Below are positions 1-64,000 of a stretch of 64,000 nucleotides of DNA, one piece after another. How positions within the stretch are numbered: position 1 is the stretch's first letter; every line of letters starts with the position of its first letter. Source of the DNA: Acidimicrobiia bacterium (lineage in GTDB: Bacteria > Actinomycetota > Acidimicrobiia > Acidimicrobiales > Bin134); assembly GCA_009842675.1 (NCBI GenBank), contig VYEX01000062.1:102295-166294 (forward strand), written 5' to 3'. The notes below the pieces were generated by a model. That model worked only from the letters and a program-made list of their open reading frames with translations. It was not told the origin of the DNA and ran no database searches. The translations under genes and the position numbers were made by a program.

Positions 1-327
1 CCCGATCTGGGTGTCGAATATCCGACGAGGCCTGGTACCGCACTCGTGGTAGAGCACCTCCAAGTCCTGCTCGGCGGCATGGAGCACCGCGAGCCCTTCA
101 CCGTCCAGCAGCTTGGCCAGCGGGGTGACGGGAACTGCCAGCGGGTCGATGACTGCCAGTTGATCGTGCCAGGCGATTTGAACCAGTGCGAGCCGCGGGT
201 AATAGGTGCGCTCGCGGTGGAACTCAGTGTCGAGGGCGTAGGCATCTGCGGCCGACGCGTCAGCCACCACCGCTGACAGCTTGCGCCGGGTGGTGACCGG
301 CACCGGGAGGCCCGTCTTGCGGCTCAA
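1..327 (-). CDS. rnd: ribonuclease D, N-terminal part (gene continues past the left edge)
   Basis: Own minus-strand translation; the ORF is absent from the track because it is open at the window edge. It reads ...AYALDTEFHRERTYYPRLALVQIAWHDQLAVIDPL...LHAAEQDLEVLYHE...RIFDTQIG, which carries the DEDD exonuclease motifs in the RNase D arrangement. A candidate TTG start at 327 overlaps the rhodanese stop (TTGA). Confidence 0.7.
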   Translation of the reverse strand, partial: MSRKTGLPVPVTTRRKLSAVVADASAADAYALDTEFHRERTYYPRLALVQIAWHDQLAVIDPLAVPVTPLAKLLDGEGLAVLHAAEQDLEVLYHECGTRPRRIFDTQIG

Positions 328-644
328 TCGACTGTTGGCCCGGAGTCGTAGGGATAGCCGGCCTCCACCCACCCATTGGTACCCCCTGCGACGTTGGTAC
401 AGGTCCAGCCGCGGGCAGTCAGATATTCAGCTGCCTTCAGGCTCCTTCCGCCCAATGCGCAGATCATGTACAAGTGATTGCCGGGCAAATCCGAAACACG
501 CTCGGGGATGGTTTCCAGAGGAATGAGGATCGCTCCCGGGACGCGAGCTTCGGCATACTCATCGGGCTCCCGCACGTCGATGAGCGAAATATCACCTGAC
601 AAAAGCTCAGCGAGCTCCGCAACGCCGATCTCAGGGATTTCCAC
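324..644 (-). CDS. single-domain rhodanese-like sulfurtransferase
   Basis: ORF 324..740 contains LIDVREPDEYAEARVPGAILIP and the active-site loop CALGGRS. I trimmed the start to the in-frame GTG at 644, the first start codon after the mobA stop. This gives about 106 aa, typical for the family. Confidence 0.7.
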   Translation of the reverse strand: MEIPEIGVAELAELLSGDISLIDVREPDEYAEARVPGAILIPLETIPERVSDLPGNHLYMICALGGRSLKAAEYLTARGWTCTNVAGGTNGWVEAGYPYDSGPTVD

Positions 645-666
645 CTCGACGAGGTTAGTTGGCCAG

Positions 667-1248
667 TCAAAGGTCTTCGGGACTGTCGATGTCTGCCACT
701 GCCAACGGAGGCGCGGGCACGTCGATAACAGCGGCCTCATCCAGCAGCGAGGCTACGGCGCGCTGACCGGATTCGAACAGGCGCGTGGCCAAGGCCGCGG
801 CACTGGTATCAACTGCCAAGGGCAGATAATGGCGGCGCTCATCGGTGAACACTGCCGCCAACGGAGCTGCGGCAGGCGGAGCCGCGCGGACTGCCTGCAC
901 CAGCGCAGCCACATCATCCACCTTGATGGCAGGAAGATCGCAGGGCAAAATCACCGTCACGGGATGATTGGCCAGTCCCAACGCGGTGGCCACTGCCCCC
1001 AACGGACCCTCGCCGGGCCAGCGGTCAGCCACATGCTGGGCGTGGGCTGCGGATGCGGCCTTGACCAGCTTCGGGTCGGTCCCTCCGACAATGAGACGCT
1101 GCGAAGCGCCAGACAACGCCTCCAATGCCCGGGTTATAAGCCACGTACCCCCTACCTCAATGAACGCTTTGTCGGTACCCATCCGCTGACTCTTTCCCCC
1201 AGCCAGCACAGCACCGGTGAACTGCGGCAAGTCTTCGCTAGCCGCCAT
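667..1248 (-). CDS. mobA: molybdenum cofactor guanylyltransferase
   Basis: 193 aa. N-terminal GAVLAGGKSQRMGTDKAF matches the MobA LAGGxxxRMG nucleotide-binding signature. PCDLP is present downstream. Confidence 0.75.
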   Translation of the reverse strand: MAASEDLPQFTGAVLAGGKSQRMGTDKAFIEVGGTWLITRALEALSGASQRLIVGGTDPKLVKAASAAHAQHVADRWPGEGPLGAVATALGLANHPVTVILPCDLPAIKVDDVAALVQAVRAAPPAAAPLAAVFTDERRHYLPLAVDTSAAALATRLFESGQRAVASLLDEAAVIDVPAPPLAVADIDSPEDL

Positions 1249-1801
1249 AATTCATGCGGGTGTCCTCCATGCGCAGAACGGGAGTGTCCTCGTCGTGCTG
1301 AAAGCCGCAGTCAACCACTTCGCCGATGAACAAGGTGTGGGCCCCGGTAACGACTGTGTCGCGCACCACACAGTCGAGATAGGCGGGGGCGCAGTCCAAT
1401 ATGGGCGCGCCGGTGACGCCGTCGTGGAACGCGAAGCCGTTGAGCGTCATGGCTGCCAAGTCAACCTCGACCGGTTTGGTGAACTTGCGCACGATGGCCC
1501 GGTCCTCCCGGGCGATAGTGCACAAACTGAACACCCCGCCCTCAGAGATGAGCTCGTGGGTATAGGCCGGATGCTCGACCCCTATACCCACCAGCTTCGG
1601 CTCGAAGGCCAGTTGGGTAGCCCAGTTGAGCGTCATGCCGTTGCGACGCTCCCCCGCCCGCGATCCCACCACATATAGCCCATAGGGCAGGCTCCACAAG
1701 ACCCGCCTTCGGAGCCGATCATAGGCGTCTTGGGCCTCAGGGTCGTCCCCTACTTGGCCGGGAAACGGGCCGATGGGTCCGGTGCCGCCCGGTGCCGCCA
1801 T
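1238..1801 (-). CDS. flavin reductase-like FMN-binding protein
   Basis: The C-terminal 187 aa of ORF 1238..2083 (YGLYVVGSRAGERRNGMTLNWATQ...TLFIGEVV) matches the flavin reductase domain. I trimmed the start to ATG 1801, because the upstream part of the ORF overlaps the DUF3151 gene, which ends at 1803. Confidence 0.7.
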   Translation of the reverse strand: MAAPGGTGPIGPFPGQVGDDPEAQDAYDRLRRRVLWSLPYGLYVVGSRAGERRNGMTLNWATQLAFEPKLVGIGVEHPAYTHELISEGGVFSLCTIAREDRAIVRKFTKPVEVDLAAMTLNGFAFHDGVTGAPILDCAPAYLDCVVRDTVVTGAHTLFIGEVVDCGFQHDEDTPVLRMEDTRMNYGG

Positions 1802-1802
1802 G

Positions 1803-2249
1803 TCACTCTCTCCAATCGGTGGGAGGCCACGACGGATCGAGTTGGTGCAGGAAGTGCAGGCAGCGCTCCTCTTCGTCTCTTTCGCCAATGGCTGCCGCGG
1901 TGGCCTGCAATCCAGCCAGGGCTCGCAGAAAGCCCCGGTTGACTTCATGGGCCCAGCGAACATAGCCCGACCCCCGCCATCCGTTCTGGCGCAACCGGTC
2001 CAATCCCCGGTGATAGCCCACCCGGAAGGCGGCATAGGCCTCGGCCTGGTCCTGGGCCAGTAGTCCCAGTCGGGCCCAGCCATCCAGGAAGCGAGGGAAT
2101 TGGGACACCACGTCAGCCACCGCGGCTCTCCTACTGCCCTCGGGTTGACTCATCGCCTCGGCCAAAGCGGCCACCGCTTGGGAAGGTTCCGGGTCCAATA
2201 CCGTCTCGGGTGGCCCCGACCGGGTCAGATTTACCGGCGCATCGGTCAT
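1803..2249 (-). CDS. DUF3151 family protein
   Basis: The stretch AYAAFRVGYHRGLDRLRQNGWRGSGYVRWAHEVNRGFLRALAGL...IGERDEEERCLHFL matches the conserved core I recall for actinobacterial DUF3151 proteins. Start taken at the internal Met (MTDAPVN). Confidence 0.7.
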   Translation of the reverse strand: MTDAPVNLTRSGPPETVLDPEPSQAVAALAEAMSQPEGSRRAAVADVVSQFPRFLDGWARLGLLAQDQAEAYAAFRVGYHRGLDRLRQNGWRGSGYVRWAHEVNRGFLRALAGLQATAAAIGERDEEERCLHFLHQLDPSWPPTDWRE

Positions 2250-2268
2250 GGGCGCAATCCTTCTATGG

Positions 2269-3687
2269 TCAGTAGACGCGCACCAAGCGCAGCACATCAG
2301 TGGCTTCGGCCATGCCCGCCACCACCGCAACCACATCGCCGGGCACAACGTGCCCCTCCTCCTTGGCCAGACTCAAGGCTTCGCTGACCCGGGCTTCGTA
2401 AGTGCCCGATTCAAGGGCCAACATCGGAGTGACCCCCCAACTCAACGTCAGCTGTTGAACGGTGCGCTCCGATGTGCTGAATCCCAAGATGGCAGTTTGG
2501 GGCCGAAAGCGAGCCATGGAGCGCACAGTGAATCCCGATGCCGATATGCAAACAATGGCGGCCAGATTTAGCTCGTTGGCCGTGGTCGCTGCGGCCCCGG
2601 TCATGGCGTCGGTCACCGAAGTGGGGGCGTCGACGTCGGTCATGCGCAATCGCCGGATGTTCTCCCCCCAGCGGACATAGTCGAACTCGTCATCAGCACG
2701 CTCGGCGATTCGAGCCATAGTGGCCACCGTGGCCGCGGGGTGGGCGCCAATCGCGGTCTCAGCCGACAGCATGACCGCACTGGTACCGTCGAACACCGCA
2801 TTGGCCACATCTGACACCTCCGCCCGGGTCGGCGTTGATGCCTGGACCATCGAGTCCAGCATCTGGGTGGCGGTTATCACCGGCAAGCCGCCAGCGATGC
2901 AGTCCCGGATAATCCGCTTTTGGAGGTGAGGGGTTTCCTCCATGAGGCATTCAGTGCCCAGATCGCCGCGGGCAACCATGATTCCCGCCGAGGCATCGAT
3001 GATGTCTTCCAAGTTATGGACGGCTGCCTGCGTCTCGATCTTGGCGATCACCAGCGGTCCAGTGGGGTGGGGATCCACGTTGACCCGACGAATGTCGTCG
3101 CCCGACCGAACAAACGAGATGGCCACCATATCTACCGACTGGTCAACAAACGCCTCCAAGCCCTGGAGATCCTCGGGCGTCGGAGTGGACATGCTGAGTC
3201 GGTCAGAGGGTATGCGGAACCCAGGACGACCATGGATCACATCGCCGTGAAGGATGATCCCGATGGCCTTGTCGGCCCCAACGTCGACAATCTGCAACAG
3301 CACCTGCCCGTCTCCCAGGGCAACCTGGTCGCCGACAGCGATGTCGTGGAGGAGGTTCTCGTAGTCAACCTCAACCACCTCGGCGGTGCTCTTGGCATCG
3401 CCCACCCTGATCTCCACCTCGGTGTCCACCCGCAACTGCACACCGTCTTGGCCGAAGCTGGCCGTGCGCACTTTCGGGCCGGGCAGGTCCACCAACACCC
3501 CCACGCGCCGGCCAGCTTCCTGGGCCACCTGGCGTACGAGACGCATCCGACCCAGAGCCTCGTCCAGCGTTCCGTGGGCCAGCCCTATGCGAGCCACGTC
3601 CATACCCGCGTCCACCATGGCCCGCAGAGTCTCGGGCGACTCCGATGCCGGGCCTATGGTGGCGATGATCTTGGTACGGCGGGGCAC
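2269..3687 (-). CDS. pyk: pyruvate kinase
   Basis: 472 aa. MPRRTKIIATIGPAS...MDVARIGLAHGT...MVARGDLG... are canonical pyruvate kinase motifs, and the length is right. Confidence 0.95.
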   Translation of the reverse strand: MPRRTKIIATIGPASESPETLRAMVDAGMDVARIGLAHGTLDEALGRMRLVRQVAQEAGRRVGVLVDLPGPKVRTASFGQDGVQLRVDTEVEIRVGDAKSTAEVVEVDYENLLHDIAVGDQVALGDGQVLLQIVDVGADKAIGIILHGDVIHGRPGFRIPSDRLSMSTPTPEDLQGLEAFVDQSVDMVAISFVRSGDDIRRVNVDPHPTGPLVIAKIETQAAVHNLEDIIDASAGIMVARGDLGTECLMEETPHLQKRIIRDCIAGGLPVITATQMLDSMVQASTPTRAEVSDVANAVFDGTSAVMLSAETAIGAHPAATVATMARIAERADDEFDYVRWGENIRRLRMTDVDAPTSVTDAMTGAAATTANELNLAAIVCISASGFTVRSMARFRPQTAILGFSTSERTVQQLTLSWGVTPMLALESGTYEARVSEALSLAKEEGHVVPGDVVAVVAGMAEATDVLRLVRVY

Positions 3688-3749
3688 GGTCTTTAACGCT
3701 ATCGCCCAACTCGGCCGATCTAGCGGTCTACCCGGCCCTGAACTGCCGA

Positions 3750-4535
3750 CTAATTCATGCGGGCTCGGGCCAGCGTGGCCAGCCGCCGAAGCTGCTCCTC
3801 GTCATCGTCCTCGGCAAATTGGGCCAGCTCATCGAATCGGCGGGCCGCCTCGTCAAACCGGCCCCGCTCCATGTTGATCATCCCGAGCTGCTTCACCTCG
3901 CCAGCGGGCACAGTCGGGCACATCGTTCGCAGCTCCAGCACCCATTCCAGATTGGCGTAGTCCTTGCTTTGCGCATAGATGGAACGAAGATTTCCCAGCA
4001 TTCGCTCCATAATCGACACGTGGTCCACCGGGGCCAAAAAAGCAGGATGGAAACCTTTGTCTCCCCCGGTGATCTGGTGGAACAGCTCCTCGCAGCCCTG
4101 GGCATCGAGTATCGCGCCCCCAGCGAAAACGTCGATGAAGGCGTCGGGTTCGTCGCGGTCCCTGATCAGGAAGTGACCGGGTAGGCCGATGCCCTCGAAG
4201 TGGTAGCCAATTCGCCTACCGATAGCGATGGCGAGCACGGCCAGGCTGATCGGGATTCCGGTGCGCCGGCGCATGACCTCGTTCAGAAACGAGTTGCGGG
4301 GGTCGTAGTAGTCCACCCGGTTGCCGTGAAAGCCCAGCTCACCGAAAAGGGAGTGCAGCATTCGATCCCGGCTCGAGCCGTCACATCGCTCGGCCAGCTC
4401 GCCCAACTGGGCGACTTCGGCTTCGAAGTCCATGTCGGGACAACCATGGGCCGCTATGCACAAGGCGCCCTCATGCAGCGCGAACTCTTCGTCTTGAAGC
4501 AGCTGGCCGAATTTCGCCGCGGGATCCCAAGCCAC
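3750..4535 (-). CDS. SirB1/transglutaminase-like family protein with C-terminal TPR-like region
   Basis: 261 aa. The RRTGIPISLAVLAIAIGRRIG...GLPGHFL core is typical of the UPF0162/SirB1 N-terminal domain. A helical repeat tail follows. Confidence 0.6.
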   Translation of the reverse strand: MAWDPAAKFGQLLQDEEFALHEGALCIAAHGCPDMDFEAEVAQLGELAERCDGSSRDRMLHSLFGELGFHGNRVDYYDPRNSFLNEVMRRRTGIPISLAVLAIAIGRRIGYHFEGIGLPGHFLIRDRDEPDAFIDVFAGGAILDAQGCEELFHQITGGDKGFHPAFLAPVDHVSIMERMLGNLRSIYAQSKDYANLEWVLELRTMCPTVPAGEVKQLGMINMERGRFDEAARRFDELAQFAEDDDEEQLRRLATLARARMN

Positions 4536-4549
4536 GAACGCAATCTAGC

Positions 4550-5326
4550 TTGGCCGCTAACCTTTCGGCGGTGTCTCGTTGGCCGTTCTTGGATCACGAC
4601 GGCCCGATCCCCATCGCCCATCGGGGCGGAGCCTTGGAAGGGCCAGAAAACACCATGGCCGCGTTTGCCGCCGCCATCGACCTCGGCTTCCGATACGTGG
4701 AGACCGACGTGCACGCCACTCGAGACGGCGTGCTGGTGGCGTTCCATGACGAGGGATTGAAGCGGCTCAGTGGGCGCCCGGAGGCCATTGCCGACCTTGC
4801 CTGGCGAGATCTTGAAACGGTGCGGGTCGGCGGTGGACACGCCATCCCCCGCTTCGAGGACCTCTTGGAAGCCTGGCCCGATCTCCGGATCGCGGTCGAT
4901 CCCAAGCATGACCAGGCCACTGTGCCGCTCATCGACGTTCTTCAGCGGTCGGATGCCATCGGCCGTGTCTGTGTCGGATCATTCTCTGGGCGCCGCCTAG
5001 CCACCGCTCGCCAGTTGGGCGGACCTCAGTTGTGCACCGGACTCAGCCCAAAAGAAGTCGGGCAGCTTCAGGCTGCCTCAGCCGGGCTGCCCATGAGAAT
5101 CAAAGCCGGCGCGTGTGCCCAGGTTCCCCCGACTGTCAAAGGTGTCCCGCTAGTCCACCAGCGGTTCGTCGACGCAGCCCACGACCAAGGACTGGCGGTG
5201 CACGTTTGGACCATTGACGACGCCGAAGAAATGCAACGGCTCCTTGATATCGGGGTGGACGGCATCATGACCGACCGGCCTACTGTGCTTCGCGACGTGC
5301 TCATGGAGCGCGGCACGTGGAACTGA
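4550..5326 (+). CDS. glycerophosphodiester phosphodiesterase family protein
   Basis: IAHRGGALEGPENTMAAFAAAIDLGFRYVETDVHATRDGVLVAFHD is the GDPD signature. The start is uncertain: TTG 4550 lies only 14 nt from the divergent neighbour, and GTG 4571 is an alternative. Confidence 0.8.
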   Translation: MAANLSAVSRWPFLDHDGPIPIAHRGGALEGPENTMAAFAAAIDLGFRYVETDVHATRDGVLVAFHDEGLKRLSGRPEAIADLAWRDLETVRVGGGHAIPRFEDLLEAWPDLRIAVDPKHDQATVPLIDVLQRSDAIGRVCVGSFSGRRLATARQLGGPQLCTGLSPKEVGQLQAASAGLPMRIKAGACAQVPPTVKGVPLVHQRFVDAAHDQGLAVHVWTIDDAEEMQRLLDIGVDGIMTDRPTVLRDVLMERGTWN

Positions 5327-5433
5327 GGGGTCGTTTCAGGCCCAAAATCGAGCTCTGCCCTGTGGTTAAATCGGTGTTTCTTGGGGATTTCTACTCACAG
5401 CAGTGGAAAACCCTGTGGATTTTGGATTTCCGC

Positions 5434-5461
5434 TTGACCTGGCATTTTCCCGCGCTATGGT
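5434..5461 (+). promoter_or_regulatory. sigma-70-like promoter (TTGACC - 16 nt - TATGGT) driving the downstream structured RNA
   Basis: TTGACC at 5434-5439 and TATGGT at 5456-5461. The region just upstream is locally AT-richer and carries a repeated CCCTGTGG (5360, 5411). Confidence 0.5.
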
Positions 5462-5467
5462 ATGCCC

Positions 5468-5747
5468 ACCTACCAGAGACGAGCGGAGGTAGCTGACCGA
5501 GCAGGAGCCCGCAAGGGCAAGGGTTCGACAGAGTTCCGCAGGGTCGCTGGAACGGGCCGAGGAAGTCGGTGGCACCACCGAAAGCCGAGGGCCGGGAAGG
5601 AGACCAGGTGCCGCAAGGATCTGGGGGGTAGGGACCGGGGAACCGGAGGGCGCAAGCCAACCGGGGAACCGAGACCGAACGGGATGGCCCCGAGAAGTCG
5701 ACCGGTTTCGGCCGGGAGGTTACTCGGGGCCTCCTGCTTTTCACCGG
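5468..5747 (+). ncRNA. unassigned structured RNA or long structured 5' leader (about 280 nt)
   Basis: Lies in a 460-bp gap with no credible ORF.
- GCAA-capped hairpins at 5507-5518, 5604-5624 and 5643-5664.
- A CGGUG/CACCG hairpin at 5567-5580.
- ACCGGGGAACCG repeated at 5634 and 5660.
- A 9-bp helix pairing 5686-5694 with 5723-5731.
- Possible closing pairing of 5499-5506 with 5732-5739.
- A TTTT run at 5738-5741.
The ends are approximate. Confidence 0.5.
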
Positions 5748-5789
5748 CGCTTCGCTTCTCAGTCCTCGCCCATAACTAGGGTATGCGCC

Positions 5790-6473
5790 GTGAGTGGACC
5801 CGCAGTCGCATTGCTGCACGGACTGGCCGGATCGGCCCGAAGGACCTGGGGAGACAACGCCTGGATCGACCTTCTGGCCGATGCAGACCGAGAAGTCATT
5901 GGGATTGACCTGATGGGCCATGGGACCGCCCCCAAGCCCCATCATTCCGAGGGCTACGCCGACTTCGACCAGCACGTGATCGACCATTTCCCTGACGAAC
6001 CCATCGACGCCATCGGGTTCTCACTGGGGGCCTACACCCTGTTGTCCATCGCCTCCAAGACCCCGGAGCAATTCCACCGGCTGGTGGTGTCCGGGGTGGG
6101 CAAGAACCTGTTCGAGAGGGATGAGGACCACAGCCGCATGATCCTTCACGCCGTGACCGGAGAACCCGACCCCGAGAACCCCGAAGCGCTCCACTTCTCC
6201 ACCCTGGCCGACGATCCCGAGGCCGACCGGGAGGCACTCGCTGCCCTTCTAGCCAGCCGCACCGCCTTCGACACCGATTGTCTGGCCGATGTCCGCGTTC
6301 CCACCCTGGTCGTCGTGGGCGACAAGGACTTCGCCTATCCCGCCGACCAACTGGTCGAAGCCCTCCCCGACGCTCGCCTGGTCGTCCTCCGGGGGGTAGA
6401 CCATTTCGCCACCCCCAAGTCTTTCGACTTCATCGATGCCGCGCTCGACTTCCTTGACGCCCGACCCTTCTAG
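5790..6473 (+). CDS. alpha/beta hydrolase fold protein
   Basis: 227 aa with a GTG start. Contains LLHGLAGS...GFSLGAY (nucleophile elbow GxSxG)...VVVGDKD...DHF. Confidence 0.7.
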   Translation: MSGPAVALLHGLAGSARRTWGDNAWIDLLADADREVIGIDLMGHGTAPKPHHSEGYADFDQHVIDHFPDEPIDAIGFSLGAYTLLSIASKTPEQFHRLVVSGVGKNLFERDEDHSRMILHAVTGEPDPENPEALHFSTLADDPEADREALAALLASRTAFDTDCLADVRVPTLVVVGDKDFAYPADQLVEALPDARLVVLRGVDHFATPKSFDFIDAALDFLDARPF

Positions 6474-6484
6474 TTAGTGGTCCA

Positions 6485-7945
6485 TCAGCGGAGTTGTTGA
6501 GCGGTCGGCACGAGGGGGACGGGTAGAAGGGTGTCGCCGCTGAGATATTCGTCGACTGCGGCGGCGCAGGCTCGACCTTCGGCAATGGCCCACACGATGA
6601 GGCTCTGACCGCGGCCGATGTCGCCGGCCACAAACACGCCGGGCACCGTGCTCATCCAGTTATCGTCTCGGGCTACGTTGCCCCGCTCGGTGATCTCCAC
6701 CCCCAACTCATCGAGCAAACCGCCGGTCTCGGGTCCTGTGAAGCCAAGGGCCAAGAGCACCAAGTCGGCCTTGAACTCACGCTCCGTGCCTTCGACCGGG
6801 TTGAAGGTCATCCGCCCGCCCTCGAACGACTGCTCCACATCAATGGTGCGCAGAGCCTCCACTTTGCCGCCCGATCCGGTGAATTCCACCGTGTTGATGG
6901 CGTAGATCTGGGTGCCCCCCTCCTCATGGGCCGACGACGATCGGTACATGAGCGGCCAAGTAGGCCACGGGGTTGAACCGTCCCGCTCATCGGGCGGGCG
7001 AGGCAGAATCTCGAACTGGTGGATGGAGGCTGCCCCGTGGCGGTGGGCGGTCCCCAGGCAGTCGGCGCCGGTGTCGCCCCCGCCGATGATGATCACATGC
7101 TTTCCAGCCGCTGAGAACGGGTGCTCTTCCAGATCGCCCTCCTGCACCCGGTTGGACGGCGGTAAGTACTCCATGGCCTGATAGATGCCCTCGAGCTCTC
7201 GACCGGGAATGGGGAGATCCCGCCATTGGGTGGCGCCACCAGCCAGCACCACAGCGTCGTATTGCTCGGTCAGCTCAGCCGCGCTGATGTCGACGCCAAC
7301 GTTCACCCCGGACTTGAATTCCGTCCCCTCAGCCCCCATCTGGGCCAGCCGGCGGTCGAGGTGGCGCTTCTCCATCTTGAATTCAGGGATGCCATAGCGC
7401 AACAGCCCGCCAATGCGGTCGGCCCTCTCGAACACCACCACATCGTGGCCCGCCCGAGTGAGCTGCTGGGCCGCGGCCAGACCGGCGGGCCCCGATCCCA
7501 CCACCGCCACCGAACGCCCGGTGCGATCGTCGCACACCACCGGGGTGATCCATCCCTCTTCCCAGGCCCGGTCCACTATCTCCACCTCGACCTGCTTGAT
7601 GGTCACCGGGTCTTCGTTGATGCCCAGCACGCAAGCTGCCTCGCACGGGGCCGGGCACAGCCGTCCGGTGAACTCGGGGAAGTTGTTGGTGGCGTGGAGC
7701 CGCTCGATGGCCTCACGCCAGTTGTCCCGATAGACGAGGTCGTTCCAGTCGGGGATCAGATTGCCCAGCGGGCAGCCGTTGTTGCAGAACGGAATGCCGC
7801 AGTCCATGCATCGTGACGCTTGGGTGCGCACTGACTCGGCGTCGAAGTCCCGGTAGACCTCGTTCCAGTCCTTGATCCGCACCGGCACCGCCCGGCGCAC
7901 CGGCAGTTCGCGGCCGTGCTTGATGAATCCCCGAATATCACCCAT
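6485..7945 (-). CDS. gltD: glutamate synthase small subunit (NADPH)
   Basis: 486 aa. Contains CMDCGIPFC...CPLGNLIP...RLCPAPCE and VAVVGSGPAGLAAAQQL. Lies directly downstream of gltB. Confidence 0.93.
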   Translation of the reverse strand: MGDIRGFIKHGRELPVRRAVPVRIKDWNEVYRDFDAESVRTQASRCMDCGIPFCNNGCPLGNLIPDWNDLVYRDNWREAIERLHATNNFPEFTGRLCPAPCEAACVLGINEDPVTIKQVEVEIVDRAWEEGWITPVVCDDRTGRSVAVVGSGPAGLAAAQQLTRAGHDVVVFERADRIGGLLRYGIPEFKMEKRHLDRRLAQMGAEGTEFKSGVNVGVDISAAELTEQYDAVVLAGGATQWRDLPIPGRELEGIYQAMEYLPPSNRVQEGDLEEHPFSAAGKHVIIIGGGDTGADCLGTAHRHGAASIHQFEILPRPPDERDGSTPWPTWPLMYRSSSAHEEGGTQIYAINTVEFTGSGGKVEALRTIDVEQSFEGGRMTFNPVEGTEREFKADLVLLALGFTGPETGGLLDELGVEITERGNVARDDNWMSTVPGVFVAGDIGRGQSLIVWAIAEGRACAAAVDEYLSGDTLLPVPLVPTAQQLR

Positions 7946-8004
7946 GGAAGGCCGCTTTCAGGAGCGGAAACGGCACCCGTTCACGATGGGTTTCCTGCCT
8001 AGCC

Positions 8005-11000
8005 CTACCCATGAGAGGCCGCCATGATGGCTGCTTGTGCGTCGGTGCCGGTCCGCTCGGCTTCGGCCAACGCCCCCAGCACCCGCTTGTAGTCCTTGGG
8101 CATCACCTTCACAAACCGGTCAGCCTCAGTGGCCCAGTTGGCCAATATCCGCTCAGCCACAGTGGAGCCGGTGTTCACCATGTGTTGGCTGATGCGATCT
8201 CGCAGCCACTCCCGGTCACTGTCGTCGAGTGTCTCCAGATCCACCATCTCCAAATTCACCTTGGGGGGGAACACGCCGTCGGGGTCGTGCACATAGGCGA
8301 CGCCGCCCGACATGCCAGCGCCAAAATTCCGGCCGGTGGGACCGAGCACCACTGCCCGGCCACCGGTCATGTACTCGCAGCCGTGGTCGCCAACTCCTTC
8401 CACCACCGCGACAGCCCCGGAATTGCGGACGCAGAACCGCTCCCCCACCAGCCCTCGTAAGAAGAGCTCGCCGCTAGTGGCGCCGTAGCCGATGACGTTG
8501 CCCGCGATCACGTTCTCCTCAGCCACGAACCGGGCCTGCGGATAGGTGGTGACAATGATTCGCCCACCCGACAGTCCCTTGCCCACATAGTCGTTGGCGT
8601 CGCCGGTCAGCTTCATGGTGATGCCCCGGGGCAGGAACGCCCCGAAGCTGTTGCCGGCCGAACCTGAGAAGTTGATGTGAATGGTGTCGTCGGGCAGACC
8701 CTCGGCGCCCCACTTGGACGTCACCTGATGGCCGAGCATGGTGCCTACCGTGCGGTTCACGTTGCCGATGGGGAACTCAATTTCTACCGGTAGGCCGTCT
8801 TCCAAGGCGGACTCGGCCATCAAAATGAGTTGCTGATCAAGGGCGCGGTCTAGTCCGTGATCCTGGGGTTGCGTGCAGTGCCGGTCGTCTCCAGGATCGA
8901 TGTCAGGGGCGTACAAGATGGGCGACAGATCAAGACCGGACGCCTTCCAGTGGTCCACTGCGTCGCTCACGTCCAGGCACTCCACGCGGCCGATGGCCTC
9001 GGCCAGGGTTCGGAAACCAAGCATGGCCAGCAGTTCGCGCACTTCTTCAGCGATGTACTCCATGAAGTTGATGACGAATTCAGGCTCGCCGGTGAACTTC
9101 TTGCGCAGCTCGGGATCTTGGGTGGCCACCCCCACCGGGCAGGTGTCCAAGTGGCAGACCCGCATCATCACGCACCCCATTACCACCAACGGCGCGGTGG
9201 CGAACCCGAACTCCTCGGCCCCCAACAGGGCGGCAATCATCACATCCCGGCCCGTCTTGAGCTGGCCGTCGGTCTGCACCACTATCCGATCCCTCAATCG
9301 GTTCAACAGCAGGGTCTGCTGGGTCTCGGCCAGACCCAGCTCCCAAGGGGTGCCGGCGTGCTTGATGGAGGTCAGCGGCGAAGCCCCGGTGCCGCCGTCA
9401 TGACCTGAAATGAGCACCACATCGGCGTGGGCTTTGGACACCCCGGCAGCCACCGTGCCCACGCCCAGCTCCGACACCAGCTTCACGTGGATGCGGGCTT
9501 CGGGGTTGGCGTTCTTCAGGTCGTGGATGAGCTGGGCCAGATCCTCGATGGAGTAGATGTCGTGGTGGGGCGGGGGGGAGATGAGCCCCACTCCGGGGGT
9601 GGAATAGCGAACCTCGGCGATCCACGGCCACACCTTGTGGCCGGGAAGCTGACCGCCCTCGCCCGGCTTGGCGCCTTGGGCCATCTTGATCTGGATGTCG
9701 TCGCTGTTGACCAGATACTCGCTCGTCACTCCGAACCGCCCCGATGCGGCTTGCTTGATGGCCGAGCGGCGCAGATCGCCGTTGGGATCAGGGATATAGC
9801 GGGCGGGATCCTCTCCTCCCTCGCCGGTGTTCGACTTGCCCCCGATGCGGTTCATGGCGATGGCCAGGGTCTCGTGGGCCTCAGCCGATATCGATCCGTA
9901 CGACATGGCTCCGGTGGAGAAGCGGGCGACGATGCTGGAGACCGGCTCCACCTCCTCGATGGGAATCGACTCTCGCAGTCCGGCGCGGAATCGGAACAGC
10001 CCCCGGAGAGTTGCCAAGCGCTCTGACTGGGCGTCGACCTTCTCGGTGTACTGCTTGAAGATGTCGTAGCGCTTCTCCCGGGTGGCGTGCTGGAGCTTGA
10101 ACACCGTTTCGGGATTGAACAGGTGATACTCCCCTTCGCGGCGCCACTGGTACTCCCCTCCCCCTTCCAGAGTTCGGTGGGCCCGCTCATCAGGGTTCTC
10201 CGGATAGGCGATGCGATGGCGAAGCCGTACTTCCTCGGCAAGCTGCGGGAAGCCGATACCGCCCAGACGGCTGACCGTGCCAGTGAAGCACTCCTGGATG
10301 ATGGGGTGCCCCAGGCCGATGGCCTCGAAGATCTGGGCCCCCACATATGACTTCACCGTGGAGATGCCCATCTTGGACATGACTTTCAGCACGCCTTTGT
10401 CGCAGGCCTTGATGTAGTTGCGATGGGCCTGCGCCTTGTCGTCTTCGGGTGAGAATCCGCACAGGTTCTCATCGATCATCTGGTCGATGGTCTCGAACGC
10501 CAAGTACGGATTGATGGCGGTGGCCCCGTAGGCCAACAGCAGGCAGATGTGATGCACCTCCCGGGCGTCCCCGGTCTCCACCACAAGTCCTACTCGGGTG
10601 CGGGTTTTTTCCCTGATGAGATGGTGGTGCACTGCCGCTGTGGCCAGCAATGAGGGGATCGGCGCCGAGCCGGGGGCGGCCCCCCGGTCCGACAGCACAA
10701 TGATGTTCTTGCCGGCCTCAATGGCTCGGCTGACCTGCTCCCGAATGCGCTGGATGGCGATGCGCAGTCCCGGCCCGCCGTCGTCCACCGCATAAAGACA
10801 CGGCACCACCTCAGCGGACCAATGGTCGTGGCCTCCGGGCCCGTCAACTTCCACCAGGTTGGCCAGCTGCTGGTCGGTGATCACCGGGTGGGGGGTGAAA
10901 ATCTGGCGACAAGAATCGGGCTGGGGATCAAGCAGATTGCCCTCGGGGCCGAGCCAGCCGCAGGTGGCGGTGATGATCTCCTCCCGAATGGCGTCCAAAG

Positions 11001-12615
11001 GCGGGTTGGTCACCTGGGCAAATAGCTGCTGGAAGTAGTCGTACAACAACCGCGACCGATTGGACAGAACGGCCACTGGGGTGTCGGTGCCCATCGACCC
11101 CAGGGCCTCCTTGCCGTCGTGGGCCATCGGGGCCAAGAGGACTTTGAGCTCCTCGTGGGTGTAGCCGAACATCTGCTGGCGGACCAGCAGCGGCGTCTCG
11201 TCCTGCTCGGGCAAGGGCCGGTCGACCAGATCGTCGAGGTCCACCTGATTGTCGGCCAGCCACTGCTCATAGGGATGCGCTGATGCCAGCCTTGCCTTGA
11301 TCTCGGTGTCCCGCACGATGCGACCCTCCGAGGTGTCGATCAAGAACATGCGTCCCGGCTGCAAGCGGCCCTTCTCCACGATTGCTGCCGGGTCCACGTC
11401 CATCACCCCGACCTCAGAGGCCATGATCACCAGGTCGTCGTCGGTCACCCAATAGCGGGAAGGGCGCAGACCGTTGCGGTCGAGTACTGCGCCGATCAGG
11501 GTGCCGTCGCTGAACACGATGTCAGCCGGACCGTCCCACGGCTCCATCAGAGAGGCGTAATAGCGGTAGAAGGCCCGCAGCTCCGGCGACATCGACTCAT
11601 GGTTCTCCCATGGTTCGGGGATCATCATGAGCACTGCCTGGGGCAGCGAGTAGCCGCCCATATACAGCAGCTCCAGCACCTGGTCGAAGCTCGCGGTGTC
11701 GCTCACCCCCTCGGCACACACTGGGAACAGCCGCTCCAGGTCGCCGGGTAGATGGGGTGAGCTCAGCAGCGCCTCCCGAGTCCGCATCCAGTTGCGGTTG
11801 CCCTGCACGGTGTTGATCTCGCCATTGTGGGAGATGAACCGGTAGGGGTGGGCCAGGGGCCAGGACGGGAAGGTGTTGGTGGAGAACCGGGAGTGGATCA
11901 TGGCCAAGGCGCTGGTCACCCGGGTGTCGCTCAAATCGGGATAGAACTCGCCAAGCTGAGGCGTGGTCAGCATGCCCTTGTACACGATGGTCCGGTTGGA
12001 CAGGCTGGCGAAGTACCCGTAGGTCAGCTTGCGGGTCTTGGAGCCCAGTGCGCCGACATCGGCCTGGTCATCGGTCTCATAAGCGACCTCGTTGCGGATC
12101 CGGGTGCGCACGATGTAGGCCCGCCGCAGCAGCGCGTCGACCTCAAGCCCGTCTCCCTTGTAGAAGGGCTGCCAGAACGAAGGCATGGTGGCCAGCGCGC
12201 CGGCTCCCAGCTCTTCGGGGCAAGTGGGAACTTCCCGCCATCCCAGAGGGGTCAGCCCTTCCTCCCGGGCAATGGCGTCCATGGCCTCCCGGGCATGGAC
12301 GGCTGCCTCGGGAGCGTCAGGCAGAAAGCCGATGCCGGTGGCATAGTGCCCCACCGGAGGCAGATCGAAGTCGCACACCTGGCGGTAGAACTCGTCGGGC
12401 ACCTGGATCAATAGCCCTGCCCCATCGCCGGTATTCACCTCGGCGCCTAGGGCTCCCCGGTGCTGAAGGTTGCACAGCGCCCCATAGCCCACCGACACGA
12501 TCTCGTGGCGCGGCCTGCCCTTCAGATCCACCAAGAACCCGACCCCGCAGCTGTCGTGCTCATTGCGGGGGTCGTAGAGGCCCTGGGGATGTGGCAGCTG
12601 CGGCCAGTTCCTCAT
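8005..12615 (-). CDS. gltB: glutamate synthase large subunit
   Basis: 1536 aa. N-terminal amidotransferase [11 protein letters not shown] is followed by the FMN/3Fe-4S central domain and the C-terminal GXGXG domain. Confidence 0.97.
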
Positions 12616-12751
12616 TGCGTCCTTTCCAGCGGGTTTGGGGTGCGCGCCGAGACAGCGTTGGCCAGCGGCAGGGGGGCAATTTTACCGCCGCAGCTCGGTC
12701 CCCTACCAAGTCTGTTCTGCTCGGGAGACTCCCAAGAGGCATGATTACAGG

Positions 12752-14044
12752 GTGGAATTGCCTGTTGAAGATGGGGCTGTAGAGGCTGAAGTAACCGATA
12801 ACCGCGGCATCCAAGGCCTGCTCGACTTCATCGACGCTTGTCCGACTCCCTTCCATGTGGTCGAACGGGCAGCCGCCGGTCTGCGGGCTTCCGGGTTTAC
12901 CGAGATGGACGAAGCCGACCAGTGGCCCGATGCCCAGGGCAGCCGCTTCGTGTGCCGGGGCGGCAGCCTGGTGGCGTGGCGGCACCAGACCTGCGATGCG
13001 GGCTTCCGGATCATCGGCGCCCACACCGACAGCCCCAACCTGCGGGTCGCCGCCCAACCCGACACCGGGCAGGCTGGTTACCGGCAGCTCGGGGTGGAGG
13101 TGTACGGGGGCGCGCTGATCAACAGTTGGCTGGACCGCGACCTCGGCGTGGCTGGCCGGTTGGCCACCCCGGCGGGCACCCGGCTCTTCCGCATCGATCA
13201 ACCCGTGCTCCGGGTGCCCCAACTAGCCATCCACCTTGACCGGGAGGTCAACAAGGAGGGCCTCCTGCTCAACCCCCAATCCCACATCGTCCCCGTTTGG
13301 GGTCTGGGGCCGAGCACTCCCGGGGAATTCGCCTCGGTGGCGGCCGCGGCCGCCGGTGTTGATGTCGATCAGGTCTTGGCCTGGGATGCCATGCTCCACG
13401 ACCTGACCCCATCCACAATCGCCGGCATCGACGGCGACTTCATCCACGCCTCCCGCATAGACAACCAGGTGTCATGCTGGGCTGGGCTTCAGGCCCTTAT
13501 CGACGCCCCCGCCGACTCACCGCCTAGCGCCGTGCTGTGCCTGTTCGACCACGAGGAGGTGGGCAGCACCTCGGCTCAAGGGGCTGCGTCTACGCTGCTG
13601 CCCACCGTGTTGGAGCGGATTGCCGGGAGCCGAAGCGCACTGCATCCCGCGCTGGCCCGCTCACTGTGCGTGTCGGCCGACGGGGCCCACGCCACCCACC
13701 CCAACTATCCCGAGCGCCACGAGCCCAACCATCACATTGCTATAGGCGACGGTCCGGTGATCAAGCGCAATGCCAACCAGCGCTACGCCACCGACGCGGT
13801 GGGCGAGGCCGCGTTCGCCGCGGCTTGCGAGAAGTCTGGGGTGGGCCATCAGGTGTACGTCCACCGCGGCGATATGCCCTGCGGGAGCACAATCGGGCCG
13901 TTCGCGGCGTCGTCCACCGGGGTGACCACTGTGGATGCCGGTGTGGCCCAGCTCTCCATGCACTCTGCCCGCGAGATGTGCGGCGCCCAGGATCCCCTTG
14001 ATTTCGCGTTGGCCCTCAGCGCGTTTCTCAGCGCCGCAAATTGA
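12752..14044 (+). CDS. M18 family aminopeptidase (aspartyl aminopeptidase-like)
   Basis: LLDFIDACPTPFHVV...GAHTDSPNLRV...FDHEEVGS...HPNYPERHE match M18. I trimmed the start from the ORF-track 12635 to the in-frame GTG at 12752; this start is approximate. Confidence 0.8.
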   Translation: MELPVEDGAVEAEVTDNRGIQGLLDFIDACPTPFHVVERAAAGLRASGFTEMDEADQWPDAQGSRFVCRGGSLVAWRHQTCDAGFRIIGAHTDSPNLRVAAQPDTGQAGYRQLGVEVYGGALINSWLDRDLGVAGRLATPAGTRLFRIDQPVLRVPQLAIHLDREVNKEGLLLNPQSHIVPVWGLGPSTPGEFASVAAAAAGVDVDQVLAWDAMLHDLTPSTIAGIDGDFIHASRIDNQVSCWAGLQALIDAPADSPPSAVLCLFDHEEVGSTSAQGAASTLLPTVLERIAGSRSALHPALARSLCVSADGAHATHPNYPERHEPNHHIAIGDGPVIKRNANQRYATDAVGEAAFAAACEKSGVGHQVYVHRGDMPCGSTIGPFAASSTGVTTVDAGVAQLSMHSAREMCGAQDPLDFALALSAFLSAAN

Positions 14045-15617
14045 CTCGAGCCAGCCGACGGCTCCGCTCGTAGGCCGACACCGCCACCAAGAAGATGGCA
14101 AAGAACTCCAGGCGACCGATGAGCATAAGCGCCATCAGCACTCCTCGGGCTGGACGACTGAACACCAAGTAATTGGAGGTGGGCCCGGCGTCACCCAGCG
14201 CCGGACCCATGTTGCTCAACGCACTGATGGCTCCAGAAGAGGAAGTGATCAGGTCTTCACCCAGCGCGGCCAGCACAAAGGTGGCCACCAGCGCCGACAG
14301 CGCGTAGAGGGCCACCAACCCCGCTACCCGCTGGAGCACCGGTTCGGACACTGCCATTTGACCCAGCTTCACCCGGGCTACCACCTGAGGGTGCTTGACC
14401 CGCAATAGCCCCACCCGCATGTACTTCGCCATCACCTGAGCTCTCAGTACTTTCAGCCCGCCGGCAGTGCTCCCCGTCATGCCCCCCATGACCATCAGCG
14501 GCAACAGCAGGGCCTGCGCTCCCGGAGTCCAAGCGGCGAAATCGCCCCCCGGATTGACATCGGAGGCGTTGGCGAATCCACCGCTGGTGCTCAGGGTGAC
14601 GGCACCAAAGAATCCGTTGCGAATGCTGTTGGGCAGATCGGACAGGTCGTCTGCCCAATTCAGCAGTGACATAATCACCGCCGCCGCTACGACCGCTACG
14701 AAATAGGTGCGGAACTCTGACGACCGTCCATAGGCCCGGGGATTGCCCGATACGGCCCGCCAGTGGAGGGTGAAGCTCACCCCGCCAATAAGCATTCCGG
14801 CCATCATCACGGCTTCTACCGCCGTGCTGTCGAAGTGTCCGATGGAGTGGTCGTACGGCGAGAAGCCGCCGGTGCCGGCGGTGGTGAAGGCGTGGGCCAC
14901 AGCGTCATACAGACTGAGACCGGCAATCATCAAGCCTGCCGCAATAGCCACAGTGATGCCGCCATAGAGCGCCCACAACCGTCGGGCGGTGGAGCTCACC
15001 CGGGGAGCCAGTCGGTCGGAGGTGGGACCAGGGGCCTCCACAGTGATGAGGCTCAGCCCGCCGACGCCGAGGAACGGCAGAATGGTCACCGCCAGCACCA
15101 CCATGCCCATGCCCCCGTACCACTGCATGATCTGGCGCCACATGAGAACGCCCCGCCCCGTCCCCTCGATCGGGCTGAGCACAGTGGAGCCGGTGGCGGT
15201 CATGCCGGACACCGCCTCGAACAGCGCGTTGTCGAAGCTGCCCAAAGCGCCGGAGAACCACAGCGGCAATGCCCCGAAAAACGAGCAGCAGATCCACGTC
15301 CACGCCACTGCGGCGAACACCGACGCGGGCGGCAAGTCCTCATCAAGCCGGGTGAACGTCACCAGCAGCACTCCCGCGGCCAGCACGATCAGCGCCCCCA
15401 GGCCCAGGGCCACCTCGTGGTCTGATGTCGACGCCCCCCACTCGATCAGGGTGGCGAGCAGCATCCCCGGCACCAAGAACAGCAGTCCGAGGCCCACTAC
15501 GAACCCCACTCTGCTGGTCACATTCCAGGGCCGATCCACCACCAGTTGGTGGACCGCCCCCTTTGCAAGCGCCCTCGCCTGCCGGGCCGCCGACACCACC
15601 GCGGTCATGGCCCCCAC
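14028..15617 (-). CDS. trkH: TrkH-family potassium uptake permease
   Basis: 529 aa polytopic membrane protein with repeated M1-P-M2 units (SGMTATGSTV, TTAGTGGFS, LSTSGGF, GGMTGSTAGGLK). Confidence 0.85.
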   Translation of the reverse strand: MGAMTAVVSAARQARALAKGAVHQLVVDRPWNVTSRVGFVVGLGLLFLVPGMLLATLIEWGASTSDHEVALGLGALIVLAAGVLLVTFTRLDEDLPPASVFAAVAWTWICCSFFGALPLWFSGALGSFDNALFEAVSGMTATGSTVLSPIEGTGRGVLMWRQIMQWYGGMGMVVLAVTILPFLGVGGLSLITVEAPGPTSDRLAPRVSSTARRLWALYGGITVAIAAGLMIAGLSLYDAVAHAFTTAGTGGFSPYDHSIGHFDSTAVEAVMMAGMLIGGVSFTLHWRAVSGNPRAYGRSSEFRTYFVAVVAAAVIMSLLNWADDLSDLPNSIRNGFFGAVTLSTSGGFANASDVNPGGDFAAWTPGAQALLLPLMVMGGMTGSTAGGLKVLRAQVMAKYMRVGLLRVKHPQVVARVKLGQMAVSEPVLQRVAGLVALYALSALVATFVLAALGEDLITSSSGAISALSNMGPALGDAGPTSNYLVFSRPARGVLMALMLIGRLEFFAIFLVAVSAYERSRRLARVNLRR

Positions 15618-15618
15618 C

Positions 15619-16923
15619 TCATAAGCGCAGCCTCAATCGCTGGATCTCGCCTATGCCCCAGCCGATCACCACTACCACCGGGTAGATCGAAAGCCGGCCC
15701 AAAAACATCAAGGCGATCAACACCCCCCGGGCTGGGGCCGCCAGCACAGTGGCGTCGGCGAAGCCCGAGAGATCACCCAGTCCAGGTCCGGCGGTAGCCA
15801 AGGCAGAGATCGAGCCTGACACCGCGGTAGGCATATCTCCCCCTAGCGAAGCGATGCCGAACACTCCGAAGGCGATGGCCAGCACCCACAGGATCTGGAA
15901 GTTGTGGACACGGGTGAGCGATGCCTCCGAAGCCACCGCCCCCGATACCCTCACCGGGACCACCGCTCGGGGATGGAGCTGCATCACCAGTTCCCGCCGT
16001 ACGATGCCAAAGATCTCGATTGCCCGGAGCAGCCGGAATCCTCCCCCGGCCGAGCCCGCCATTGAGCCCATCCCAATGAGGACCAGCAGCAAGATCTGGG
16101 GGGCGGCCACCCAATGGCCCCAATCAGCGGCTCGGAAGCCGGTTGTGCTGATCGACGAGGTAACAGCAAAAAACGACCCTCGAATGGTGTCCGCACCCCC
16201 GCCGGTATCGGTCCACGTCCAAGCCGCCACTAGCACCGTCGCCCCGAGGATCAGGCAGGCGTAGAACTTCAGCTCCGTCGATCGCCACAGAGCCTGGACC
16301 TGCCCCCGCACCATCCATAGCAACGCGGCCACCGACACGCCGGCTAGGGCCATGGCTCCGGCGCCCACCCACTCGATTGCCGCCGAATCGAAGTGGGCGA
16401 ATGAGTCGCGGTAGTTGGCGAATCCACCGGTGGAGGCCGTGGTGAGACTGAATGTGGCGGCATCGAAGGCTCCCATGCCGGCTGCGGCATAGGCCGCAAA
16501 CACCAGCACCGTGAAGCCCACATACGCTGAGACCACTCGTTGGGTGTTGTGCGACCATGTCCTCGCCAGCACCGCCTTTCGGCCCCGGCCCTCGGCCACC
16601 TCGCTCAACCGACGCTGTCCCCCGAAGGCGGGCACCACAACCAGGGCGAACGCCAAGCCGCCCAACCCTCCCAACCACTGGGTCAAAGCCCGCCAAGCGA
16701 GCAGCCAGGCAGGCAGCGCCTCGGGGTCCACCACAGTGAGCGAGGTGGTGGTGAACCCGGCCATCGACTCGAAGATGGCGTCGTCTAACCGGGATATCTC
16801 TCCCGAGGCCAGGTACACCACCGTGGATATCACTACTAATGAAGCTGCCCCGGCCACCACGGTGGTCAGCACTCTGACCGCGGAGCGGTGCCAGGGAAAG
16901 CGAACCCGAGATGGGTCGCTCAT
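15619..16923 (-). CDS. trkH: TrkH-family potassium uptake permease (second paralogue)
   Basis: 434 aa with MAGFTTTSLT, TASTGGFA, SSISTTGF and GSMAGSAGGGFR selectivity-filter-like repeats. Lies 1 nt upstream of the other trkH. Confidence 0.85.
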   Translation of the reverse strand: MSDPSRVRFPWHRSAVRVLTTVVAGAASLVVISTVVYLASGEISRLDDAIFESMAGFTTTSLTVVDPEALPAWLLAWRALTQWLGGLGGLAFALVVVPAFGGQRRLSEVAEGRGRKAVLARTWSHNTQRVVSAYVGFTVLVFAAYAAAGMGAFDAATFSLTTASTGGFANYRDSFAHFDSAAIEWVGAGAMALAGVSVAALLWMVRGQVQALWRSTELKFYACLILGATVLVAAWTWTDTGGGADTIRGSFFAVTSSISTTGFRAADWGHWVAAPQILLLVLIGMGSMAGSAGGGFRLLRAIEIFGIVRRELVMQLHPRAVVPVRVSGAVASEASLTRVHNFQILWVLAIAFGVFGIASLGGDMPTAVSGSISALATAGPGLGDLSGFADATVLAAPARGVLIALMFLGRLSIYPVVVVIGWGIGEIQRLRLRL

Positions 16924-16930
16924 CGACGGC

Positions 16931-17034
16931 TCACTCGAAAAAGCGCTTCACTTCGTCCACCGTGTCCGGCCGGGCTGTCGCCACTGTGCTCACCCGAAGA
17001 AGCGCTTCACTTCGTCAATGGTGTCGGGACGGGC
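16931..17034 (-). repeat. diverged tandem duplication of the trkA 3' terminus
   Basis: Segments 16990-17034 (the true trkA end, ...ARPDTIDEVKRFFG*) and 16931-16975 (would encode ARPDTVDEVKRFFE*) match at 38 of 45 nt. The period is 59 nt. The relic copy sits between trkA and trkH. Confidence 0.8.
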
Positions 17035-18333
17035 AAAGACCACAATGTGATCTCTCTTGCGAAGCTGGCTGCGGCCCCGGCCGATCTGCGGCTTTCCGTC
17101 GCGCACGTAGGCGCCTATGAGTACATCTTTGGGTAGGCCCAACTTGTTCACCACTGCACCATCGGCCGCCGACCCCGACTTGATCTCGGCCTCAATGATC
17201 TCGAAATCGCCCGACAGGTAGGTAGCCACCTGGGCCACCTCACCACGCACATAGCGGAGCACGCCGTTGGCGCTGGCCGTGCGGGGCGACAACGCCACAT
17301 CGATTCCCACATCACGCAGCAGCGTGCGCAGTGCCAGGTTGTGGAGCACGGCGATGGTTTCGTCCGCTCCCATCGACTTGGCGTACAGGCAGGCCAAAAT
17401 GTTGGCATCGTCCTTGCCGGTGAGAGCGATCACCGCGTCGAACTTGCCAATGTCTTCGGATTCCAACAACTCGGCGTCGGTGATGTCGCCGTGGATCACC
17501 AGCACTGCGTCAAGCTCCTCGCTCAACTGTTGGGCCCGCTCCAGATTCCGCTCTATGAGCACCACCTCGGCGTGGCGCTCGCTCAGCCGACGGGCCACGA
17601 TCTCGGCTGTCCGGCCCCCGCCCAGCAGCATCACCCGGCGGTGGGTGCCCGGCGCTAGACCCAGTAGCGGAAGCAGCGTGTCCCTGGCCCGCCGCTTGCA
17701 CACCACCCGCAGGAGGTCGCCGGGCTCCAAGGTGGTATCGGCTCGGGGAATTCGGGTTTCGCCCGCACGGGTGATCACCGCCACCAAGAAGTCCCAATCG
17801 GGCTCGTACTCCTCAGCGATGTCGGCCAGACGCCGGTTGGCCCAAGGAGCGTCGGGGGTGAGCTTGGCCCCCACTACGAACACCTCGCCCTCGGCCATCA
17901 CTGTCACATCGGTAGCCCCTGGATACGACAAAAGGTCCATGATCTCGTGGGCGGTCTCTTCGTCGGGGTCGATGATGGTGTCAGCCTTCATCGCCTCTCT
18001 CAGCTCACGGGCGTCCTTCTCCCACAGGTTGCGCGACTGGATGCGGGCGATGGTGCGCCCCACTCCGTGCTGCTTGGCCAACAGGCAGGCCACCAGATTC
18101 ACCTCGTCGCTGGCGGTGACCGCCACCAATAGGTCGGCCTTGCGGATTCCCGCCTCTCGCAGAATGTGGGGGTGGGAGCCGCTTCCCTCAACCGCCAGCA
18201 CATCGAGGTCCTCGGCCAAATCGTGCAGCTTCTTGGCGTCGACCTCCACCACTGCCACCGTGTTGCCCTCCTCGCTCAGAATCTGAGCGACATGTGATCC
18301 CACCTCGCCAGCACCAACAACCACGATGCGCAC
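16990..18333 (-). CDS. trkA: Trk system potassium uptake protein TrkA (two RCK/NAD-binding modules)
   Basis: Contains VRIVVVGAGEVG... and a second LLGGGRTAE Rossmann module. The ORF track starts at 18372. I prefer GTG 18333, which is preceded by AAGGA and gives the usual N-terminus directly at the GxGxxG strand. Confidence 0.88.
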   Translation of the reverse strand: MRIVVVGAGEVGSHVAQILSEEGNTVAVVEVDAKKLHDLAEDLDVLAVEGSGSHPHILREAGIRKADLLVAVTASDEVNLVACLLAKQHGVGRTIARIQSRNLWEKDARELREAMKADTIIDPDEETAHEIMDLLSYPGATDVTVMAEGEVFVVGAKLTPDAPWANRRLADIAEEYEPDWDFLVAVITRAGETRIPRADTTLEPGDLLRVVCKRRARDTLLPLLGLAPGTHRRVMLLGGGRTAEIVARRLSERHAEVVLIERNLERAQQLSEELDAVLVIHGDITDAELLESEDIGKFDAVIALTGKDDANILACLYAKSMGADETIAVLHNLALRTLLRDVGIDVALSPRTASANGVLRYVRGEVAQVATYLSGDFEIIEAEIKSGSAADGAVVNKLGLPKDVLIGAYVRDGKPQIGRGRSQLRKRDHIVVFARPDTIDEVKRFFG

Positions 18334-18399
18334 TGCTACATCCTTACTGAAATTCAGGGAGGGTGCGAGCACTCCCCGAGGTTGTGGCTTCGGCGCCTA

Positions 18400-19005
18400 T
18401 CACGCCCGGCTCCGGCGCGATAGAGCCGAGCTGAACACCCGTACCCGCTCTTCGGTCACCACCGCATCCATAGTCACGTCGCCGGGATGCGACGGCACTC
18501 CGTCAACTAGCTGGCACTCGTAGGCCAACCCCACCACCAGGGGTTTGGCCGGTCGGGGTCCGTTCAGCAAAAAGGATAGCGCCCGGTCGTAGTAACCCTG
18601 GCCCCGCCCCGCCCGATGGCCCGCGGCATCGAAAACCACCACCGGGGCGAACACCACGTCAAGCTCCCGAGCCGACACCAATAGTTCTGCATCAACGTCG
18701 GGCTCAAGAATCCCAAAGCGGTTGGACACGAAAGGAGTGTCGGGACTGGCGGGGGCGAACTGGATGGGAGCGGGATCTCGCATCACCGGGAAGAACACCT
18801 CGATGCCCCGCAGGCGACAGGCGGTCACCAACGGGGAAGTATCGAGCTCTCCGTCGTCAACCACTGTGGCCGATACCCGCTTCGTACCATCGAGCCACCC
18901 GAGTGAGGTAACCGCATTGGAAACCGCCCGCGCCGCCCTCAGAGGATCTGGGTGTAAGCGACGGGCCTCCCGGGCTTCGGTCCGCATCCGGCTGAGGCTG
19001 ACCAC
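18400..19005 (-). CDS. 5-formyltetrahydrofolate cyclo-ligase
   Basis: 201 aa. The C-terminal half (LDVVFAPVVVFDAAGHRAGRGQGYYDR...VGLAYECQ) is the MTHFS signature. Confidence 0.75.
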   Translation of the reverse strand: MVSLSRMRTEAREARRLHPDPLRAARAVSNAVTSLGWLDGTKRVSATVVDDGELDTSPLVTACRLRGIEVFFPVMRDPAPIQFAPASPDTPFVSNRFGILEPDVDAELLVSARELDVVFAPVVVFDAAGHRAGRGQGYYDRALSFLLNGPRPAKPLVVGLAYECQLVDGVPSHPGDVTMDAVVTEERVRVFSSALSRRSRA

Positions 19006-19115
19006 AGTTCAAGATTATCGCTAATGATCCGAAATTGGTTATCCCAAATGGCAACCTTGGCAGGTCTTATTGTCGCTGGCTAACTTCGCCTAGTTCTCTC
19101 AAACAGGGGGTCAAT

Positions 19116-21212
<2,097 letters not shown>

Positions 21213-21249
21213 TCCCCCGGCTGGCTGAGTGCCGTGGCAACATAAGCCG

Positions 21250-22038
21250 ATGCCGATAGCCAAAATCCGCGACCTCGACCTCTACTTCGAGCTGCACGGG
21301 TCGGGGCCGCCCCTGCTCAATATCAGCGGTAGCGGCGGCGACTTGCGCATGACCGCTCCCGACCTGAATCCGCTCAACTCGGCCTTCACCGTGGCCCACT
21401 ATGACCAACGGGGATTGGGCCAAACATCTACACCGCCAATGCCGTGGTCTATGGCCGACTACGCCGCCGATGCCATCGCCTTCCTGGACTTCCTGGGCTG
21501 GGACTCGGTGCCGATGGTGGGCACCAGCTTCGGTGGGATGGTGGGCATGAACATGGCCGTGCTGCATCCGGGGCGCATCAGCAAACTGGTGCTCAACTGC
21601 ACTTCACCGGGCGGACCCGACTACAGCTCGTGGCCCCTGCACACCCTGGCCGACCTGGACCCCGACGAACGGGGCGAGGTTGCGTTAGAGATCATGGATA
21701 CCCGCTATGAGCGGGGCGGCCCGCTGCCGCCTGGTGTGGAGGTATTCGTGGCCAACGCCCGGCCCGACGGCCCAGCCCTGCCGCTCAACACTCCCGGTGC
21801 CCTCGGGCAGCTCGAAGCCCGCCGGGGCCACGATGTGGTGGACCGCCTCGGCGAGATCGACGTGCCCACCCTGGTGTGCGCCGGCGTCCATGACGGCATA
21901 GCACCGATGCGCAACAGCGAACTGCTGCGCGATCGCATCCCCGGTGCCCGCCTGGCCACCTTCGACGGCGGTCACATCTTCATGGTGCAAGACCCCACCG
22001 CCTACCCAACCATCCTGGAATTCCTCGCGGAGGACTGA
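21250..22038 (+). CDS. alpha/beta hydrolase fold protein
   Basis: Contains HGSGPPLLNISG...VGTSFGGMVG (GxSxG-like elbow)...GGHIFMVQDP. Start taken at the second Met. Confidence 0.7.
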   Translation: MPIAKIRDLDLYFELHGSGPPLLNISGSGGDLRMTAPDLNPLNSAFTVAHYDQRGLGQTSTPPMPWSMADYAADAIAFLDFLGWDSVPMVGTSFGGMVGMNMAVLHPGRISKLVLNCTSPGGPDYSSWPLHTLADLDPDERGEVALEIMDTRYERGGPLPPGVEVFVANARPDGPALPLNTPGALGQLEARRGHDVVDRLGEIDVPTLVCAGVHDGIAPMRNSELLRDRIPGARLATFDGGHIFMVQDPTAYPTILEFLAED

Positions 22039-22066
22039 GTGATGGCTTTCGCTCTACCGTGGTGAG

Positions 22067-22597
22067 GTGGACCGGGAGCGGGCGTTACGGACTCTGGGGC
22101 TCAAAAAGGGAGCCCGGGCCGATGACATCAACCGGGCCTACCGCGCGCTGATCCGCCAGGCCCACCCCGATGCCGGGGGCAGCACCGCAGTGGCCGCCCG
22201 CATCACTGAGGCCTATCACTGGCTCCAGAGGGCCGGCACCCAGTCTCCTCCCCCGCCAACGCCTCCTCAGCCTGATCAACCCTCTCCCGCCACAACCGAT
22301 GACAGCATGACGCTGCTGCTCCCACCCGGTGACGTGTTCATCCGGTTGGTGGAAGCCGGACACCAGCTGGGCGAGGTGAGCTACATCGACCGCGACGCCG
22401 GCATCGTCCAGGTGACATTCACCGCCGATAACGGCGTTGTATGCCAGTTGGCCGCCACGGTTGTGACCGGTGGCAGCGCTACCTCCCGTGGCGACGCACG
22501 AGTCGAATTTACTCTCGATCCCCTGGCCAGTGGACTAGCACCTCCCATCGAGAGCGTGGTCAACCGACTAGCCAGAATGATGGTCAGCTCAGGTTGA
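22067..22597 (+). CDS. J-domain (DnaJ-like) protein with Pro-rich linker and an uncharacterised C-terminal domain
   Basis: The N-terminus LGLKKGARADDINRAYRALIRQAHPDAGG carries the HPD tripeptide. A SPPPPTPPQPDQPSP linker and about 100 aa of unknown sequence follow. Confidence 0.65.
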   Translation: MDRERALRTLGLKKGARADDINRAYRALIRQAHPDAGGSTAVAARITEAYHWLQRAGTQSPPPPTPPQPDQPSPATTDDSMTLLLPPGDVFIRLVEAGHQLGEVSYIDRDAGIVQVTFTADNGVVCQLAATVVTGGSATSRGDARVEFTLDPLASGLAPPIESVVNRLARMMVSSG

Positions 22598-23681
22598 ACA
22601 CCGTCCGAATGCCGATGCTGGCGCGGAGGTCGTCGAGGCCGGCGTTGATCTCATCTATGGGGCGGCGGGCAGTGATCATGGGCTCGAGGTCGAGGCGTCC
22701 GTTCTGCCACAGGGCCAGCAGGCGGGGAACCTCTCGCTGGGAGTTGCAGCCGCCGAACAGACAGCCGAGCAGCTTCTTCTCGGCGGTTAGGTACATCACT
22801 GCCGGGTTGATGGTCACCGTGTGCTCCAGAGCGGGCGCGCCCACCATCACCGTGGTGCCGCCGTTGCGAGTGGCGGCCAGCCCGGCTTCCACCAGCGGGC
22901 CGGCTCCGGCGGCGTCGAAGGCGTAATCAACCCCGATGCCGCTGGTGGCCTCCTGCACGTGGGTCACCACGTCGGTCTCATTCGGATCGAGCAGATCAGT
23001 GGCCCCGAAGGCCACCGCGGCATTTCGGCGGTCGGCCACCGGATCAGAGGCGAAGATACGGGACGCACCGGCCAGGCGGGCACCCTGCACCACCGACATA
23101 CCGACACCGCCCAGACCCATTACCAGCACAGTGGCCCCTTCTTCCACCTTGGCGGTGTTGAGCACCGCGCCGACGCCAGTCTGAATGGCGCAGCCGATCA
23201 CTGCGGCCACTTCCAAGGGCACGTCAGGGTCTATCTTCACTGCGGCCGATTCGGCCACCATGGTCAGCTCTCCGAATCCGGCTACCCCCAGGCCTCGATA
23301 CACCGGCTGGCCATCCATTGAGAAGGGAATCGAGCCGTCGGGCATGGTGCCCATGAACATGGACGAAGCCGCCGCGCACAGAGTCATTTCTCCCCGAACG
23401 CACCAGTAGCACGTCCCGCACGGCCCGAATGGCGACAGCATCACATGATCGCCCGGAGCCAGTGTGCCCACTCCGGGGCCCACCGCGTCAACGATTCCGG
23501 CCGCCTCGTGGCCCAAGATGATCGGGGTCATCATCTCGGGAGCGTCGATCATGGTCAGATCGGAATGGCACAGGCCGCAGTGGGTGACCTGCACCCGCAC
23601 CTGCCCCGGTCCGGGGTCGACGCAATGCACATCAGCCATCACCAATGGTGAGGCCGGCGATGCCAGCAGTGCTGCCCTCAT
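22584..23681 (-). CDS. zinc-dependent alcohol dehydrogenase family protein
   Basis: Contains GLCHSDL...GHEAAGIV...CGTCYWC and the GLGGVG Rossmann motif. Start trimmed to MRAALLASP. Confidence 0.85.
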   Translation of the reverse strand: MRAALLASPASPLVMADVHCVDPGPGQVRVQVTHCGLCHSDLTMIDAPEMMTPIILGHEAAGIVDAVGPGVGTLAPGDHVMLSPFGPCGTCYWCVRGEMTLCAAASSMFMGTMPDGSIPFSMDGQPVYRGLGVAGFGELTMVAESAAVKIDPDVPLEVAAVIGCAIQTGVGAVLNTAKVEEGATVLVMGLGGVGMSVVQGARLAGASRIFASDPVADRRNAAVAFGATDLLDPNETDVVTHVQEATSGIGVDYAFDAAGAGPLVEAGLAATRNGGTTVMVGAPALEHTVTINPAVMYLTAEKKLLGCLFGGCNSQREVPRLLALWQNGRLDLEPMITARRPIDEINAGLDDLRASIGIRTVFNLS

Positions 23682-23700
23682 GGAAACCTCTCTTCTGGGT

Positions 23701-24459
23701 CTATTTCTTGCCGGCCTTCCAGCCGGTGGTGGCACCGGAAACCATGCCGTATGGCCCCGAAGGCCACCGGAAGCAATCCACCATGAGCTGGTCGACTTCT
23801 TCCCTGCTGGCCACCCCCTCGGCCACCACTGCGTTGGCCTCCCGGATCATGGCTCCGTACACCCGGTTGGTGACGTAGCCCCAGCTCATAGCCGAGTCTT
23901 TGATCACCACCGGATTCTTGCCCGCGGCGGCGGCCAGACGGCAGATGGTCTCGGTGGTCTCGTCGGAGGTCTGAGGGGCCCGAACGATCTCGGCCAGCTT
24001 CATGACCGGCGGCGGCGATGCCCAGTGCCATCCGATCACCCGATCGGCCCGGTCGGTGGCAACCGCCAGGGCCTGCACCGGATACCCGCTGGAATTGGAC
24101 GCCAAGATGGTGTGTTCGGGGCACTGCTGATCGAGGTCGCGGAACAGCTCGATCTTGAGGTCGAGCCGCTCGGGTACCGCCTCGATGATTACATCGACGG
24201 CCGCAGCGGCATCCCGGTCGGTGGTGAAATTGATACGGGCCAGCGCCGCCTCGGCCTCATCATCGGTCATCTTTCCCCGGGCCACCGCCCCTTGGATACC
24301 GAACCTGCCTTCGGCCACCAGACCGGGCGCAGCCGCAACAATGTTGGGATCGATGTCGTAAGCCACCACCGGGTGGCCAGCAATGGCCATCACTTGAGCG
24401 ATGCCCGAGCCCATCACCCCCGAGCCGATGACCCCGATTGTCTCTTGGCCGGCGGTCAC
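23701..24459 (-). CDS. 3-hydroxyacyl-CoA dehydrogenase family protein
   Basis: Contains IGVIGSGVMGSGIAQV...IEAVPERLDLKIELF...SNSSG...HWASPPPVMKLAEIV. The GTG start overlaps the upstream stop (GTGA). Confidence 0.8.
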   Translation of the reverse strand: MTAGQETIGVIGSGVMGSGIAQVMAIAGHPVVAYDIDPNIVAAAPGLVAEGRFGIQGAVARGKMTDDEAEAALARINFTTDRDAAAAVDVIIEAVPERLDLKIELFRDLDQQCPEHTILASNSSGYPVQALAVATDRADRVIGWHWASPPPVMKLAEIVRAPQTSDETTETICRLAAAAGKNPVVIKDSAMSWGYVTNRVYGAMIREANAVVAEGVASREEVDQLMVDCFRWPSGPYGMVSGATTGWKAGKK

Positions 24460-25172
24460 GACAGATGCGTGCCGAACCAGGCCGCCATGCGGGACCAGCC
24501 GTCGGCCGCAGCGTCGGCGTTGTACGACGGACGCTCATCACACAAGAACCCGTGGTCGGCCTCCGCGTAGCGCACGATATCGGTGGGCTGGGCGTTGCCC
24601 TCGAGGTCGGACCGAAGCTGTTCGACACCCTCGACGGGGATCATGCCGTCGAGATCACCGAACAGGCCCAACCAGGGGCACTGGAGGTCGCCGTGGCGGT
24701 CTGCCAGCTTGGGCATGCCTGGGGTAAAGCCGTCGGTGACGATGGCCCCGCCGTAGTAGGTGACCGCCGCGCCCACCGGGCGGCTGATGGCGGTTAGGAA
24801 CGTCACCCGGCCACCCATGCAGAATCCGGTGATGCCCACTTTGTCGGAGGAGATTCCCTGGCCGGCCAGGTAGCCGAGGGCGGCGTCCACGTCCATCAGC
24901 GAATGATCGTCGAGGAGGTTGCCCATCATCTCGAAAATCTTGTCCATCTCGTCGTAGCCGGCCAGGTTGTTCTCATAGCGGTGATACAAGTCGGGGGCCA
25001 CCGCCAGATAGCCCTCGGCTGCCAACCGCCGGGTCACGTCCTCGATATGGCCATTAAGCCCGAAGGCCTCCATGATGACGATGACCGCAGCTTGCGGCTC
25101 GCCATCGGGCCGGGCGACGTACAGCCTCATCGGGCCGTCGGCAGTGGAGAGTTCTACGTTCTCAGTTTGCAT
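24456..25172 (-). CDS. dienelactone hydrolase family protein
   Basis: 238 aa. Contains VIVIMEAFGLN...GITGFCMGGRV...ADHGF. Confidence 0.75.
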   Translation of the reverse strand: MQTENVELSTADGPMRLYVARPDGEPQAAVIVIMEAFGLNGHIEDVTRRLAAEGYLAVAPDLYHRYENNLAGYDEMDKIFEMMGNLLDDHSLMDVDAALGYLAGQGISSDKVGITGFCMGGRVTFLTAISRPVGAAVTYYGGAIVTDGFTPGMPKLADRHGDLQCPWLGLFGDLDGMIPVEGVEQLRSDLEGNAQPTDIVRYAEADHGFLCDERPSYNADAAADGWSRMAAWFGTHLS

Positions 25173-25243
25173 GCCAGCCGATGGTAGTTCTCAGTCTGGA
25201 TGATTGGCCCAGTAGCGGACCGCAGAATCCAAGGACGATCGCG

Positions 25244-25798
25244 TTACCCCGGGCGAGGGGCATAGACCGGATCAGATCGATCACGGCTACCTCGCAGGAA
25301 CCGCTCGTCAAAAGGCCGAAACTGCTCTTCTCGGACCCACTCTGTGGTAGCCACTCGCCGCGAGATGAGCCAAGGGCCGTCACCTCGCCGGCACACGTCG
25401 TCGATGAACCGGAAGCCCACCGACAGGTTTAGCTCGGGCGGGCCGCCCTCGGTCCAGTGGCGGGCAATGCCATGGGCTTCGGAGCGAGCCCACCGCACGA
25501 TCCCCTCGCCAGCCGAGGCCACCGGGTCTGGTTCGACTTCTATAAGCACGTTCAACACGGTGTGGACCGTGCCGGTGTAACGACGCAGCAGCCGCTCGCT
25601 CCACACCAGATACTCGTCCACGGTGCCCTCGAAGGTGCCGTGGGAATCGGTGGCATCGGGGTGGTAGCACGAGCGGACTAGCTCCATGTCGAGGCGATCC
25701 ACGCCCCGGCAATACCGATAGAGCAGTTCGGTGATCTCCTGCTTGGCCAGAAGATCAGCCATCTCCCCCTGGTTGTCTGATGCACCCACGTCTGCCAT
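25244..25798 (-). CDS. SnoaL-like / NTF2-fold protein
   Basis: Contains EITELLYRYCRGVDRLDMELVRSCYHPDATDSHG..., a SnoaL_4-like pattern. Trimmed to ATG 25798, because the upstream part of ORF 25244..26212 is antisense to the DUF2510 gene. Confidence 0.65.
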   Translation of the reverse strand: MADVGASDNQGEMADLLAKQEITELLYRYCRGVDRLDMELVRSCYHPDATDSHGTFEGTVDEYLVWSERLLRRYTGTVHTVLNVLIEVEPDPVASAGEGIVRWARSEAHGIARHWTEGGPPELNLSVGFRFIDDVCRRGDGPWLISRRVATTEWVREEQFRPFDERFLRGSRDRSDPVYAPRPG

Positions 25799-25879
25799 TT
25801 TGCATCGCGGCCAGCTGATTCGCAGCGATTCAAGCCAGCATATTTGCAGCTTCACTCGTGTGGTTAGACTCAGCGCGAG

Positions 25880-26185
25880 GTGGCTGCGAACCCCGAGCCC
25901 GATGCCGCATGGCACACCGACCCGTTTGGACGGCATGAGGCCCGTTGGTGGAACGGCGCAAAGTGGACCGAGAAAGTCCGCGACGGAGAGCAGACCGGCA
26001 TCGACCCGCCCGGTATCGCAGTTGCCCCCCAGGGGATCCCTCTCAACGAACCGGCTTCCCCCATTCCCGGGCGGCGCATGATCCGACTGTTCGGCCGGCG
26101 GCTGCCCGGCGCCATGCTGTTGTCGTCGGTAGCCCTCGTCGCGGTGATCGTGCTGGTGATCGTGGTCGTAGCTGTTTTGATCTAG
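25880..26185 (+). CDS. DUF2510 domain membrane protein
   Basis: WHTDPFGRHEARWWNGAKWTEKV matches the DUF2510 motif (W..DP.G....RWWDG..WT). The C-terminus is a hydrophobic helix, LLSSVALVAVIVLVIVVVAVLI. Confidence 0.65.
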   Translation: MAANPEPDAAWHTDPFGRHEARWWNGAKWTEKVRDGEQTGIDPPGIAVAPQGIPLNEPASPIPGRRMIRLFGRRLPGAMLLSSVALVAVIVLVIVVVAVLI

Positions 26186-26232
26186 CGGCCCCAACAACTT
26201 TCTGATCAGCAACTGCCGATAGTGTCCTGCCC

Positions 26233-26976
26233 GTGGCCAACAGAGAGATCATCCTCCACGAATACGTAGACATCACCGGCCAGGCGGCATGGCCGTATAT
26301 GGAGCACATTAAGATCCAGAACCGCGACGCCCGAGTCGGCTTCGAGCTGCTCGGCACTTGGTACACCATGGGTATCACCGCCCGCTGGCCCCAAGTTGTC
26401 AATCTGTGGGATTCCGGCGGTTGGGACGGCTGGTTGGAGCGGGTAGACCGACTCAATCTCAAACGGAAATCCAACGACCTGCTCGACGAGTGGTGGGAAG
26501 AGGCCTACAAGCTCCGCACAGGAGGATACGACCGGATTCTGGGTTCGGTGCCCGAGTCACCCCCGGTTGCGTCCGTGTTCGCCGGAGAGGTGCGGGGCAC
26601 GCTGTTCATTCACGAGCTGACTGAGGTGCGTCCAGGATCGGCCCGGGACTATCTGGCCGCCATGGCCAACGACTACCTGCCCGCCGCGGCCGACTACGGC
26701 TACACCTGCATGGGCCTTTGGGAAGTTCTGCATCACGACTACGAGGTGTGCACCGTGTGGGCTGCTTCCCCTGAGGCCTATATCCGATTGAACAAGGCCG
26801 CCGACGCAGCCAGTGGATTCGACGAGGGGGTTGACGGCGATGACCGGTTGGTGGCGTGGCGGGCCACGGCCCAGCAGTTCACCACCCGGTTTCGGGAGGA
26901 GCTGATGACTCCGGCCCCCGGCACGCTCACCGGGCCTGAGGCCTACGAAGACGACACCTACATCAATCGTTCGTAG
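26233..26976 (+). CDS. hypothetical protein, two NIPSNAP-like (dimeric alpha/beta barrel) repeats
   Basis: Two roughly 100-aa halves with a similar pattern (ILHEYVDI...GTWYTM...NLWD and LFIHELTEV...GLWEVL...TVWA). The family assignment is tentative. Confidence 0.4.
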   Translation: MANREIILHEYVDITGQAAWPYMEHIKIQNRDARVGFELLGTWYTMGITARWPQVVNLWDSGGWDGWLERVDRLNLKRKSNDLLDEWWEEAYKLRTGGYDRILGSVPESPPVASVFAGEVRGTLFIHELTEVRPGSARDYLAAMANDYLPAAADYGYTCMGLWEVLHHDYEVCTVWAASPEAYIRLNKAADAASGFDEGVDGDDRLVAWRATAQQFTTRFREELMTPAPGTLTGPEAYEDDTYINRS

Positions 26977-27005
26977 GGAGACACAGGAAGAGAGGAGCAT
27001 CAAAT

Positions 27006-28130
27006 ATGCGGGGCATCCTTTTCGACGGCGAGGCAGCACTAGTAGTCGACGGGCTGGGGACAACCGACCTTGAGCCCGACCAGGTTCGGGTGCGCATCGG
27101 CGCCGCGGGGGTATGCCACTCCGACGTCTCGGTGGTCAACGGCACGTTCGGACAGATGTTCTCTCCTCCATTTGTGATGGGCCACGAGGGTGCCGGCCAG
27201 GTGGTGGCCGTGGGCAGCGACGTGACCACCGTCGAGGTCGGAGACCATGTGGTGATCGCCACCATCGACAATTGCGGACGCTGCTCGGTGTGTGCCACCG
27301 GCCATCCCACCCTGTGCCAGACCTCCAAGTTGGGAGCGGCCATCGCCAAGCGCAACGAGACCGGCGAGGAGCCCGGCCCCGGCGACCTCCCCGCCTATTT
27401 CACCTACCAGGGTGAGGAGATCATGGGGTTCGCCAACACCGGCGTGTTCGCTGAAGAAGTGGTGGTGGGACAAGGCCAGGTGGTGGCCATCGACAAGCGG
27501 GTGCCGTTCACCAGCGCCTGCCTCATCGGCTGCGGCGTGCTCACTGGCACCGGCGCCATCTTCAACCGGGCTCAGGTGTACCGGGGCGACTCTGTGGCAG
27601 TGATCGGCGTGGGCGGCATCGGCCTCAATGTGATCCAAGCCGCCCGAATCGCCGGAGCAACCAAGATCATCGCGGTCGACAACAACCCAGCCAAGGAGGG
27701 CTTTGCCCGTCAATTCGGCGCCACCCACTTCGTGGACTCGGGAAATAACCCCGCCGTCGATACCGTGCGGGAGATCTCCGGGGGCGGGGTGGGCTGCTCA
27801 GTGGAATGCGTGGGGAACACTTCGCTGATGGTCGACGCGGTGGAGATGTTGGGCCCCGGCGGCAACATGGTGATCTTGGGGGTGGCTGGAATGGATGCGG
27901 TGATGGAGCTCGCCCCGTTCAAGCTCTACCAGAACAAGTCGATCATGGGGTGCCGCTACGGATCGTCCCGGCCCGCCTTCGACATTCCCGCTCTGGTGGA
28001 CCTGTACCTCGACGGCCGACTGCTGCTGGACGAGCTGGTTTCAGCCACCTACGACCTTGCCGAACTCGACAAGGCGTTCGACGATCTCGAGGCTGGGAAA
28101 CTGGCCCGAGGTGTGCTCGATTTGAGCTGA
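27006..28130 (+). CDS. zinc-dependent alcohol dehydrogenase family protein
   Basis: Contains GVCHSDV...GHEGAGQV...CGRCSVC...GVGGIGLNVIQ. Confidence 0.85.
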   Translation: MRGILFDGEAALVVDGLGTTDLEPDQVRVRIGAAGVCHSDVSVVNGTFGQMFSPPFVMGHEGAGQVVAVGSDVTTVEVGDHVVIATIDNCGRCSVCATGHPTLCQTSKLGAAIAKRNETGEEPGPGDLPAYFTYQGEEIMGFANTGVFAEEVVVGQGQVVAIDKRVPFTSACLIGCGVLTGTGAIFNRAQVYRGDSVAVIGVGGIGLNVIQAARIAGATKIIAVDNNPAKEGFARQFGATHFVDSGNNPAVDTVREISGGGVGCSVECVGNTSLMVDAVEMLGPGGNMVILGVAGMDAVMELAPFKLYQNKSIMGCRYGSSRPAFDIPALVDLYLDGRLLLDELVSATYDLAELDKAFDDLEAGKLARGVLDLS

Positions 28131-28133
28131 GTG

Positions 28134-29300
28134 TCAGGCCGCCGGCGTCTCGGTGATGTCGGCGTCGAGGTCCAAGTCGAAGTACTTGGCCGGATTTTCC
28201 AGCAGCACCTTGCGAGAGATCGTCTCGTCCACCTTGGTGAAGTTCTCCTCAATGAACTCCTGGGAGTCGGGAAACGACCCCACCGAGTGGGGGAAGTCAG
28301 TTCCCCACATGATGTTGTCCCACGGGATGATGTCGACCATGTCGAACACCACCGGGTCGCGGATCACGCTGAAGTGGAAGTGGTCGAGTACCTGCTCGCT
28401 GGGTTTGCGCTCGTACTTCACCTTGAACCAATCGCCGAACAGGTCGTAGTTGTCGTCCATGAAGTAGAGCGTGCCCGGCAGCCAACTGGCGTTGGTCTCG
28501 GCGAAGTAGAACTTGATTTCCGGGAACCGCTCCAGCACGCCGGCAGCGATGAGCTGGGCCATGCAGTACACCGGGGAGTGGCTGCCAGCCCGCTGCACCA
28601 GGGCGCTGGCCCATGGGCTGTCGGACGTGCCCTTGGCTGCCGATTGCAGCGGAGCCTGACCTGCACCGAAGCCGAAATGCGGGGCCAGCTTGAGGCCCAG
28701 CTCCAGGCTCTTCTCCCAGAACCGGTCGTCCACCGGGTCGGCATAGGGGCTCCCGTTGGGGAAGTTGTAAAACGCCACGGAAGGCAGGCCGGCCTCGGCC
28801 ACGAACTCCAGTTCCTCTACCGCGTGGTCGATGTTGGTTATGGGGGTGACCGCGTTGCCAATCAGCCGGTCGGGGGCCACCGAGCAATAGTCGTGAGCCA
28901 AGAAGGTGTTGTAGGCCCGGATCATCGAGCGGTACACATCGGGGTCTTTGATTCCCTCGAGGAACCGGCTGGCAAACACCGGAGGGAACAGCACCTCGGC
29001 ATCGATGCCGTCGAGGTCTTGCTCCCGGAGGCGCTGCTCTGCGGGGCCAGCTCCCTCGGCCGGGCTGCCGTCGGCGTTGAAGTAGGTGCCGCCGGAGAAT
29101 TTCACCTTGTCGCGCCCGGCGATGTTCTGGCCGTTGCGAAGCAGGGGCTGACCCTCGATGAGCCATCCCTCTCCCCCTTCGGGAAGGTGGATGAGGCGGG
29201 GAGCTCTGTCCTTCCACCTTTCGGGGACGTACTTCACGAATACGTCGGGCGGCGTCTCCACATGCCCATCAGCGCTGATTACCTTGTACTTTCGGCCCAT
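28134..29300 (-). CDS. amidohydrolase_2 (ACMSD/metal-dependent hydrolase) family protein
   Basis: Contains VISADGHVETPP...WGTDFPHS, typical of the PF04909-type TIM-barrel hydrolases/decarboxylases. Confidence 0.75.
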   Translation of the reverse strand: MGRKYKVISADGHVETPPDVFVKYVPERWKDRAPRLIHLPEGGEGWLIEGQPLLRNGQNIAGRDKVKFSGGTYFNADGSPAEGAGPAEQRLREQDLDGIDAEVLFPPVFASRFLEGIKDPDVYRSMIRAYNTFLAHDYCSVAPDRLIGNAVTPITNIDHAVEELEFVAEAGLPSVAFYNFPNGSPYADPVDDRFWEKSLELGLKLAPHFGFGAGQAPLQSAAKGTSDSPWASALVQRAGSHSPVYCMAQLIAAGVLERFPEIKFYFAETNASWLPGTLYFMDDNYDLFGDWFKVKYERKPSEQVLDHFHFSVIRDPVVFDMVDIIPWDNIMWGTDFPHSVGSFPDSQEFIEENFTKVDETISRKVLLENPAKYFDLDLDADITETPAA

Positions 29301-29337
29301 GGACGGAGCTTATTCGGACCGGACGGAGTCGATAAAA

Positions 29338-30633
29338 GTGGGGAAGAAACCCCGAGGGGCTCGGGGCGCCTCAGTAGCGCTTGCCCTTTTGATGGCTTTG
29401 ACGCTGATGGCGGCCGGATGCTCCTCAGATGATGACGAGAGCCCTCCGGCCGCGGCCCCTACCGAGGCTCCGGCACCCGAACCGGAGCCAACCCCCGCTC
29501 CCACGGAGGCGCCGGCATCCACACCCGCTCCCACAGAAGCACCCGCTCCGGAGCCTGAGCCGACTGCGGCACCCGAGCCGAAGCCCACCCCAGCACCCAC
29601 ACCAGACCCGACACCCGAGCCGGAGCCAGTGCCGCTGGTCGCGCTCACCGAATTTGGTGAGTTCCCGGTTGGGGTAATGACCTTGGAGTTAGGAGAGGAG
29701 CCCGGCCAGCAGCCCCTTTCCGTCTGGTATCCCGCTGATTCAGAAGCGGTGGCTGGTATGGAAACCGAGATCTACGACTCTTCCCAAATCATCCCGGAAG
29801 CATTCCGATCCCTGATTCCCGACAGCATGCAGGGAGCGGTTGAGACCAATTCCTATCGCGACGCACCGCTGGCCGATGGGAGCACTTATCCGGTGGTGAT
29901 CTATAGCCACGGGTTTGGAGGCCACCGGGATGTTGCCATCTTCTTGACCACTCATATGGCTTCGCACGGCATCGTGGTCGCATCCCCTGAGCACATCCAC
30001 AGGAATCTGCCCGCCCAGGCCTTTGGTACCGCAGAGTCCAGTCCTGAGAAAGATCAGGCTGACGTGGCCAATACGCTGACAGCCCTTGACGCCGTGTTCG
30101 GCGACAGCGCCGACACCACCAGGGTGGGGATCATCGGCCACTCCGCCGGCGCCAGAACCGCTCTGAACGCATTGGCCAACGAGGCTGTATTGGCCGCCAT
30201 TCCCCTGGCTGGTGGCGGTACTGCTCCCCCCGAGGCCGCCGACAAACCGATCCTGGTGATAGTGGCAGAATTGGATCTCACCGTGCCCACCGAGAACAGC
30301 CTGGCCAGCTATGACTCAGCCCCCGGGCCTCGAACATTCGTGAATCTGGCTCAGGCAGGCCACAACAGCTTCACCGATAGCTGCCCCGTCATCCTCGCGG
30401 GAGGTGGACTGGGCGTGCTCGAGCCTCTTCTTGGGGCTGAACAAGTGGCACGGGCTGAAGACGGCTGCATGCCCCAATATGCCGATCCTCTGGCCATGCA
30501 GGCGGCCCTCAAACACCTGGCAACATCATTCTTCTTGTCAAACCTGACCGACCGCATCGATGCTGCTGTCACCCCTGAATTCGCCGACCTCATCGATGGT
30601 GTCGAATTGGCCGACTATCGAGAAGCAGGCTGA
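29338..30633 (+). CDS. secreted lipoprotein, alpha/beta hydrolase (PAF-acetylhydrolase/dienelactone-hydrolase-like) with Pro/Thr/Glu-rich linker
   Basis: A signal peptide plus lipobox LMAAGC is followed by a PT-rich linker. The catalytic domain has YSHGFGG and the elbow GHSAGA. Start placed at GTG 29338, because the upstream ATG 29299 would overlap the divergent gene's start codon. Confidence 0.7.
   Translation: MGKKPRGARGASVALALLMALTLMAAGCSSDDDESPPAAAPTEAPAPEPEPTPAPTEAPASTPAPTEAPAPEPEPTAAPEPKPTPAPTPDPTPEPEPVPLVALTEFGEFPVGVMTLELGEEPGQQPLSVWYPADSEAVAGMETEIYDSSQIIPEAFRSLIPDSMQGAVETNSYRDAPLADGSTYPVVIYSHGFGGHRDVAIFLTTHMASHGIVVASPEHIHRNLPAQAFGTAESSPEKDQADVANTLTALDAVFGDSADTTRVGIIGHSAGARTALNALANEAVLAAIPLAGGGTAPPEAADKPILVIVAELDLTVPTENSLASYDSAPGPRTFVNLAQAGHNSFTDSCPVILAGGGLGVLEPLLGAEQVARAEDGCMPQYADPLAMQAALKHLATSFFLSNLTDRIDAAVTPEFADLIDGVELADYREAG
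29441..29636 (+). repeat. coding low-complexity Pro/Thr/Glu/Ala linker with internal APTEAPAPEPEPT repeat
   Basis: The translation reads PPAAAPTEAPAPEPEPTPAPTEAPASTPAPTEAPAPEPEPTAAPEPKPTPAPTPDPTPEPEPVP. Confidence 0.7.
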
Positions 30634-30649
30634 CCAGGCACAGCCAAAC

Positions 30650-31609
30650 TCAGTCCAATCCGAGGTGACCCCGGACGAAGCGGCGGTACCCGGCGGCGCT
30701 CCAGTTGTCATGGTCTTCGCCCCAGCCGACTGCGTCGCCGAATGTCCATTCGCTGAGGCAGTTCCAGGTCCACAGGTTGGGATTGAGGTGCACGCCGAGC
30801 CTGTTCACCGCCTGACTGGTTGCCTCCAGGCGGCGACCTAGCTCGTCAGTAGCCGTGATCTGCACGACGGTAGGAGCGCCAGTGCCGGGATCCCGCTCCA
30901 ACACGTCGCGCCGTCCCTGGCCGGGCACCAATCGGGAGTACACGCCGTCTCGCAGGTAGTACCCGTGGATGACGGTGCAATCAGGATCGTCCCCCTCGCC
31001 AAAGGCCATGGTGAGGGCGTGAAACCCATCAGTGTCCGACGCGGTGGCATAGCTGTATCCCCCTCGCGTTGCGCCGTGCAGGGTGGCCCCGAATTGGCTT
31101 CGCGGCCCCCACGATCGATCCCGCATTCCGTAGGCGTCTACTTCGTAGGTGTCGTCGCCTAGCCGGATGGTTCCCTGGTAGCGACCTGGCTGGTCGAGGT
31201 GGCCATCACCCAGGTAGTTGGGCGGGCACACCGCGGAGAATGTCAGGTCGACCTCGGCTTCCCCATCGTCTTTGCACAGGAAACCGATTCGGTATTGCTT
31301 CAAGGGCTCCTTCACTTGATAGCGAATGCCGTTGGGCAGCTCAATGTTGCTCAGCGGCTGGTCGGGCAGAGGAAGGTGCCAGAAGTTCTTGGCGTAGCGG
31401 CAGTTCCAGATCTGGTCGCCGCCCGTGTCCCAAAAGAACGCTCCCCCGGAGGTGACCCCCTGGTTGGGCCGGAAAAAAGGGTAGAGCTGGCCCGACAGCT
31501 TGTGCTCCGGCGCGGCAAAGGTGAACCAGCAGGTCTCCGTCCAGTAGGGGTCGTCTGACGTAGGCGGGTGGAACTCGTCGTCGGGATGGTTGGTGTGGTC
31601 GGCTGACAT
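30650..31609 (-). CDS. conserved hypothetical protein (function unknown)
   Basis: About 319 aa from the internal Met at 31609. High-GC3 coding pattern, Trp-rich (WTETCWFTF..., WGPRSQF..., WTWNC). I recognise no motif confidently. Confidence 0.5.
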   Translation of the reverse strand: MSADHTNHPDDEFHPPTSDDPYWTETCWFTFAAPEHKLSGQLYPFFRPNQGVTSGGAFFWDTGGDQIWNCRYAKNFWHLPLPDQPLSNIELPNGIRYQVKEPLKQYRIGFLCKDDGEAEVDLTFSAVCPPNYLGDGHLDQPGRYQGTIRLGDDTYEVDAYGMRDRSWGPRSQFGATLHGATRGGYSYATASDTDGFHALTMAFGEGDDPDCTVIHGYYLRDGVYSRLVPGQGRRDVLERDPGTGAPTVVQITATDELGRRLEATSQAVNRLGVHLNPNLWTWNCLSEWTFGDAVGWGEDHDNWSAAGYRRFVRGHLGLD

Positions 31610-31622
31610 GGGGTGCCATGCT

Positions 31623-32447
31623 ATGGGAGTGACCCTCGGCCCTGACGATCTGGTGCTCAGCTCAGGTTCTTTGGACAATCCCCCGATTGAGGAGCTAGTG
31701 GAGGCCGCGGTGCTTGGGGGTTTCGCGGGCCTGACTCTGTGGCCTGCCGTCTATCCCGCCGACCCGGCCATCGGAGAGCGCATCCGCGACGCCGATTTGA
31801 CCGTGGTGGACATGGATGCGGTCATCGTTTGGGTTGGTCCCGATGACCCCGGGGGCCCGTACTACGAGGAGGCGCCCCGGGAGGCGGTGTTCGAGGCGGC
31901 TGCTGCACTTGGGGTCACTGGAGTGAACTCGCTGCTGGTCTGCCCAGGATCAGCGACCAAAGAGCAAGCAGTGGAGGCCATGGCCAGCCTGGCCGACCAG
32001 GCTGCCGACATCGGGGCGGACGTATACATGGAGTTCAGCCGCAACCGGCCCATCCCCGATCCCGCTACCAGCGCCGAGGTGGTGGCGGCCACTGGACGGG
32101 CCAACTGCGGGCTCACCGTGGACTTCTGGCACGTGTTCTACGGTCCCGGAGATTTCGCCGATTTCGCGGCAATTCCCGGTTACCTGATCGGGGCCATCCA
32201 GCTCAACGACGCCCCCGCTGAGTCCCATGAGGACTTGGGGTGGGCCACCCGCTATCTCCGCTGCGTTCCCGGCGAAGGGGCTATGGACCTGTCGGGGGCG
32301 CTGCGGACTATCCGCGGTGCCGGGTGCCAAGCCCCCATAACCCTGGAGGTGTTCGACTCTGGCCGGCTGGAGGCGCTGGGGTCGGTGGGGTTCGCCCGCC
32401 TGCTCGGCGACTCCACCCGCCGACTGCTGGCCAATCTCGATAGCTAG
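31623..32447 (+). CDS. sugar phosphate isomerase/epimerase (xylose isomerase-like TIM barrel) family protein
   Basis: The pattern ...YMEF...TVDFWHV...QLNDAP...PGEG..D... fits the AP_endonuc_2/xylose-isomerase-like fold. Start taken at ATG 31623. Confidence 0.6.
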   Translation: MGVTLGPDDLVLSSGSLDNPPIEELVEAAVLGGFAGLTLWPAVYPADPAIGERIRDADLTVVDMDAVIVWVGPDDPGGPYYEEAPREAVFEAAAALGVTGVNSLLVCPGSATKEQAVEAMASLADQAADIGADVYMEFSRNRPIPDPATSAEVVAATGRANCGLTVDFWHVFYGPGDFADFAAIPGYLIGAIQLNDAPAESHEDLGWATRYLRCVPGEGAMDLSGALRTIRGAGCQAPITLEVFDSGRLEALGSVGFARLLGDSTRRLLANLDS

Positions 32448-33481
32448 ACGCCCACTCGCACCGGCAGGCCCGCAGCCTGATAGACCGCGTCGATCAACTC
32501 CATGGTCTTGATGGATTCCGACGGCGGATACAGGTTAGGGCCGCCGTCTTCAACGCAGGCCCGAAAGGCCCGGAGCTGGCAGGTATAGGTGGCCACCGGC
32601 TGCGCCGTTTCCTGAAGAACGGTCTCCCCATTGGGATCAGTGATTGTCAGGCCCCTCCCCCACATGGGGGCCAGTGGGTTGTCGATGTGCAATTGCCCTT
32701 CAGTGCCGTTCACCACTACCTCGGCCCGGAACTCGAAATCGAATGCGTCTGGGTCAATGTCTTCGGGATCGCCGAGCTCAGCCTTCTGGTCGGTGCCGGT
32801 GAACTCCGAGAGCATGGACGCGGTGGCCCCACCGTTGCGATAGCGCAGTTCTGCGATTGTTCGCCGGTCGACGTCGGGGGCCATCTCCTCGGATTCGGCC
32901 CGCACCACGTCGAGCTCACCGAATGCCCGGAGGTTGCTGAGGGCGTAGGAGCCGGTGTCCATGAGGGCGCCACCGGCCAGGTCGTAACGGAATCGGATGT
33001 CGTCGGGGCCGTGCATCGACGGAAATACCATGGCCGCTTCCACATGGGCCACCTCGCCCACTGCTCCGGAGCTCACTAGCTCGATGGCCCGGTCGGCTTG
33101 GGGGTGGAAGCGCCAGTGGTAGGCCTCCATAACCACAAGACCGGTTCGCTCAGCGGCATCGGCCACTTGGCGGGCTTCGTTGGCGTTGGCGGTGTACGGC
33201 TTCTCCAGCAGTACCGGCTTGCCCGCTTCCAACGCGGCGATGGTCCATCGGGCGTGATGGGAGTTGGGCAGCGGGTTGTAGATGGCGTCGACCACATCGG
33301 AGCCCAAGAGATCGTCATAGCTGTCGAACACCATCGGGATGCCGTGCTCGGCGGCATAGGCCCTAGCCCGCTCCAGATCGCGGGCCGCCACCGCGGCCAC
33401 CTCAACCCCTTCGACCTCTTTGGCCGGCTCTATCAAGCCCATAGGCCCGATCCACGCCGCCCCCAACATGCCGATTCTCAT
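32444..33481 (-). CDS. Gfo/Idh/MocA family oxidoreductase
   Basis: MRIGMLGAAWIG...VLLEKP... gives an N-terminal Rossmann fold with the EKP motif. Confidence 0.8.
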   Translation of the reverse strand: MRIGMLGAAWIGPMGLIEPAKEVEGVEVAAVAARDLERARAYAAEHGIPMVFDSYDDLLGSDVVDAIYNPLPNSHHARWTIAALEAGKPVLLEKPYTANANEARQVADAAERTGLVVMEAYHWRFHPQADRAIELVSSGAVGEVAHVEAAMVFPSMHGPDDIRFRYDLAGGALMDTGSYALSNLRAFGELDVVRAESEEMAPDVDRRTIAELRYRNGGATASMLSEFTGTDQKAELGDPEDIDPDAFDFEFRAEVVVNGTEGQLHIDNPLAPMWGRGLTITDPNGETVLQETAQPVATYTCQLRAFRACVEDGGPNLYPPSESIKTMELIDAVYQAAGLPVRVGV

Positions 33482-33499
33482 AGTCGGAGAATAGAGATG

Positions 33500-34261
33500 T
33501 CAGGCCGCGAACGCGGCTTTGAGGTCAGAGGCCAACTCAGGTCGGCAGATGAGGATGCCCCACTGGGCCAGATCACGGCGGTTGTAGCGCAGGGGTGAGC
33601 CGTCGAGGTGGGAGGTGTGCAGACCTGCGGCCAAGGCGATGGCGGCTGGGGCGCAGGTGTCCCATTCATAGAGGCCTCCGGCATGGACCCAGGCGTCGGC
33701 TTCGCCGGTAACCACCGCCATTGCCTTCACCCCAGCAGACCCCACGCCATACACATCGGCGTCCAAGTGGCGGGCCAATCGGTGACCATCCCATCGCACC
33801 CGGGAGCGGGACATCACCACCAGCGGCCGACGGCGACCGGTGTCGGATGGCGGTTCGTCCCTACTAGCGGTGCTGAATGTACGGCCCCAGGGGGGCACCG
33901 CCACTGCCCCCGCAGCCGGCTCCCCATCTACCGACAGGCCGACATGCACCGCCCAGGTGTCGCTCCACTGATCGGCGAAGTCCGAAGAGCCGTCCAGCGG
34001 ATCGACTATCCACACCCGCTCGGCTTCTAGTCGGGCGCCGTCGTCCCGTCCCTCCTCCGACAGCACGATGTCGTCGGGTCGCAGTTGGGCCAGCGCGCCG
34101 GTGAGATAGCGGTGACTGAGCTGATCCCCGGCCAACTCCCGATTGAGATAGCCCGTGTGGGACTCCTCCATTTCCTCACGCAGCGCCAGGAGCTGCTCTC
34201 CGGCTTGCTGGGCCAGCCAGTGAGCCAGCTCATGGTCACTCGGTTCCGGGTTATCGGTCAC
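33500..34261 (-). CDS. cysQ: inositol monophosphatase family / 3'(2'),5'-bisphosphate nucleotidase CysQ-like
   Basis: Contains WIVDPLDGSSDF...WDTCAPAAIALAAG. GTG start at 34261 overlaps the upstream stop (GTGA). The upstream part of ORF 33500..34447 was discarded. Confidence 0.7.
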   Translation of the reverse strand: MTDNPEPSDHELAHWLAQQAGEQLLALREEMEESHTGYLNRELAGDQLSHRYLTGALAQLRPDDIVLSEEGRDDGARLEAERVWIVDPLDGSSDFADQWSDTWAVHVGLSVDGEPAAGAVAVPPWGRTFSTASRDEPPSDTGRRRPLVVMSRSRVRWDGHRLARHLDADVYGVGSAGVKAMAVVTGEADAWVHAGGLYEWDTCAPAAIALAAGLHTSHLDGSPLRYNRRDLAQWGILICRPELASDLKAAFAA

Positions 34262-35244
34262 GGAGCCAACACGATCGGTCGCCAGTCCAGAACTTGAACC
34301 GGATCGGCACCGCCTCGTTCGGCCTGAACGATCACGGTGAAGGCCAGGAGTCGGCCATTTGCCACCGGATGCACCGCGTCGAGGGTGGCGGACACATCCA
34401 CCACGTCGTCCTCGAACACCGGGCCGGTGTGATCGCAGAGATGCCACCCCACCACGGTGGCTGCGGTGGGAAGCAGCCGCACCAACCCGGCCTGGGCCAG
34501 ACCCACGGTGTGCCCCCCGTACACCAGCCGCTTGCCTCCCTGGCCTAGAGAAGCATCCCGGTGCGGCGGCGCCAGATTCTGGGTGAGCCGCACGAGCGCG
34601 GGGGCATCGGTCACTGTGTCCCGCAACGGATCACTCCGTGTCTCTCCGATGGGCCACTCCTGGGGTGCTCCCAGGGGGGTCAGGTTCCAGTCGTCAGGGG
34701 CGGTCTCGACAAACGGAGCAATGTCCAGCTCATCGGGGGTTCCACCGAGTTCGTCATGGTGGCCGGTGGGGGCATCGGAGCGTCGTCGGACCAGAGCGCA
34801 TCGCTCGAAGTCCAGCACCAAACGGCCTTCGTTATCGTGGGTCTGCATGCCGAGCAGCACCAGGCCCCGGGGAGGCCGGTCGGGCCGAGCTGAGGCTTCC
34901 CGCAATCCCCGCACGGTGACCGTGGTGGAAAGCGTGTCGCCAATCCGCACGGTGCGCAGTTGGCGCACGCCCCGGTAGAACAGGTTTGCCACCACTTTGC
35001 GGGTGGCCACGGTGGACTGGCCGATGGCCACCTGTAGCACCAATGCGGGGTTGACCACTGAACCGGGCTGACCCGTGATGGCCTCAGCCAGCGGAAGGCT
35101 CAGGCTGATGGCCAGCGGATCGCCGCAAATGGCCTGGTAGACGGCGGCTTCGCCCGGTCCGACGGTTATGGCCGGAGCAGGGTCGAGCGGCTGCCCTACT
35201 GCGAAGTCCTCAAACCAAGGGCCGTATCCTGCCGGTGCAACCAC
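34258..35244 (-). CDS. MaoC-like (double hot-dog) acyl dehydratase family protein
   Basis: 328 aa. WFEDFAVGQ... sits at the N-terminus, and a second hot-dog half carries YGGHTVGLA. Confidence 0.65.
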   Translation of the reverse strand: MVAPAGYGPWFEDFAVGQPLDPAPAITVGPGEAAVYQAICGDPLAISLSLPLAEAITGQPGSVVNPALVLQVAIGQSTVATRKVVANLFYRGVRQLRTVRIGDTLSTTVTVRGLREASARPDRPPRGLVLLGMQTHDNEGRLVLDFERCALVRRRSDAPTGHHDELGGTPDELDIAPFVETAPDDWNLTPLGAPQEWPIGETRSDPLRDTVTDAPALVRLTQNLAPPHRDASLGQGGKRLVYGGHTVGLAQAGLVRLLPTAATVVGWHLCDHTGPVFEDDVVDVSATLDAVHPVANGRLLAFTVIVQAERGGADPVQVLDWRPIVLAP

Positions 35245-35312
35245 GCCCCGAAGTAAACCACGCCAGCCGCTGGTCGCCGGAACCGGCCCTCACTGTCCAT
35301 TAGGTTCAGCCC

Positions 35313-36215
35313 ATGGCAGCAGTTGCAAACGAGGAAATCCCGGTAATCATCGAGGTGGCCATCAACGGCATCACCAGCCCCGAAATCAATCCCAATGTCC
35401 CGCTGAGCCCAGAGGCCATTAGGGACAATTCCCTGACCTGTCTGGACCAAGGGGCAGCCATCATCCACACCCACAACTTTGACATCAGCCTCACCGGCGA
35501 AGCCGCGGCCGGGCCTTACATCGAGGCTATGGCCCCGGTGCTGGCCGCCCGGCCCGACGCGCTGTGGTATCCGACACTCACCTCGGGCGCCGACCACCAG
35601 GGCAAGAACGCCCACGTGGCCATGATCGCCGCTGAGGTGCCCATGCGCATGGCAGTGGTGGACCCCGGCTCCACCAACATCGGAGCCGCCGGACCCGACG
35701 GCCTACCGGTGGGCGGCACTTACAAGAACGACTACGCCGACATCCGGGCCAGTTTCGACCTGTGCCGAAACAATGGCTGGGGTCCGGCGCTGGCCATCTA
35801 CGAACCCGGCTTCTTGCAGTGCGTTCTCACCTACCACCGGGTCGGCCTATTGCCCGCCGGATCGATGGCCAAGCTCTATTTCGGGGGTGAGTGGGGCCTC
35901 ACTCGCAGGTCCAAGGGGGTGACCTTCGGTCTCTCGCCAACCAAGCACGCTCTGCTGGCTTATCTGGACATGCTGGAGGGCACCGAGATCCCGTGGTCAG
36001 TTTCAGTATGGGGCGGTGACCTCATGGCCACCCCGGTGGCCCGGCTGGCCCTCGAGATGGGCGGCCATCTGCACGTGGGCATCGAAGAGTTCTACGACCC
36101 CGACCGCTCCCCCACCAACCAGGAGCTCTTGGCTGAAGCCGTCGCGCTGTGCAATGAGGTCGGCCGCCCCATCGCCACCTGCGCCGAGACGGCAGAAATG
36201 CTGGAACTGCCCTAG
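35313..36215 (+). CDS. beta-keto acid cleavage enzyme (BKACE/DUF849, 3-keto-5-aminohexanoate cleavage-like)
   Basis: Contains VIIEVAINGITSPEINPNVPLSPEAI...AAIIHTH...HVGIEE, characteristic of the BKACE TIM barrel. Confidence 0.75.
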   Translation: MAAVANEEIPVIIEVAINGITSPEINPNVPLSPEAIRDNSLTCLDQGAAIIHTHNFDISLTGEAAAGPYIEAMAPVLAARPDALWYPTLTSGADHQGKNAHVAMIAAEVPMRMAVVDPGSTNIGAAGPDGLPVGGTYKNDYADIRASFDLCRNNGWGPALAIYEPGFLQCVLTYHRVGLLPAGSMAKLYFGGEWGLTRRSKGVTFGLSPTKHALLAYLDMLEGTEIPWSVSVWGGDLMATPVARLALEMGGHLHVGIEEFYDPDRSPTNQELLAEAVALCNEVGRPIATCAETAEMLELP

Positions 36216-36219
36216 CCGT

Positions 36220-37044
36220 CTAGACGCAGGGATTCTCCATCACGCCGAGGCCCTCTATCTCAGAGCGGATCACGTCACCCGGCTTGAGATAGATCCCTTG
36301 GGCGTGCCCTACCCCTCCAGGGGTGCCGGTGAAGATTAGGTCGCCCGGATGCAAGGGGAGGATTGACGAAAGATAGGCCACCATTTCGGCCACCGGGCGC
36401 ATGAGGAAGCTGGTGCGGCTGTTCTGGCGCAGTTCGCCGTTGATCTCACAGGAGATGGCCAGATCGTCGGGATTGTCCACCAAGTCGATGCTCACCAGCG
36501 CCGGGCCGGTGGGGCCGAATGATTCTCGGGACTTGCCCAGGGAGAATTGGGGTGGAGTGGCCGCGGTCTGCAAGGCCCGGTCGGATATGTCCTGGCCGAT
36601 CATCAAGCCGGCAATCCGATCCCAAGCCTCTGTTTCATCCACGTCGCGGGTCTCGGTGCCGATCACCGCCACCAATTCGCATTCGTAGTCGCAGTGGTCG
36701 CCTTTCAGCTTCACCGGCGCGGCTGGCCCCACCAGGCAGGTGGGAAACTTGGTGAAAACCACTGGCGCTTCGCCGGCGGTTCGGCCCATGGGATCGACCC
36801 GATCAATCTCCTCGATGTGATCCCGATAGTTGAGGCCGTAGCCGAACACCTGCATGGGTGCTGGCACCGGCGGTCCCAATTCGGTCAAAGTCACCTGTCC
36901 GTCGGGCGCTCCTCGGCCGGCCCAGCGATCGTGCAGTTCTTGGGGGCGGATCAGGGCGTCCATCGGGTCACTACCCAATACCCAATAGTCCTGCCCGTCC
37001 AGCAACACCGCCTGCCCAGCGCGGTTGGCCAGTCGAAAGCTCAC
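36220..37044 (-). CDS. fumarylacetoacetate hydrolase (FAH) family protein
   Basis: Contains DYECELVAVIG...PGDLIFTGTPGGVG. Confidence 0.8.
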   Translation of the reverse strand: MSFRLANRAGQAVLLDGQDYWVLGSDPMDALIRPQELHDRWAGRGAPDGQVTLTELGPPVPAPMQVFGYGLNYRDHIEEIDRVDPMGRTAGEAPVVFTKFPTCLVGPAAPVKLKGDHCDYECELVAVIGTETRDVDETEAWDRIAGLMIGQDISDRALQTAATPPQFSLGKSRESFGPTGPALVSIDLVDNPDDLAISCEINGELRQNSRTSFLMRPVAEMVAYLSSILPLHPGDLIFTGTPGGVGHAQGIYLKPGDVIRSEIEGLGVMENPCV

Positions 37045-37060
37045 TGCGATGCCATATCCG

Positions 37061-39067
37061 CTACAGCGTGGCCGCGAGTTCTACCGCGGAGCGCATGGCC
37101 CCTTCCAGGTACCCCGGTTGGGAGCAATCACCCACCGAGTGGACTTCGGTGCCAGTGGCCCGTAGCTCATCGGCCAGCGATGTGTCGGCAGCCAACTCGG
37201 AGGTGACCACTACCAGATCGGCCGGTGTGGTCTGCTCGGAACCGTTGGTGCGCCACACCACGCCGTCTTCGGTGATGGCCACGATCTCAGCCCCAGATAC
37301 CAGGCTCACCCCCGCTTGACCGAGATCATGGACTACGCGCCAGCGGCCGGGAAGCCCCAGAGAGAAGCCGAAAGCGGGACCCGACTCGATCAGCGTGACC
37401 TCGGCCCCCTGATGGTGGGCGGTCTCGGTTACCCCGATGCCGGGGAGGTCGCCGCCTAGTACCGTGATTCGGGCTGCATCCAGCGGGTTACCGTCCAGCA
37501 ACCACGGGGCCAAATCGTCCACCCCCCAAACATTGGGGCCGTCGATGCCGTCCACATTTGGGCGTCCCCATCGGCCACCCACCGCAACCACCACTGCGTC
37601 GGGCGAGAAAACGCTGGCCTCAGCTGCATCGAGGCGTGTGTCGAGCCGCACATCAACCCCCAACTGGTCGAGTTGGCGTTCGAACCACTCCATGAGCTCG
37701 GCGTTCACATCGCTGGTGGCCGACGCCAGCGCCCATCGGCCACCCAGCCGATCAGATGCCTCGGCCAGGATCACTTCGTGGCCCCGCAGAGCGGCTACGC
37801 GGGCGGTTTCCATGCCCGAGGGCCCTCCACCAACCACCAGAACCCGTCGGGCTGCTGGCGCGGCCTCGGCTGTCAGGGAATCCTCCCGGCCCAAAAAGCC
37901 ATTACCTGCGCACCGGGTGCCTACCCGCAGGAATATGTTGCCGATACAGCGGTAGTGGTACACGCAGGGCCGCACGTCTTCGGAATTGCCCGCAGCCAGC
38001 TTGTTGGGCAAATCGGGGTCGGCCAGGATCTTGCGACCCATAGCCACAAAGTCGTACTTGCCTTCGGCGATGTGCCGATCGGCGGCTTCAGGGCTGATCC
38101 GACCCACGGCGATGATCGGCACGTCCACCTCGGCTTTGACCACGGCCGCGTTCGGCACCAGCAGTTCGGGCACATGAGGGCCGTAGGAGTCGGTGGGTCC
38201 GGTGGCGATTCCGGGATCGTGATAAGCCGAAACGTGGATGGCGTCGGCTCCTGATTCGGCGGCTACTCGGGCGTTGTAGAGGGCATCGTCCAGGACAATG
38301 CCGTCGATACCCACCTCAGTGCTGTTGAGCCGGACCCACACCGGGTAGTCGTCTCCCACCCGACGGCGGATTTCGGTGAGGATCTCCTTCAAAAACCGGG
38401 CCCGATTTTCCACTGATCCGCCGTATTCGTCGTCTCTAGTGTTCACGGTGGGAGACAGAAACGCGTCGATGAGGTAGCCGTGACCGCCGTGCAGCTCCAC
38501 CGCATCCACCCCAGCCTCCCGGGCCCGCACAGTGGCCGCGGCAAACTGGTCGGCCACGATGGCGATGTCATCGTGGTCCATCACCCGGTAGTGGGGATTG
38601 GACGTAGGAGCCATGAACGGCTCGGCCATCATGGCGCCCTCATCCGCGGTGACCATTCCGTACAAGGGGTCGATAGTCATCGGCCCCGGTTCGGAGGGCA
38701 CCCACATAGGCCGTCCCGCCATGGTGTCCTGAAGACCCATCTTGCCGGCGTGGGTCAGCTGCATGGCGATCTTGCCACCATGGGCGTGGACCCGGTCGGC
38801 CGCCCTCCTCCACGACGGGATGAACTTGTCGTCGGAGATGGCGGTTTGACGCTTGTTGGAGCAGCCCACCGGATGGGCCACCCCCACCGATCCCAGCATC
38901 ACCACGGCCATGCCACCCTTCGCCCGGGCCTCCAAGTAAGCGGCCTGGTCATCGGACACCTCGCCGTTCTCGTCTCCTAGCTCTTCCCCCATGGGGGCCA
39001 TGATCAACCGGTTGCGCAGCTCCAGAGTGCCAATGCGACCGGGTGACAGCAGATGCTCGTAGCTCAT
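37061..39067 (-). CDS. NADH:flavin oxidoreductase (OYE-like) fused to FAD/NAD(P)-binding domain, 2,4-dienoyl-CoA reductase-like
   Basis: 668 aa. Contains RNRLIMAPMGE...MQLTHAGK..., then VLVVGGGPSGMETA and a second dinucleotide-binding region. Confidence 0.8.
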   Translation of the reverse strand: MSYEHLLSPGRIGTLELRNRLIMAPMGEELGDENGEVSDDQAAYLEARAKGGMAVVMLGSVGVAHPVGCSNKRQTAISDDKFIPSWRRAADRVHAHGGKIAMQLTHAGKMGLQDTMAGRPMWVPSEPGPMTIDPLYGMVTADEGAMMAEPFMAPTSNPHYRVMDHDDIAIVADQFAAATVRAREAGVDAVELHGGHGYLIDAFLSPTVNTRDDEYGGSVENRARFLKEILTEIRRRVGDDYPVWVRLNSTEVGIDGIVLDDALYNARVAAESGADAIHVSAYHDPGIATGPTDSYGPHVPELLVPNAAVVKAEVDVPIIAVGRISPEAADRHIAEGKYDFVAMGRKILADPDLPNKLAAGNSEDVRPCVYHYRCIGNIFLRVGTRCAGNGFLGREDSLTAEAAPAARRVLVVGGGPSGMETARVAALRGHEVILAEASDRLGGRWALASATSDVNAELMEWFERQLDQLGVDVRLDTRLDAAEASVFSPDAVVVAVGGRWGRPNVDGIDGPNVWGVDDLAPWLLDGNPLDAARITVLGGDLPGIGVTETAHHQGAEVTLIESGPAFGFSLGLPGRWRVVHDLGQAGVSLVSGAEIVAITEDGVVWRTNGSEQTTPADLVVVTSELAADTSLADELRATGTEVHSVGDCSQPGYLEGAMRSAVELAATL

Positions 39068-39075
39068 TGGTGCTC

Positions 39076-39102
39076 CTAGCCCGATAGATGCTCGTAGCTC
39101 AT
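39076..39102 (-). other. candidate 8-codon upstream ORF (MSYEHLSG*) formed by a 17-nt copy of the main gene's 5' end
   Basis: ATGAGCTACGAGCATCT occurs at 39086-39102 and again at 39051-39067, the true start. The uORF TAG stop is embedded in TAGGAGCACCAATG, which is the SD plus start of the main ORF. Confidence 0.35.
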
Positions 39103-39208
39103 AGCCCCATCATGGCCCAGCGATGCCAGCTGGGTCAGATTGCCACAAACACAAGAGCACTTACCCCAAAACTGCTGGCCGAACCCCTCACCGCCATAAT
39201 CTCGCTGC

Positions 39209-40156
39209 GTGTCTTTGATCGCAGCGTGGGGGCTGACCAAGCAGTTCGGCGATTTCACCGCAGTCGACGGGATCGATTTCGAGGTCGAGCGGGGCGAGGT
39301 ATTCGGCTTTCTGGGACCCAACGGCGCCGGCAAGTCGTCCACCATGCGGATGATCGGCTGTGTTTCCGACCCCACCGGGGGTGCCCTGCGCATCTTGGGG
39401 ATGGACCCGTCTCGTGAGGGCACCAAGATTCGGACTCGCCTCGGGGTGGTCCCCCAGCAGGACAACCTCGACGAGGAGCTGTCGGTGGCCGAGAACCTAT
39501 ATGTGTACGGGCGCTATTTCGATCTGCCTCGGTCGTTGCTGCGCTCCCGGATCGCCGAACTGCTGGATTTCGTGCAGCTCACCGAGCGGGCCAACGACCA
39601 CGTGGAGCCGCTGTCGGGAGGCATGAAACGGCGCCTCACCATCGCCCGGGCCCTAATCAGTGAGCCTGAAGTGCTGTTGCTGGATGAACCCACCACCGGC
39701 CTCGATCCCCAAGCCCGCCACGTGGTGTGGGAACGGCTGTGGACGCTCAAGCGCCGAGGAGTGACCCAGGTGCTCACCACCCACTACATGGACGAGGCCG
39801 AGCAACTCTGCGACCGCCTCGTAGTAATGGACCGAGGACAGATCGTGGCCGAAGGCTCCCCCCGCCAACTCATCGAGCGCTACTCCACCCGAGAAGTGGT
39901 GGAGGTGCGCACCCACGGGCAAGTGACCGTGATGGCCGACGCCTTGCGCCGCTTGGGGGAGAGCCCTGAAGCCCAAACAAGGGATGAGCTCTATGAGCGA
40001 GTAGAGGAGTTGCCGGATCGGGTGCTGCTCTATACCGACCAAGGCGAGCGGCTGGTGGCCCTTCTCGGCGAGGTCGAACATGAGAGCGTGCTGGTGCGAC
40101 GCAGCACCCTTGAAGACGTGTTCTTGCACCTGACCGGCCGGTCGCTGGTGGACTGA
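39209..40156 (+). CDS. ABC transporter ATP-binding protein (ABC-2/DrrA-NodI-like)
   Basis: Has Walker A GPNGAGKSS, signature LSGGMKRR and Walker B LLLDEPT. Confidence 0.9.
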   Translation: MSLIAAWGLTKQFGDFTAVDGIDFEVERGEVFGFLGPNGAGKSSTMRMIGCVSDPTGGALRILGMDPSREGTKIRTRLGVVPQQDNLDEELSVAENLYVYGRYFDLPRSLLRSRIAELLDFVQLTERANDHVEPLSGGMKRRLTIARALISEPEVLLLDEPTTGLDPQARHVVWERLWTLKRRGVTQVLTTHYMDEAEQLCDRLVVMDRGQIVAEGSPRQLIERYSTREVVEVRTHGQVTVMADALRRLGESPEAQTRDELYERVEELPDRVLLYTDQGERLVALLGEVEHESVLVRRSTLEDVFLHLTGRSLVD

Positions 40157-40950
40157 TGCCACCGGCCGCAGTCGTTCCCCGCACAAAGTTGGCGGTTGAG
40201 TATTGGCTGTTGACCTATCGGCGCAACTGGAAGGGCTCGCTGCTCACCAGTTTCTTGAGTCCGATCCTGTTCCTGGCGGCCATGGGGTTGGGCCTGGGCT
40301 CCCTGGTCGACGCCGAGGTTGGTTCGGGCCGGGACCTGGGCGGACTCGACTACCTGGACTTCCTAGCCCCAGGGTTGTTGGCTGGAAACGCCATGATGCT
40401 GGCGGTCAACGAGTCCACCTACCCGGTTCTGGGCGGCTTCAAGTGGTACCGCACCTACATGGCCATGGCCGCTTCCCCGCTGCGAGGCCGCGACATCATG
40501 CTGGGCCATTTCACCTACATGGCCTTTCGGGTGACCTTGGCCAGCTTCGTATTCCTAGGAGTGATGGCCGTCTTCGGAGCGGTCTCGTCCCCGCTGGCGG
40601 TACTGGCCCCAATATGCGCCGCCCTGTGCGGCATGGCCTTCGCCACCCCCACCGCGGCGTTTGTCGCCACCCGGATCAACGCCGACAACTTCAGCACCTA
40701 CACCCGGTTCGTAATCATGCCCATGTTCTTGTTCTCGGGCATCTTCTACCCGGTATCGCAGCTGCCTATCGTCCTTGAACAGATCGCCTGGCTCACCCCG
40801 GTGTGGCACGGGGTGAGGCTGTGCCGGGCGCTTAGCACCGGCAGCGGAGTGAACTGGGAACTGGCCGGGCATCTTGCCTATCTGGTGGCCCTGATCTTGA
40901 TCGGCACGCTGCTCTCAGCCAGGACATTCACCCGGAGGCTGTACGAATGA
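40156..40950 (+). CDS. ABC-2 type transporter permease
   Basis: 264 aa with six predicted hydrophobic segments. The start overlaps the ATPase stop. Confidence 0.8.
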   Translation: MPPAAVVPRTKLAVEYWLLTYRRNWKGSLLTSFLSPILFLAAMGLGLGSLVDAEVGSGRDLGGLDYLDFLAPGLLAGNAMMLAVNESTYPVLGGFKWYRTYMAMAASPLRGRDIMLGHFTYMAFRVTLASFVFLGVMAVFGAVSSPLAVLAPICAALCGMAFATPTAAFVATRINADNFSTYTRFVIMPMFLFSGIFYPVSQLPIVLEQIAWLTPVWHGVRLCRALSTGSGVNWELAGHLAYLVALILIGTLLSARTFTRRLYE

Positions 40951-41780
40951 GCCCGGCAAATGTGAAGCAGGGACGACGCCCCTCGAAGCTGGGACTGGCC
41001 GCGGCGGCGGGCTTGTTGCCCTCGCATCGGTTTGCCCGCGTCGTCGAGCGCAACATTACCGTGTATCGGCGTACCTGGGTCACGCTGTTGTCGGGGTTCT
41101 TCGAACCGGTGTTCTACCTGCTGTCCATCGGCATCGGCATCGGCGAGCTGGTGGGCGACGTGACTGTCGGGGGGCGCACCGTCGACTACCGCACGTTCGT
41201 GGCCCCGGGGCTGTTGGCCACTTCGGCCATGAACGGCACCTTCTACGACAGCACCATGAACATGTACTACAAGCTCACCTGGGCCAAGATCTACGACGCC
41301 GTGCTGGCCACCCCGGTGGGCGTGGTTGATCTGGCCCTGGGCGAGATGGGTTGGTCGGTGCTGCGGGCCACCCTGTACTCCGGCGGCTTTCTGGGAGTCA
41401 TGGCCGGTTTGGGGCTGGTGGACTCGTTCTGGGCCATCGCCGCACTGCCGGGGGCCACTCTGATCGGATTCACCTTTGCTGCCTTGGGGATGGCCGCCAC
41501 GAGCTACATGCGGAGCTGGAACGATCTCGACTTGGTGACCGTGCCGCTCATTGTGCAGTTCCTGTTCTCAGCCACCTTCTTCCCGCTGGACACCTACCCC
41601 CGGGCCGTGCAATTCCTGGTCCAGGCCACCCCCCTCTACCACGGCGTGGCCATGGAGCGAGCCTTCATCGCCGGCGACATCAGCCTGGACTTGGTCGTCC
41701 ATATCGCCTACTTGCTGGCCTTAGCCGCCGCCGGCGCCGCCATTGCCAGCCGCCGCCTCGGCCAATTGCTCACCCCGTGA
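40947..41780 (+). CDS. ABC-2 type transporter permease (second subunit)
   Basis: 277 aa hydrophobic paralogue of the preceding gene, with an ATGA overlap. Confidence 0.8.
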   Translation: MSPANVKQGRRPSKLGLAAAAGLLPSHRFARVVERNITVYRRTWVTLLSGFFEPVFYLLSIGIGIGELVGDVTVGGRTVDYRTFVAPGLLATSAMNGTFYDSTMNMYYKLTWAKIYDAVLATPVGVVDLALGEMGWSVLRATLYSGGFLGVMAGLGLVDSFWAIAALPGATLIGFTFAALGMAATSYMRSWNDLDLVTVPLIVQFLFSATFFPLDTYPRAVQFLVQATPLYHGVAMERAFIAGDISLDLVVHIAYLLALAAAGAAIASRRLGQLLTP

Positions 41781-41787
41781 GGAGTGC

Positions 41788-42033
41788 TTAGACAGGCTGG
41801 CGGATGATGGTGCCGGGCTGGATGCCGGAGTCGGGGCCGATTCCGTCGAGCTTGAGGGCCATGAGCATATGGAACTCATCGCCGCCGTCTCCGCTGTCGC
41901 CTTGCACGGTGTGGTCGATGGAGACAACTTTGGTAGCTACCGCCTGATCGCCGACGTCGACTACCAAAGCGTCGCCCTCTTGGACCCGTCCCGCAGTGGC
42001 CCGGCCGATCACAAAAAAATCGCCGGCTGACAT
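41788..42033 (-). CDS. small hypothetical protein, EF-Tu domain-2-like beta-barrel
   Basis: 81 aa from ATG 42033. FFVIGRATAGRVQEGDALVVDVGDQAVATKVVSI resembles the EF-Tu domain II pattern (ITGRGTVxTGRVxxGxxxVGD). Third-position GC is high. The rest of ORF 41788..42831 is antisense to the amidohydrolase gene. The start could lie further upstream. Confidence 0.35.
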   Translation of the reverse strand: MSAGDFFVIGRATAGRVQEGDALVVDVGDQAVATKVVSIDHTVQGDSGDGGDEFHMLMALKLDGIGPDSGIQPGTIIRQPV

Positions 42034-42177
42034 GGCCTCGGTGCGGACCACCTCAAGCTGGAACAGCTCCTTGCTTCGACACCACCGCTTGAAGAACGTC
42101 CGCCAGTTGCGGGGCTGGTCGTCCCACTCCCCTTCCACGATGCCCGGCGAGTTGCTCACAATTGGCAAACTAGTGGA

Positions 42178-43383
42178 ATGAGCGACCGGTACACCATCAT
42201 CTCGGCCGACTGCCACGCCGGGGCCAACCACGAGACCTACCGCGGCTACCTGGAATCCAAGTACCTCGACGACTTCGACGCTTGGCGGGACAAGTACCGC
42301 AACCCGTTCCGCGACCTCCAAGACGGTGGGCGGGTGCGCAACTGGGACAACGAGCGCCGATTGGGAGATCTGTACACCGACGGCCAGGTGGGCGAGGTGG
42401 TATTCCCCAACACCGTGCCCCCGTTCTTTCCCAGCTTCATCCTGTTCGCCCGCCCGCCCCGGGCCGACCAACTCGAACACCGCCTGGCTGGCATCCGAGC
42501 CCACAATCGCTGGCTGGCCGAATGGTGTGCGGAGTATCCCGATCAGCGAGCCGGCATCGGCCAAACCTTCTTGAACGATGTCGACGAGGCCATCAAAGAC
42601 GTGGAGTTCATCGCGGCCAACAACCTTCGCGGCGGCGTGCTCATCTCGGCCATCCCACCCGACTGCAAGGACCTCTCCCCTTTGTACGACCCGGCGTACG
42701 ACCCGTTCTGGGCCGCCTGCGAGGACCTCGGGGTGATCGTCAACAGCCACGGCGGCACCGGTGCCCCCAATTACGGCAAGTACTCGGTGGCCGACCTGTT
42801 GTTCATCACTGAGGTGAGTTTCTACTCCCATCGGCCCTTCTACCAGCTATTGCTGTCGGGGGTGTTCGAGCGTTTCCCCAAACTCAAGTTCGTTATGACC
42901 GAGCAGGGCTGTGCCTGGCTGGTGGGCGCATTGGCCCAAATGGACGAGACCCTGGCCAAGATCCGCGACACCGGCCGCATGGGCGAGATGCGCTACGACG
43001 AGAGCCACATCCTGCCCAAGAGCGCCACTGAGTACTTCCAGCAGAACTGCTGGGTGGGGATCAGCCAGCCGGGCCACGAGGACGCCGCCGCCCGCGAGGT
43101 GCTGGGGTCGCACAAAGTGATGTGGGGCTCCGACTATCCCCACAACGAGGGCACTGGTCCCTATACCCGCGAGCACCTGCGCCAGGTGTTCTGCAACACC
43201 GATCCGGTAGAGCTCCAGCAAATCCTGGCCGGCAACGCCGCCAATCTGTATGGATTCGACCTCGACGCTCTGGCCCCGCTGGCCGCCCAGCACGGACCCA
43301 CTCACGACGAGATCGCCGTGCCCCTCGATCAGTTGCCCGCTGAACCCAACGAAGCACTGCTCAAGAACGTCATTGCCGCCTGA
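42178..43383 (+). CDS. amidohydrolase_2 family protein
   Basis: Contains IISADCHAG...WGSDYPHNEG. Confidence 0.75.
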   Translation: MSDRYTIISADCHAGANHETYRGYLESKYLDDFDAWRDKYRNPFRDLQDGGRVRNWDNERRLGDLYTDGQVGEVVFPNTVPPFFPSFILFARPPRADQLEHRLAGIRAHNRWLAEWCAEYPDQRAGIGQTFLNDVDEAIKDVEFIAANNLRGGVLISAIPPDCKDLSPLYDPAYDPFWAACEDLGVIVNSHGGTGAPNYGKYSVADLLFITEVSFYSHRPFYQLLLSGVFERFPKLKFVMTEQGCAWLVGALAQMDETLAKIRDTGRMGEMRYDESHILPKSATEYFQQNCWVGISQPGHEDAAAREVLGSHKVMWGSDYPHNEGTGPYTREHLRQVFCNTDPVELQQILAGNAANLYGFDLDALAPLAAQHGPTHDEIAVPLDQLPAEPNEALLKNVIAA

Positions 43384-43450
43384 CAAGGCCGTCAGTCAAG
43401 AGAGCTAGCTGAAATGTCCTGACTCGCCCGCGCCTCCCGTCAGCGCTAAG

Positions 43451-43479
43451 GGAACCAAAGGGCATCACCGGGCGTCGTT
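43451..43479 (+). promoter_or_regulatory. ECF-type promoter candidate (GGAAC - 17 nt - CGTCGTT), possibly giving a leaderless mRNA
   Basis: GGAAC lies at 43451-43455 and CGTC/GTT at 43473-43479. The sigma-factor start codons GTG 43485 and ATG 43488 lie 6-9 nt downstream. Confidence 0.4.
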
Positions 43480-43484
43480 GCCAA

Positions 43485-44021
43485 GTGATGAAGACTATCC
43501 CTTGGATGGCTTCGGGAGTTTCAGAGGGCGACCAGCCGATTTGGCATGGGTCCGCGACGGCTGGCGAAGTTCACCAACTGGCCAGCTTTGACGACTTGTA
43601 CCGAGATGAATACGGGCCGATGGTTCGCCTTGCCCGTGGGCTGGTGGATACCCAGGAGATCGCAGAAGAGATCGTCCAGGACGCCTTCGCCAGGGTGTAT
43701 GAGCGCTGGAATCGGCTCGACAATCCCGGCGGCTACCTGCGCACCGCGGTGGTGAACGGCGCCCGCAGCGAGCTGAGGAAACGCGAAGTGAGACGGCGCA
43801 TCGGCATTCGGCCGTTCATTCCTCCCCAACCCGAGGATCGAGACTACCTGCTCGATGCCCTAGACCAGCTCCCCCCTCGCCAGAAGACCGTCCTCGTCTT
43901 GAAGTTCTACGCCGACATGACCGAGAAAGAGATCGCCCAGGCCATAGGGGTAAGGCCGGGCACAGTCAAAAGCGCCACCTCCCGAGGACTGGCCGAGTTG
44001 CGAAAGGTGGTCGAGCAGTGA
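43485..44021 (+). CDS. ECF-family RNA polymerase sigma factor
   Basis: Region 2 is DLYRDEYGPMVRLARGLV...EEIVQDAF...YLRTAVVN. Region 4 is LPPRQKTVLVLKFYADMTEKEIAQAIGVRPGTVKS. Confidence 0.88.
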   Translation: MMKTIPWMASGVSEGDQPIWHGSATAGEVHQLASFDDLYRDEYGPMVRLARGLVDTQEIAEEIVQDAFARVYERWNRLDNPGGYLRTAVVNGARSELRKREVRRRIGIRPFIPPQPEDRDYLLDALDQLPPRQKTVLVLKFYADMTEKEIAQAIGVRPGTVKSATSRGLAELRKVVEQ

Positions 44022-45997
44022 GCGACGAGCGCCGCACCCCTGAGAACCAGACCGAAGCCGACGATCAGGCCCTCGGCGAAGCCCTGGGCTCCGCTATCCG
44101 AGGGCGGGTCGATACTCCCGCCGCTCGCCCGCCGGTGTCCTCGATCGCCGAGCGCGCCGCCGCTCGGGCCAAGGCTCGCAACACCCGACGGGCCGTTGTG
44201 GGCATCGCCGCGTCGGCTGCCCTCGTGGTGGGCGGAATCTCGGCATGGAACGCTCTGGAGGGCGACCAGCCCAATGAAGTGATCGTGGTCGATGATCCCA
44301 CTGCCTCTCCTGCGCCCCAACCGGGCACAGAACCGACTCCCGCGCCGACTTCGGAAACTCCGAGTGAGCCAGAAGACACCCCCCAGACCGGCTCCGAAGC
44401 AAGTACTGAACCTCCGACGCCGGCGATCATGTCCACTGGGCCGGCACCGGGCTGGAACGGGTTTGAGCCGACCAGCGTCTTTGGGGCTGATGTGGTTGAC
44501 GCCCACAGGTTTGCGTCGGTCGGCGACGGGCGTTTGGTAGTGCAGGCCTACAGCACCGACGGCGACCAAGTGCTGATTTCGTCCAATGGGGCCGACTGGA
44601 CGGCGATTCCAATGCCGTCATTCTTCTCCCCCGAGAGATTCGACATCGCCGGAGACCGCTGGCTGGTAACCGGTTGGGGGTACAACGAAACCGTGTCAGA
44701 ACCCCAGGCGTTCTTCTCCGACGACCAGGGAACCACGTGGACCGACCTAGCCCTCGACATCGTTTCTCCCGATGAGACTTCCCGGGTTGCCGCCGCGACA
44801 GTGTCAGGGCAGAACATGGTGATTGCCACGGAGAACCGCATCCACACCGATATCGCGTCGGTAATCGTGGCCCGGGGACTGGTGCCCGACAAAGAGTCGA
44901 TAAGGGGCTGGATGGGCGTGGAAGGCAACACGGTGAGCTTCACCCGAGACGAGTCGTCACCGCCTGAGTCATTTGAGCTGACCTCCGAAGAAGAAGATCT
45001 GCTCTACGGAGGCGATCGGGACTTTGTCCGCCTCTTCCATAGCGACGGAGGAGATGCGGAACTCGTGGCCGAGTACCAGGGCTGGAATGTTGCCGGATAC
45101 GGCGCAACCGACGGGTTCCATCTTTTGATGCTGGCCAACGAGGGGGCGCTCAAGCTCGCCTCCCCTGATGGCCGCCAATGGAGCCAAACTCCTTTGGCCA
45201 CCGGCGACGGCGTTCCCGTCGATCAACTCTCCAACTACTACGGGTCTACCAACCAGACGGTCTGGACATCCGGTGGAACGGCAAGCGACTACCGAGTTGA
45301 ACGCCTCGACGGTGTGTACACCGCCCCCCTGGTCGCTGAACTTCCCGAGGGCATCGCCCATGCGAGTCGTTTCTCGGTCGGCCCCGCGGGCGTCGCCATG
45401 GTGGCCTTGCCGGGGAGCTTCCCCGATGCGGATCTCGAGCTGAGCTTGCAGGTGGCCAAGGACGGCTACGAATTGCGCTACAACCAGCCCGAGGGCGGCT
45501 TTTCCCTTTGGGACTTGACCCAAGACATTGCCGTCTACCAGTTCGACCCCGAGAGTGAACAGGCCAACATGCTCCCCGAGGGCATTCAGGTCGTGGAAGG
45601 GGACGACGGCGATACCGAGTTGCTGATCTTTGAGGATCCCGAGACCGGTGAGCATCTGGTGTCGTTCACCAGAGAAGAACTGCAACCTTGGGCCAACGCT
45701 GAGAGCCTGTTGGCCGCACCAGAAATCAGACCCCAACAGGTTGAGGCGTGGGTGGGCTGGTCGGCCAACGGAGTCGATTGGGTATGGCAGACCCTCTCCG
45801 AAGCCTTCGGACTCACCGATCTCACCGATGTTGAGAAAGAGCTCACCAACGTTGATCTAGCCGTTGGCACTGACTATCTGATCGCCCGAGTACAGCTTGG
45901 CGTTGTCGATCCCTCCGAGACGCCCGACGACAACGGCGACGGTCCCTACTCCGTCACATATCTACCACCGCGATGGTTCATCGCCACCGTAGAATGA
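44018..45997 (+). CDS. single-pass membrane protein with extracytoplasmic Asp-box (BNR-like) beta-propeller; putative anti-sigma/sensor partner
   Basis: A 4-nt overlap links it to the sigma gene. The layout is about 65 cytoplasmic aa, a TM helix (AVVGIAASAALVVGGISAW), a PT-rich linker, then Asp-box-like repeats [25 protein letters not shown] and SANGVDWV. There is no HxxxCxxC zinc anti-sigma motif. Confidence 0.6.
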   Translation: MSDERRTPENQTEADDQALGEALGSAIRGRVDTPAARPPVSSIAERAAARAKARNTRRAVVGIAASAALVVGGISAWNALEGDQPNEVIVVDDPTASPAPQPGTEPTPAPTSETPSEPEDTPQTGSEASTEPPTPAIMSTGPAPGWNGFEPTSVFGADVVDAHRFASVGDGRLVVQAYSTDGDQVLISSNGADWTAIPMPSFFSPERFDIAGDRWLVTGWGYNETVSEPQAFFSDDQGTTWTDLALDIVSPDETSRVAAATVSGQNMVIATENRIHTDIASVIVARGLVPDKESIRGWMGVEGNTVSFTRDESSPPESFELTSEEEDLLYGGDRDFVRLFHSDGGDAELVAEYQGWNVAGYGATDGFHLLMLANEGALKLASPDGRQWSQTPLATGDGVPVDQLSNYYGSTNQTVWTSGGTASDYRVERLDGVYTAPLVAELPEGIAHASRFSVGPAGVAMVALPGSFPDADLELSLQVAKDGYELRYNQPEGGFSLWDLTQDIAVYQFDPESEQANMLPEGIQVVEGDDGDTELLIFEDPETGEHLVSFTREELQPWANAESLLAAPEIRPQQVEAWVGWSANGVDWVWQTLSEAFGLTDLTDVEKELTNVDLAVGTDYLIARVQLGVVDPSETPDDNGDGPYSVTYLPPRWFIATVE

Positions 45998-46045
45998 AGA
46001 GAGCGTTAGGGCTGTTAACAGCGGCTCTGGCTAGACGGTAGGACG

Positions 46046-46091
46046 GCTGTGGGCGGTTGGTGCGTCCCCCTCCGCACCAACCGCCCGCAGC
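46046..46091 (+). terminator. 19-bp stem hairpin (one G-U pair, 8-nt C-rich loop) after the sigma/propeller operon; no U-tail
   Basis: The arm 46046-46064 pairs with 46073-46091, checked base by base. The loop is TCCCCCTC. A perfect 12-nt palindrome GCTGTTAACAGC lies at 46011-46022. Confidence 0.5.
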
Positions 46092-46119
46092 GCTGTCTAC
46101 CGCCCCTTAGACTCGGCGC

Positions 46120-47280
46120 ATGATCATCGACGTGGATACCCACTGGGAGATCACGGGGGACTCGTCTGGGGTAGATCCCATGAAGCCGTGGGCCGATCAG
46201 ATACCCGACAACCGGACGCACCTGGCCAACGCCATCGCCGGCGACCTGCTCCAGGTGCTGCCCGCCGACCGCCTGCCAAGCCCGGCAGAACTGCTGCCCA
46301 AGCTCTTTGAGCGGGCCGAAGATTCGGGAGGGCCGGTAATCCTGCACCCCCGCCACGACTCCACCGCCGCCGAGCGAGTGGCGTGGATGGACTCGGTGGG
46401 AATCGACCACTGCCTGGTGAACCCTGGCGGCTACTGGCAGAAGCTCGACTACCTCCGGCCGGAAGATCGGGTGATTGCCGCCCAGCGGTGCAACGACTTC
46501 CTCACCGAGCAACTTTGGGACCAGCAGAATCGGCTCCACACAGTGGCCACCATCGACTTCTCTGATCTGGACCACGCGGTGGCTGAGCTGGAGCGGTGCC
46601 GGGATCGAGGCTCCCGGGCGTTCTTCCTCTACACCCTCCGGGGAGTACCCGCTGGCGGCCCACCCGGCCACCCAGACTGGGATCGGGTGTGGGCCGCGGC
46701 CACCTCCCTGGGCATGGTGGCGGTGATCCATGTAGGAAACACCGAGTCCGACTTCTCCAAGTGGGCCGATATCGGTTGGGATCTGCCTGAAGGAGCCGGA
46801 GTCGGTGGGCTGATCCGGCTGGCCAACACCCAGCGGCTGCACGCCGCTCAAAACCTCATCGCCAGCATGCTGTTCGGCGGGGTGTTCCACCGGTTCCCCA
46901 CCCTCACTGTGCTGGTCGAGGAGATGCGGGCAGGATGGCTGCCCTGGTATGTGGCCACATTGTCCCGCCAGTGCCTGTCGTCGCCGTCTTTGGGCGATTG
47001 GCCGTGGCCCACCAGCGGCGAGGAGATGCTCCACCGCAATCTGCGGCTCACTCCCCTGCCCGGATTCGGCGACACCGACGCCCTCGACGTGCTGGCCGCC
47101 CTACCCGACATGGTGGTGTTCTCCTCCGACTACCCCCACCAAGAGGGCAACGCCGACCCCATTGAGCTGTACCGCCCCGATCTCGATGACCTAGACGACG
47201 GCGTGAGGTCCGCGTTCATGGGAACGACCGCCGCAGAATGCTTCGCCCGAATCGGCGACCCGCTGCCTGCGGTGGGCTGA
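46120..47280 (+). CDS. amidohydrolase_2 family protein
   Basis: Contains MIIDVDTHWE...FSSDYPHQEG. Confidence 0.75.
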   Translation: MIIDVDTHWEITGDSSGVDPMKPWADQIPDNRTHLANAIAGDLLQVLPADRLPSPAELLPKLFERAEDSGGPVILHPRHDSTAAERVAWMDSVGIDHCLVNPGGYWQKLDYLRPEDRVIAAQRCNDFLTEQLWDQQNRLHTVATIDFSDLDHAVAELERCRDRGSRAFFLYTLRGVPAGGPPGHPDWDRVWAAATSLGMVAVIHVGNTESDFSKWADIGWDLPEGAGVGGLIRLANTQRLHAAQNLIASMLFGGVFHRFPTLTVLVEEMRAGWLPWYVATLSRQCLSSPSLGDWPWPTSGEEMLHRNLRLTPLPGFGDTDALDVLAALPDMVVFSSDYPHQEGNADPIELYRPDLDDLDDGVRSAFMGTTAAECFARIGDPLPAVG

Positions 47281-47293
47281 CGCTTCCTAGAAG

Positions 47294-48451
47294 TCAGCGT
47301 CCCACGGGCTGCATGTAGAAGGTGATGCCGCTGGGGGCCTCCTGCTCGGTGAGGGCATCCCGTGCTGCGGCCAGCGTCTTCCCCGCCTCGGTCTCCTCGT
47401 AGAACCAGGCCTCCGCCTGCCGTGCCCCTGGAGGTGGGCCACCGGCTAGCTCGAGAGCGGCCTCTTGGTAATAGGCCCGGATGTCGTGGGCGATTCCGAT
47501 GGTGTCCAACCGAGGGCCATAGACCTCTTTCCAGTGTTCTCCGGCGATCAGTCGCTCCAAATCAGCTAGGGCGCCGGGGACACCGTCAGGATCGATGGAA
47601 CGGCCTACTTCGGTGGCCCCCCGACGAGCTACCGCCCGGTCATAGGCGGCTCGCAGTCCCTGGGCCTCGTCCACCGACGCAGCGATTTCGGGGTCGAAAC
47701 GGGGGGGCAGCGCACAGGCCAGCGGCGCCTCAACTGCCTCCACCACTTCCGGATAGTCCACCAACACGGGACCGGAGGGGGCGTTGAGCAGATCAAATGC
47801 TGCGGCCAGCACGCCCTGTTGGAATAGGGCGTTGTCGGGCATGCCCAACGGGCGTCCCAGAGGGAACTCGCAGTACAGCACTCGGGGAACGTTCATTCGC
47901 TCAGCCACCGGCCTCATCGACGCCAGCACGACGGTGGCGATTCCAGCGTCTTCCAGTACGTGGGCCAGCACACACACGGTGCGCGTGCACAGAGGTCAAA
48001 CCGGCGTCAAGATGGCCACGTCCACTCCGTCGGCCCGCAGTTCGGCCGCGGCAGCGGGGCCTGTGTCGAGGCGCACCTCCGACACCGTGTCGGGCTGGTT
48101 GCCGGCAAACGCAACATGCCGAGGGGCCACAGCCCCGATGGTGCCGTCGGCGGCCAGTTCTTCCAAACGGTCAATGGGGTACACCACGTTGTGGTCGGAC
48201 ACATACGCAGCCCGGTCGAAATTGGAGCTCCAGTGGCCCAGGATCAGTTCCCGGTCGCTCCGATCAAGCATCCGATAGCTGGTGTCGCCCCGGCCTTCAA
48301 AGCGGTCCTGGTCCGCCCGGTGCAGCCCCGCACTAGTCACGATGGCCACGGTGGCCTGGGCCAGCGGCGGAGGCGACGCCCATGGTGTGGACTCAAACTC
48401 TGGTACCGGAAGGTTCGCCATGAGGTCGCGCATTGTCTGGTCACTCGACAT
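47294..48451 (-). CDS. GrdB/PrdB-family (glycine/sarcosine/betaine/D-proline reductase 'selenoprotein B'-like) protein with in-frame UGA (candidate selenocysteine) at 47996-47998
   Basis: ORFs 47996..48625 and 47294..47977 are in the same frame and are separated only by TGA. The read-through gives ...GVDVAILTPV-U-PLCTRTVCVLAHVLEDAGIATVV...EFPLGRPLG, which matches my recollection of the GrdB Sec region (ILTSG-U-GTCTR...ERAGIP...PLGNP). Start ATG 48451 is preceded by GGGAGAG. Confidence 0.65.
47968..47988 (-). promoter_or_regulatory. SECIS-like hairpin downstream of the GrdB-like UGA
   Basis: In the mRNA, GCACGCGC-ACCGU-GUGUGUGC forms an 8-bp stem with 2 G-U pairs. It starts 11 nt from the U of UGA. 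The loop G and U fall at nt 22-23, compared with G23/U24 in E. coli fdhF. Confidence 0.45.
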
Positions 48452-48479
48452 GCTCACACTCTCCCACAGGGCAAAGGCG

Positions 48480-49958
48480 CTACTCGCTGCTGGAGGGAAA
48501 GGCTCTCCGTTGCTGCTCGGCGTAGCGGGCACGAACCTCTCTGCCATCGATTCCAGGCGGGGGTTCCACAAGCGTTCCCAGACCGAGCGGCCAGTCGGCT
48601 GCCACATCGGTCGGATGGCGGCCACTCGCCACCGCGGCGGCCTGCACCGCGGCCCCTAGGGCAACCGTCTCATCGTCGTCAGGCACCATGATCGGCTCGC
48701 TGTGCAGCACTGCCGCTCGCACCCGATAAGCGACCGAGCGAGCACCGCCGCCGATGAGATGCAATCGCCCACTGGATTCCACACCAGCGCTCCGCAAGGC
48801 ATCGAGACCTTCGAACAGCCCGCAGAGCACGCCATCGTGGGCGGCCAGGGCCAGCTCCTCGCGGGTGGTGTCGTTTCGCAGGGCAGCCAATACACCCGTG
48901 GCATCGGGCAGGTCGGGGGTGCGCTCTCCGTCGAAGTAGGGCACCAGCACCGGTGCGGTCGCATTTTCGGGCGCGGCCAGCGCCAGCGCGGCCAGTTCCA
49001 CCGCGTCCACCCCCAGCCAGTGGGACACAGTGTCGGTGACCCGTGTGGCGTTGAGCGTGCACACCAATGGCAAATAGCCACCAGCGGCGTCGGCGAATCC
49101 GGCTACCGCGCCTGTCGGGTCGCTGGTCGGCGTGGTGGAAACGGAATAGGCCGTGCCGGAGGTACCCAGCGAGATCACTGTGTCGCCGGACTTCAACCCG
49201 AGTCCGAGGGCCGCTCCCATGTTGTCGCCGGTACCGGGGCCGACGAGCACTGAGTCGCCCAATCCCAGCGCGGCCGCCGCTTTCGGTGTAATTGGCCCAG
49301 CCGCCTGATCAGACTCGAGCACCCGGGGCAGACGAGGCAGCCAGCCGTTCGGATCGCCCACGGCCAACCCCAGCAGATCTGGGGCAACCTCATTGGCGGC
49401 GGGATCGAACCAACCGGTGCCCGAGGCGTCGCCTCGGTCGGTGACATGAGCGCCTGTCAGCCGCCAAGTGAGCCAGTCATGGGGCAGCATGACTTGAGCG
49501 ATCCGGTCAGCCAGTTCGGGCTCATGCTTGAGCACCCAGGCCAGCTTGGCAATGGTGAACGACGCCAACGGCACCGAACCGCAGCGCCGGGCCCACTGCT
49601 CGCGACCATGGCGGGCTACCAGGTCTCGGGCCTGGGGCGCGGAAGTGGTGTCGTTCCACAGCTTGGCCGGGCGCAGAGCCTCACCGTCCTCGCCTACCAG
49701 CACCAGGCCGTGCTGCTGGCCGGCCACGCTCACTGCCACAACATTGGCCCGGTCGGCATCGGTCAATTGGGCAAAGCAGGCCGACAGCGCTTCCCACCAA
49801 GTTGCCGGATCTTGCTCGCTTACCGGCGGCTCCCAGAGCGAGTGGGTGTGCGGGGCGCTGGTCCGGTCAACCAGCAGACCGGAGTCGAGTTCTCGCAGTT
49901 CTACCTTTGCGGACTGAGTGGAAGAATCCACCCCGGCCACCAATGCACGGCCAACCAT
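48480..49958 (-). CDS. xylB: xylulokinase (FGGY family)
   Basis: 492 aa with VAGVDSSTQS...GTGDN...LIGGGARS. Lies directly downstream of xylA. Confidence 0.85.
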   Translation of the reverse strand: MVGRALVAGVDSSTQSAKVELRELDSGLLVDRTSAPHTHSLWEPPVSEQDPATWWEALSACFAQLTDADRANVVAVSVAGQQHGLVLVGEDGEALRPAKLWNDTTSAPQARDLVARHGREQWARRCGSVPLASFTIAKLAWVLKHEPELADRIAQVMLPHDWLTWRLTGAHVTDRGDASGTGWFDPAANEVAPDLLGLAVGDPNGWLPRLPRVLESDQAAGPITPKAAAALGLGDSVLVGPGTGDNMGAALGLGLKSGDTVISLGTSGTAYSVSTTPTSDPTGAVAGFADAAGGYLPLVCTLNATRVTDTVSHWLGVDAVELAALALAAPENATAPVLVPYFDGERTPDLPDATGVLAALRNDTTREELALAAHDGVLCGLFEGLDALRSAGVESSGRLHLIGGGARSVAYRVRAAVLHSEPIMVPDDDETVALGAAVQAAAVASGRHPTDVAADWPLGLGTLVEPPPGIDGREVRARYAEQQRRAFPSSSE

Positions 49959-50025
49959 CAGGTGCCAATCGCAGCAATGCCCGACATCAGCCTGTCAATC
50001 TAACACTCGGTTACTTGGCGCCTCA

Positions 50026-51363
50026 TCAGTTCGGCGTGGACCAGATGATGCGGTTGACCTCATTTTCCAGTCGTTCCTGGCGCCCCGACACCGGCTGGGG
50101 GTCGAGCCCATCGGCAACCGCCTGATCGGCTAGCGCGGCAAGGTCCACATCACCCTTCAGGATCTCGGCGCCCAGTCCTGAGTCCCAACGGGCATAGCGG
50201 TCGGCCCGGGCCTGCTCGATGGCCCCGTCGGCCAGCATGGCCTCCGCCACCAGCAGAGAGCGGGCCAGTGTGTCGATGCCGCCGATGTGGCCCCAGAACA
50301 GGTCATCTCTGGCCATACTCTGGCGCCTGAGCTTTGTGTCGAAGTTGAATCCGCCGGTGGTGAATCCCCCGCCTCGCAAGATCTCATAGAGAGCCAGCGA
50401 GAGCTCGTCCACCGAGTTGGGGAACTGGTCGGTGTCCCAACCGTTCTGGGGATCGCCTCGGTTGGCGTCCACGCTGCCGAAGATTCCGTTGTCCACCGCA
50501 TAGGCCACCTCGTGGTGGAAGGAATGGCCCGACAAGGTGGCGTGGTTCACCTCGATGTTCACCTTGAACTCGTCGACTAGGTCGTAGCGATCCAAGAACC
50601 CGTGAACCGAGGCACAGTCGTAGTCGTACTGGTGCTTGGTGGGCTCCTGGGGCTTGGGCTCGATGAGCAAAGTGCCGGTGAAGCCGATCTTGTGCTTGTG
50701 CTCGGCCACCATGGTCAGGAAGCGGGCGAGCTGGTCGGCCTCTTGGCGCAGCCGGGTGTTAAGCAGCGTCTCGTAGCCCTCCCGCCCTCCCCACAGCACA
50801 TAGTTGGCCCCGTCTAGGCGGTGGGTGGCCTCCAGCATGTGGCGAACCTGGGCCGCGGCGTGGGTGAACACTTCGGGGTCGGGATTGGTGGCCGCTCCGG
50901 CGGCGTAGCGGGAATGGGAGAACAGGTTGGCCGTGCCCCACAGCAGCCGCACACCGGTGGCCTCCATCTTTTCCGCAGCCCGCTCCACCATGGTGTCGAG
51001 ATTGGCCCGGCTCTCGCTTAGATCTGCGCCTTCCGGGGCCATGTCCACATCGTGGAAGCAGTAAAACGGCGTCCCCAGCTTCTCGAAGAACTCGAACGCG
51101 GCATCCTGCTTGGCCCGGGCGGCGGCCATCGGGTCCTGTCCCGGCTCCAGCCAGGGGCGGTCGAACGTGCCGTGGCCGAATATGTCGCTGCCCGGCCAAT
51201 TGAAGCTGTGCCAGTAGCACACCGCTATCCGCAGGTGGTCCTCCATGCGCCTACCCACGACCTGGCGGTCGGGGTCGTACACCCGGTAGGCCAGTTGGCC
51301 AAGCCCCGCTCGACGGCCGGCAAAGGCCACCGGCTCGGGAACGGTGTCGAAGAAGTCAGTCAT
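50026..51363 (-). CDS. xylA: xylose isomerase
   Basis: 445 aa. Contains [37 protein letters not shown] and NIEVNHATL. Confidence 0.95.
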
Positions 51364-51499
51364 AGTGAGCCTCCGTCATAGCGCCGTCGCTGCCATCGCC
51401 GAGTCTAAAGATTGCCTCTTGCAGCCGCCCGATCACCGGCTGATTGTCCGTGTACGCTTACGGGGTTGACATCACGTATCAAGCATGAGAGGCGGGTCC

Positions 51500-53197
51500 A
51501 TGTCTTTTCCTTCTGACCTTGAGATCGCCCGCGGGGCGAACCTCCGACCACTAACCGAAATCGCCGAAGAAGCCGGCATCCCGGTCGAGATGCTGGAGCC
51601 CTACGGGGCAGGGGCGGCCAAGATCAGCCTGGATGCGATTGAGGCTCTGTCTGATCGGCCCCGAGCCCGCTACGTGGTGGTGACCGCCATCACCCCAACG
51701 CCATTGGGCGAGGGCAAAACCACCACCACCGTGGGGCTGGGTCAAGGATTCGGGCACATCAACAAGAAGGCGACCATCGCCATCCGCCAGCCCTCACTGG
51801 GGCCGACGTTCGGCATCAAGGGCGGTGCCGCCGGCGGCGGCTACAGCCAGGTGGTGCCCATGGAGCTGTTCAACCTCCACCTCACCGGTGACATGCACGC
51901 GGTGACCGCGGCCCACAACATGTGCTCGGCCATGCTGGATGCCCACATCTACCACGGCAACGAATCAGGCCTGGATCTGCACAACATCACCTGGCGCCGG
52001 GTGGTGGACATCAACGACCGGGCGCTGCGCAACATCGTGCTCGGTCTGGGCGGTCGGCTCGACGGTATCCCTCGGGAGAGCGGATTCGACATCACCGCGG
52101 CATCGGAGGTGATGGCCACCCTGGCGCTGGCTACATCTCTATCCGACTTGCGGGCCCGTTTGGGACGCACCGTGGTGGGCTATACCAAAGCTGGCGATCC
52201 GGTGACCGCGGAGGACTTGAAGGCCGCCGGGGCCATGGCCGTTTTGCTGAAGGACGCCCTCAAGCCCAACCTCATGCAAACCCTGGAGGGTGGCCCCGCC
52301 CTGGTGCACACCGGGCCGTTCGGCAACATCGCCACCGGCAACTCCTCCATCGTGGCCGACCGAATCGCCATCCACACCGGCGACTTCTTGGTAACCGAGG
52401 CCGGATTCGGCGCCGACATGGGGGCTGAGCGCTTCTTCAACATCAAGTGCCGCTACTCGGGCTTGGCCCCCGACGCCGCGGTGATGGTGGCCACCGTGCG
52501 GGGGCTGAAGGCCCATTCCGGCAACCACCGCATTGTCGCCGGGCGTCCCCTGCCAGAGGCGCTGCTGGCCGAGAACCCCGACGAGGTGCACGCTGGAGGA
52601 GACAACCTCCGCAAGCAGCTCTCCAACATGAAGGCTCACGGGGTGACCCCGGTGGTGGCCATCAACGCCTTCCCCGGCGACCACGATGCCGACTTGGCCG
52701 CCATCGGCGAGATCGCCGACGAGTACGGCGCCCGCTGTGCGATCACCACCCACTTCTCCGACGGCGGCGCGGGGGCGGCCCAGTTGGCCGAGGCGGTGGC
52801 CGAGGCCTGCGAGGAGCCCAGCTCGTTCAAGGTGCTGTACGAGGATGATCTGTCGCTCAAGGACAAGATCGCCGCGGTAGCCACCACGGTGTATGGCGCC
52901 GACGACGTGGAGTATTCAGCCACGGCCAACCGCCAGCTCGACACCTACGAGAATGCCGGTTTCGGCCACCTCCCGGTGTGCATAGCCAAGACCCACTTGT
53001 CCATCTCGTCCGACCCCTCCCTCAAGGGCGCTCCTACAGGCTGGACCCTGCCGGTGCGGGAGGTGCGGGCCTCGGTGGGCGCAGGGTTCGTCTACCCCAT
53101 CTGCGGCGATATGCGCACCATGCCCGGCCTCGGCCGCCAACCCGCCGCCATGGGCATCGACCTCGACGAGAACGGAGAAATCGTCGGCCTGAGCTAG
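51500..53197 (+). CDS. fhs: formate--tetrahydrofolate ligase
   Basis: Contains SDLEIA...VTAITPTPLGEGKTTTTVGL...GPTFGIKGGAAGGGY... Start taken at MSFPSD. Confidence 0.95.
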   Translation: MSFPSDLEIARGANLRPLTEIAEEAGIPVEMLEPYGAGAAKISLDAIEALSDRPRARYVVVTAITPTPLGEGKTTTTVGLGQGFGHINKKATIAIRQPSLGPTFGIKGGAAGGGYSQVVPMELFNLHLTGDMHAVTAAHNMCSAMLDAHIYHGNESGLDLHNITWRRVVDINDRALRNIVLGLGGRLDGIPRESGFDITAASEVMATLALATSLSDLRARLGRTVVGYTKAGDPVTAEDLKAAGAMAVLLKDALKPNLMQTLEGGPALVHTGPFGNIATGNSSIVADRIAIHTGDFLVTEAGFGADMGAERFFNIKCRYSGLAPDAAVMVATVRGLKAHSGNHRIVAGRPLPEALLAENPDEVHAGGDNLRKQLSNMKAHGVTPVVAINAFPGDHDADLAAIGEIADEYGARCAITTHFSDGGAGAAQLAEAVAEACEEPSSFKVLYEDDLSLKDKIAAVATTVYGADDVEYSATANRQLDTYENAGFGHLPVCIAKTHLSISSDPSLKGAPTGWTLPVREVRASVGAGFVYPICGDMRTMPGLGRQPAAMGIDLDENGEIVGLS

Positions 53198-53262
53198 CAA
53201 GGGTCGAGGCCGTGCGGGACAGATAGGCTTAATCGACCTCAGGGTGCCTCTGGGGGAAAGGG

Positions 53263-55188
53263 GTGTTTATGGCGAGGCGGGAACGTTTGACCGTGCCGAT
53301 GGTGCGGGACAACGGGAGCCTGCGAGAAGCGACGTGGGACGAGGCCCTGTCACGGGCCGCGACCGGGTTCAACCAGGTGCTCGAACAGCATGGACCACAG
53401 GCGTTCGGGATGTTCAGCTGCTCCAAGGCCACCAACGAGATGAACTACATCGCCCAGAAGTTCATCCGCACGGTGGTGGGCTCCAACAACATCGACTCCT
53501 GCAACCGAACTTGACACGCTCCTTCGGTCGTCGGTCTGGCGACAGTGTTCGGAGCGGGAGGGGGCACGAGCTCCTATCAGGAGATTGAGGAGGCCGACCT
53601 GATCCTCCTGTGGGGGTCCAACGCCCGCGAGGCCCATCCCATCTTCTTCCATCACCTGCTAAAGGGCATCGACAACGGTGCCCGCATGTACTGCGTCGAC
53701 CCCCGCTACACCTCCTCGGCCCAATTCTCCGACGTGTGGGTGGGCATCGACGTGGGCACCGACATCGCCCTAGCCAACGGCATCGGCCGGGAGATCATCT
53801 ACGCCGGTTTGGCCAACCAAGACTTCATCGACCACTCCACCCAGGGATTCGAGGCCTACGCCGCCTCTGTGGAGCCGTTCACCCCCGACGCGGTGGCCGA
53901 CATCTGCGGCATCCCCGCCGAGGTGGTGGTGGAGATGGCCCACGCCTACGCCACCGCTGATACCGCTCAAATCTTGTGGACCCTGGGCATCACCGAGCAC
54001 CACAACGCGGTGGACAATGTGCTGTCACTGTGCAATCTGGCTCTGCTCACCGGCCATGTGGGTCGGTGGGGGTCGGGGCTGGTGCCACTGCGGGGTCAGA
54101 ACAACGTGCAGGGCGGCGGCGACATGGGGGCCATCCCCAACAAATTTCCCGGATTCGCCAGCGTGGACGACCCCGACCATCGGGGCCGTTTCGAGGCCGC
54201 CTACGGTCGGGAGCTCAACCCGGTGCCCGGTTGGCACCTCACGCTGATGTTCGAAGCCATGGAGCGGGGCGACCTGAGGGCGCTGTATGTGATCGGCGAG
54301 AACCCCGCCGATTCCGAGGCCGATGTGGCTCACGCCCGGGCCCAAATGGAAGGCCTGGACATCTTGGTGGTGCAGGACATTCTGATGACCCGCACCGCGG
54401 AGATGGCCGACGTGGTGCTGCCCGCATCGGTGGCCTGGGCAGAGAGCGACGGCACCGTGACCTCCAGCGAGCGCAGGGTGCAGCGAGTGCGGCCTGCGGT
54501 TTCGCCCCCCGGCCAGGCTCGTCACGACATCGACATCTTGTGCGATATGGCCGTGGCCATGGGCGCCGAACTCGGTCCTCGCGACCCGGAGGCCGCCTGG
54601 GACGAGCTGCGCTCTCTGTCGGCTATGCACGGGGGCATGGCCTGGGAGCGCTTGGAAGCTGCTGGCGGTTTGCAATGGCCATGTCCCGACGAGGACCACC
54701 CCGGCAGTGTTTTCCTCCACGGCTGGCTGTGGGCTGACGATCTGGAGGGCCGCGACCCGGCTCCGTTCTCGGTGCTGGAACACGAGGGGCCGACTGAAGA
54801 ATTGAGCGAGGAGTTTCCCCTGCGGCTCACCACCGGGCGGGCGCTGGACTCCTACAACACCGGGGTGCAGAGCGGGAACTACGACTCGCCGCTGCGGTTT
54901 GCCGGGTTGGATCTCAATCCGACCGATGCCGCCGACTTGGGCATTGCCGACGGTGACCGGGTGCGAGTGTCCTCCCCACGGGGTTCAGTGGAGATGAATG
55001 TCCGGCTGGTATCGAGCCTGCCGACAGGGTTGGCCTTCACCACTTTGCACCACCCTGAGTTGATCGACGTGAACGTGCTCACCAACCCCGACTGGGACCC
55101 GAAATCCGGCACCGCCGAGTTCAAGGCGGCAGCGGTGCGGGTTGAGCTGGTCGATGCCCCCGAGACCGCGGGGGCCACCGTTGGCTGA
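53263..55188 (+). CDS. fdhA: formate dehydrogenase catalytic (Mo/W-bis-PGD) subunit, selenocysteine at 53512-53514; lacks the usual N-terminal Fe-S domains
   Basis: ORFs 53263..53514 and 53545..55188 are in frame across a TGA. The context NNIDSCNRT-U-HAPSVVGLATVFG parallels E. coli FdhF NNVDCCARV-U-HGPSV. Downstream MopB motifs and a C-terminal molybdopterin dinucleotide-binding domain are present. Confidence 0.88.
53527..53543 (+). promoter_or_regulatory. bacterial SECIS apical hairpin of fdhA
   Basis: GUCGUC-GGUCU-GGCGAC puts the loop G and U at nt 23-24 from the UGA, with the same GGUCU loop sequence as the E. coli fdhF SECIS. A possible lower stem pairs GCUCC (53518) with GGAGC (53551). 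Confidence 0.7.
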
Positions 55189-56932
55189 CCTCCACTTCGG
55201 CGACGATCAGCCCACTGAAGCCGAGTTGGCCGCCATCGACGCCATCGTCTCCCCAGCCGATGCCGCCACTGTCACCGAGACTGAACGGGTCGTGCGCGGA
55301 GGTCGCATCCGGCGCCAGGGACTGCGCCATTTGCTCCTGCCGGTGTTGCATTCGCTTCAGCATGAAATCGGCTGGATCAGCCCTGGTGGTTTGAACGGCG
55401 CCGCCAAGCGGCTGGGGGTGCCGCCCGCCGAGGCCTATGGCGTGGCCACGTTCTATGAACTGCTGCGCACGACCGACCCCGGACACACCAATGACGCGGT
55501 CCACGTGTGCGTCGACCCGTCGTGTGCTCTGGCCGGCAACGAAGAGCTGCGGGAGTCGCTGGAGGCCAGCGGCGCCAAGGTCCACAACAGCCCGTGCCTC
55601 GGTCAGTGCGAACGCGCCCCTGCGCTGTTTGTCCAGGGAGTAGGGCGACCCGACCGGGTGCCGGCTGACGATGACGAGGACTTCCGTTTGCCCCAAGCGG
55701 GCGACCCAGGACTGCGGGTGCTCAGCCGGGTTGGGGTGGTGGATTCAACCTCTTTGGACTCCTACCGGGAACATGGTGGCTATCAGGCGTTGGCTTCTGC
55801 CATCGAAATGGGGCCTGATGCGGTGATCTCAGCCATCTCCGACTCCGGCCTGTCGGGGCGGGGTGGGGCGGCGTTTCCCACTGGCATCAAGTGGCGGGCT
55901 GTCGCCGACGAACCCGGTCCGGACAAGCACGTGGTGGCCAACTGCGACGAGTCGGAACCCGGCACCTTCAAAGACAGGATCTTGTGCGAACACGACCCTT
56001 TCGCGGTCATCGAGTCAATGACAATCGCTGGGCTGGCTACTGGGTCTCCCCACGGGTGGATCTACATCCGAGGCGAATACCCCCGAGCTACCGCCCGACT
56101 AGAGGGAGCCATCGCCCAAGCCCGGGCCGCGGGCCTGTTGGGAGACGACGTGGCCGGCAGTGGTCAGCGATTCGACATCGAGCTTCGCCGAGGGGCAGGG
56201 GCCTACATCTGCGGTGAGGAGACGGCGCTCTTCAATTCCATCGAGGGCTTCCGGGGCGAGCCCCGCAACAAGCCCCCCTTCCCCACCACGCATGGTCTGT
56301 TCAACCAGCCCACCGCCATCAACAATCCCGAGACCCTGATCAACGTTCTCGACATCGTGACCAACGGCCCCGACGCCTACCGCTCGGTGGGCACCGAGCG
56401 CTCCCCCGGCACCCGGCTGTTCTGCCTGTCGGGCCGAATAGGAGTGCCCGGCCTCTACGAAGTGCCGTTCGGCACCACGCTGGGCGAGTTGATTGAGCTG
56501 GCCGGAGGGTCGGTCGGCTCGCTGGCCGCGGTATTGCTGGGGGGCGCGGCCGGAGTGTTTGTCGGTTCTGACGCCCTGGATATGCCCCTTACCTTGGAGG
56601 ATGCCCGGGAGGCCGGGGCCACCCTGGGTTCAGGCGTGGTCACCGTGTTCGACGACACCGTGGACATGGAGGCGGTGGTCGTCCGCATCGCCGAATTCTT
56701 CCGGGACGAGTCGTGCGGCCAGTGTGTGCCCTGCCGGGTCGGCACCCAGCGCCAGCACGAGGTGCTCGTGGAGCTGCAAGGCTCCGGGCAGGCGCTCACC
56801 CCCCAGCGAGCCGAGCTGATCGACGACATGGCCCTGGCCATGGTGGATGCCTCCATCTGCGGTCTCGGGCACACCGCGGCCTCCGCGGTGCGCTCCGCGA
56901 TCGACCTGGGCCTGATAGGAAATAGCTCGTGA
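55154..56932 (+). CDS. NAD-dependent formate dehydrogenase diaphorase subunit, NuoE-like/NuoF-like fusion
   Basis: The N-terminal 2Fe-2S thioredoxin-like part has CVDPSC...CLGQC. The NuoF core has GRGGAAFPTG.KW, NCDESEPGTFKDR and ESCGQCVPCR. The start is ambiguous among TTG 55142, ATG 55154 and TTG 55181. Confidence 0.88.
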   Translation: MPPRPRGPPLADLHFGDDQPTEAELAAIDAIVSPADAATVTETERVVRGGRIRRQGLRHLLLPVLHSLQHEIGWISPGGLNGAAKRLGVPPAEAYGVATFYELLRTTDPGHTNDAVHVCVDPSCALAGNEELRESLEASGAKVHNSPCLGQCERAPALFVQGVGRPDRVPADDDEDFRLPQAGDPGLRVLSRVGVVDSTSLDSYREHGGYQALASAIEMGPDAVISAISDSGLSGRGGAAFPTGIKWRAVADEPGPDKHVVANCDESEPGTFKDRILCEHDPFAVIESMTIAGLATGSPHGWIYIRGEYPRATARLEGAIAQARAAGLLGDDVAGSGQRFDIELRRGAGAYICGEETALFNSIEGFRGEPRNKPPFPTTHGLFNQPTAINNPETLINVLDIVTNGPDAYRSVGTERSPGTRLFCLSGRIGVPGLYEVPFGTTLGELIELAGGSVGSLAAVLLGGAAGVFVGSDALDMPLTLEDAREAGATLGSGVVTVFDDTVDMEAVVVRIAEFFRDESCGQCVPCRVGTQRQHEVLVELQGSGQALTPQRAELIDDMALAMVDASICGLGHTAASAVRSAIDLGLIGNSS

Positions 56933-57768
56933 GCCCTGCTGTCACCGAGACTGCGGTCACCATCCGGGTCGACGGCCAAGAAGTGGCCGTGCCCGAAGGA
57001 GCCACCATCCTGGATGCCTGCGACGCCGCGGGCATCGATACCCCCACCATCTGCTACGGCCCCACCCTCACCCCGGTAAACGTGTGCCGGGTGTGCGTCG
57101 TGGAGCTGGACGGCAGCCGGGCCCTGGTCCCCTCCTGCTCCCGCCCTGCCGAGGAGGGCATGGTGGTCCACACCGACAGCGAGCGGGTCCGCCACAGCCG
57201 CAAGATGGTCATTGAATTCTTGGCCACCGGTGTCGACGTGTCCCAGGCCAATGAGCTGGGCCAGTGGGCCGAGCACTACGGGGCCGACCCTCACCGCCAC
57301 GTCCCCGGCGGCGAGACCATGAACGAGCCGGTGCGGGTACAGGACAACCTCTACATCCGGGACTACGACAAGTGCGTGCTGTGCTACCGCTGCGTAGAGG
57401 CCTGCGGCGACGACGCCCAGCACACCTACGCCATCTCGGTGGCCGGCCGGGGCTTCGGCGCCCGCATCTCCACCGAGTTCGACGTGACCCTCCCCGACTC
57501 GGCCTGCGTGTACTGCGGCAACTGCGTGGCGGTCTGCCCCACCAACGCCCTCCAGTTCAAGACCGAGTTCGACCTCCGTGAGGAGGGCGACTGGCGCCCC
57601 GAGGACCAAACCGTGACCCAAACCGTGTGCTCCTACTGCGGCGTGGGCTGCAACCTCGAACTCCACGTGCAGGACAACCAGATCGTCAAATGCACCTCCC
57701 CCGACGACCACGACGTCACCCGAGGCAACCTCTGCATCAAAGGCCGCTTCGGCTGGAACTACGTGTGA
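56929..57768 (+). CDS. NuoG-like Fe-S module of formate dehydrogenase alpha (2Fe-2S, 4Fe-4S ferredoxin clusters and the MopB-type 4Fe-4S domain) as a separate ORF
   Basis: Contains ICYGP...CRVCVV..., CVLCYRCVEAC, CVYCGNCVAVCP and then CSYCGVGCNLELHV...GNLCIKGRFG immediately before the stop. The GTGA overlap links it to the preceding gene. Confidence 0.85.
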   Translation: MSPAVTETAVTIRVDGQEVAVPEGATILDACDAAGIDTPTICYGPTLTPVNVCRVCVVELDGSRALVPSCSRPAEEGMVVHTDSERVRHSRKMVIEFLATGVDVSQANELGQWAEHYGADPHRHVPGGETMNEPVRVQDNLYIRDYDKCVLCYRCVEACGDDAQHTYAISVAGRGFGARISTEFDVTLPDSACVYCGNCVAVCPTNALQFKTEFDLREEGDWRPEDQTVTQTVCSYCGVGCNLELHVQDNQIVKCTSPDDHDVTRGNLCIKGRFGWNYV

Positions 57769-57837
57769 TGCTCTCCCCTCCCGAAGCGGATTGGGAGCGT
57801 CCTTCGACCACCAATCATCACAACTAAGTTGGGGGCG

Positions 57838-58695
57838 ATGACTGCTATCAAACTCGACGGCGAAATGCTGTCAGCTGAAATCAAAGAGGGCCTGCGCGAG
57901 CGGATCGCCGCGCTGGCCGAGAAGGGCGTGACCCCGGGGTTGGGCACGCTGTTGGTGGGCGACGACGGGCCGTCGGCCAACTATGTGGCCATGAAGCACC
58001 GCGACAGCGAGGAGCTGGGAATGGGTTCTCGGGAGGTCCACCTCCCTGCTGATGCGTCCCAGGAAGAGGTCGACGCCGTGGTGGACGACTTCAACGCCGA
58101 TCCGGCGGTGGACGCCTACATCATGCAGTACCCCTTCCCAGACCATCTTGACTACGAGACAGCCTTGTTGCGGGTGCTGCCTGAGAAGGATGCCGATGGG
58201 CTCCATCCGGTGAACCTGGGACGGTTGGTGCAGGGGGTGGACGCACCTCTGGCCTGCACTCCTCGGGGCATCCAGTTGATGCTGGAGCGCTACGAGATCC
58301 CAATCGCCGGCCAGCACGTGGTGATCATCGGGCGGGGGCTTACCATCGGCCGGCCGTTGGCCAACTTGTTGTCGCTGAAGCGGCCCAACGCCAACGCCGC
58401 AGTCACCGTGGTCCACACCGGGGCGGGCGACATCTCCCGCTATACCAAGAACGCCGACATCCTCATTGCCGCGGCCGGGGCGCCCCGCATGGTGAAGGCC
58501 GACATGGTCAAGCCCGGCGCAGCGGTGGTGGCCGCCGGGGTGAGCTTTGCCGACGGAAAGTTGGTGTCGGATGTGGACGACGACGTGGCAGAGGTAGCGG
58601 GCTGGCTTTCGCCGCGAATCGGCGGCGTGGGGCCGATGACCCGTACCATGCTTATGGCCAACACCGTGGCCGCCGCCGAACGGGCCGTGGGCTGA
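57838..58695 (+). CDS. folD: bifunctional methylenetetrahydrofolate dehydrogenase/methenyltetrahydrofolate cyclohydrolase
   Basis: Contains LVGDDGPSANYVAMK...DADGLHPVNLGRL...CTPRG...VVIIGRG..IGRPLA...GGVGPMT. Confidence 0.93.
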   Translation: MTAIKLDGEMLSAEIKEGLRERIAALAEKGVTPGLGTLLVGDDGPSANYVAMKHRDSEELGMGSREVHLPADASQEEVDAVVDDFNADPAVDAYIMQYPFPDHLDYETALLRVLPEKDADGLHPVNLGRLVQGVDAPLACTPRGIQLMLERYEIPIAGQHVVIIGRGLTIGRPLANLLSLKRPNANAAVTVVHTGAGDISRYTKNADILIAAAGAPRMVKADMVKPGAAVVAAGVSFADGKLVSDVDDDVAEVAGWLSPRIGGVGPMTRTMLMANTVAAAERAVG

Positions 58696-58758
58696 AAACC
58701 CCGGCTCGCCGAAGGACAACCAACAACCACACCAGACAAGCATCCAGAGGACTTAGCC

Positions 58759-59913
58759 ATGGCCGACGCCTACATCATCGACGCAGTTCGCTCCCCTATG
58801 GGCCGCTTCGGCGGAGGACTTAGCCACCTGCACCCGGCCGACCTCGGCGCCAACATCTTGAGCGGTTTGATCGACCGTACCGGCGTGGACCCTGGTGCGG
58901 TGGACGACTGCATCATGGGCTGCGTGGGCCAGATCGGCGCCCAAGCGTTCAATGTGGCCCGCAACGCGTGGCTGTCGGCGGGCCTCCCCGAACACGTACC
59001 GGCGGTGAGCATCGATCGCCAGTGCGGCTCCTCGCAGCAGGCGGTGCATTTTGCCGCTCAAGGGGTTATGTCGGGCACCCAAGACCTAGTGGTAGCCGGC
59101 GGCGTGGAGGTGATGAGCCTCATCACCCTCAACAGCCAGGGCGACGTGGGCCCCGACCTGGGCATGCGCTATCCGTTCGACGGCGACGGCTGGGCCGAGC
59201 GCTTCGCCGACGAGGAGGTCCACCAGTTCCGAGGCGGCAACCTGATCGCCGAGCGCTGGGACGTCACCCTGGAGGACATGAACGGTCTGGCCCTGCGCAG
59301 CCACCAGAACGCGGCCCGGGCCTGGGAGGAAGGCCGGTTCGAGCGTGAGGTGCAGGCGGTTGGCGACTGCAGCCGCGACGAGGGCATCCGGCCCGACACC
59401 TCGATGGAGAAGATGGCTAAGTTGCGGCCGTTCTCCGAGCACGGGCCATTGACCGCGGCCAACTCCAGCCAGATCACCGACGGCTCGGCCGCGCTGCTCA
59501 TCGCCTCCGAGAAGGCGGTGGCCGAACACGGCCTCACTCCCCGGGCTCGAGTCCACACCATGGCGGTTGTGGGCAGCGATCCAGTGCTCATTCTCACCGG
59601 ACCCATCCCGGCCACGGCCAAGGTGCTGGAGCGCGCCGGTATGGGCCTGGACGACATCGACCTGTTCGAGTGCAACGAGGCCTTCGCCTCAGTGGTGCTC
59701 GCCTGGGCCAAGGAGACCGGCGTGGACATGGACAAGGTCAACGTGAACGGCGGGGCTATCGCCTTGGGCCATCCCCTGGGAGCCAGCGGGGCCCGCATCA
59801 TGACCACCCTGCTCAATGAGCTAGAGCGCTCTGGTGGCCGCTACGGACTCCAAACCATGTGCGAGGGCGGCGGCTTGGCCAACGCCACCATCATCGAGAA
59901 CCTGGCTGCGTAG
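58759..59913 (+). CDS. acetyl-CoA C-acyltransferase (thiolase)
   Basis: Contains IDRQCGSSQQA (active-site Cys), NVNGGAIALGHPLGASG and CEGGGLANA. Confidence 0.92.
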   Translation: MADAYIIDAVRSPMGRFGGGLSHLHPADLGANILSGLIDRTGVDPGAVDDCIMGCVGQIGAQAFNVARNAWLSAGLPEHVPAVSIDRQCGSSQQAVHFAAQGVMSGTQDLVVAGGVEVMSLITLNSQGDVGPDLGMRYPFDGDGWAERFADEEVHQFRGGNLIAERWDVTLEDMNGLALRSHQNAARAWEEGRFEREVQAVGDCSRDEGIRPDTSMEKMAKLRPFSEHGPLTAANSSQITDGSAALLIASEKAVAEHGLTPRARVHTMAVVGSDPVLILTGPIPATAKVLERAGMGLDDIDLFECNEAFASVVLAWAKETGVDMDKVNVNGGAIALGHPLGASGARIMTTLLNELERSGGRYGLQTMCEGGGLANATIIENLAA

Positions 59914-59957
59914 CCAAGAGAGCTCAAAGAGAGATCCCCGAGGAGACAGCGAAGACA

Positions 59958-60491
59958 ATGGGCATCCACATCGACCACATCTCATTGCTGGTAAAAGACC
60001 TAGTTCAGGCTGAAGAGGACTGGCGCCAGATCCTCGAAGTGCTGGCCCCCGGCCACACCATGAAGGTCACCCGAGGCGAAGGCGCCGACGACATGGACGG
60101 AACCCCCATGGCGTGGGTCACGTTCCAGAACCCCGACCCCACCGGCGTGTCCATTCAGCTGTGGTCGCCCGCAGAGCCCGGCCACTGGCCCGACAAAGTG
60201 TTGGCCAAGAAGGGCGAGTACGTCCACCACATTGCCTTCTGTTCTGACGACTTCGACACCATGATCGATGGGGTGCGCGACGCCGACATCCCGCTGGTGA
60301 TGGACGAACCCAGCAATCCCGACACCCAGCCGTGGCTCAAGTGGAACTTCATCCCCCCCGACAAGGCCCACGGCCCGCTGATCGAGTTGGCTACCCGCTA
60401 CCTGTCGGTGGGCGAAGAGTGGCTCCCCCATCCCGACAACGCCGAGAACCAGCCTTTAGCCGACGAGCTCCACGACCGTTTCGCCGGCTAG
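59958..60491 (+). CDS. VOC (glyoxalase/bleomycin resistance/dioxygenase) family protein
   Basis: Contains MGIHIDHISLLVKDL...VHHIAF. Start at ATG 59958, preceded by GAGGAG. The upstream part of ORF 59859.. overlaps the thiolase gene. Confidence 0.65.
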   Translation: MGIHIDHISLLVKDLVQAEEDWRQILEVLAPGHTMKVTRGEGADDMDGTPMAWVTFQNPDPTGVSIQLWSPAEPGHWPDKVLAKKGEYVHHIAFCSDDFDTMIDGVRDADIPLVMDEPSNPDTQPWLKWNFIPPDKAHGPLIELATRYLSVGEEWLPHPDNAENQPLADELHDRFAG

Positions 60492-60515
60492 CAGAATTCC
60501 CGCTGCGATCAAGCC

Positions 60516-61514
60516 ATGACCGACTCCCCGGTGGCCATCACCATGCCGGTGGAGGACGGGCTCTCCATTGGATGGCTCACCGATCTGGTGGTTGATGCCG
60601 AGCAAGCCGGCATCGACACCGCCCTAGTGGGCGAGGTAGCCGGTCCCGAGGTGTTTGCCACCCTGGGGGCCATGGCCGCCCGCACCGAGAGGATCAGGCT
60701 GGGCTCGGGCATCGTGGCCGCCTATACCCGCTCCCCCGCCCTCACCGCCATGGGGTTTGCCACTCTGGCGTCGCTGGCCCCAGGACGAATAGTCGCCGGC
60801 ATCGGGGCCAGCAGCCCCATCGTGGTGGGTCGCTGGCATGGCGGTGACTTCGAGCAGCCTCTGGCCACCGTGAGGGAGTTCATCGCGCTGCTGCGAGCCG
60901 CCCTAGCTGGCGAGAAGCTCAACCACGACGGGCCCCGGTTCCGTTCCAAGGGGTTCCGGATCGACCTGCCCCCGGTGGAGGTGCCCATATGGCTGGGGGC
61001 TATCAACCCCCGAATGCTGGCCGTGGCCGGGGAGATCGCGGATGCGGTCTTCATGACGTGGTGTCCGCCGTCGGAAGTAACTCCCAAACGCGAGATCGTC
61101 GATGCCGCGGCTGATGAAGCTGGACGCGAGCGGCAAGACGTCACCACCGTGCTGTCGTTTTGGGCTTATGCCGGCCCCGACCCTGAGCAAGCCCTGGAGC
61201 GGATGCGGCGTCAGGTGCTGGCCTACTCCATGGTTCCCACCCACCAGCCTGCTTTCGTCGGCACGTTCGAGAACTTGCCCGAAGTCGCCGAGGCCTGGCA
61301 GAAGGGCGACCGGGCCGCAGCCCTTTCCCTGGTTCCCGACGAGGCCGTGCTGGCCCAATGCGCCCTCGGGCCCGACATGCTGACTGAGCGAATTGACGCC
61401 TATAGGGCAGCCGGGGTCGACCTCCCCATTGTGCTGCTCACCGGCGCCCACGTCGGCGACGACGTCGGCCCACAGGCCACAGTGGACGCCCTGAGGGAGA
61501 TTGCCAACCCCTGA
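60516..61514 (+). CDS. LLM-class (luciferase-like) flavin/F420-dependent oxidoreductase
   Basis: 332 aa. LGSGIVAAYTRSPALTAMGFATLASLAPGRIVAGIGAS fits the LLM pattern. Confidence 0.75.
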   Translation: MTDSPVAITMPVEDGLSIGWLTDLVVDAEQAGIDTALVGEVAGPEVFATLGAMAARTERIRLGSGIVAAYTRSPALTAMGFATLASLAPGRIVAGIGASSPIVVGRWHGGDFEQPLATVREFIALLRAALAGEKLNHDGPRFRSKGFRIDLPPVEVPIWLGAINPRMLAVAGEIADAVFMTWCPPSEVTPKREIVDAAADEAGRERQDVTTVLSFWAYAGPDPEQALERMRRQVLAYSMVPTHQPAFVGTFENLPEVAEAWQKGDRAAALSLVPDEAVLAQCALGPDMLTERIDAYRAAGVDLPIVLLTGAHVGDDVGPQATVDALREIANP

Positions 61515-61567
61515 GGGGCCGCCTTCATAAAGTGCCGACCATCGACCCACGCTCTTAGTATCCCCCC

Positions 61568-62953
61568 ATGACCAAATGCGACGTTGTCGTCATCGGCGCT
61601 GGTGCGGCCGGGCTGAGCGCCGGAGCCCTTCTGGCCGCTGAAGGCAAATTGGTCACCCTTCTGGAACGCTCGCCATTCCTGGGGGGCCGTGCCCTGGCAG
61701 CTGACGACGATGGCTTCAAGGTGAACTTGGGCGGACACCTCATCGAAGACCCCGGGTCGGGCCTGACCAAGGTGTTCGAGCACGTCGGCAAAGAGCTCAT
61801 CCACGGCGAGGTGTCCCACGACATGCCGATCTGGGACAACGAAACTCAAACCTGGGGATCGATCCGCGACCGCTACCCCGACAAGACCGAGGTCAAGAAG
61901 GTCATCAAGGCCATCACCGAGAGCTCGTGGGATGAGCTGGAGGAGTGGGACGACCGGCCCATGCGGGAATGGCTGGCCCAGTACACCTCTGACCAGGGGG
62001 TCTACGACCTCTACGAGTTCATCGCCGTGCTTGAATGCATGACCGACGAATGGTACGACCACTCGGCCAGCGACAACCTGTGGGTGCGCAAGATGCACTA
62101 CGAGGAGCGGCACATGGCCGCCTACTCTTGCTGGCCCGGCCAGGGCTGGGACGGCATGTGGCAGGACCTGGCCGACGGCTTCACCGAGCACGGCGGCGAG
62201 CTGCGGATGCAGACCCCGGCCGGCCGCGTGCTGATCGAGAACGGCGCGGTGGTCGGCGTGTCCATCCCCCATGAGCCCAAGGTGCCCGTCGACTACGACG
62301 TCGGCGAGGTAATCGAGTGCGACGCGGTGATCTCCACGCTGCCGGTGTGGAACGTGTTCAACGTGGTGCCCGAGTGGGAGCTGCCCGAGTGGTACACCAG
62401 CCAGATCCGCTATCTGGCCCAAGACCAGTATCGGGTGACCATGCTCAACCTGTACTTCGCCACCGAGGAACCGGTGACCATGTTCGACCCCCGGGAGCTT
62501 GCCACCTGGCTGGCCACGCCCCACAGCCCGACGCCGGGCTACATGTACGACCAGGCGGCCATGGACCCCAACGGCATTCCCGATGGGCTCCACCTGTACT
62601 GCACCGGTGGCATTGTTCCCGGCTCCCGTGGGCGGGACCGGCGCTACATCGAGGACATGTACAACCGCCTCGAACAGGGTCTCTACGTGATGTATCCCGG
62701 CCTGGCCGAGCACGTGTGGAAGAGGCGCTTGTACGTGTTCGACCCGGCGTTCGGCGTGGCGCAGAAGCCCATGCTGGTGGGCAAGTTCCGACCTCATTGG
62801 CGAGCCCCCACCGTCGACGGCCTGTACTTCGCCAGCGAGACCTTCCGCAGCCGGGGAATCGGCACCGACCGGTCGGCCCGGGCCGCCCTCACCTGTGTTG
62901 AGGACATCTTGGGCCGCCGCATCCCCACCTTCGGCGACGGCTGGCGCTATTGA
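61568..62953 (+). CDS. NAD(P)/FAD-dependent oxidoreductase (phytoene desaturase/amine oxidase-like)
   Basis: N-terminal DVVVIGAGAAGLSAGALLAAEGKLVTLLERSPFLGGRA is the dinucleotide-binding motif of the CrtI-like family. Confidence 0.75.
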   Translation: MTKCDVVVIGAGAAGLSAGALLAAEGKLVTLLERSPFLGGRALAADDDGFKVNLGGHLIEDPGSGLTKVFEHVGKELIHGEVSHDMPIWDNETQTWGSIRDRYPDKTEVKKVIKAITESSWDELEEWDDRPMREWLAQYTSDQGVYDLYEFIAVLECMTDEWYDHSASDNLWVRKMHYEERHMAAYSCWPGQGWDGMWQDLADGFTEHGGELRMQTPAGRVLIENGAVVGVSIPHEPKVPVDYDVGEVIECDAVISTLPVWNVFNVVPEWELPEWYTSQIRYLAQDQYRVTMLNLYFATEEPVTMFDPRELATWLATPHSPTPGYMYDQAAMDPNGIPDGLHLYCTGGIVPGSRGRDRRYIEDMYNRLEQGLYVMYPGLAEHVWKRRLYVFDPAFGVAQKPMLVGKFRPHWRAPTVDGLYFASETFRSRGIGTDRSARAALTCVEDILGRRIPTFGDGWRY

Positions 62954-63002
62954 GCACGGCCAACTGACAGACTGATTGAGCAGAGCAAGGAGCGAATAGC
63001 AG

Positions 63003-64000
63003 ATGGAGTTCACCCTCACCGACGAGCAGACGATGTTCCAAGAGATGGTCCGCAACTGGGTCGAGAAGGAATGCCCCAAGGACGCGGCCCGCGACTACGA
63101 GGCCCAGGAGTTCGAGTACCCGTTCGAGCTGTGGGACAAGATGTCTGAGGCCGGGTTCCACGCCATCGGCCTGCCCCCCGAACTGGGTGGACAGGGCGGC
63201 GATGTGGTCACCCAGATGATCCTCACCCGAGAACTGGCCCGCTCGCTGGCCGGGCTGACCTGGATCTTCGGCATCTCCTCGTTTTGCGCCAAGTCGATCA
63301 ACAAGTTCGCCTCCGACGTGGCCCGCGAGGAGCTGATCCCCCAGTTGGCCGAAGGCAAGCTGCGGGTGGCCATCGCCGTCACCGAACCGTCGGGGGGCAC
63401 CGACCTCATGGGGGCCATGCGCACCCGGGCCACCAAGGTGGACGGCGGATATAGCATCACCGGCCAAAAAATCTGGTCTACCGCAGCTCACGTGTCCGAC
63501 TACCTGTTCTTGATGGCCCGCACCGAGGACATCGTCGACAAGCCGGCCCGAGGGGTGACGCTGTTCTTGGTGAAACAGCCTTCGGAGGGCCTGGAGTGCC
63601 GTCAGATCCCCAAGGTGGGCATGAAGTCGGTGGGGTCGTGCGAGGTGTTCCTCGACGACGTGTTCGTGCCCGACGAGTACGTGGTGGGCCAGCCCGGCCA
63701 GGGGTTCTACCAAATGCTGTCCACTCTCAACAATGAGCGGATCATGGTGGCCGCGTTGTGCACCGGCATCATCGACGGCTGCATCGAGGAGGCTATGAGT
63801 TATCTGATGGAGCGGGAGGCCTTCGGCAAGAAGATCGGCTCATTCCAGGTGTGGCACCAGAACTTGGCCGACATGGCCATGATGCAGAAGCAGGCCGAGC
63901 TGATGACCTACTACGCGGCCTGGAAGTCGGAGTCGGGCGAGGACTGCGGCCGGGAGGCCAACATGGCCAAGGTGGTGGCCTCGGAGTACGCCGGCAAGTG
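63003..64000 (+). CDS. acyl-CoA dehydrogenase, N-terminal about 332 aa (runs off the right edge)
   Basis: Own translation; the ORF is not in the track because it is open at the edge. It reads MEFTLTDEQTMFQEMVRNWVEKE...AIAVTEPSGGTDL...GQKIWST...REAFGKKIGSFQ. AAGGAG lies 8 nt upstream of the ATG. Confidence 0.88.
   Translation, partial: MEFTLTDEQTMFQEMVRNWVEKECPKDAARDYEAQEFEYPFELWDKMSEAGFHAIGLPPELGGQGGDVVTQMILTRELARSLAGLTWIFGISSFCAKSINKFASDVAREELIPQLAEGKLRVAIAVTEPSGGTDLMGAMRTRATKVDGGYSITGQKIWSTAAHVSDYLFLMARTEDIVDKPARGVTLFLVKQPSEGLECRQIPKVGMKSVGSCEVFLDDVFVPDEYVVGQPGQGFYQMLSTLNNERIMVAALCTGIIDGCIEEAMSYLMEREAFGKKIGSFQVWHQNLADMAMMQKQAELMTYYAAWKSESGEDCGREANMAKVVASEYAGK

Follow-up and report, generated by a model that had tools for sequence, protein, structure and literature searches.

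What occupies the 463-bp gap (5327-5789) that separates a glycerophosphodiester phosphodiesterase (GDPD) gene on its 5' side from an alpha/beta hydrolase gene on its 3' side in the window, i.e. the whole stretch of 64,000 nucleotides of Acidimicrobiia DNA that was analysed? A preliminary description of the locus had proposed that the gap, estimated at about 460 bp, was non-coding and held a promoter-to-terminator structured RNA of no assignable family, either an independent sRNA or a riboswitch-like leader of the hydrolase. The gap itself was confirmed, and positions 5355-5741 within it formed a single conservation block with sharp edges, comprising four DnaA-box-like sites, a promoter and a predicted RNA of ~274 nt. 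The two neighbouring genes are given for context only:

4550..5326, + strand: glycerophosphodiester phosphodiesterase gene, upstream neighbour (Pfam GDPD, E = 1e-42)
5790..6473, + strand: alpha/beta hydrolase gene, downstream neighbour (Pfam Abhydrolase_1/6)

A DNA search recovered the region in 21 of the 24 other genomes of the same genus, and the genus alignment comprised the window and 20 other same-genus genomes (21 sequences). In this alignment, conservation began ~110 bp upstream of the transcription start and ended directly after the T-run at 5738-5741, and the spacers on both sides of the block, including the 48 nt before the hydrolase, showed no alignment between species. The predicted RNA was 81-99% identical between species of the genus and the box-and-promoter part 81-100%, so that the block was at least as conserved as the flanking coding genes in the 20 same-genus genomes (nucleotide identities of 77-99% for GDPD and 81-92% for the hydrolase). 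Within the RNA, indels of 1, 2, 8, 32 and 47 nt were observed; as these break the reading frame, a protein-coding role was rejected and the RNA was considered non-coding. The block, whose comparison among related genomes the preliminary description had suggested, was found to be conserved in 20 other same-genus genomes, with covarying helices (see below). Overall, positions 5355-5741 very probably represent a self-contained and strongly constrained gene for a structured non-coding RNA.

The limits of the transcript were examined through its promoter and terminator:

5434..5461, + strand: sigma-70-type promoter TTGACC-16-TATGGT from a promoter scan, with -35 element TTGACC and -10 element TATGGT
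5468..5741, + strand: predicted mature RNA of ~274 nt, with ends inferred from promoter, terminator and conservation limits

This promoter, already pointed out in the preliminary description, was confirmed as the only promoter-like site in 5200-5900, where shuffled sequences are expected to yield 0.1. Across the 21 genus sequences, GTGGAAAACCCTGTGGATTT and TTGACCTGG were invariant and GCTATGGT nearly so, being replaced by GCTAGGGT in G022. Transcription would start at about A5468 and end with the T-run at 5741, 48 nt 5' of the GTG of the hydrolase, close to the distance of ~45 nt estimated earlier. The predicted RNA contained 40.5% G and 10.6% U. The locus combines its own promoter with a GC-rich stem and a subsequent U-run, and its conservation is confined to this interval; these are the sequence features of a putative sRNA gene with an intrinsic terminator.

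The plus strand of 5465-5750 folded with a z-score of -4.3 and none of 200 shuffles was as stable, compared with a z-score of -1.3 for the minus strand. An RNA on the minus strand was rejected, both on the basis of this value and because the invariant G-U pairs would turn into C-A. A fold model of 83 proposed base pairs in three units was tested on 23 genus-level sequences, in which 95.1% of the cells were paired, compared with 33-51% when partners were slid by 1-3 columns. Two-sided changes affected 14 pairs; shuffling gave 7.2 +/- 1.6 such pairs, and sliding the partners gave 1-8. According to this model, the RNA is made of three near-continuous helical rods (branched rod I, hairpin II and hairpin III), with the following elements:

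5469..5628, + strand: rod I, composed of P1, P1b and P3 with the optional branch P2, from comparative pairing
5469-76/5621-28, + strand: P1, of ambiguous register
5483-86/5611-14, + strand: P1b, 97% paired
5537-5610, + strand: P3, with the invariant tip GGUG-GCAC-CACC and a tandem G-A within CCGAGG/CCGAGG
5491..5535, + strand: P2, optional branch hairpin with the cap GCCC-GNAA-GGGC
5631..5676, + strand: hairpin II, GG-GA-CCGG ... CCGG/CCGG ... tip GGC-GCAA-GCC, with both strands from a 12-nt direct repeat
5680..5741, + strand: hairpin III, intrinsic terminator, stem parts followed by CUUUU

In rod I, the registers of P1 were 88% versus 79-91% paired, and G063 kept 8/8 P1 pairs with one C-G to U-A change. 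The base of P3 (5537-45/5602-10) was 97% paired, and G-U, G-C and A-U were all observed at pair 5538-5609, as were U-G, C-G and U-A at pair 5544-5603. The two GCCGAGG copies, previously listed as a mere repeat, proved to be paired with each other with a tandem G-A between them; the second copy lies at 5584 as had been reported, and the first at 5556 instead of 5557. This helix/tandem G-A/helix module was shared by rod I, hairpin II and hairpin III (three modules). The basal stem of P2 showed three base pairs altered on both sides in 6 sequences. P2 was reduced to ACUC-GAAA-GAGU in G023 and G018, was shorter in G017, and was missing in 5 of the 23 genus members (G022, G008, L083, G136 and G063), and thus behaved as is typical of a dispensable extension.

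Hairpin II uses the 12-nt direct repeat ACCGGGGAACCG, which was indeed found at 5634 and 5660, and its nested form was favoured by G063 (UUCGGU/ACCGAG and AGGCG/CGCCU) and G005 (CUCGGC/GCUGAG). Hairpin III consisted, in order, of CGGGA/UCCUG, GGCCCCGAG/CUCGGGGCC, AGUC/GGUU, a tandem G-A, CCGGU-UUCG-GCCGG and CUUUU. It includes the 9-bp helix pairing 5686-5694 with 5723-5731 that had been noted before, and its inner stem covaried between families (CCAGC-GAAA-GCUGG in G033). A simple terminator scan did not pick up hairpin III, as the length of its stem and the number of interruptions exceed what the scan permits. The unpaired bases were nearly all purines (G or A), the rods being broken almost solely by purine-purine mismatches and capped by GNRA or UUCG loops (apical loops GCAA, GCAC, GCAA and UUCG).

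All repeats and helices listed in the preliminary description were located to within one base, and its reading of a promoter-to-terminator structured RNA held, based on the promoter, the terminator hairpin, the fold z-score and the covarying pairs. Two of its pairings were replaced by stronger alternatives. The GCAA hairpin at 5604-5624 was 86% paired, but its competitors, P1b and the base of P3, performed better. The domain-closing pairing of 5499-5506 with 5732-5739 was not conserved, as 5499-5506 falls within P2, which is lacking in 5 of the 23 sequences, has a short stem in 2 more and is shorter in 1 more; the partner of UCCUG (5732-36) is rather CGGGA (5680-84), which lengthens the terminator stem.

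As the preliminary description had assigned the RNA to no family, the window was compared with Rfam 15. No match was obtained for the whole window at gathering thresholds, in agreement with that description, and the search of 5250-5900 up to E = 10 returned only noise far below threshold (EBV sisRNA-2, F6 and a microRNA). A covariance model (R1) was built from the last 70 nt, corresponding to the 3' hairpin. It detected one locus per genome in 82 of the 201 genomes of the order Acidimicrobiales, and in 65 of 148 genera. An exact pattern scan of public genomes gave at least 120 loci and, among the matches listed, nearly all were from Acidimicrobiia, including Candidatus Poriferisocius, Iamiaceae, Microthrixaceae and the cultured Aquihabitans daechungensis. 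Outside the genus, nhmmer with the genus profile aligned only the last 60-100 nt, so that the full-length alignment applies to the genus level and the comparison beyond it to the 3' hairpin only. Between families, the RNA bodies ranged from ~210 to 580 nt, with differing numbers of GNRA-capped hairpins. These searches delineate a predicted RNA family that is absent from Rfam 15 and conserved through the class Acidimicrobiia.

The GDPD-RNA-hydrolase order was retained in most genus members, and three of them (G063, G008 and G136) each lacked one of the two neighbouring genes; in G063, the RNA was present and the hydrolase gene was absent downstream. In other families, the genes flanking the 3' hairpin were different and unrelated. 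A role as a leader is unlikely, since the neighbours differ between families and three genus members have lost one of them, and the genomic context supports the view that the RNA behaves as an independent gene. The independent sRNA, one of the two options of the preliminary description, thus prevailed, conservation stopping after the T-run and other families carrying the hairpin beside unrelated neighbours. As the RNA nearly always lies between the same two genes within the genus, a local role is still conceivable there.

Upstream of the promoter, the preliminary description had noted a repeated CCCTGTGG, for which copies were recovered at 5358 and 5411. This repeat is part of a series of four phased DnaA-box-like sites that had been overlooked:

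5361..5369, + strand: box 1 TGTGGTTAA, DnaA-box-like, the weakest copy (GGT for GGA), found in genus relatives
5382..5390, + strand: box 2 TGGGGATTT, DnaA-box-like TCCCCA variant, fitting [AT]G[GT]GGA[AT]
5402..5410, + strand: box 3 AGTGGAAAA, DnaA-box-like, with a core invariant in the 21 genus sequences
5414..5422, + strand: box 4 TGTGGATTT, invariant in the 21 genus sequences, starting 20 bp upstream of the -35 element

Read on the opposite strand, the core of the classical DnaA box (TTATCCACA) gives TGTGGAT, and box 4 TGTGGATTT agreed at 7 of 9 positions with the reverse complement of the E. coli DnaA box TGTGGATAA. The four same-strand sites precede the start by ~50 to 105 bp, and as they are spaced by 21, 20 and 12 bp, they would fall on about one face of the helix. 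The box-ACC-box spacing of boxes 3 and 4 was also found in an Iamiaceae relative, and in two distant families neither the distance of the boxes from the -35 element nor their orientation relative to it varied. In a soil subfamily, a ATTTCGCGAAT-type site adjoins the -35 element.

The spacer between dnaA and dnaN is the usual site of the origin in Actinomycetota. In the 3.39-Mb assembly, this spacer represented the densest cluster of the box motif [AT]G[GT]GGA[AT], with nine [AT]G[GT]GGA[ATC] copies in ~170 bp, and the TCCCCA variant (box 2 type) was common in this origin region. The region upstream of dnaA was rejected as the origin, as it holds rpmH, rnpA and yidD. The box pattern was redefined from the origin-region boxes, stricter TGKGGAWW-like patterns having missed the RNA locus. 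With this pattern, three same-strand boxes within 40 bp occurred in only two places genome-wide, one being boxes 2-4 and the other preceding a gene for a DNA methyltransferase. Both box variants were also present in the origin regions of 9 other Acidimicrobiia genomes. For 138 distinct family loci, the density of sense-strand boxes in the 200 nt before the RNA was 0.28-0.64 per 50 nt, compared with a background of 0.02-0.04 per 50 nt, i.e. an enrichment of 15-25 times, and in 96 of the 117 loci with a TTGAC-type promoter, the 130 bp upstream of the -35 element contained two or more boxes.

At the sequence level, several sites resembling the genome's own DnaA boxes thus lie close to the promoter, as would be expected for a DnaA-regulated promoter. 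Half of the boxes are nonetheless of the TCCCCA variant, unlike the classical DnaA box, and the pattern would be explained just as well by a different protein with affinity for both the origin and the RNA promoter. In other orders, related RNAs were preceded by CGCGAAA boxes instead, while the origins kept normal DnaA boxes. As a consequence, DnaA control is not universal for RNAs with such a 3' hairpin and, if real, would therefore be a feature of the order Acidimicrobiales.

The best overall explanation, which we consider probable, is a stand-alone, trans-acting structured sRNA under the control of DnaA boxes. Its first component, for which the odds seem slightly favourable, is that the near-consensus promoter is governed by DnaA bound to the four same-strand boxes. 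By occupying the phased array, DnaA would modulate an already strong promoter, so that RNA output would track the state of the replication initiator; as the -35 element is already near consensus, the promoter may need no activator. The second component, an evenly balanced proposition, is that of a stable RNA that binds protein and acts in trans. It would then form a stable rod-like scaffold, a putative protein binding the conserved 3' hairpin, and the recognition element would be this hairpin with its conserved GAG-R-AG / CU-A-CUC mismatch. The 3' hairpin was the only part with sequence conserved between families.

The identity of such a partner can be approached by comparison with known RNAs. 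RNA polymerase (RNAP) is a speculative candidate, with rather low probability, the RNA being then the Acidimicrobiia counterpart of 6S, Ms1 and CoRP. In favour of this idea, the genomes examined had neither 6S RNA nor a Ms1-type locus. It has been proposed that every bacterium possesses a single abundant RNA associated with RNAP and that some of these RNAs escape current searches, and argued that bacteria without 6S or Ms1 should hold an unrecognised equivalent (PMC11077062). That Acidimicrobiia possess a putative abundant RNAP-binding RNA whose synthesis is wired directly to DnaA, a combination of both ideas, is improbable.

Ms1, which includes Ms1 of M. smegmatis, MTS2823 of M. tuberculosis and scr3559 of S. 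coelicolor, binds the RNAP core (PMC4191392, PMC9130861). Like Ms1, the Acidimicrobiia RNA is a stand-alone structured sRNA of the ~230-300 nt range and of the same phylum, present in one copy per genome, weakly conserved in sequence between lineages and found in bacteria without 6S RNA. Unlike Ms1, it has a different 3' hairpin and a DnaA-box-like array of a kind that is not known for Ms1, and its binding to RNAP is a guess. Candidates for Ms1 have been defined by their syntenic position next to a gene for a HAD-IB hydrolase (phosphoserine-phosphatase-like) (PMC9130861). Among 16 RNA-carrying genomes, no PF12710 gene was adjacent to the RNA, the nearest being 14 kb away and most being hundreds of kb from it or on other contigs; the two HAD genes of G000 were in tightly packed regions with no large adjoining gap. 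At the sequence level, the best blastn match to scr3559 had an E of 0.31 over 9-19 nt, and nhmmer with the genus profile found no match. With neither HAD-IB synteny nor sequence similarity, the RNA was rejected as a Ms1 candidate by definition.

CoRP of Corynebacterium is a 516-nt RNA that binds the RNAP core and holoenzyme (PMC11077062). The Acidimicrobiia RNA resembles it as a lineage-restricted structured RNA that escapes homology searches, in an actinobacterial group without 6S and Ms1. CoRP differs in being located between tRNA genes, in being about twice as long and in being cleaved into two pieces, and no homology between the two was seen or expected.

6S RNA is an abundant housekeeping sRNA. 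The Acidimicrobiia RNA shares with it (RF00013) a rod of interrupted helices and a sigma-70-type promoter; unlike 6S RNA, the supported fold lacked a stem closing the 5' and 3' ends as well as a large central bubble that could mimic an open promoter. The RF00013 model gave no match in the window, nor in the source genome and its 20 relatives (21 genomes), and 6S RNA was rejected on these grounds. Two other candidates were discarded. RNase P RNA was located on another contig (RF00010 match at C29:41576-41941, 244.6 bits), with none in the window. A CsrB/RsmZ-type sponge was dismissed as no PF02599 (CsrA) gene was found in the 21 genomes and the apical loops lack GGA. Concerning the regulatory arrangement, CcnA of Caulobacter crescentus is an origin-located ncRNA that is driven by CtrA and base-pairs with the ctrA and gcrA mRNAs (PMC8959179). 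Both sRNA promoters have sites for an essential regulator of replication or the cell cycle, but here the sites are DnaA-box-like, the gene lies away from the origin and the RNA resembles a rigid scaffold.

Among the rival explanations, a large structured RNA with its own biochemical or architectural job and a compact three-dimensional fold, of the raiA, OLE or ROOL kind, was judged improbable. The several GNRA tetraloops, the three tandem G-A modules and the almost purine-only loops would suit such an RNA, as would its single copy across the class, and the raiA motif RNA (RF03072), itself a large structured RNA, has been reported in Acidimicrobiia among other classes (PMC10861870). However, sequence conservation between families was absent outside the 3' hairpin, and bodies of ~210-580 nt with a variable number of hairpins are unlike a fixed catalytic or ligand-binding core. 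There was also no raiA match in 5250-5900 up to E = 10, and raiA itself was rejected, the best match in the genome reaching 20.9 bits, compared with a threshold of 101.3, and being located elsewhere.

The RNA might alternatively regulate mRNAs in trans by base pairing, as an sRNA with a conserved single-stranded seed, which we regard as quite unlikely. Most bacterial sRNAs are stand-alone promoter-to-terminator units of this sort, and some loops were invariant in the genus, such as GCAC at the tip of rod I; against this, hardly any conserved unpaired stretch exceeded 4-5 nt, the unpaired bases being nearly all G or A, and the only part conserved between families was a fully paired hairpin. With 274 nt and 83 pairs, the RNA would moreover be unusually large and rigid for this type.

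The phased origin-type boxes, rare in the genome and arrayed in a manner conserved across families, could also be seen as mainly a DnaA-titrating or recycling site, of the datA, DARS or Bacillus DnaA-box cluster kind, the strong RNA gene next to it serving this site, e.g. through transcription that clears or loads DnaA, with the RNA itself as a secondary product. This is a remote prospect, as the RNA body itself is under strong structural selection, the fixed distance and orientation of the boxes to the -35 element in two distant families fit promoter control, and the second box cluster precedes an ordinary protein gene, that of the DNA methyltransferase.

The weakest alternative is a cis-acting leader or riboswitch, in which a ligand-sensing RNA controls read-through of the terminator into the hydrolase gene: despite the location on the same strand 48 nt upstream, the gene order kept in most of the genus and possible alternative terminator pairings in G000 (GAGCAGGA/UCCUGCUU and GGAGG/CCUCC), it is very unlikely, given a candidate antiterminator strand placed in P2 (absent in 5 of 23 sequences and short-stemmed in 2 more), an unconserved spacer, an RNA without downstream hydrolase gene in G063, unrelated genes beside the 3' hairpin in other families, an own promoter with an upstream regulator array and the lack of any riboswitch match in Rfam. 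The leader option of the preliminary description was therefore set aside, neither a conserved link to the hydrolase, lost in G063 and in other families, nor conserved mutually exclusive pairings having been found; as far as the evidence goes, the alpha/beta hydrolase is not regulated by the RNA.

Returning to the trans-acting sRNA under DnaA-box control, a single-copy, class-wide RNA absent from Rfam would fill one of the gaps noted in PMC11077062. Control of an abundant regulatory RNA by DnaA, if real, would connect replication status to gene expression by a route undescribed in other bacteria and, should the RNAP and DnaA readings both be true, this would constitute a new coupling of global transcription capacity to the state of the replication initiator. 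The cultured family member Aquihabitans daechungensis DSM 27986 offers an experimental entry and, even if the function is an ordinary one, hundreds of genomes could be annotated with a covariance model of the 3' hairpin. To our knowledge, almost nothing is known about RNA biology in Acidimicrobiia, which are abundant in sea water, soils and sponges. The close relatives of the source genome include Candidatus Poriferisocius, a group of sponge symbionts.

Genome-wide, the promoter of the RNA and one further site were the only two places in the genome under study (G000) with three same-strand DnaA-box-like sites inside 40 bp. This second site lies on contig C17:

C17:176761-176790, about 10.5 kb past the end of the window: second DnaA-box-like cluster, sequence CTGTGGATATGTGGAAATAGCTGTGGATTCC

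A fourth DnaA-box-like site was present inside 100 bp of this cluster, and a gene encoding a DNA methyltransferase (MGKIVFGDNLPVLQGLPDASVDLIYVDPPFNTGK...) begins about 75 bp downstream of the boxes. The cluster may be a second DnaA-controlled promoter. Outside the window, the AT-rich dnaA-dnaN spacer of the same genome (C72:9237-9479) contained nine copies of the box, with the TCCCCA variant accounting for about half, and is likely its oriC.

The boxes upstream of related RNAs differed among lineages. In Actinomycetota of other orders and classes (L181-L185), the RNAs that share a similar 3' hairpin lay behind arrays of CGCGAAA/TTTCGCG boxes in place of DnaA-like ones. The soil subfamily, from soil Acidimicrobiaceae (L060, L067, L071 and L072), possessed both kinds of box, with four TGGGGA copies and one ATTTCGCGAAT palindrome, the latter adjoining the -35 element. 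The equivalent position in the window (5423-5433) reads TGGATTTCCGC.

Within the genus, one member (G021) possessed a second locus (L026, C16:36291-36330), where a 40-nt piece of the RNA, corresponding to window positions 5526-5565, was found with 95% identity and diverged beyond these limits; it may represent a gene fragment. Searching the DNA of three other genomes of the same genus (G013, G002 and G014, one of which is a single-contig assembly) with the RNA gave no match.

The body of the RNA also varied in its number of repeated modules. At L064 and other loci of the soil subfamily, some members consisted of YC-GCAA-GR hairpin modules, repeated four to six times and separated by GGGAAGCC-like spacers, suggesting that the RNA body grows through module duplication. 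In one species (G003, L004), an additional 8-nt copy, ACCGGGGA, occupied columns 301-308 of the alignment of the 21 genus sequences (A1), so that the repeat unit forming hairpin II is present three times at this locus.

As a separate observation, some genomes, among them G006, G004 and G210, carried tandem copies of the 3' terminator module. The last ~34 nt of the RNA were repeated about 78 nt downstream in G006 (L013, 1890-1923) and G004 (L014). In G210 (L039, 121314-121566) the hairpin occurred in three copies with a 93-nt spacing.

Follow-up and report, generated by a model that had tools for sequence, protein, structure and literature searches.

Selenoproteins of the type discussed here have been filed under the name PrdB in surveys of marine metagenomes. 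The Sargasso Sea selenoproteome of 2005 (Zhang, Fomenko & Gladyshev, PMC1088965) lists AACY01584242 as the selenoprotein 'Proline reductase PrdB', and the GOS marine selenoproteome (Zhang & Gladyshev 2008, PMC2398784) counts 235 Sec forms and 110 Cys forms in the PrdB family. An extra C-terminal domain, a missing PrdA and the lumping of subfamilies are discussed in neither study (PMC1088965, PMC2398784). Our search of the literature on 'PrdB-like' proteins, or on a PrdB-type family in Acidimicrobiia, returned nothing specific. For the RNA signal, the point of reference is the element of E. coli fdhF, whose minimal upper stem-loop reportedly lies 11 nt after the UGA and carries G23 and U24 in its loop.

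The locus described here lies in a 64-kb stretch of DNA from an Acidimicrobiia bacterium, which we call the window. The product of the gene is 50% identical to AACY01584242 over 167 residues, C-terminal domain included (E = 4e-52), and the Sargasso sequence reads VVLLTPVuPLCTRTV...FPLGRPLGKP...SGPVLVDYPE...PLSCAIPP. The family had thus been recognized by 2005 as a predicted selenoprotein family, and the window gene is, as judged from sequence, an additional, mis-annotated member of it. The closest lineage of this new member is that of sponge-associated MAGs (Ca. Poriferisocius) within the Acidimicrobiia. The elements of the gene are as follows.

47294-48451, minus strand: PrdB-like selenoprotein gene (predicted), the read-through ORF of 385 residues plus stop
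47996-47998, minus strand: in-frame UGA, codon 152, proposed Sec, in the motif U-P-L-C
47964-47988, minus strand: SECIS-like hairpin, from the RNAalifold consensus and covariation
47789-48373, minus strand: PrdB-like alpha/beta domain, residues 27-221 (TIGR04483, E = 4e-40), with U152, C155 and an FPLGRPLG motif
47297-47788, minus strand: mostly helical C-terminal domain peculiar to the family, residues 222-385, without a Pfam match
48459-48465, minus strand: Shine-Dalgarno-like GGGAGAG, 7 nt 5' of the ATG, within the 28-nt gap that follows the kinase gene

The gene runs from an ATG at 48449-48451 to a terminal TGA at 47294-47296, and the N-terminus of the read-through ORF matches that of full-length homologues in the alignment. 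ORF callers break it up into a 151-residue and a 227-residue piece, and the same cut appears in the records of relatives; almost all of the nearest proteins in the databases are 227-aa fragments beginning directly 3' of the TGA. A sequence-only reading of this DNA had joined the two same-frame pieces into one gene split by the TGA at 47996-47998, and the single in-frame TGA, at codon 152, was confirmed. Reading across the codon gives ...DVAILTPV-U-PLC-TRTVCVLAH..., and the corresponding tryptic peptide would be ADGVDVAILTPV-U-PLCTR. UGA is also the commonest stop in the window, ending 39 of the 57 called genes, this one included. Our analysis indicates that the two ORF fragments very probably form a single 385-residue selenoprotein gene in which UGA152 is read as Sec, and that its product belongs to a stand-alone PrdB-like subfamily.

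The comparison with relatives carries most of this argument. Codon 152 is TGA in all 80 related genomes, taken as one per GTDB species and drawn mostly from Acidimicrobiia with some Chloroflexota; these loci are 58-66% identical to the window gene, both flanks are conserved as protein, and no frameshifts occur. Four loci of ~90% identity keep the codon as well. In 22 full-length homologues at 43-57% identity, the Sec column is occupied by Cys in 17, Gly in 4 and Ser in 1, and C155 is invariant, which bears out the earlier placing of the UGA in a U-x-x-C redox motif (TPV-U-PLC-TR). The Gly and Ser forms imply that the first redox residue is dispensable in some branches. In addition, the segment P-L-C-T-R-T, which lies 3' of the TGA and ahead of any restart codon, matches the CPxCxRT motif of the Cys forms; its translation must therefore run in frame.

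A second line of evidence comes from the RNA downstream of the codon. Numbering the U of the UGA as nt 1, the upper stem pairs GCGCAC (47979-47984, nt 15-20) with GUGUGC (47968-47973, nt 26-31) in 6 bp, two lower pairs (G11-C35 and C12-G34) extend it, and the apical loop CGUGU (47974-47978) takes the form N-G-U-N-N across the family, with G22 and U23 in the loop. The upper stem begins 11 nt 3' of the A of the UGA. In the alignment of relatives, the 6-bp register is paired in 100% of 468 cells. The pair 27-37 is UA in 39 sequences, CG in 37 and UG in 2 and is never broken, which amounts to compensatory change; its state changed no fewer than 8 times on an NJ tree, and none of 500 shuffles reached the observed covariation score. 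Synonymous variation is suppressed over the same region: third-position entropy at codons 156-162 is 0-0.5 bit, against ~1.5 bit gene-wide (Mann-Whitney p = 0.0008). The Sargasso sister subfamilies keep the 11-nt spacer, the 6-bp stem and the NGUNN loop while three further pairs are changed on both sides. In Cys forms, which lack the hairpin, just 4/6 and 2/6 of the pairs can form in the register.

The single-sequence folding energy of the window's hairpin, in GC-rich coding sequence, does not set it apart from shuffles (z = 0.13-0.19), and for this reason the evidence for the hairpin is taken from comparison. No Rfam SECIS model matched, either in the whole window at the gathering threshold or in a permissive search of 47900-48060. 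The SECIS claimed earlier stands on a conserved, covarying hairpin and reduced synonymous variation. Of the 8-bp hairpin proposed with it, the start 11 nt after the UGA holds, but the stem shared by the family has 6 bp; the 8-bp register is specific to this window, being 76% paired across the family, and shows no covariation. A 9-bp triloop register, 84% paired and equally lacking covariation, was also set aside. The assignment of a loop GU to nt 22-23 was correct, G22 and U23 being in the loop under both the 6-bp and the 8-bp register. The stem-loop falls within the range of about 11-40 nt 3' of the UGA, leaves the loop G and U unpaired, and is kept in Sec forms and lacking in Cys forms. These comparisons support the view that it behaves as expected of a bacterial SECIS and is a candidate for SelB binding.

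At the protein level, the earlier assignment to the GrdB/PrdB family was upheld by both Pfam and NCBIfam models. Pfam GRDB (PF07355) scores 42.6 bits (E = 6.5e-11), above the cut-off of 22, and places the protein in that family; the match covers residues 10-149, profile positions 202-345 of 347, and ends about two positions before Sec. The N-terminal fragment of the orthologues likewise carries PF07355. The best NCBIfam match is TIGR04483 (PrdB), at 137.7 bits against an equivalog cut-off of 300, in which residues 27-221 align with profile positions 24-217 of 238, collinear through the Sec site with its UxxC motif. The selenoprotein-B subfamily model TIGR01918 reaches 57.7 bits, below its cut-off of 65.45, and is matched at profile positions 201-398. 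The NCBIfam models for PrdB, GrdF, GrdH and GrdB are all collinear across the Sec site.

The 164-residue C-terminal domain, with a near-invariant C246 (PLxCxLPP) and an invariant W349, is private to the family. A phmmer search with it against 1.84 billion representatives gave 210 matches, all within the family of this selenoprotein; they fall at residues ~220-380 of full-length proteins (~380-420 aa), and the remainder are mostly fragments. Among five matches of odd length scanned with Pfam, no credible foreign domain was found as a fusion partner, and one of the five looked chimeric. A Cys homologue has a confident AF2 model (pLDDT 94): its CxxC is flanked by a strand and the N-terminal end of a helix, and helices occupy 258-374. 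A sequence-profile search of the PDB gave 0 matches, and Foldseek with the Cys-homologue model gave no PDB match at E <= 1e-3.

The neighbourhood of the gene contains a sugar-related pair upstream and a formate dehydrogenase gene farther off.

48480-49958, minus strand: FGGY-family sugar kinase gene, xylB-like (Pfam FGGY_N, FGGY_C)
50026-51363, minus strand: xylose-isomerase-like TIM-barrel gene of the XylA2 type (Pfam AP_endonuc_2), the first of an apparent three-gene unit
53269-55188, plus strand: FdhA-like molybdopterin subunit gene, with an in-frame TGA at 53512-53514 in CNRT-U-HAPSV

The start of the selenoprotein gene lies 28 nt past the TAG of the kinase gene, on the same strand, and no promoter-like or terminator-like site was found between the two; an orthologue of the XylA2-type gene is recorded with XylA2_C. 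The physical linkage to xylAB noted earlier is real in the window, but the synteny of xylA2 and kinase is seen only in sponge-associated relatives at ~90% identity and is not kept across the 80 loci. The linkage is probably incidental.

Neighbourhoods were built with a gene caller scored by codon usage, as longest-ORF calling was misled by long antisense ORFs. A Pfam scan of the genes called between 28 and 64 kb of the window found no Prd, Grd, proline racemase or thioredoxin genes, and none of the neighbour families is conserved across the 80 species loci, in a test of family conservation rather than an individual scan for Prd and Grd genes. Both results agree with the earlier observation that GrdA/C/D/E, PrdA and thioredoxin genes are missing nearby. 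Seven further loci, three of them with one gene order in common, likewise show no Prd/Grd families in their Pfam-annotated flanks. The commonest nearby family occurs in 25 of the 80 loci at varying positions and by eye resembles an AMP-dependent acyl-CoA ligase. Acyl-CoA ligases of the AMP-dependent type are common in genomes that carry the selenoprotein gene. The loose, non-conserved neighbours comprise acyl-CoA ligases, CoA-transferases, enoyl-CoA hydratases, SDRs and sulfatases.

The window also contains a Sec-type fdhA 5.5 kb from the selenoprotein gene, as had been noted, and its in-frame TGA was confirmed. That TGA is kept in relatives, and NCBI records give one 639-aa product. Its hairpin, GUCGUC-GGUCU-GGCGAC, begins 12 nt after the UGA and has a 6-bp stem comparable to that of the selenoprotein gene. 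Since relatives as well as the window carry this Sec-type fdhA, the Sec-decoding machinery is presumably encoded by these organisms. A Pfam scan of ~41 of the 57 called genes found no selA, selB or selD domains, the other ~16 lying mostly in 0-27 kb, and no tRNA-Sec was found in the 64-kb window, which holds no tRNA at all, or in the related loci fetched. A scan of the whole window for a TGA followed by a hairpin returned the selenoprotein gene and fdhA as the only credible sites. Another site with this pattern, at 28128, was rejected as an ordinary stop, the open frame after it being antisense to a real Amidohydro_2 gene.

Three other readings of the locus have to be weighed against this evidence. 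If the TGA were a true stop, the gene would be either a decaying pseudogene or a split gene of 151 and 227 residues with a restart at a GTG 18 nt downstream. This is how gene callers and public annotations treat the TGA, and its conservation, taken alone, would fit a stable split gene as well. A pseudogene, however, would not retain an identical stop in 80 species without frameshifts, and a restart would omit P153-T158, the invariant C155 included, which match the motif of the Cys forms. The Chloroflexota loci, moreover, have GTC in place of the in-frame GTG, so the restart codon is missing there, and no Shine-Dalgarno sequence is evident. The TGA coincides exactly with the column that holds Cys in full-length homologues, and a covarying hairpin of SECIS geometry comes after it, all of which makes termination at this codon highly improbable. 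It is more improbable still, indeed to an extreme degree, that the UGA is read through without Sec, by near-cognate insertion of Trp or Cys stimulated by the downstream hairpin. Our data are at the sequence level and downstream hairpins can stimulate generic read-through, but the site pairs with the Cys of homologues in a U/CxxC redox motif, the spacing of the hairpin and its GU loop are those of a SelB-dependent SECIS and resemble those of the neighbouring fdhA, and independent work had placed the family among the predicted selenoproteins.

The third reading accepts Sec but takes the protein for a genuine PrdB or GrdB/F/H subunit whose partners (PrdA/GrdE, GrdA, GrdCD, PrdC and the thioredoxin system) are encoded elsewhere in the genome. 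PrdB is indeed the best NCBIfam match, JGI labels homologues as 'D-proline reductase (dithiol) PrdB', and PrdB is also the heading that the selenoproteome surveys use for the family. Yet the score falls far under the PrdB cut-off, and the selenoprotein-B score under its own; the architecture differs, with no GrdB N-terminal half and with the extra domain; and canonical prd and grd genes are operonic, whereas the part of the window scanned holds none. We consider this reading very unlikely. As a statement of function, the name 'Proline reductase PrdB' is almost certainly mistaken for a subfamily that has its own C-terminal domain and no Prd/Grd partners in the regions scanned.

On the preferred reading, that of a stand-alone selenoprotein, UGA152 would be decoded as Sec during translation, with the hairpin 11 nt downstream recruiting SelB and Sec-tRNA(Sec) in the manner of the E. 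coli fdhF element. Sec152 and C155 would make up the U-x-x-C pair, flanked by a beta-strand on one side and the N-terminal end of a helix on the other. If the protein works like PrdB and GrdB, the Sec may act as the nucleophile, and a selenenyl-sulfide formed with Cys155 would be returned to the reduced state by thiols or a reductase system of the cell; the chemistry of the protein is proposed here from this analogy. It is possible, though we would stop short of calling it probable, that the protein is a self-contained selenoenzyme which combines the U-x-x-C domain with the helical domain, dispenses with a pyruvoyl partner and catalyzes a reductive reaction of its own. As a speculation, this reaction could be the reductive cleavage of a C-X bond next to a carbonyl or thioester, an idea that derives from the loose association with the acyl-CoA ligases, CoA-transferases, enoyl-CoA hydratases, SDRs and sulfatases mentioned above. 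If the protein is a self-contained selenoenzyme, a selenoprotein family that ranks among the most abundant in the sea would represent a new enzyme class.

The subfamily is widespread in Acidimicrobiia and also occurs in some Chloroflexota. Current pipelines render the gene as two 'hypothetical proteins', even where the Sec codon of the nearby fdhA is handled correctly. This splitting implies a mis-called selenoprotein in hundreds of Acidimicrobiia and Chloroflexota genomes. The covarying minimal SECIS, with its 11-nt spacer, 6-bp stem and NGUNN loop, could serve as the seed of a covariance model with which to detect further genes of this type.

Compared with the E. coli fdhF SECIS, the hairpin likewise lies inside the coding sequence, begins its stem 11 nt after the UGA and leaves the loop G and U unpaired, but it has a shorter stem (6 + 2 bp), in which we identified no bulged U. 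The protein shares a homologous alpha/beta domain with canonical PrdB of Clostridium sticklandii and C. difficile and, like it, has a UxxC motif, with Sec predicted here. It differs from canonical PrdB in its length (385 aa versus ~240 aa), in its private C-terminal domain and in having no prdA/C/D/E/F neighbours; its hosts are Acidimicrobiia and Chloroflexota MAGs, whereas those of canonical PrdB are Stickland-fermenting clostridia. Against GrdB, GrdF and GrdH (TIGR01917/TIGR01918), only the C-terminal half is matched (profile positions 200-402 of ~435) and the GrdB N-terminal half is missing. The motif here is UxxCxxxxC/S (U-PL-C-TRTV-C), its third Cys being Ser in most Sec forms, whereas the GrdB-type motif is UxxCxxC. 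With the marine 'PrdB' family, the window gene shares the TGA in UxxC, the pfam07355 homology, the occurrence of Cys homologues beside Sec forms and the SECIS-like hairpin, and nothing essential differs between the two (Zhang 2005/2008).

The candidate selenoprotein gene is a real finding, and the sequence-only reading of it was essentially right. The gene, which the ORF listing cuts in two at an internal TGA, is laid out as follows:

48451 to 47294, minus strand, selenoprotein gene, 385 sense codons with a single internal TGA at 47998-47996 (codon 152)
48449-48451, minus strand, start ATG of the selenoprotein gene, with GGGAGAG upstream at 7-nt spacing

Its translation around codon 152, ...DGVDVAILTPV-U-PLC-TRTVCVLAHVLEDAGIATV...FPLGRPLGMP..., bears out the proposed in-frame UGA within a U-x-x-C motif where the ORF track is split. 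TGA terminates 39 of the 57 genes called in the window, the selenoprotein gene's own stop included, and UGA is not reassigned in the source organism. The closest database proteins (60-92% identity) come from Acidimicrobiia, Ca. Poriferisocius and other sponge-associated MAGs, and nearly all of them are 227-aa fragments starting just past the TGA; full-length proteins (380-420 aa) are seen only at about 50% identity. Aligning 22 full-length homologues, the check suggested with the original claim, places Cys in the Sec column in 17, Gly in 4 and Ser in 1, and Cys155 is invariant. Scanning a single genome for each GTDB species gave 80 related loci at 58-66% identity, mostly from Acidimicrobiia and five from Chloroflexota/Dehalococcoidia. 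All 80 carry TGA at codon 152 with both flanks conserved in frame, and the TGA is also kept in four loci at about 90% identity. The six codons 3' of the TGA, P-L-C-T-R-T, match the CPxCxRT motif of the Cys forms (full-length homologues with Cys at the Sec column). Because they match this motif and lie upstream of any possible restart codon, they must be translated.

In proteins P0027, P0041, P0064, P0079 and P0012 of the homologue alignment (A1), the Sec/Cys column is Gly (LGPMCTRTVC) or Ser and the second Cys is kept, so the first redox residue has been lost in part of the family. In a Solirubrobacterales MAG (locus L090, JBOGYZ010000333.1), the Cys-form paralogues P0081 and P0083 lie ~7 kb apart on one contig, on either side of an ABC transporter, a P450 and an SDR.

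RNAalifold, given the window and 79 loci, returned two lower pairs and a 6-bp upper helix around a 5-nt loop. In this register the window hairpin, numbered from the U of UGA (nt 1), is:

G15-C20 GCGCAC, loop C21-U25 CGUGU, G26-C31 GUGUGC, minus strand

The stem begins 11 nt after the UGA with G22 and U23 in the loop, as had been claimed. The 8-bp stem of that claim did not hold, since 6 bp are kept family-wide; the longer register applies to the window only: its pairing in the family is 76%, and one of its pairs is lost in 64 of 78 sequences. A 9-bp triloop register was also without family support. In the 6-bp register, 468 of 468 cells are paired. One pair occurs as U-A (n=39), C-G (n=37) or U-G (n=2) and is broken in none, the observed covariation score was reached by 0 of 500 shuffles, and the covarying pair changed state at least eight times on a neighbour-joining protein tree. 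This pair links a synonymous Arg third position (CGU/CGC) with a Thr/Val first position. The loops (CGUGA, n=64; CGUGU, n=10; GGUCU, n=4; CGUGG, n=2) follow N-G-U-N-N without exception. At third positions of conserved degenerate codons, entropy is 0-0.5 bit at codons 156-162 versus ~1.5 bit over the rest of the gene (p = 0.0008). The helix is not kept in Cys-form genes, where 4/6 and 2/6 pairs are in register. Hairpins of Sargasso sister subfamilies, CCAGAC-CGUGA-GUCUGG and CCAGAC-GGUCG-GUCUGG, leave spacer, stem length and loop rule unchanged and, having different base pairs, add three more doubly changed pairs. Single-sequence folding energies were uninformative for the hairpin, and no Rfam model matches it.

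Profile searches with the read-through protein, C substituted at residue 152, gave these matches:

Pfam GRDB (PF07355), 42.6 bits (cut-off 22), residues 10-149, profile end 345 of 347
NCBIfam PrdB TIGR04483, 137.7 bits, E = 4e-40 (cut-off 300), residues 27-221 to profile 24-217 of 238
NCBIfam TIGR01918, 57.7 bits (cut-off 65.45), C-terminal half of the ~430-residue model

The GrdF, GrdH and GrdB models are likewise matched in their C-terminal halves only. The Pfam match stops at residue 149, so that model ends about two positions before Sec. Judged by these scores against the cut-offs, the protein is a GRDB superfamily member, in agreement with the GrdB/PrdB-family assignment first made, yet does not belong to the curated PrdB or selenoprotein-B groups. 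Residues 222-385 match no Pfam model. Searched alone against 1.84 billion representative proteins, they matched 210; the matches lie at ~220-380 in full-length proteins (about 380-420 aa), the others are mostly fragments, and five matches of unusual length that were scanned carry no credible foreign partner domain. The region is a family-private domain. An AlphaFold2 model of the Cys homologue P0017 (pLDDT 94.2, pTM 0.92) has an alpha/beta domain followed by an all-helical domain, with the CxxC between a strand and a helix N-terminus; neither sequence profile nor Foldseek found a solved structural relative.

The selenoprotein ATG lies 28 nt past the TAG of a same-strand FGGY sugar-kinase gene, the xylB of the earlier claim. 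This arrangement stands in the window, and relatives at about 90% identity share the order xylA2, kinase, selenoprotein, then convergent amidohydrolase; the 80 species loci have no conserved neighbour. Their commonest neighbour families, named by eye from representative sequences and not by HMM search, look like acyl-CoA ligase (25 loci), TetR, SDR, enoyl-CoA hydratase and sulfatases, at varying positions; Cys-form genes adjoin similarly varied catabolic genes. No promoter-like or terminator-like site was found between the xylA2, kinase and selenoprotein genes of the window, so co-transcription with the sugar genes is plausible and would be lineage-specific. The 28-64 kb part of the window contains the xylA2-like and FGGY genes and fhs, together with genes for amidohydrolases, ABC-2 transporter parts, an ECF sigma factor, a split FdhA, a NuoF-like protein, FolD, a thiolase, a luciferase-like oxidoreductase and an acyl-CoA dehydrogenase. 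Prd, Grd and thioredoxin genes are absent from this interval, as had been noted.

A stretch of 20 kb contains three Amidohydro_2 (PF04909) paralogues (28134-29300, minus; 42178-43383, plus; 46120-47280, plus), one of them convergent with the selenoprotein gene across a 13-nt gap between stop codons. At 43485-45997 (plus), the gene for a 178-aa ECF-type sigma factor shares 4 nt with that of a 659-aa protein. The latter matches no Pfam model and may be the anti-sigma factor or a partner of the former; relatives at about 90% identity keep both genes as a pair. The TGA at 28128 was rejected as a Sec site. It ends a zinc-type alcohol dehydrogenase gene (27006-28130, plus), and past it the same frame stays open for 433 codons and there is a small hairpin with GU in its loop. 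Since that open frame runs antisense to a genuine Amidohydro_2 gene, the site was judged a chance look-alike.

A C1-metabolism cluster, in which the formate dehydrogenase is split and permuted, occupies 51485-58695 (plus):

51485-53197, plus strand, fhs, first gene of the cluster
53269-55188, plus strand, fdhA-like gene, Sec-type FdhA catalytic part without N-terminal Fe-S domains, TGA at 53512 in CNRT-U-HAPSV context
55142-56932, plus strand, NuoF-like flavoprotein
56929-57768, plus strand, separate 279-aa protein with Fer2_4, Fer4 and Molybdop_Fe4S4 domains
57838-58695, plus strand, FolD, end of the cluster

The TGA of the nearby Sec-type fdhA stands in the classic context and is kept in relatives, NCBI records give one 639-aa product, and a hairpin, GUCGUC-GGUCU-GGCGAC, lies 12 nt past the TGA. 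The gene is indirect support for Sec-decoding machinery in the source organism. A Pfam scan of roughly 41 of the 57 called window genes (the other ~16 mostly in 0-27 kb) found no sel genes, and no tRNA-Sec was found in the window or fetched flanks. In two related loci, L082 (JAPOQC010000075.1) and L083 (MKWU01000123.1), fdhA is called across its TGA as one 639-aa product, and 5 kb from it the PrdB-like gene appears as two pieces of 151 aa (Pfam GRDB match) and 227 aa (no Pfam match; NCBI name 'hypothetical protein'). Such split calls seem to be a systematic gap in how the family is annotated.

The canonical PrdB and GrdB, whose genes belong to prd and grd operons, carry Sec in a UxxC or UxxCxxC motif. 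The selenoprotein described here has catalytic-domain homology and the motif in common with them, but it scores below the HMM cut-offs and passes neither the architecture nor the operon test. A 'Proline reductase PrdB' family is among the most abundant Sargasso Sea selenoproteins, with 42 genes (PMC1088965), and has 235 Sec and 110 Cys forms in the GOS survey (PMC2398784). AACY01584242, from the PMC1088965 supplement, is 50% identical to our protein across 167 residues that take in the Sec motif and the C-terminal domain, and sequence assigns our protein to the family listed by Zhang et al. under that name. Our literature search found no paper on the subfamily's separate architecture or function. 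The only Sargasso 'Glycine reductase selenoprotein B' entry, AACY01202822 in the same supplement, seems to be a further short PrdB-like protein, with about 160 residues ahead of Sec (VLLVPN-U-PVCHQTV), and its hairpin (CCAGAC-CGUGA-GUCUGG) has the geometry seen in the window. The PrdB/GrdB labels of that survey lump several orphan subfamilies. The protein of the window is a new, mis-annotated member of a selenoprotein family predicted computationally two decades ago. The interesting part is its biochemical role, together with 'proline reductase' being almost certainly a misnomer for it.

Follow-up and report, generated by a model that had tools for sequence, protein, structure and literature searches.

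A predicted selenocysteine-dependent, NAD-linked formate dehydrogenase with a split alpha subunit and rotated gene order in Acidimicrobiia and other bacteria

A 64,000-nucleotide stretch of an Acidimicrobiia bacterium genome (GCA_009842675.1 VYEX01000062.1:102295-166294; hereafter, the window) carries a catalytic gene, a NuoE-NuoF fusion gene and an iron-sulfur (Fe-S) gene, in this order and all on the + strand (Table 1). The three genes very probably specify the subunits (alpha, beta and gamma, respectively) of a single cytoplasmic, soluble, selenocysteine (Sec)-dependent, NAD-linked formate dehydrogenase (FDH) of the FdsABG/Fdh1AB kind. As in that type, the NuoF-like FMN/NAD(H) and [4Fe-4S] sites and the NuoE-like [2Fe-2S] site are present; in contrast, the NuoG-like Fe-S domains and the catalytic domain are not fused and have the NuoEF gene between them. 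The same gene order was found at 179 loci, and species with such a layout number in the hundreds among bacteria. A separate Fe-S subunit was already described in 2020 (PMC7176365, Suppl. Fig. S4) and the novelty of the window is low.

Table 1. Features of the FDH locus and of its context, numbered from the first nucleotide of the window.
Feature	Position	Strand	Evidence or remark
fhs, putative formate-tetrahydrofolate ligase	51485..53197	+	context gene directly upstream
Catalytic subunit (alpha, FdhA3-like), 639 aa, Mo/W-bisPGD	53269..55188	+	PF00384, PF01568, TIGR01591
In-frame UGA read as selenocysteine (predicted), Mo/W ligand	53512..53514	+	TGA at Cys/Sec ligand position
SECIS element (predicted)	53518..53555	+	RNAalifold consensus, 67 distinct sequences
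NuoE-NuoF fusion (beta, FdhB3/Fdh1B-like)	55181..56932	+	PF01257, PF01512, PF10531, PF10589; NCBIfam nuoF_fam, nuoE_fam
Fe-S subunit (gamma, FdhC3-like), 279 aa	56929..57768	+	PF13510, PF12838, PF04879
folD, methylene-THF dehydrogenase/cyclohydrolase	57838..58695	+	PF00763, PF02882; context gene downstream

The catalytic ORF more likely starts at the ATG at 53269 than at an alternative GTG (53263), and its product begins with MARRERLTVPMVR...TWDEAL. A Pfam scan of this protein returned only the Molybdopterin (residues 6-428; PF00384, E 2e-69) and Molydop_binding (residues 518-621; PF01568, E 5e-23) domains, and no Fe-S domain. Against the NCBIfam model TIGR01591 (Fdh-alpha, 672 positions), the protein matched positions 50-672 (E 3e-183) with a score of 610.5 bits, which falls below the cut-off of 666.25 because the first domain is missing. 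Positions 1-48 of the model are found on the 279-aa Fe-S protein; that is, the domain holding the proximal [4Fe-4S] cluster (FS0) is not part of the alpha polypeptide. Comparison with solved structures placed the junction at the same point, residues 3-278 of gamma corresponding to residues 18-302 of Rhodobacter capsulatus FdsA and residues 3-631 of the catalytic protein to FdsA 305-937. The break is therefore a clean one: in FdsA numbering, alpha is cut at about residue 303/304, with no loss and no duplication. These mappings bear out a proposal made from the DNA alone (hereafter, the sequence-only reading), namely that the catalytic ORF begins right after the 4Fe-4S domain. The possibility, raised in that reading, of an overlooked Fe-S domain encoded upstream was also considered. 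The gap between the fhs stop codon and the catalytic ORF is only 71 nt, and a hidden N-terminal Fe-S exon is therefore impossible.

The catalytic frame is broken by a TGA codon (NRT*HAPS) at the metal-ligand position, and appears among the predicted ORFs as two pieces, of 83 and 547 aa. Together with the sub-threshold score in the curated family, this stop codon could suggest that the pieces are dead remnants of a fused fdhA gene, or the product of a chimeric or mis-joined assembly. However, the codon is conserved: the ligand codon is TGA at 74 of 78 related loci and TGC at the other four. Just 3′ of it, the predicted SECIS folds into an apical hairpin (GUCGUC-GGUCU-GGCGAC, 53527-53543) plus a lower stem. 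The GGUCU loop is invariant among the sequences listed; the third pair shows a synonymous compensatory change, from C-G to G-C, in loci L093, L085, L067, L056 and L095, and one-sided changes in L198, L203 and L204 still allow pairing. The genome also encodes SelA (331 bits), SelB (269 bits), SelD (359 bits) and tRNA-Sec (selC, 67.5 bits). Judging from these sequence features, the catalytic gene combines all the marks of a bacterial selenoprotein gene: a UGA codon, a SECIS, and SelA, SelB, SelD and tRNA-Sec. A motif scan showed the predicted active-site residues to be intact, Sec82 and His83 in NRT-U-HAPS (at residue 82) and Arg275 in LRGQNNVQG (at residue 274).

The beta protein (583-596 aa; nuoF_fam E 3e-124) comprises 2Fe-2S_thioredx, Complex1_51K, SLBB and NADH_4Fe-4S domains, with predicted sites for [2Fe-2S], FMN/NAD(H) and [4Fe-4S]. 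Its start is more likely the TTG at 55181 (MADLHFGDD) than the earlier TTG at 55142, since the N-terminus is conserved in Streptomyces (MDLHFGDG); this start overlaps the alpha stop codon (TTGGCTGA). At its other end, the beta gene shares with the gamma gene the GTGA start/stop overlap (56929-56932) that the sequence-only reading had pointed out. That reading was also right in placing the Fe-S module in a separate 279-aa ORF, 3′ of the NuoE/F fusion, which carries the MopB-type cluster and ends at the junction. Pfam identified in gamma a Fer2_4 domain, two 4Fe-4S ferredoxin motifs and a Molybdop_Fe4S4 domain (residues 228-279), the protein terminating with CIKGRFGWNYV*. All cluster ligands appeared intact in the motif scan: those for [2Fe-2S] at C42-C70, for ferredoxin-type [4Fe-4S] at C149 and C193, and for FS0 in the motif C234-x2-C-x3-C-x27-C-x-K. 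The same scan found no His-x3-Cys-x2-Cys-x5-Cys motif for a His-ligated [4Fe-4S] cluster in gamma; the motif occurs in none of 26 split sequences as opposed to 20 of 30 fused ones (two false matches discounted). The sequence-only reading had been silent on the missing His-ligated motif, as it had on the in-frame UGA and on the wide spread of the layout.

The 179 loci with the catalytic/NuoEF/Fe-S order come from independent assemblies, which include complete long-read chromosomes, cultured isolates and metagenome-assembled genomes (MAGs). Among their sources are some 80 named species of Streptomyces, and the MAGs bear nine bacterial phylum labels. Every informative locus from Acidimicrobiia retains the order, as do other Actinomycetota, Streptomyces among them, and it was also found in loci labelled Acidobacteriota, Chloroflexota, Dormiibacterota, Verrucomicrobiota, Gemmatimonadota, Planctomycetota, Armatimonadota and delta proteobacterium. 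It is unchanged where other genes are inserted among the three, and the three genes remain together at every locus extending far enough. The arrangement is not peculiar to this genome. It is already the described norm of the clade, throughout Acidimicrobiia and well outside them, which the sequence-only reading had named as a finding that would refute it. In comparisons with loci L014 and L038, dN/dS values ranged from 0.07 to 0.18 for all three genes, all of which are under purifying selection. The notion of decayed or mis-joined genes, contradicted by this conservation and selection, by the Sec codon and by the intact ligands, was rejected as having virtually no chance of being correct. The same evidence, and the detection of all three proteins of a published counterpart (see below), speak for a functional split enzyme, as the earlier reading had argued.

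On the phylogenetic tree, all 41 split forms made up one clade nested among fused forms (support 100); the split form has one evolutionary origin (support 100/100). The closest fused relatives on the tree have NuoEF followed by fused alpha, and the split order is therefore a cyclic rotation of theirs. The comparison of gene order in relatives, as the sequence-only reading had advised, yielded fused and split-permuted forms, whereas a split alpha in unpermuted order was found at none of the 233 classified loci. Fission and reordering were therefore coupled. Permutation by duplication, as put forward in the sequence-only reading, in which an ancestral NuoEF-alpha operon was duplicated in tandem and then shed its outer parts, would agree with the single origin, with the gene order of the closest fused operons and with the coupling of fission to reordering. 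We consider this scenario possible but doubtful. No intermediate was seen, be it a tandem duplicate or a catalytic-NuoEF-full alpha arrangement, and the deepest split member has NuoE and NuoF as separate genes, which calls for extra events. A single translocation, with its breakpoint at the domain boundary in fdhA, fits with fewer steps.

In the predicted three-subunit FDH, the 639-aa alpha subunit would oxidise formate at its Mo- or W-bisPGD site, where Sec82, His83 and Arg275 lie, and electrons would exit alpha through FS0. This cluster and the bridging Lys (CIKG) being on the C-terminal domain of a separate protein, gamma would have to dock on alpha. From FS0, electrons would pass to the two ferredoxin-type [4Fe-4S] clusters of gamma and on to the [4Fe-4S] and FMN of beta, where NAD+ would be reduced. 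The UGA codon would be decoded as Sec through the SECIS and the action of SelA, SelB, SelC and SelD. We infer that NAD+ is the acceptor from the homology of the NuoF-like domain; the assembly of the subunits, the metal used and the physiological direction are likewise presumptive. As gamma also resembles HoxU, NuoG and the N-terminal modules of hydrogenases, one could imagine that gamma and beta form a general diaphorase module for other partners, the catalytic protein using a different redox partner. This appears highly improbable, given that gamma contains the MopB-specific Molybdop_Fe4S4 domain with its Cys-x-Lys, meaningful only beside a pterin domain, that the catalytic protein itself lacks a cluster, and that the three genes are associated at all loci long enough to show it.

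The location of the operon offers a clue to the role of the putative three-subunit enzyme. Upstream lies fhs, the translation of which presumably represents a formate-tetrahydrofolate ligase; downstream lies folD, whose ORF as listed begins earlier, at TTG 57829. Homologues of fhs adjoin FDH genes in relatives, where fhs and/or folD are kept beside the FDH. Because the operon sits between these two genes, the enzyme would most likely end THF-linked C1 oxidation (methylene-THF to formate to CO2) or else remove formate. The same neighbours could suit a complex working mainly as a CO2 reductase, feeding formate to Fhs/FolD for C1 assimilation in a reductive glycine or serine-type route, the more so as FDHs of this family that contain Sec and W/Mo can work in either direction. 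Yet this direction seems unlikely: NADH is a weak reductant for CO2, the Streptomyces versions are without fhs and folD neighbours and have fdhD there instead, and the published counterpart is tied to formate removal, not formation (PMC7176365). The fdhD gene is also present in the genome of the window.

For this genome, the outcome is mostly an annotation fix. The Fe-S subunit is annotated only as "2Fe-2S iron-sulfur cluster-binding protein" or "YjgC"; because of such vague names, and because automatic gene prediction breaks the selenoprotein apart at the UGA, the FDH is easily missed in metabolic reconstructions of sponge symbionts. The wider interest attaches to the whole, previously seen class rather than to the window: a widespread enzyme type whose first electron-transfer cluster would lie in trans to the Mo/W site, hence a natural test case for MopB assembly and proximal-cluster wiring. 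The split FDH might also provide a modular scaffold for engineering CO2/formate catalysts, and expressing the Cys-containing versions from Streptomyces should present little difficulty. As a tentative generalisation, which we hold to be rather less likely than its converse, the split form may constitute a distinct single-origin class of NAD-linked FDH, spread horizontally to at least nine bacterial phyla, and the only natural MopB enzyme with the pterin-proximal [4Fe-4S] and bridging lysine on a polypeptide other than that of the metal site. One rearrangement would have broken fdhA at the domain boundary, and the arrangement might persist by separating selenoprotein synthesis and cofactor loading from assembly of the Fe-S/flavin module.

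Another natural MopB enzyme with its chain divided over two subunits is formylmethanofuran dehydrogenase (FwdB/FwdD), to subunit B of which a weak NCBIfam match was found. There, however, it is the C-terminal dinucleotide-binding barrel that is cut off, rather than the N-terminal [4Fe-4S] domain, and a NuoEF module is absent. Escherichia coli FdhF (FDH-H, PDB 1aa6) shares the Sec-His active site, the UGA with a SECIS hairpin 3′ of it and the catalytic fold (residues 60-688), but its FS0 belongs to the catalytic chain, and it lacks NuoG-like and NuoEF partners. The Mo-containing NAD-dependent FdsABG(D) enzymes of R. capsulatus and Cupriavidus necator (PDB 6tg9, 6tga, 9wxb) have the same order of cofactor-binding domains and, for both halves, rank among the nearest relatives of solved structure (E 3e-43 and 4e-119). 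They differ in having a fused alpha, separate FdsG (NuoE-like) and FdsB (NuoF-like) subunits, Cys in place of Sec, and the His-Cys3 [4Fe-4S] motif HPLDCLTCAANGDC that the split clade lacks. Fdh1AB, the tungsten NAD-dependent FDH1 of Methylorubrum extorquens AM1 (PDB 7vw6, 7e5z), has a NuoE-NuoF fusion as beta and the same overall domain set; the Fe-S and catalytic proteins of the window match residues 67-339 and 372-984 of its alpha, which is a single chain of about 990 aa and uses Cys, not Sec (PMC7176365 supplement).

The published counterpart is the three-subunit FDH3 of Actinomycetospora chiangmaiensis DSM 45062 (Rohwerder et al. 2020, Front Microbiol 11:691; PMC7176365, Table 1, Suppl. 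Fig. S4), made up of FdhA3 (640 aa, U80), FdhB3 (614 aa, NuoE+NuoF) and FdhC3 (316 aa, separate Fe-S), with the accessions WP_084681743.1, WP_018332443.1 and WP_018332444.1. By lengths, Sec position and domain description, it resembles the predicted enzyme of the window in having an alpha of ~640 aa that carries Sec near residue 80 and lacks Fe-S domains, a NuoE+NuoF fusion of ~600 aa as beta, and a separate Fe-S protein of ~300 aa whose homologue in fused alphas is the N-terminal Fe-S domain. FDH3 comes from another class of Actinomycetota and its gamma is longer (316 versus 279 aa), while the operon in the window lies between fhs and folD. Rohwerder et al. say nothing of the rotated gene order, of where FS0 lies or of the distribution (PMC7176365). 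All three FDH3 proteins were found in the proteome, at levels 2-3 fold higher on a formate-yielding substrate, and formate removal by A. chiangmaiensis was selenium-dependent (PMC7176365).

Five genes of the same (+) strand occupy positions 51485-58695 of the window. The Fe-S module forms a reading frame of its own downstream of the NuoE-NuoF fusion, as proposed in the sequence-only reading, and begins with a GTG that shares bases with the NuoEF stop codon (GTGA). NuoEF itself probably starts at a TTG overlapping the stop of the catalytic gene (TTGGCTGA), a start chosen from likeness to the Streptomyces N-terminus. Since the gap between fhs and the catalytic gene measures only 71 nt, the possibility that an Fe-S domain is hidden upstream of the latter was ruled out. 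The G+C content is even throughout the formate dehydrogenase (FDH) region. A scan for promoters and terminators gave a result at chance level.

Features of the FDH region in the window
Feature	Position	Strand	Content
fhs, formate-THF ligase	51485-53197	+	
Catalytic gene, molybdopterin oxidoreductase	53269-55188	+	Molybdopterin and Molydop_binding domains only
In-frame TGA of the catalytic gene	53512-53514	+	Sec/Cys ligand position, in NRT*HAPS
NuoE-NuoF fusion gene	55181 (or 55142) to 56932	+	
Fe-S gene, 279 aa	56929-57768	+	Fer2_4, two ferredoxin-type 4Fe-4S motifs, Molybdop_Fe4S4; C-terminus CIKGRFGWNYV
folD	57838-58695	+	

Alignment to solved structures matched residues 3-278 of the Fe-S protein to residues 18-302 of Rhodobacter capsulatus FdsA, and residues 3-631 of the catalytic protein to FdsA 305-937. 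Similarly, positions 1-48 of the NCBIfam profile TIGR01591 fall on the Fe-S protein and positions 50-672 on the catalytic protein. By both measures no residues are missing or doubled at the junction, which bears out the claim that the alpha chain is split cleanly at a domain boundary.

ORF listing cuts the catalytic gene into pieces of 83 and 547 aa because of the in-frame TGA. Of 78 related loci, 74 likewise have TGA here and four have TGC, namely three large-genome loci grouping with Streptomyces and one fused form. A hairpin, GUCGUC-GGUCU-GGCGAC, lies 15 nt downstream of the TGA. In an alignment of 67 distinct sequences, its loop is invariant in the sequences listed; in five lineages a C-G pair of the stem has become G-C, a compensatory change that is synonymous, and in members from other phyla pairing is maintained by one-sided changes. 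SelA, tRNA-Sec, SelB and SelD were all found in the genome, along with FdhD. The catalytic protein is a selenoprotein and its gene no pseudogene. The selD gene of this genome (G000:C39:100476-101420, outside the window) itself contains one in-frame TGA, suggesting that the selenophosphate synthetase is probably a selenoprotein as well. Loci L091, L092 and L099, which group on the tree with Streptomyces (the genus of loci L104-L183), carry TGC (Cys) at the ligand position in place of Sec, and within the split clade the Sec-to-Cys switch appears restricted to this lineage. In L091, fdhD lies directly downstream of the split operon.

In the window's proteins every cluster ligand is intact, and so are the Sec-His pair, the Arg and the Cys-x-Lys of FS0 (the pterin-proximal [4Fe-4S] cluster). 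NuoG and FdsA hold a His-ligated [4Fe-4S] cluster in a His-x3-Cys-x2-Cys-x5-Cys motif, which was not found in the window's Fe-S protein, nor in any of 26 split sequences examined; it occurs in 20 of 30 fused sequences and is missing also from the nearest fused relatives. Compared with the two nearest unsaturated relatives, dN/dS was 0.08 and 0.14 for the catalytic gene, 0.07 and 0.13 for NuoEF and 0.08 and 0.18 for the Fe-S gene. Together with the Sec machinery and a gene order shared by relatives, these values and the intact ligands support the view that the operon encodes a functional split enzyme.

We infer the subunit assembly, acceptor, metal and direction of this enzyme as follows. Formate would most likely be oxidised at the Mo/W-Sec site of the catalytic subunit, from which electrons would pass to FS0 on the docked Fe-S subunit, then through the two [4Fe-4S] clusters of this subunit to the [4Fe-4S] cluster and FMN of the NuoEF subunit, and finally from FMN to NAD+. 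A domain scan detected no extra ferredoxin domains in the NuoF part, which we take to argue for a simple NAD-linked enzyme as opposed to an electron-bifurcating one. The neighbouring fhs and folD genes suggest that the FDH stands at the end of a THF-linked route of C1 oxidation; operation in the reverse direction is also conceivable. The folD gene directly follows the Fe-S gene in the window and in loci L011, L016 and L026. In several close Poriferisocius relatives (L012:6846-9909, also L010, L015, L017, L019 and others) 1.5-5.5 kb lie between the two genes; in L012 the insert contains an alpha/beta-hydrolase and a DUF222-HNH endonuclease.

With the Fe-S protein as query, 439 genomic loci were retrieved, as well as proteins of comparable size numbering at least 8000. 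The best 80 of these loci are all from Acidimicrobiia, many labelled Candidatus Poriferisocius, the window's group too; the order catalytic, NuoEF, Fe-S was present in every one of the 80 that was long enough, several being complete chromosomes. A close homologue occurs in about 34 of 301 evenly sampled Actinomycetota genomes (same order in 12 of 12 examined). The Streptomyces version, a Cys-type operon with fdhD after it, yielded as query at least 554 loci, the best 80 all from named Streptomyces species. A divergent representative of 287 aa led to Chloroflexia and Dormiibacterota MAGs, and about 10 of 121 genomes from their phylum have the split type. A DNA pattern made from the Sec codon and the SECIS matched many phyla; since it also picks fused Sec FDHs, every match was classified by tblastn. 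This identified the complete three-gene order in MAGs labelled Acidobacteriota, Chloroflexota, Dormiibacterota, Verrucomicrobiota, Gemmatimonadota, Planctomycetota, Armatimonadota and delta proteobacterium, and in one archaeal-labelled MAG, probably mis-binned. The latter locus (L256, Candidatus Micrarchaeaceae archaeon) clusters tightly with L227, from a Verrucomicrobiia MAG, and L203, most likely reflecting faulty binning and not a true archaeal copy. Thus, the split layout is clearly widely spread, though MAG labels are sometimes wrong.

Altogether, the loci fetched comprised 179 with the catalytic, NuoEF, Fe-S order and 54 with a fused alpha; none had the alpha halves split but adjacent. 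The permuted layout is the norm of a large multi-phylum clade. The order holds even where extra genes are inserted. One locus seemingly devoid of the catalytic gene (L052) does have it, at a distance of 4.3 kb upstream within that contig, with two ABC-ATPase genes inserted between it and NuoEF. Apparent fused relatives of 840-930 aa and 62-65% identity in the phylum scan proved to be spurious long frames of high-GC DNA, at loci all having the three-gene order. Conversely, split-like proteins of about 360-390 aa from the representative search were fused Sec enzymes cut at the UGA by gene callers. Two split-type loci, L254 and L277, gave many short tblastn pieces with shifting frames in all three genes, which indicates either decay of these copies or long-read assemblies left uncorrected. 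Fused FdsA-like paralogues with the His-Cys3 motif occur in two Acidimicrobiales loci (L188, L189) and a Streptomyces-like one (L190), so that both types exist within the same order and family.

In three trees built on the concatenated Fe-S and catalytic parts, the split forms were a single clade nested among fused forms, with SH-aLRT 100 (23 split and 26 fused rows), UFBoot/SH-aLRT 100/100 (26 and 30) and SH-aLRT 100 (41 and 44). Phyla are mixed within this clade, which points to horizontal transfer. In the nearest fused group NuoEF precedes the fused alpha, making the split order a cyclic rotation. The deepest split member (L204:3559-8005) has catalytic, NuoE (166 aa), NuoF (399 aa) and Fe-S genes with overlapping stops and starts; hence the NuoE-NuoF fusion is not universal in the clade. 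L206-L209, among the fused forms nearest the clade, have fused Cys-type alpha genes that lack a NuoEF neighbour in the roughly 7 kb flanking them to each side. The permutation had been attributed to tandem operon duplication followed by deletion. This is a possible origin, agreeing with the single clade and the rotated order, but the separate NuoE and NuoF of L204 would call for further events, and no intermediate occurs among the loci fetched. A single translocation breaking fdhA at the domain boundary fits the tree and gene-order facts equally well.

A counterpart has been described in Actinomycetospora chiangmaiensis, whose FDH3 comprises a 640-aa FdhA3 with U80, a 614-aa FdhB3 made of NuoE plus NuoF, and a 316-aa FdhC3; the last is described as 'separate but homologous', standing in for the Fe-S domain at the N-terminus of the alpha subunit in M. 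extorquens and C. necator (Rohwerder et al. 2020, PMC7176365). All three proteins were detected, being 2-3 fold up on 2-hydroxyisobutyrate, and formate removal was selenium-dependent, tungsten addition having no effect (PMC7176365). The rotated gene order, FS0 in trans and the distribution are absent from the discussion in PMC7176365, and a literature search beyond it found nothing on these three points; PMC7325909 deals with other split genes. The window operon and FDH3 of A. chiangmaiensis are alike in every architectural trait, as matched by the published description; the subunit plan is thus already published and the window is a further example of a large multi-phylum clade.
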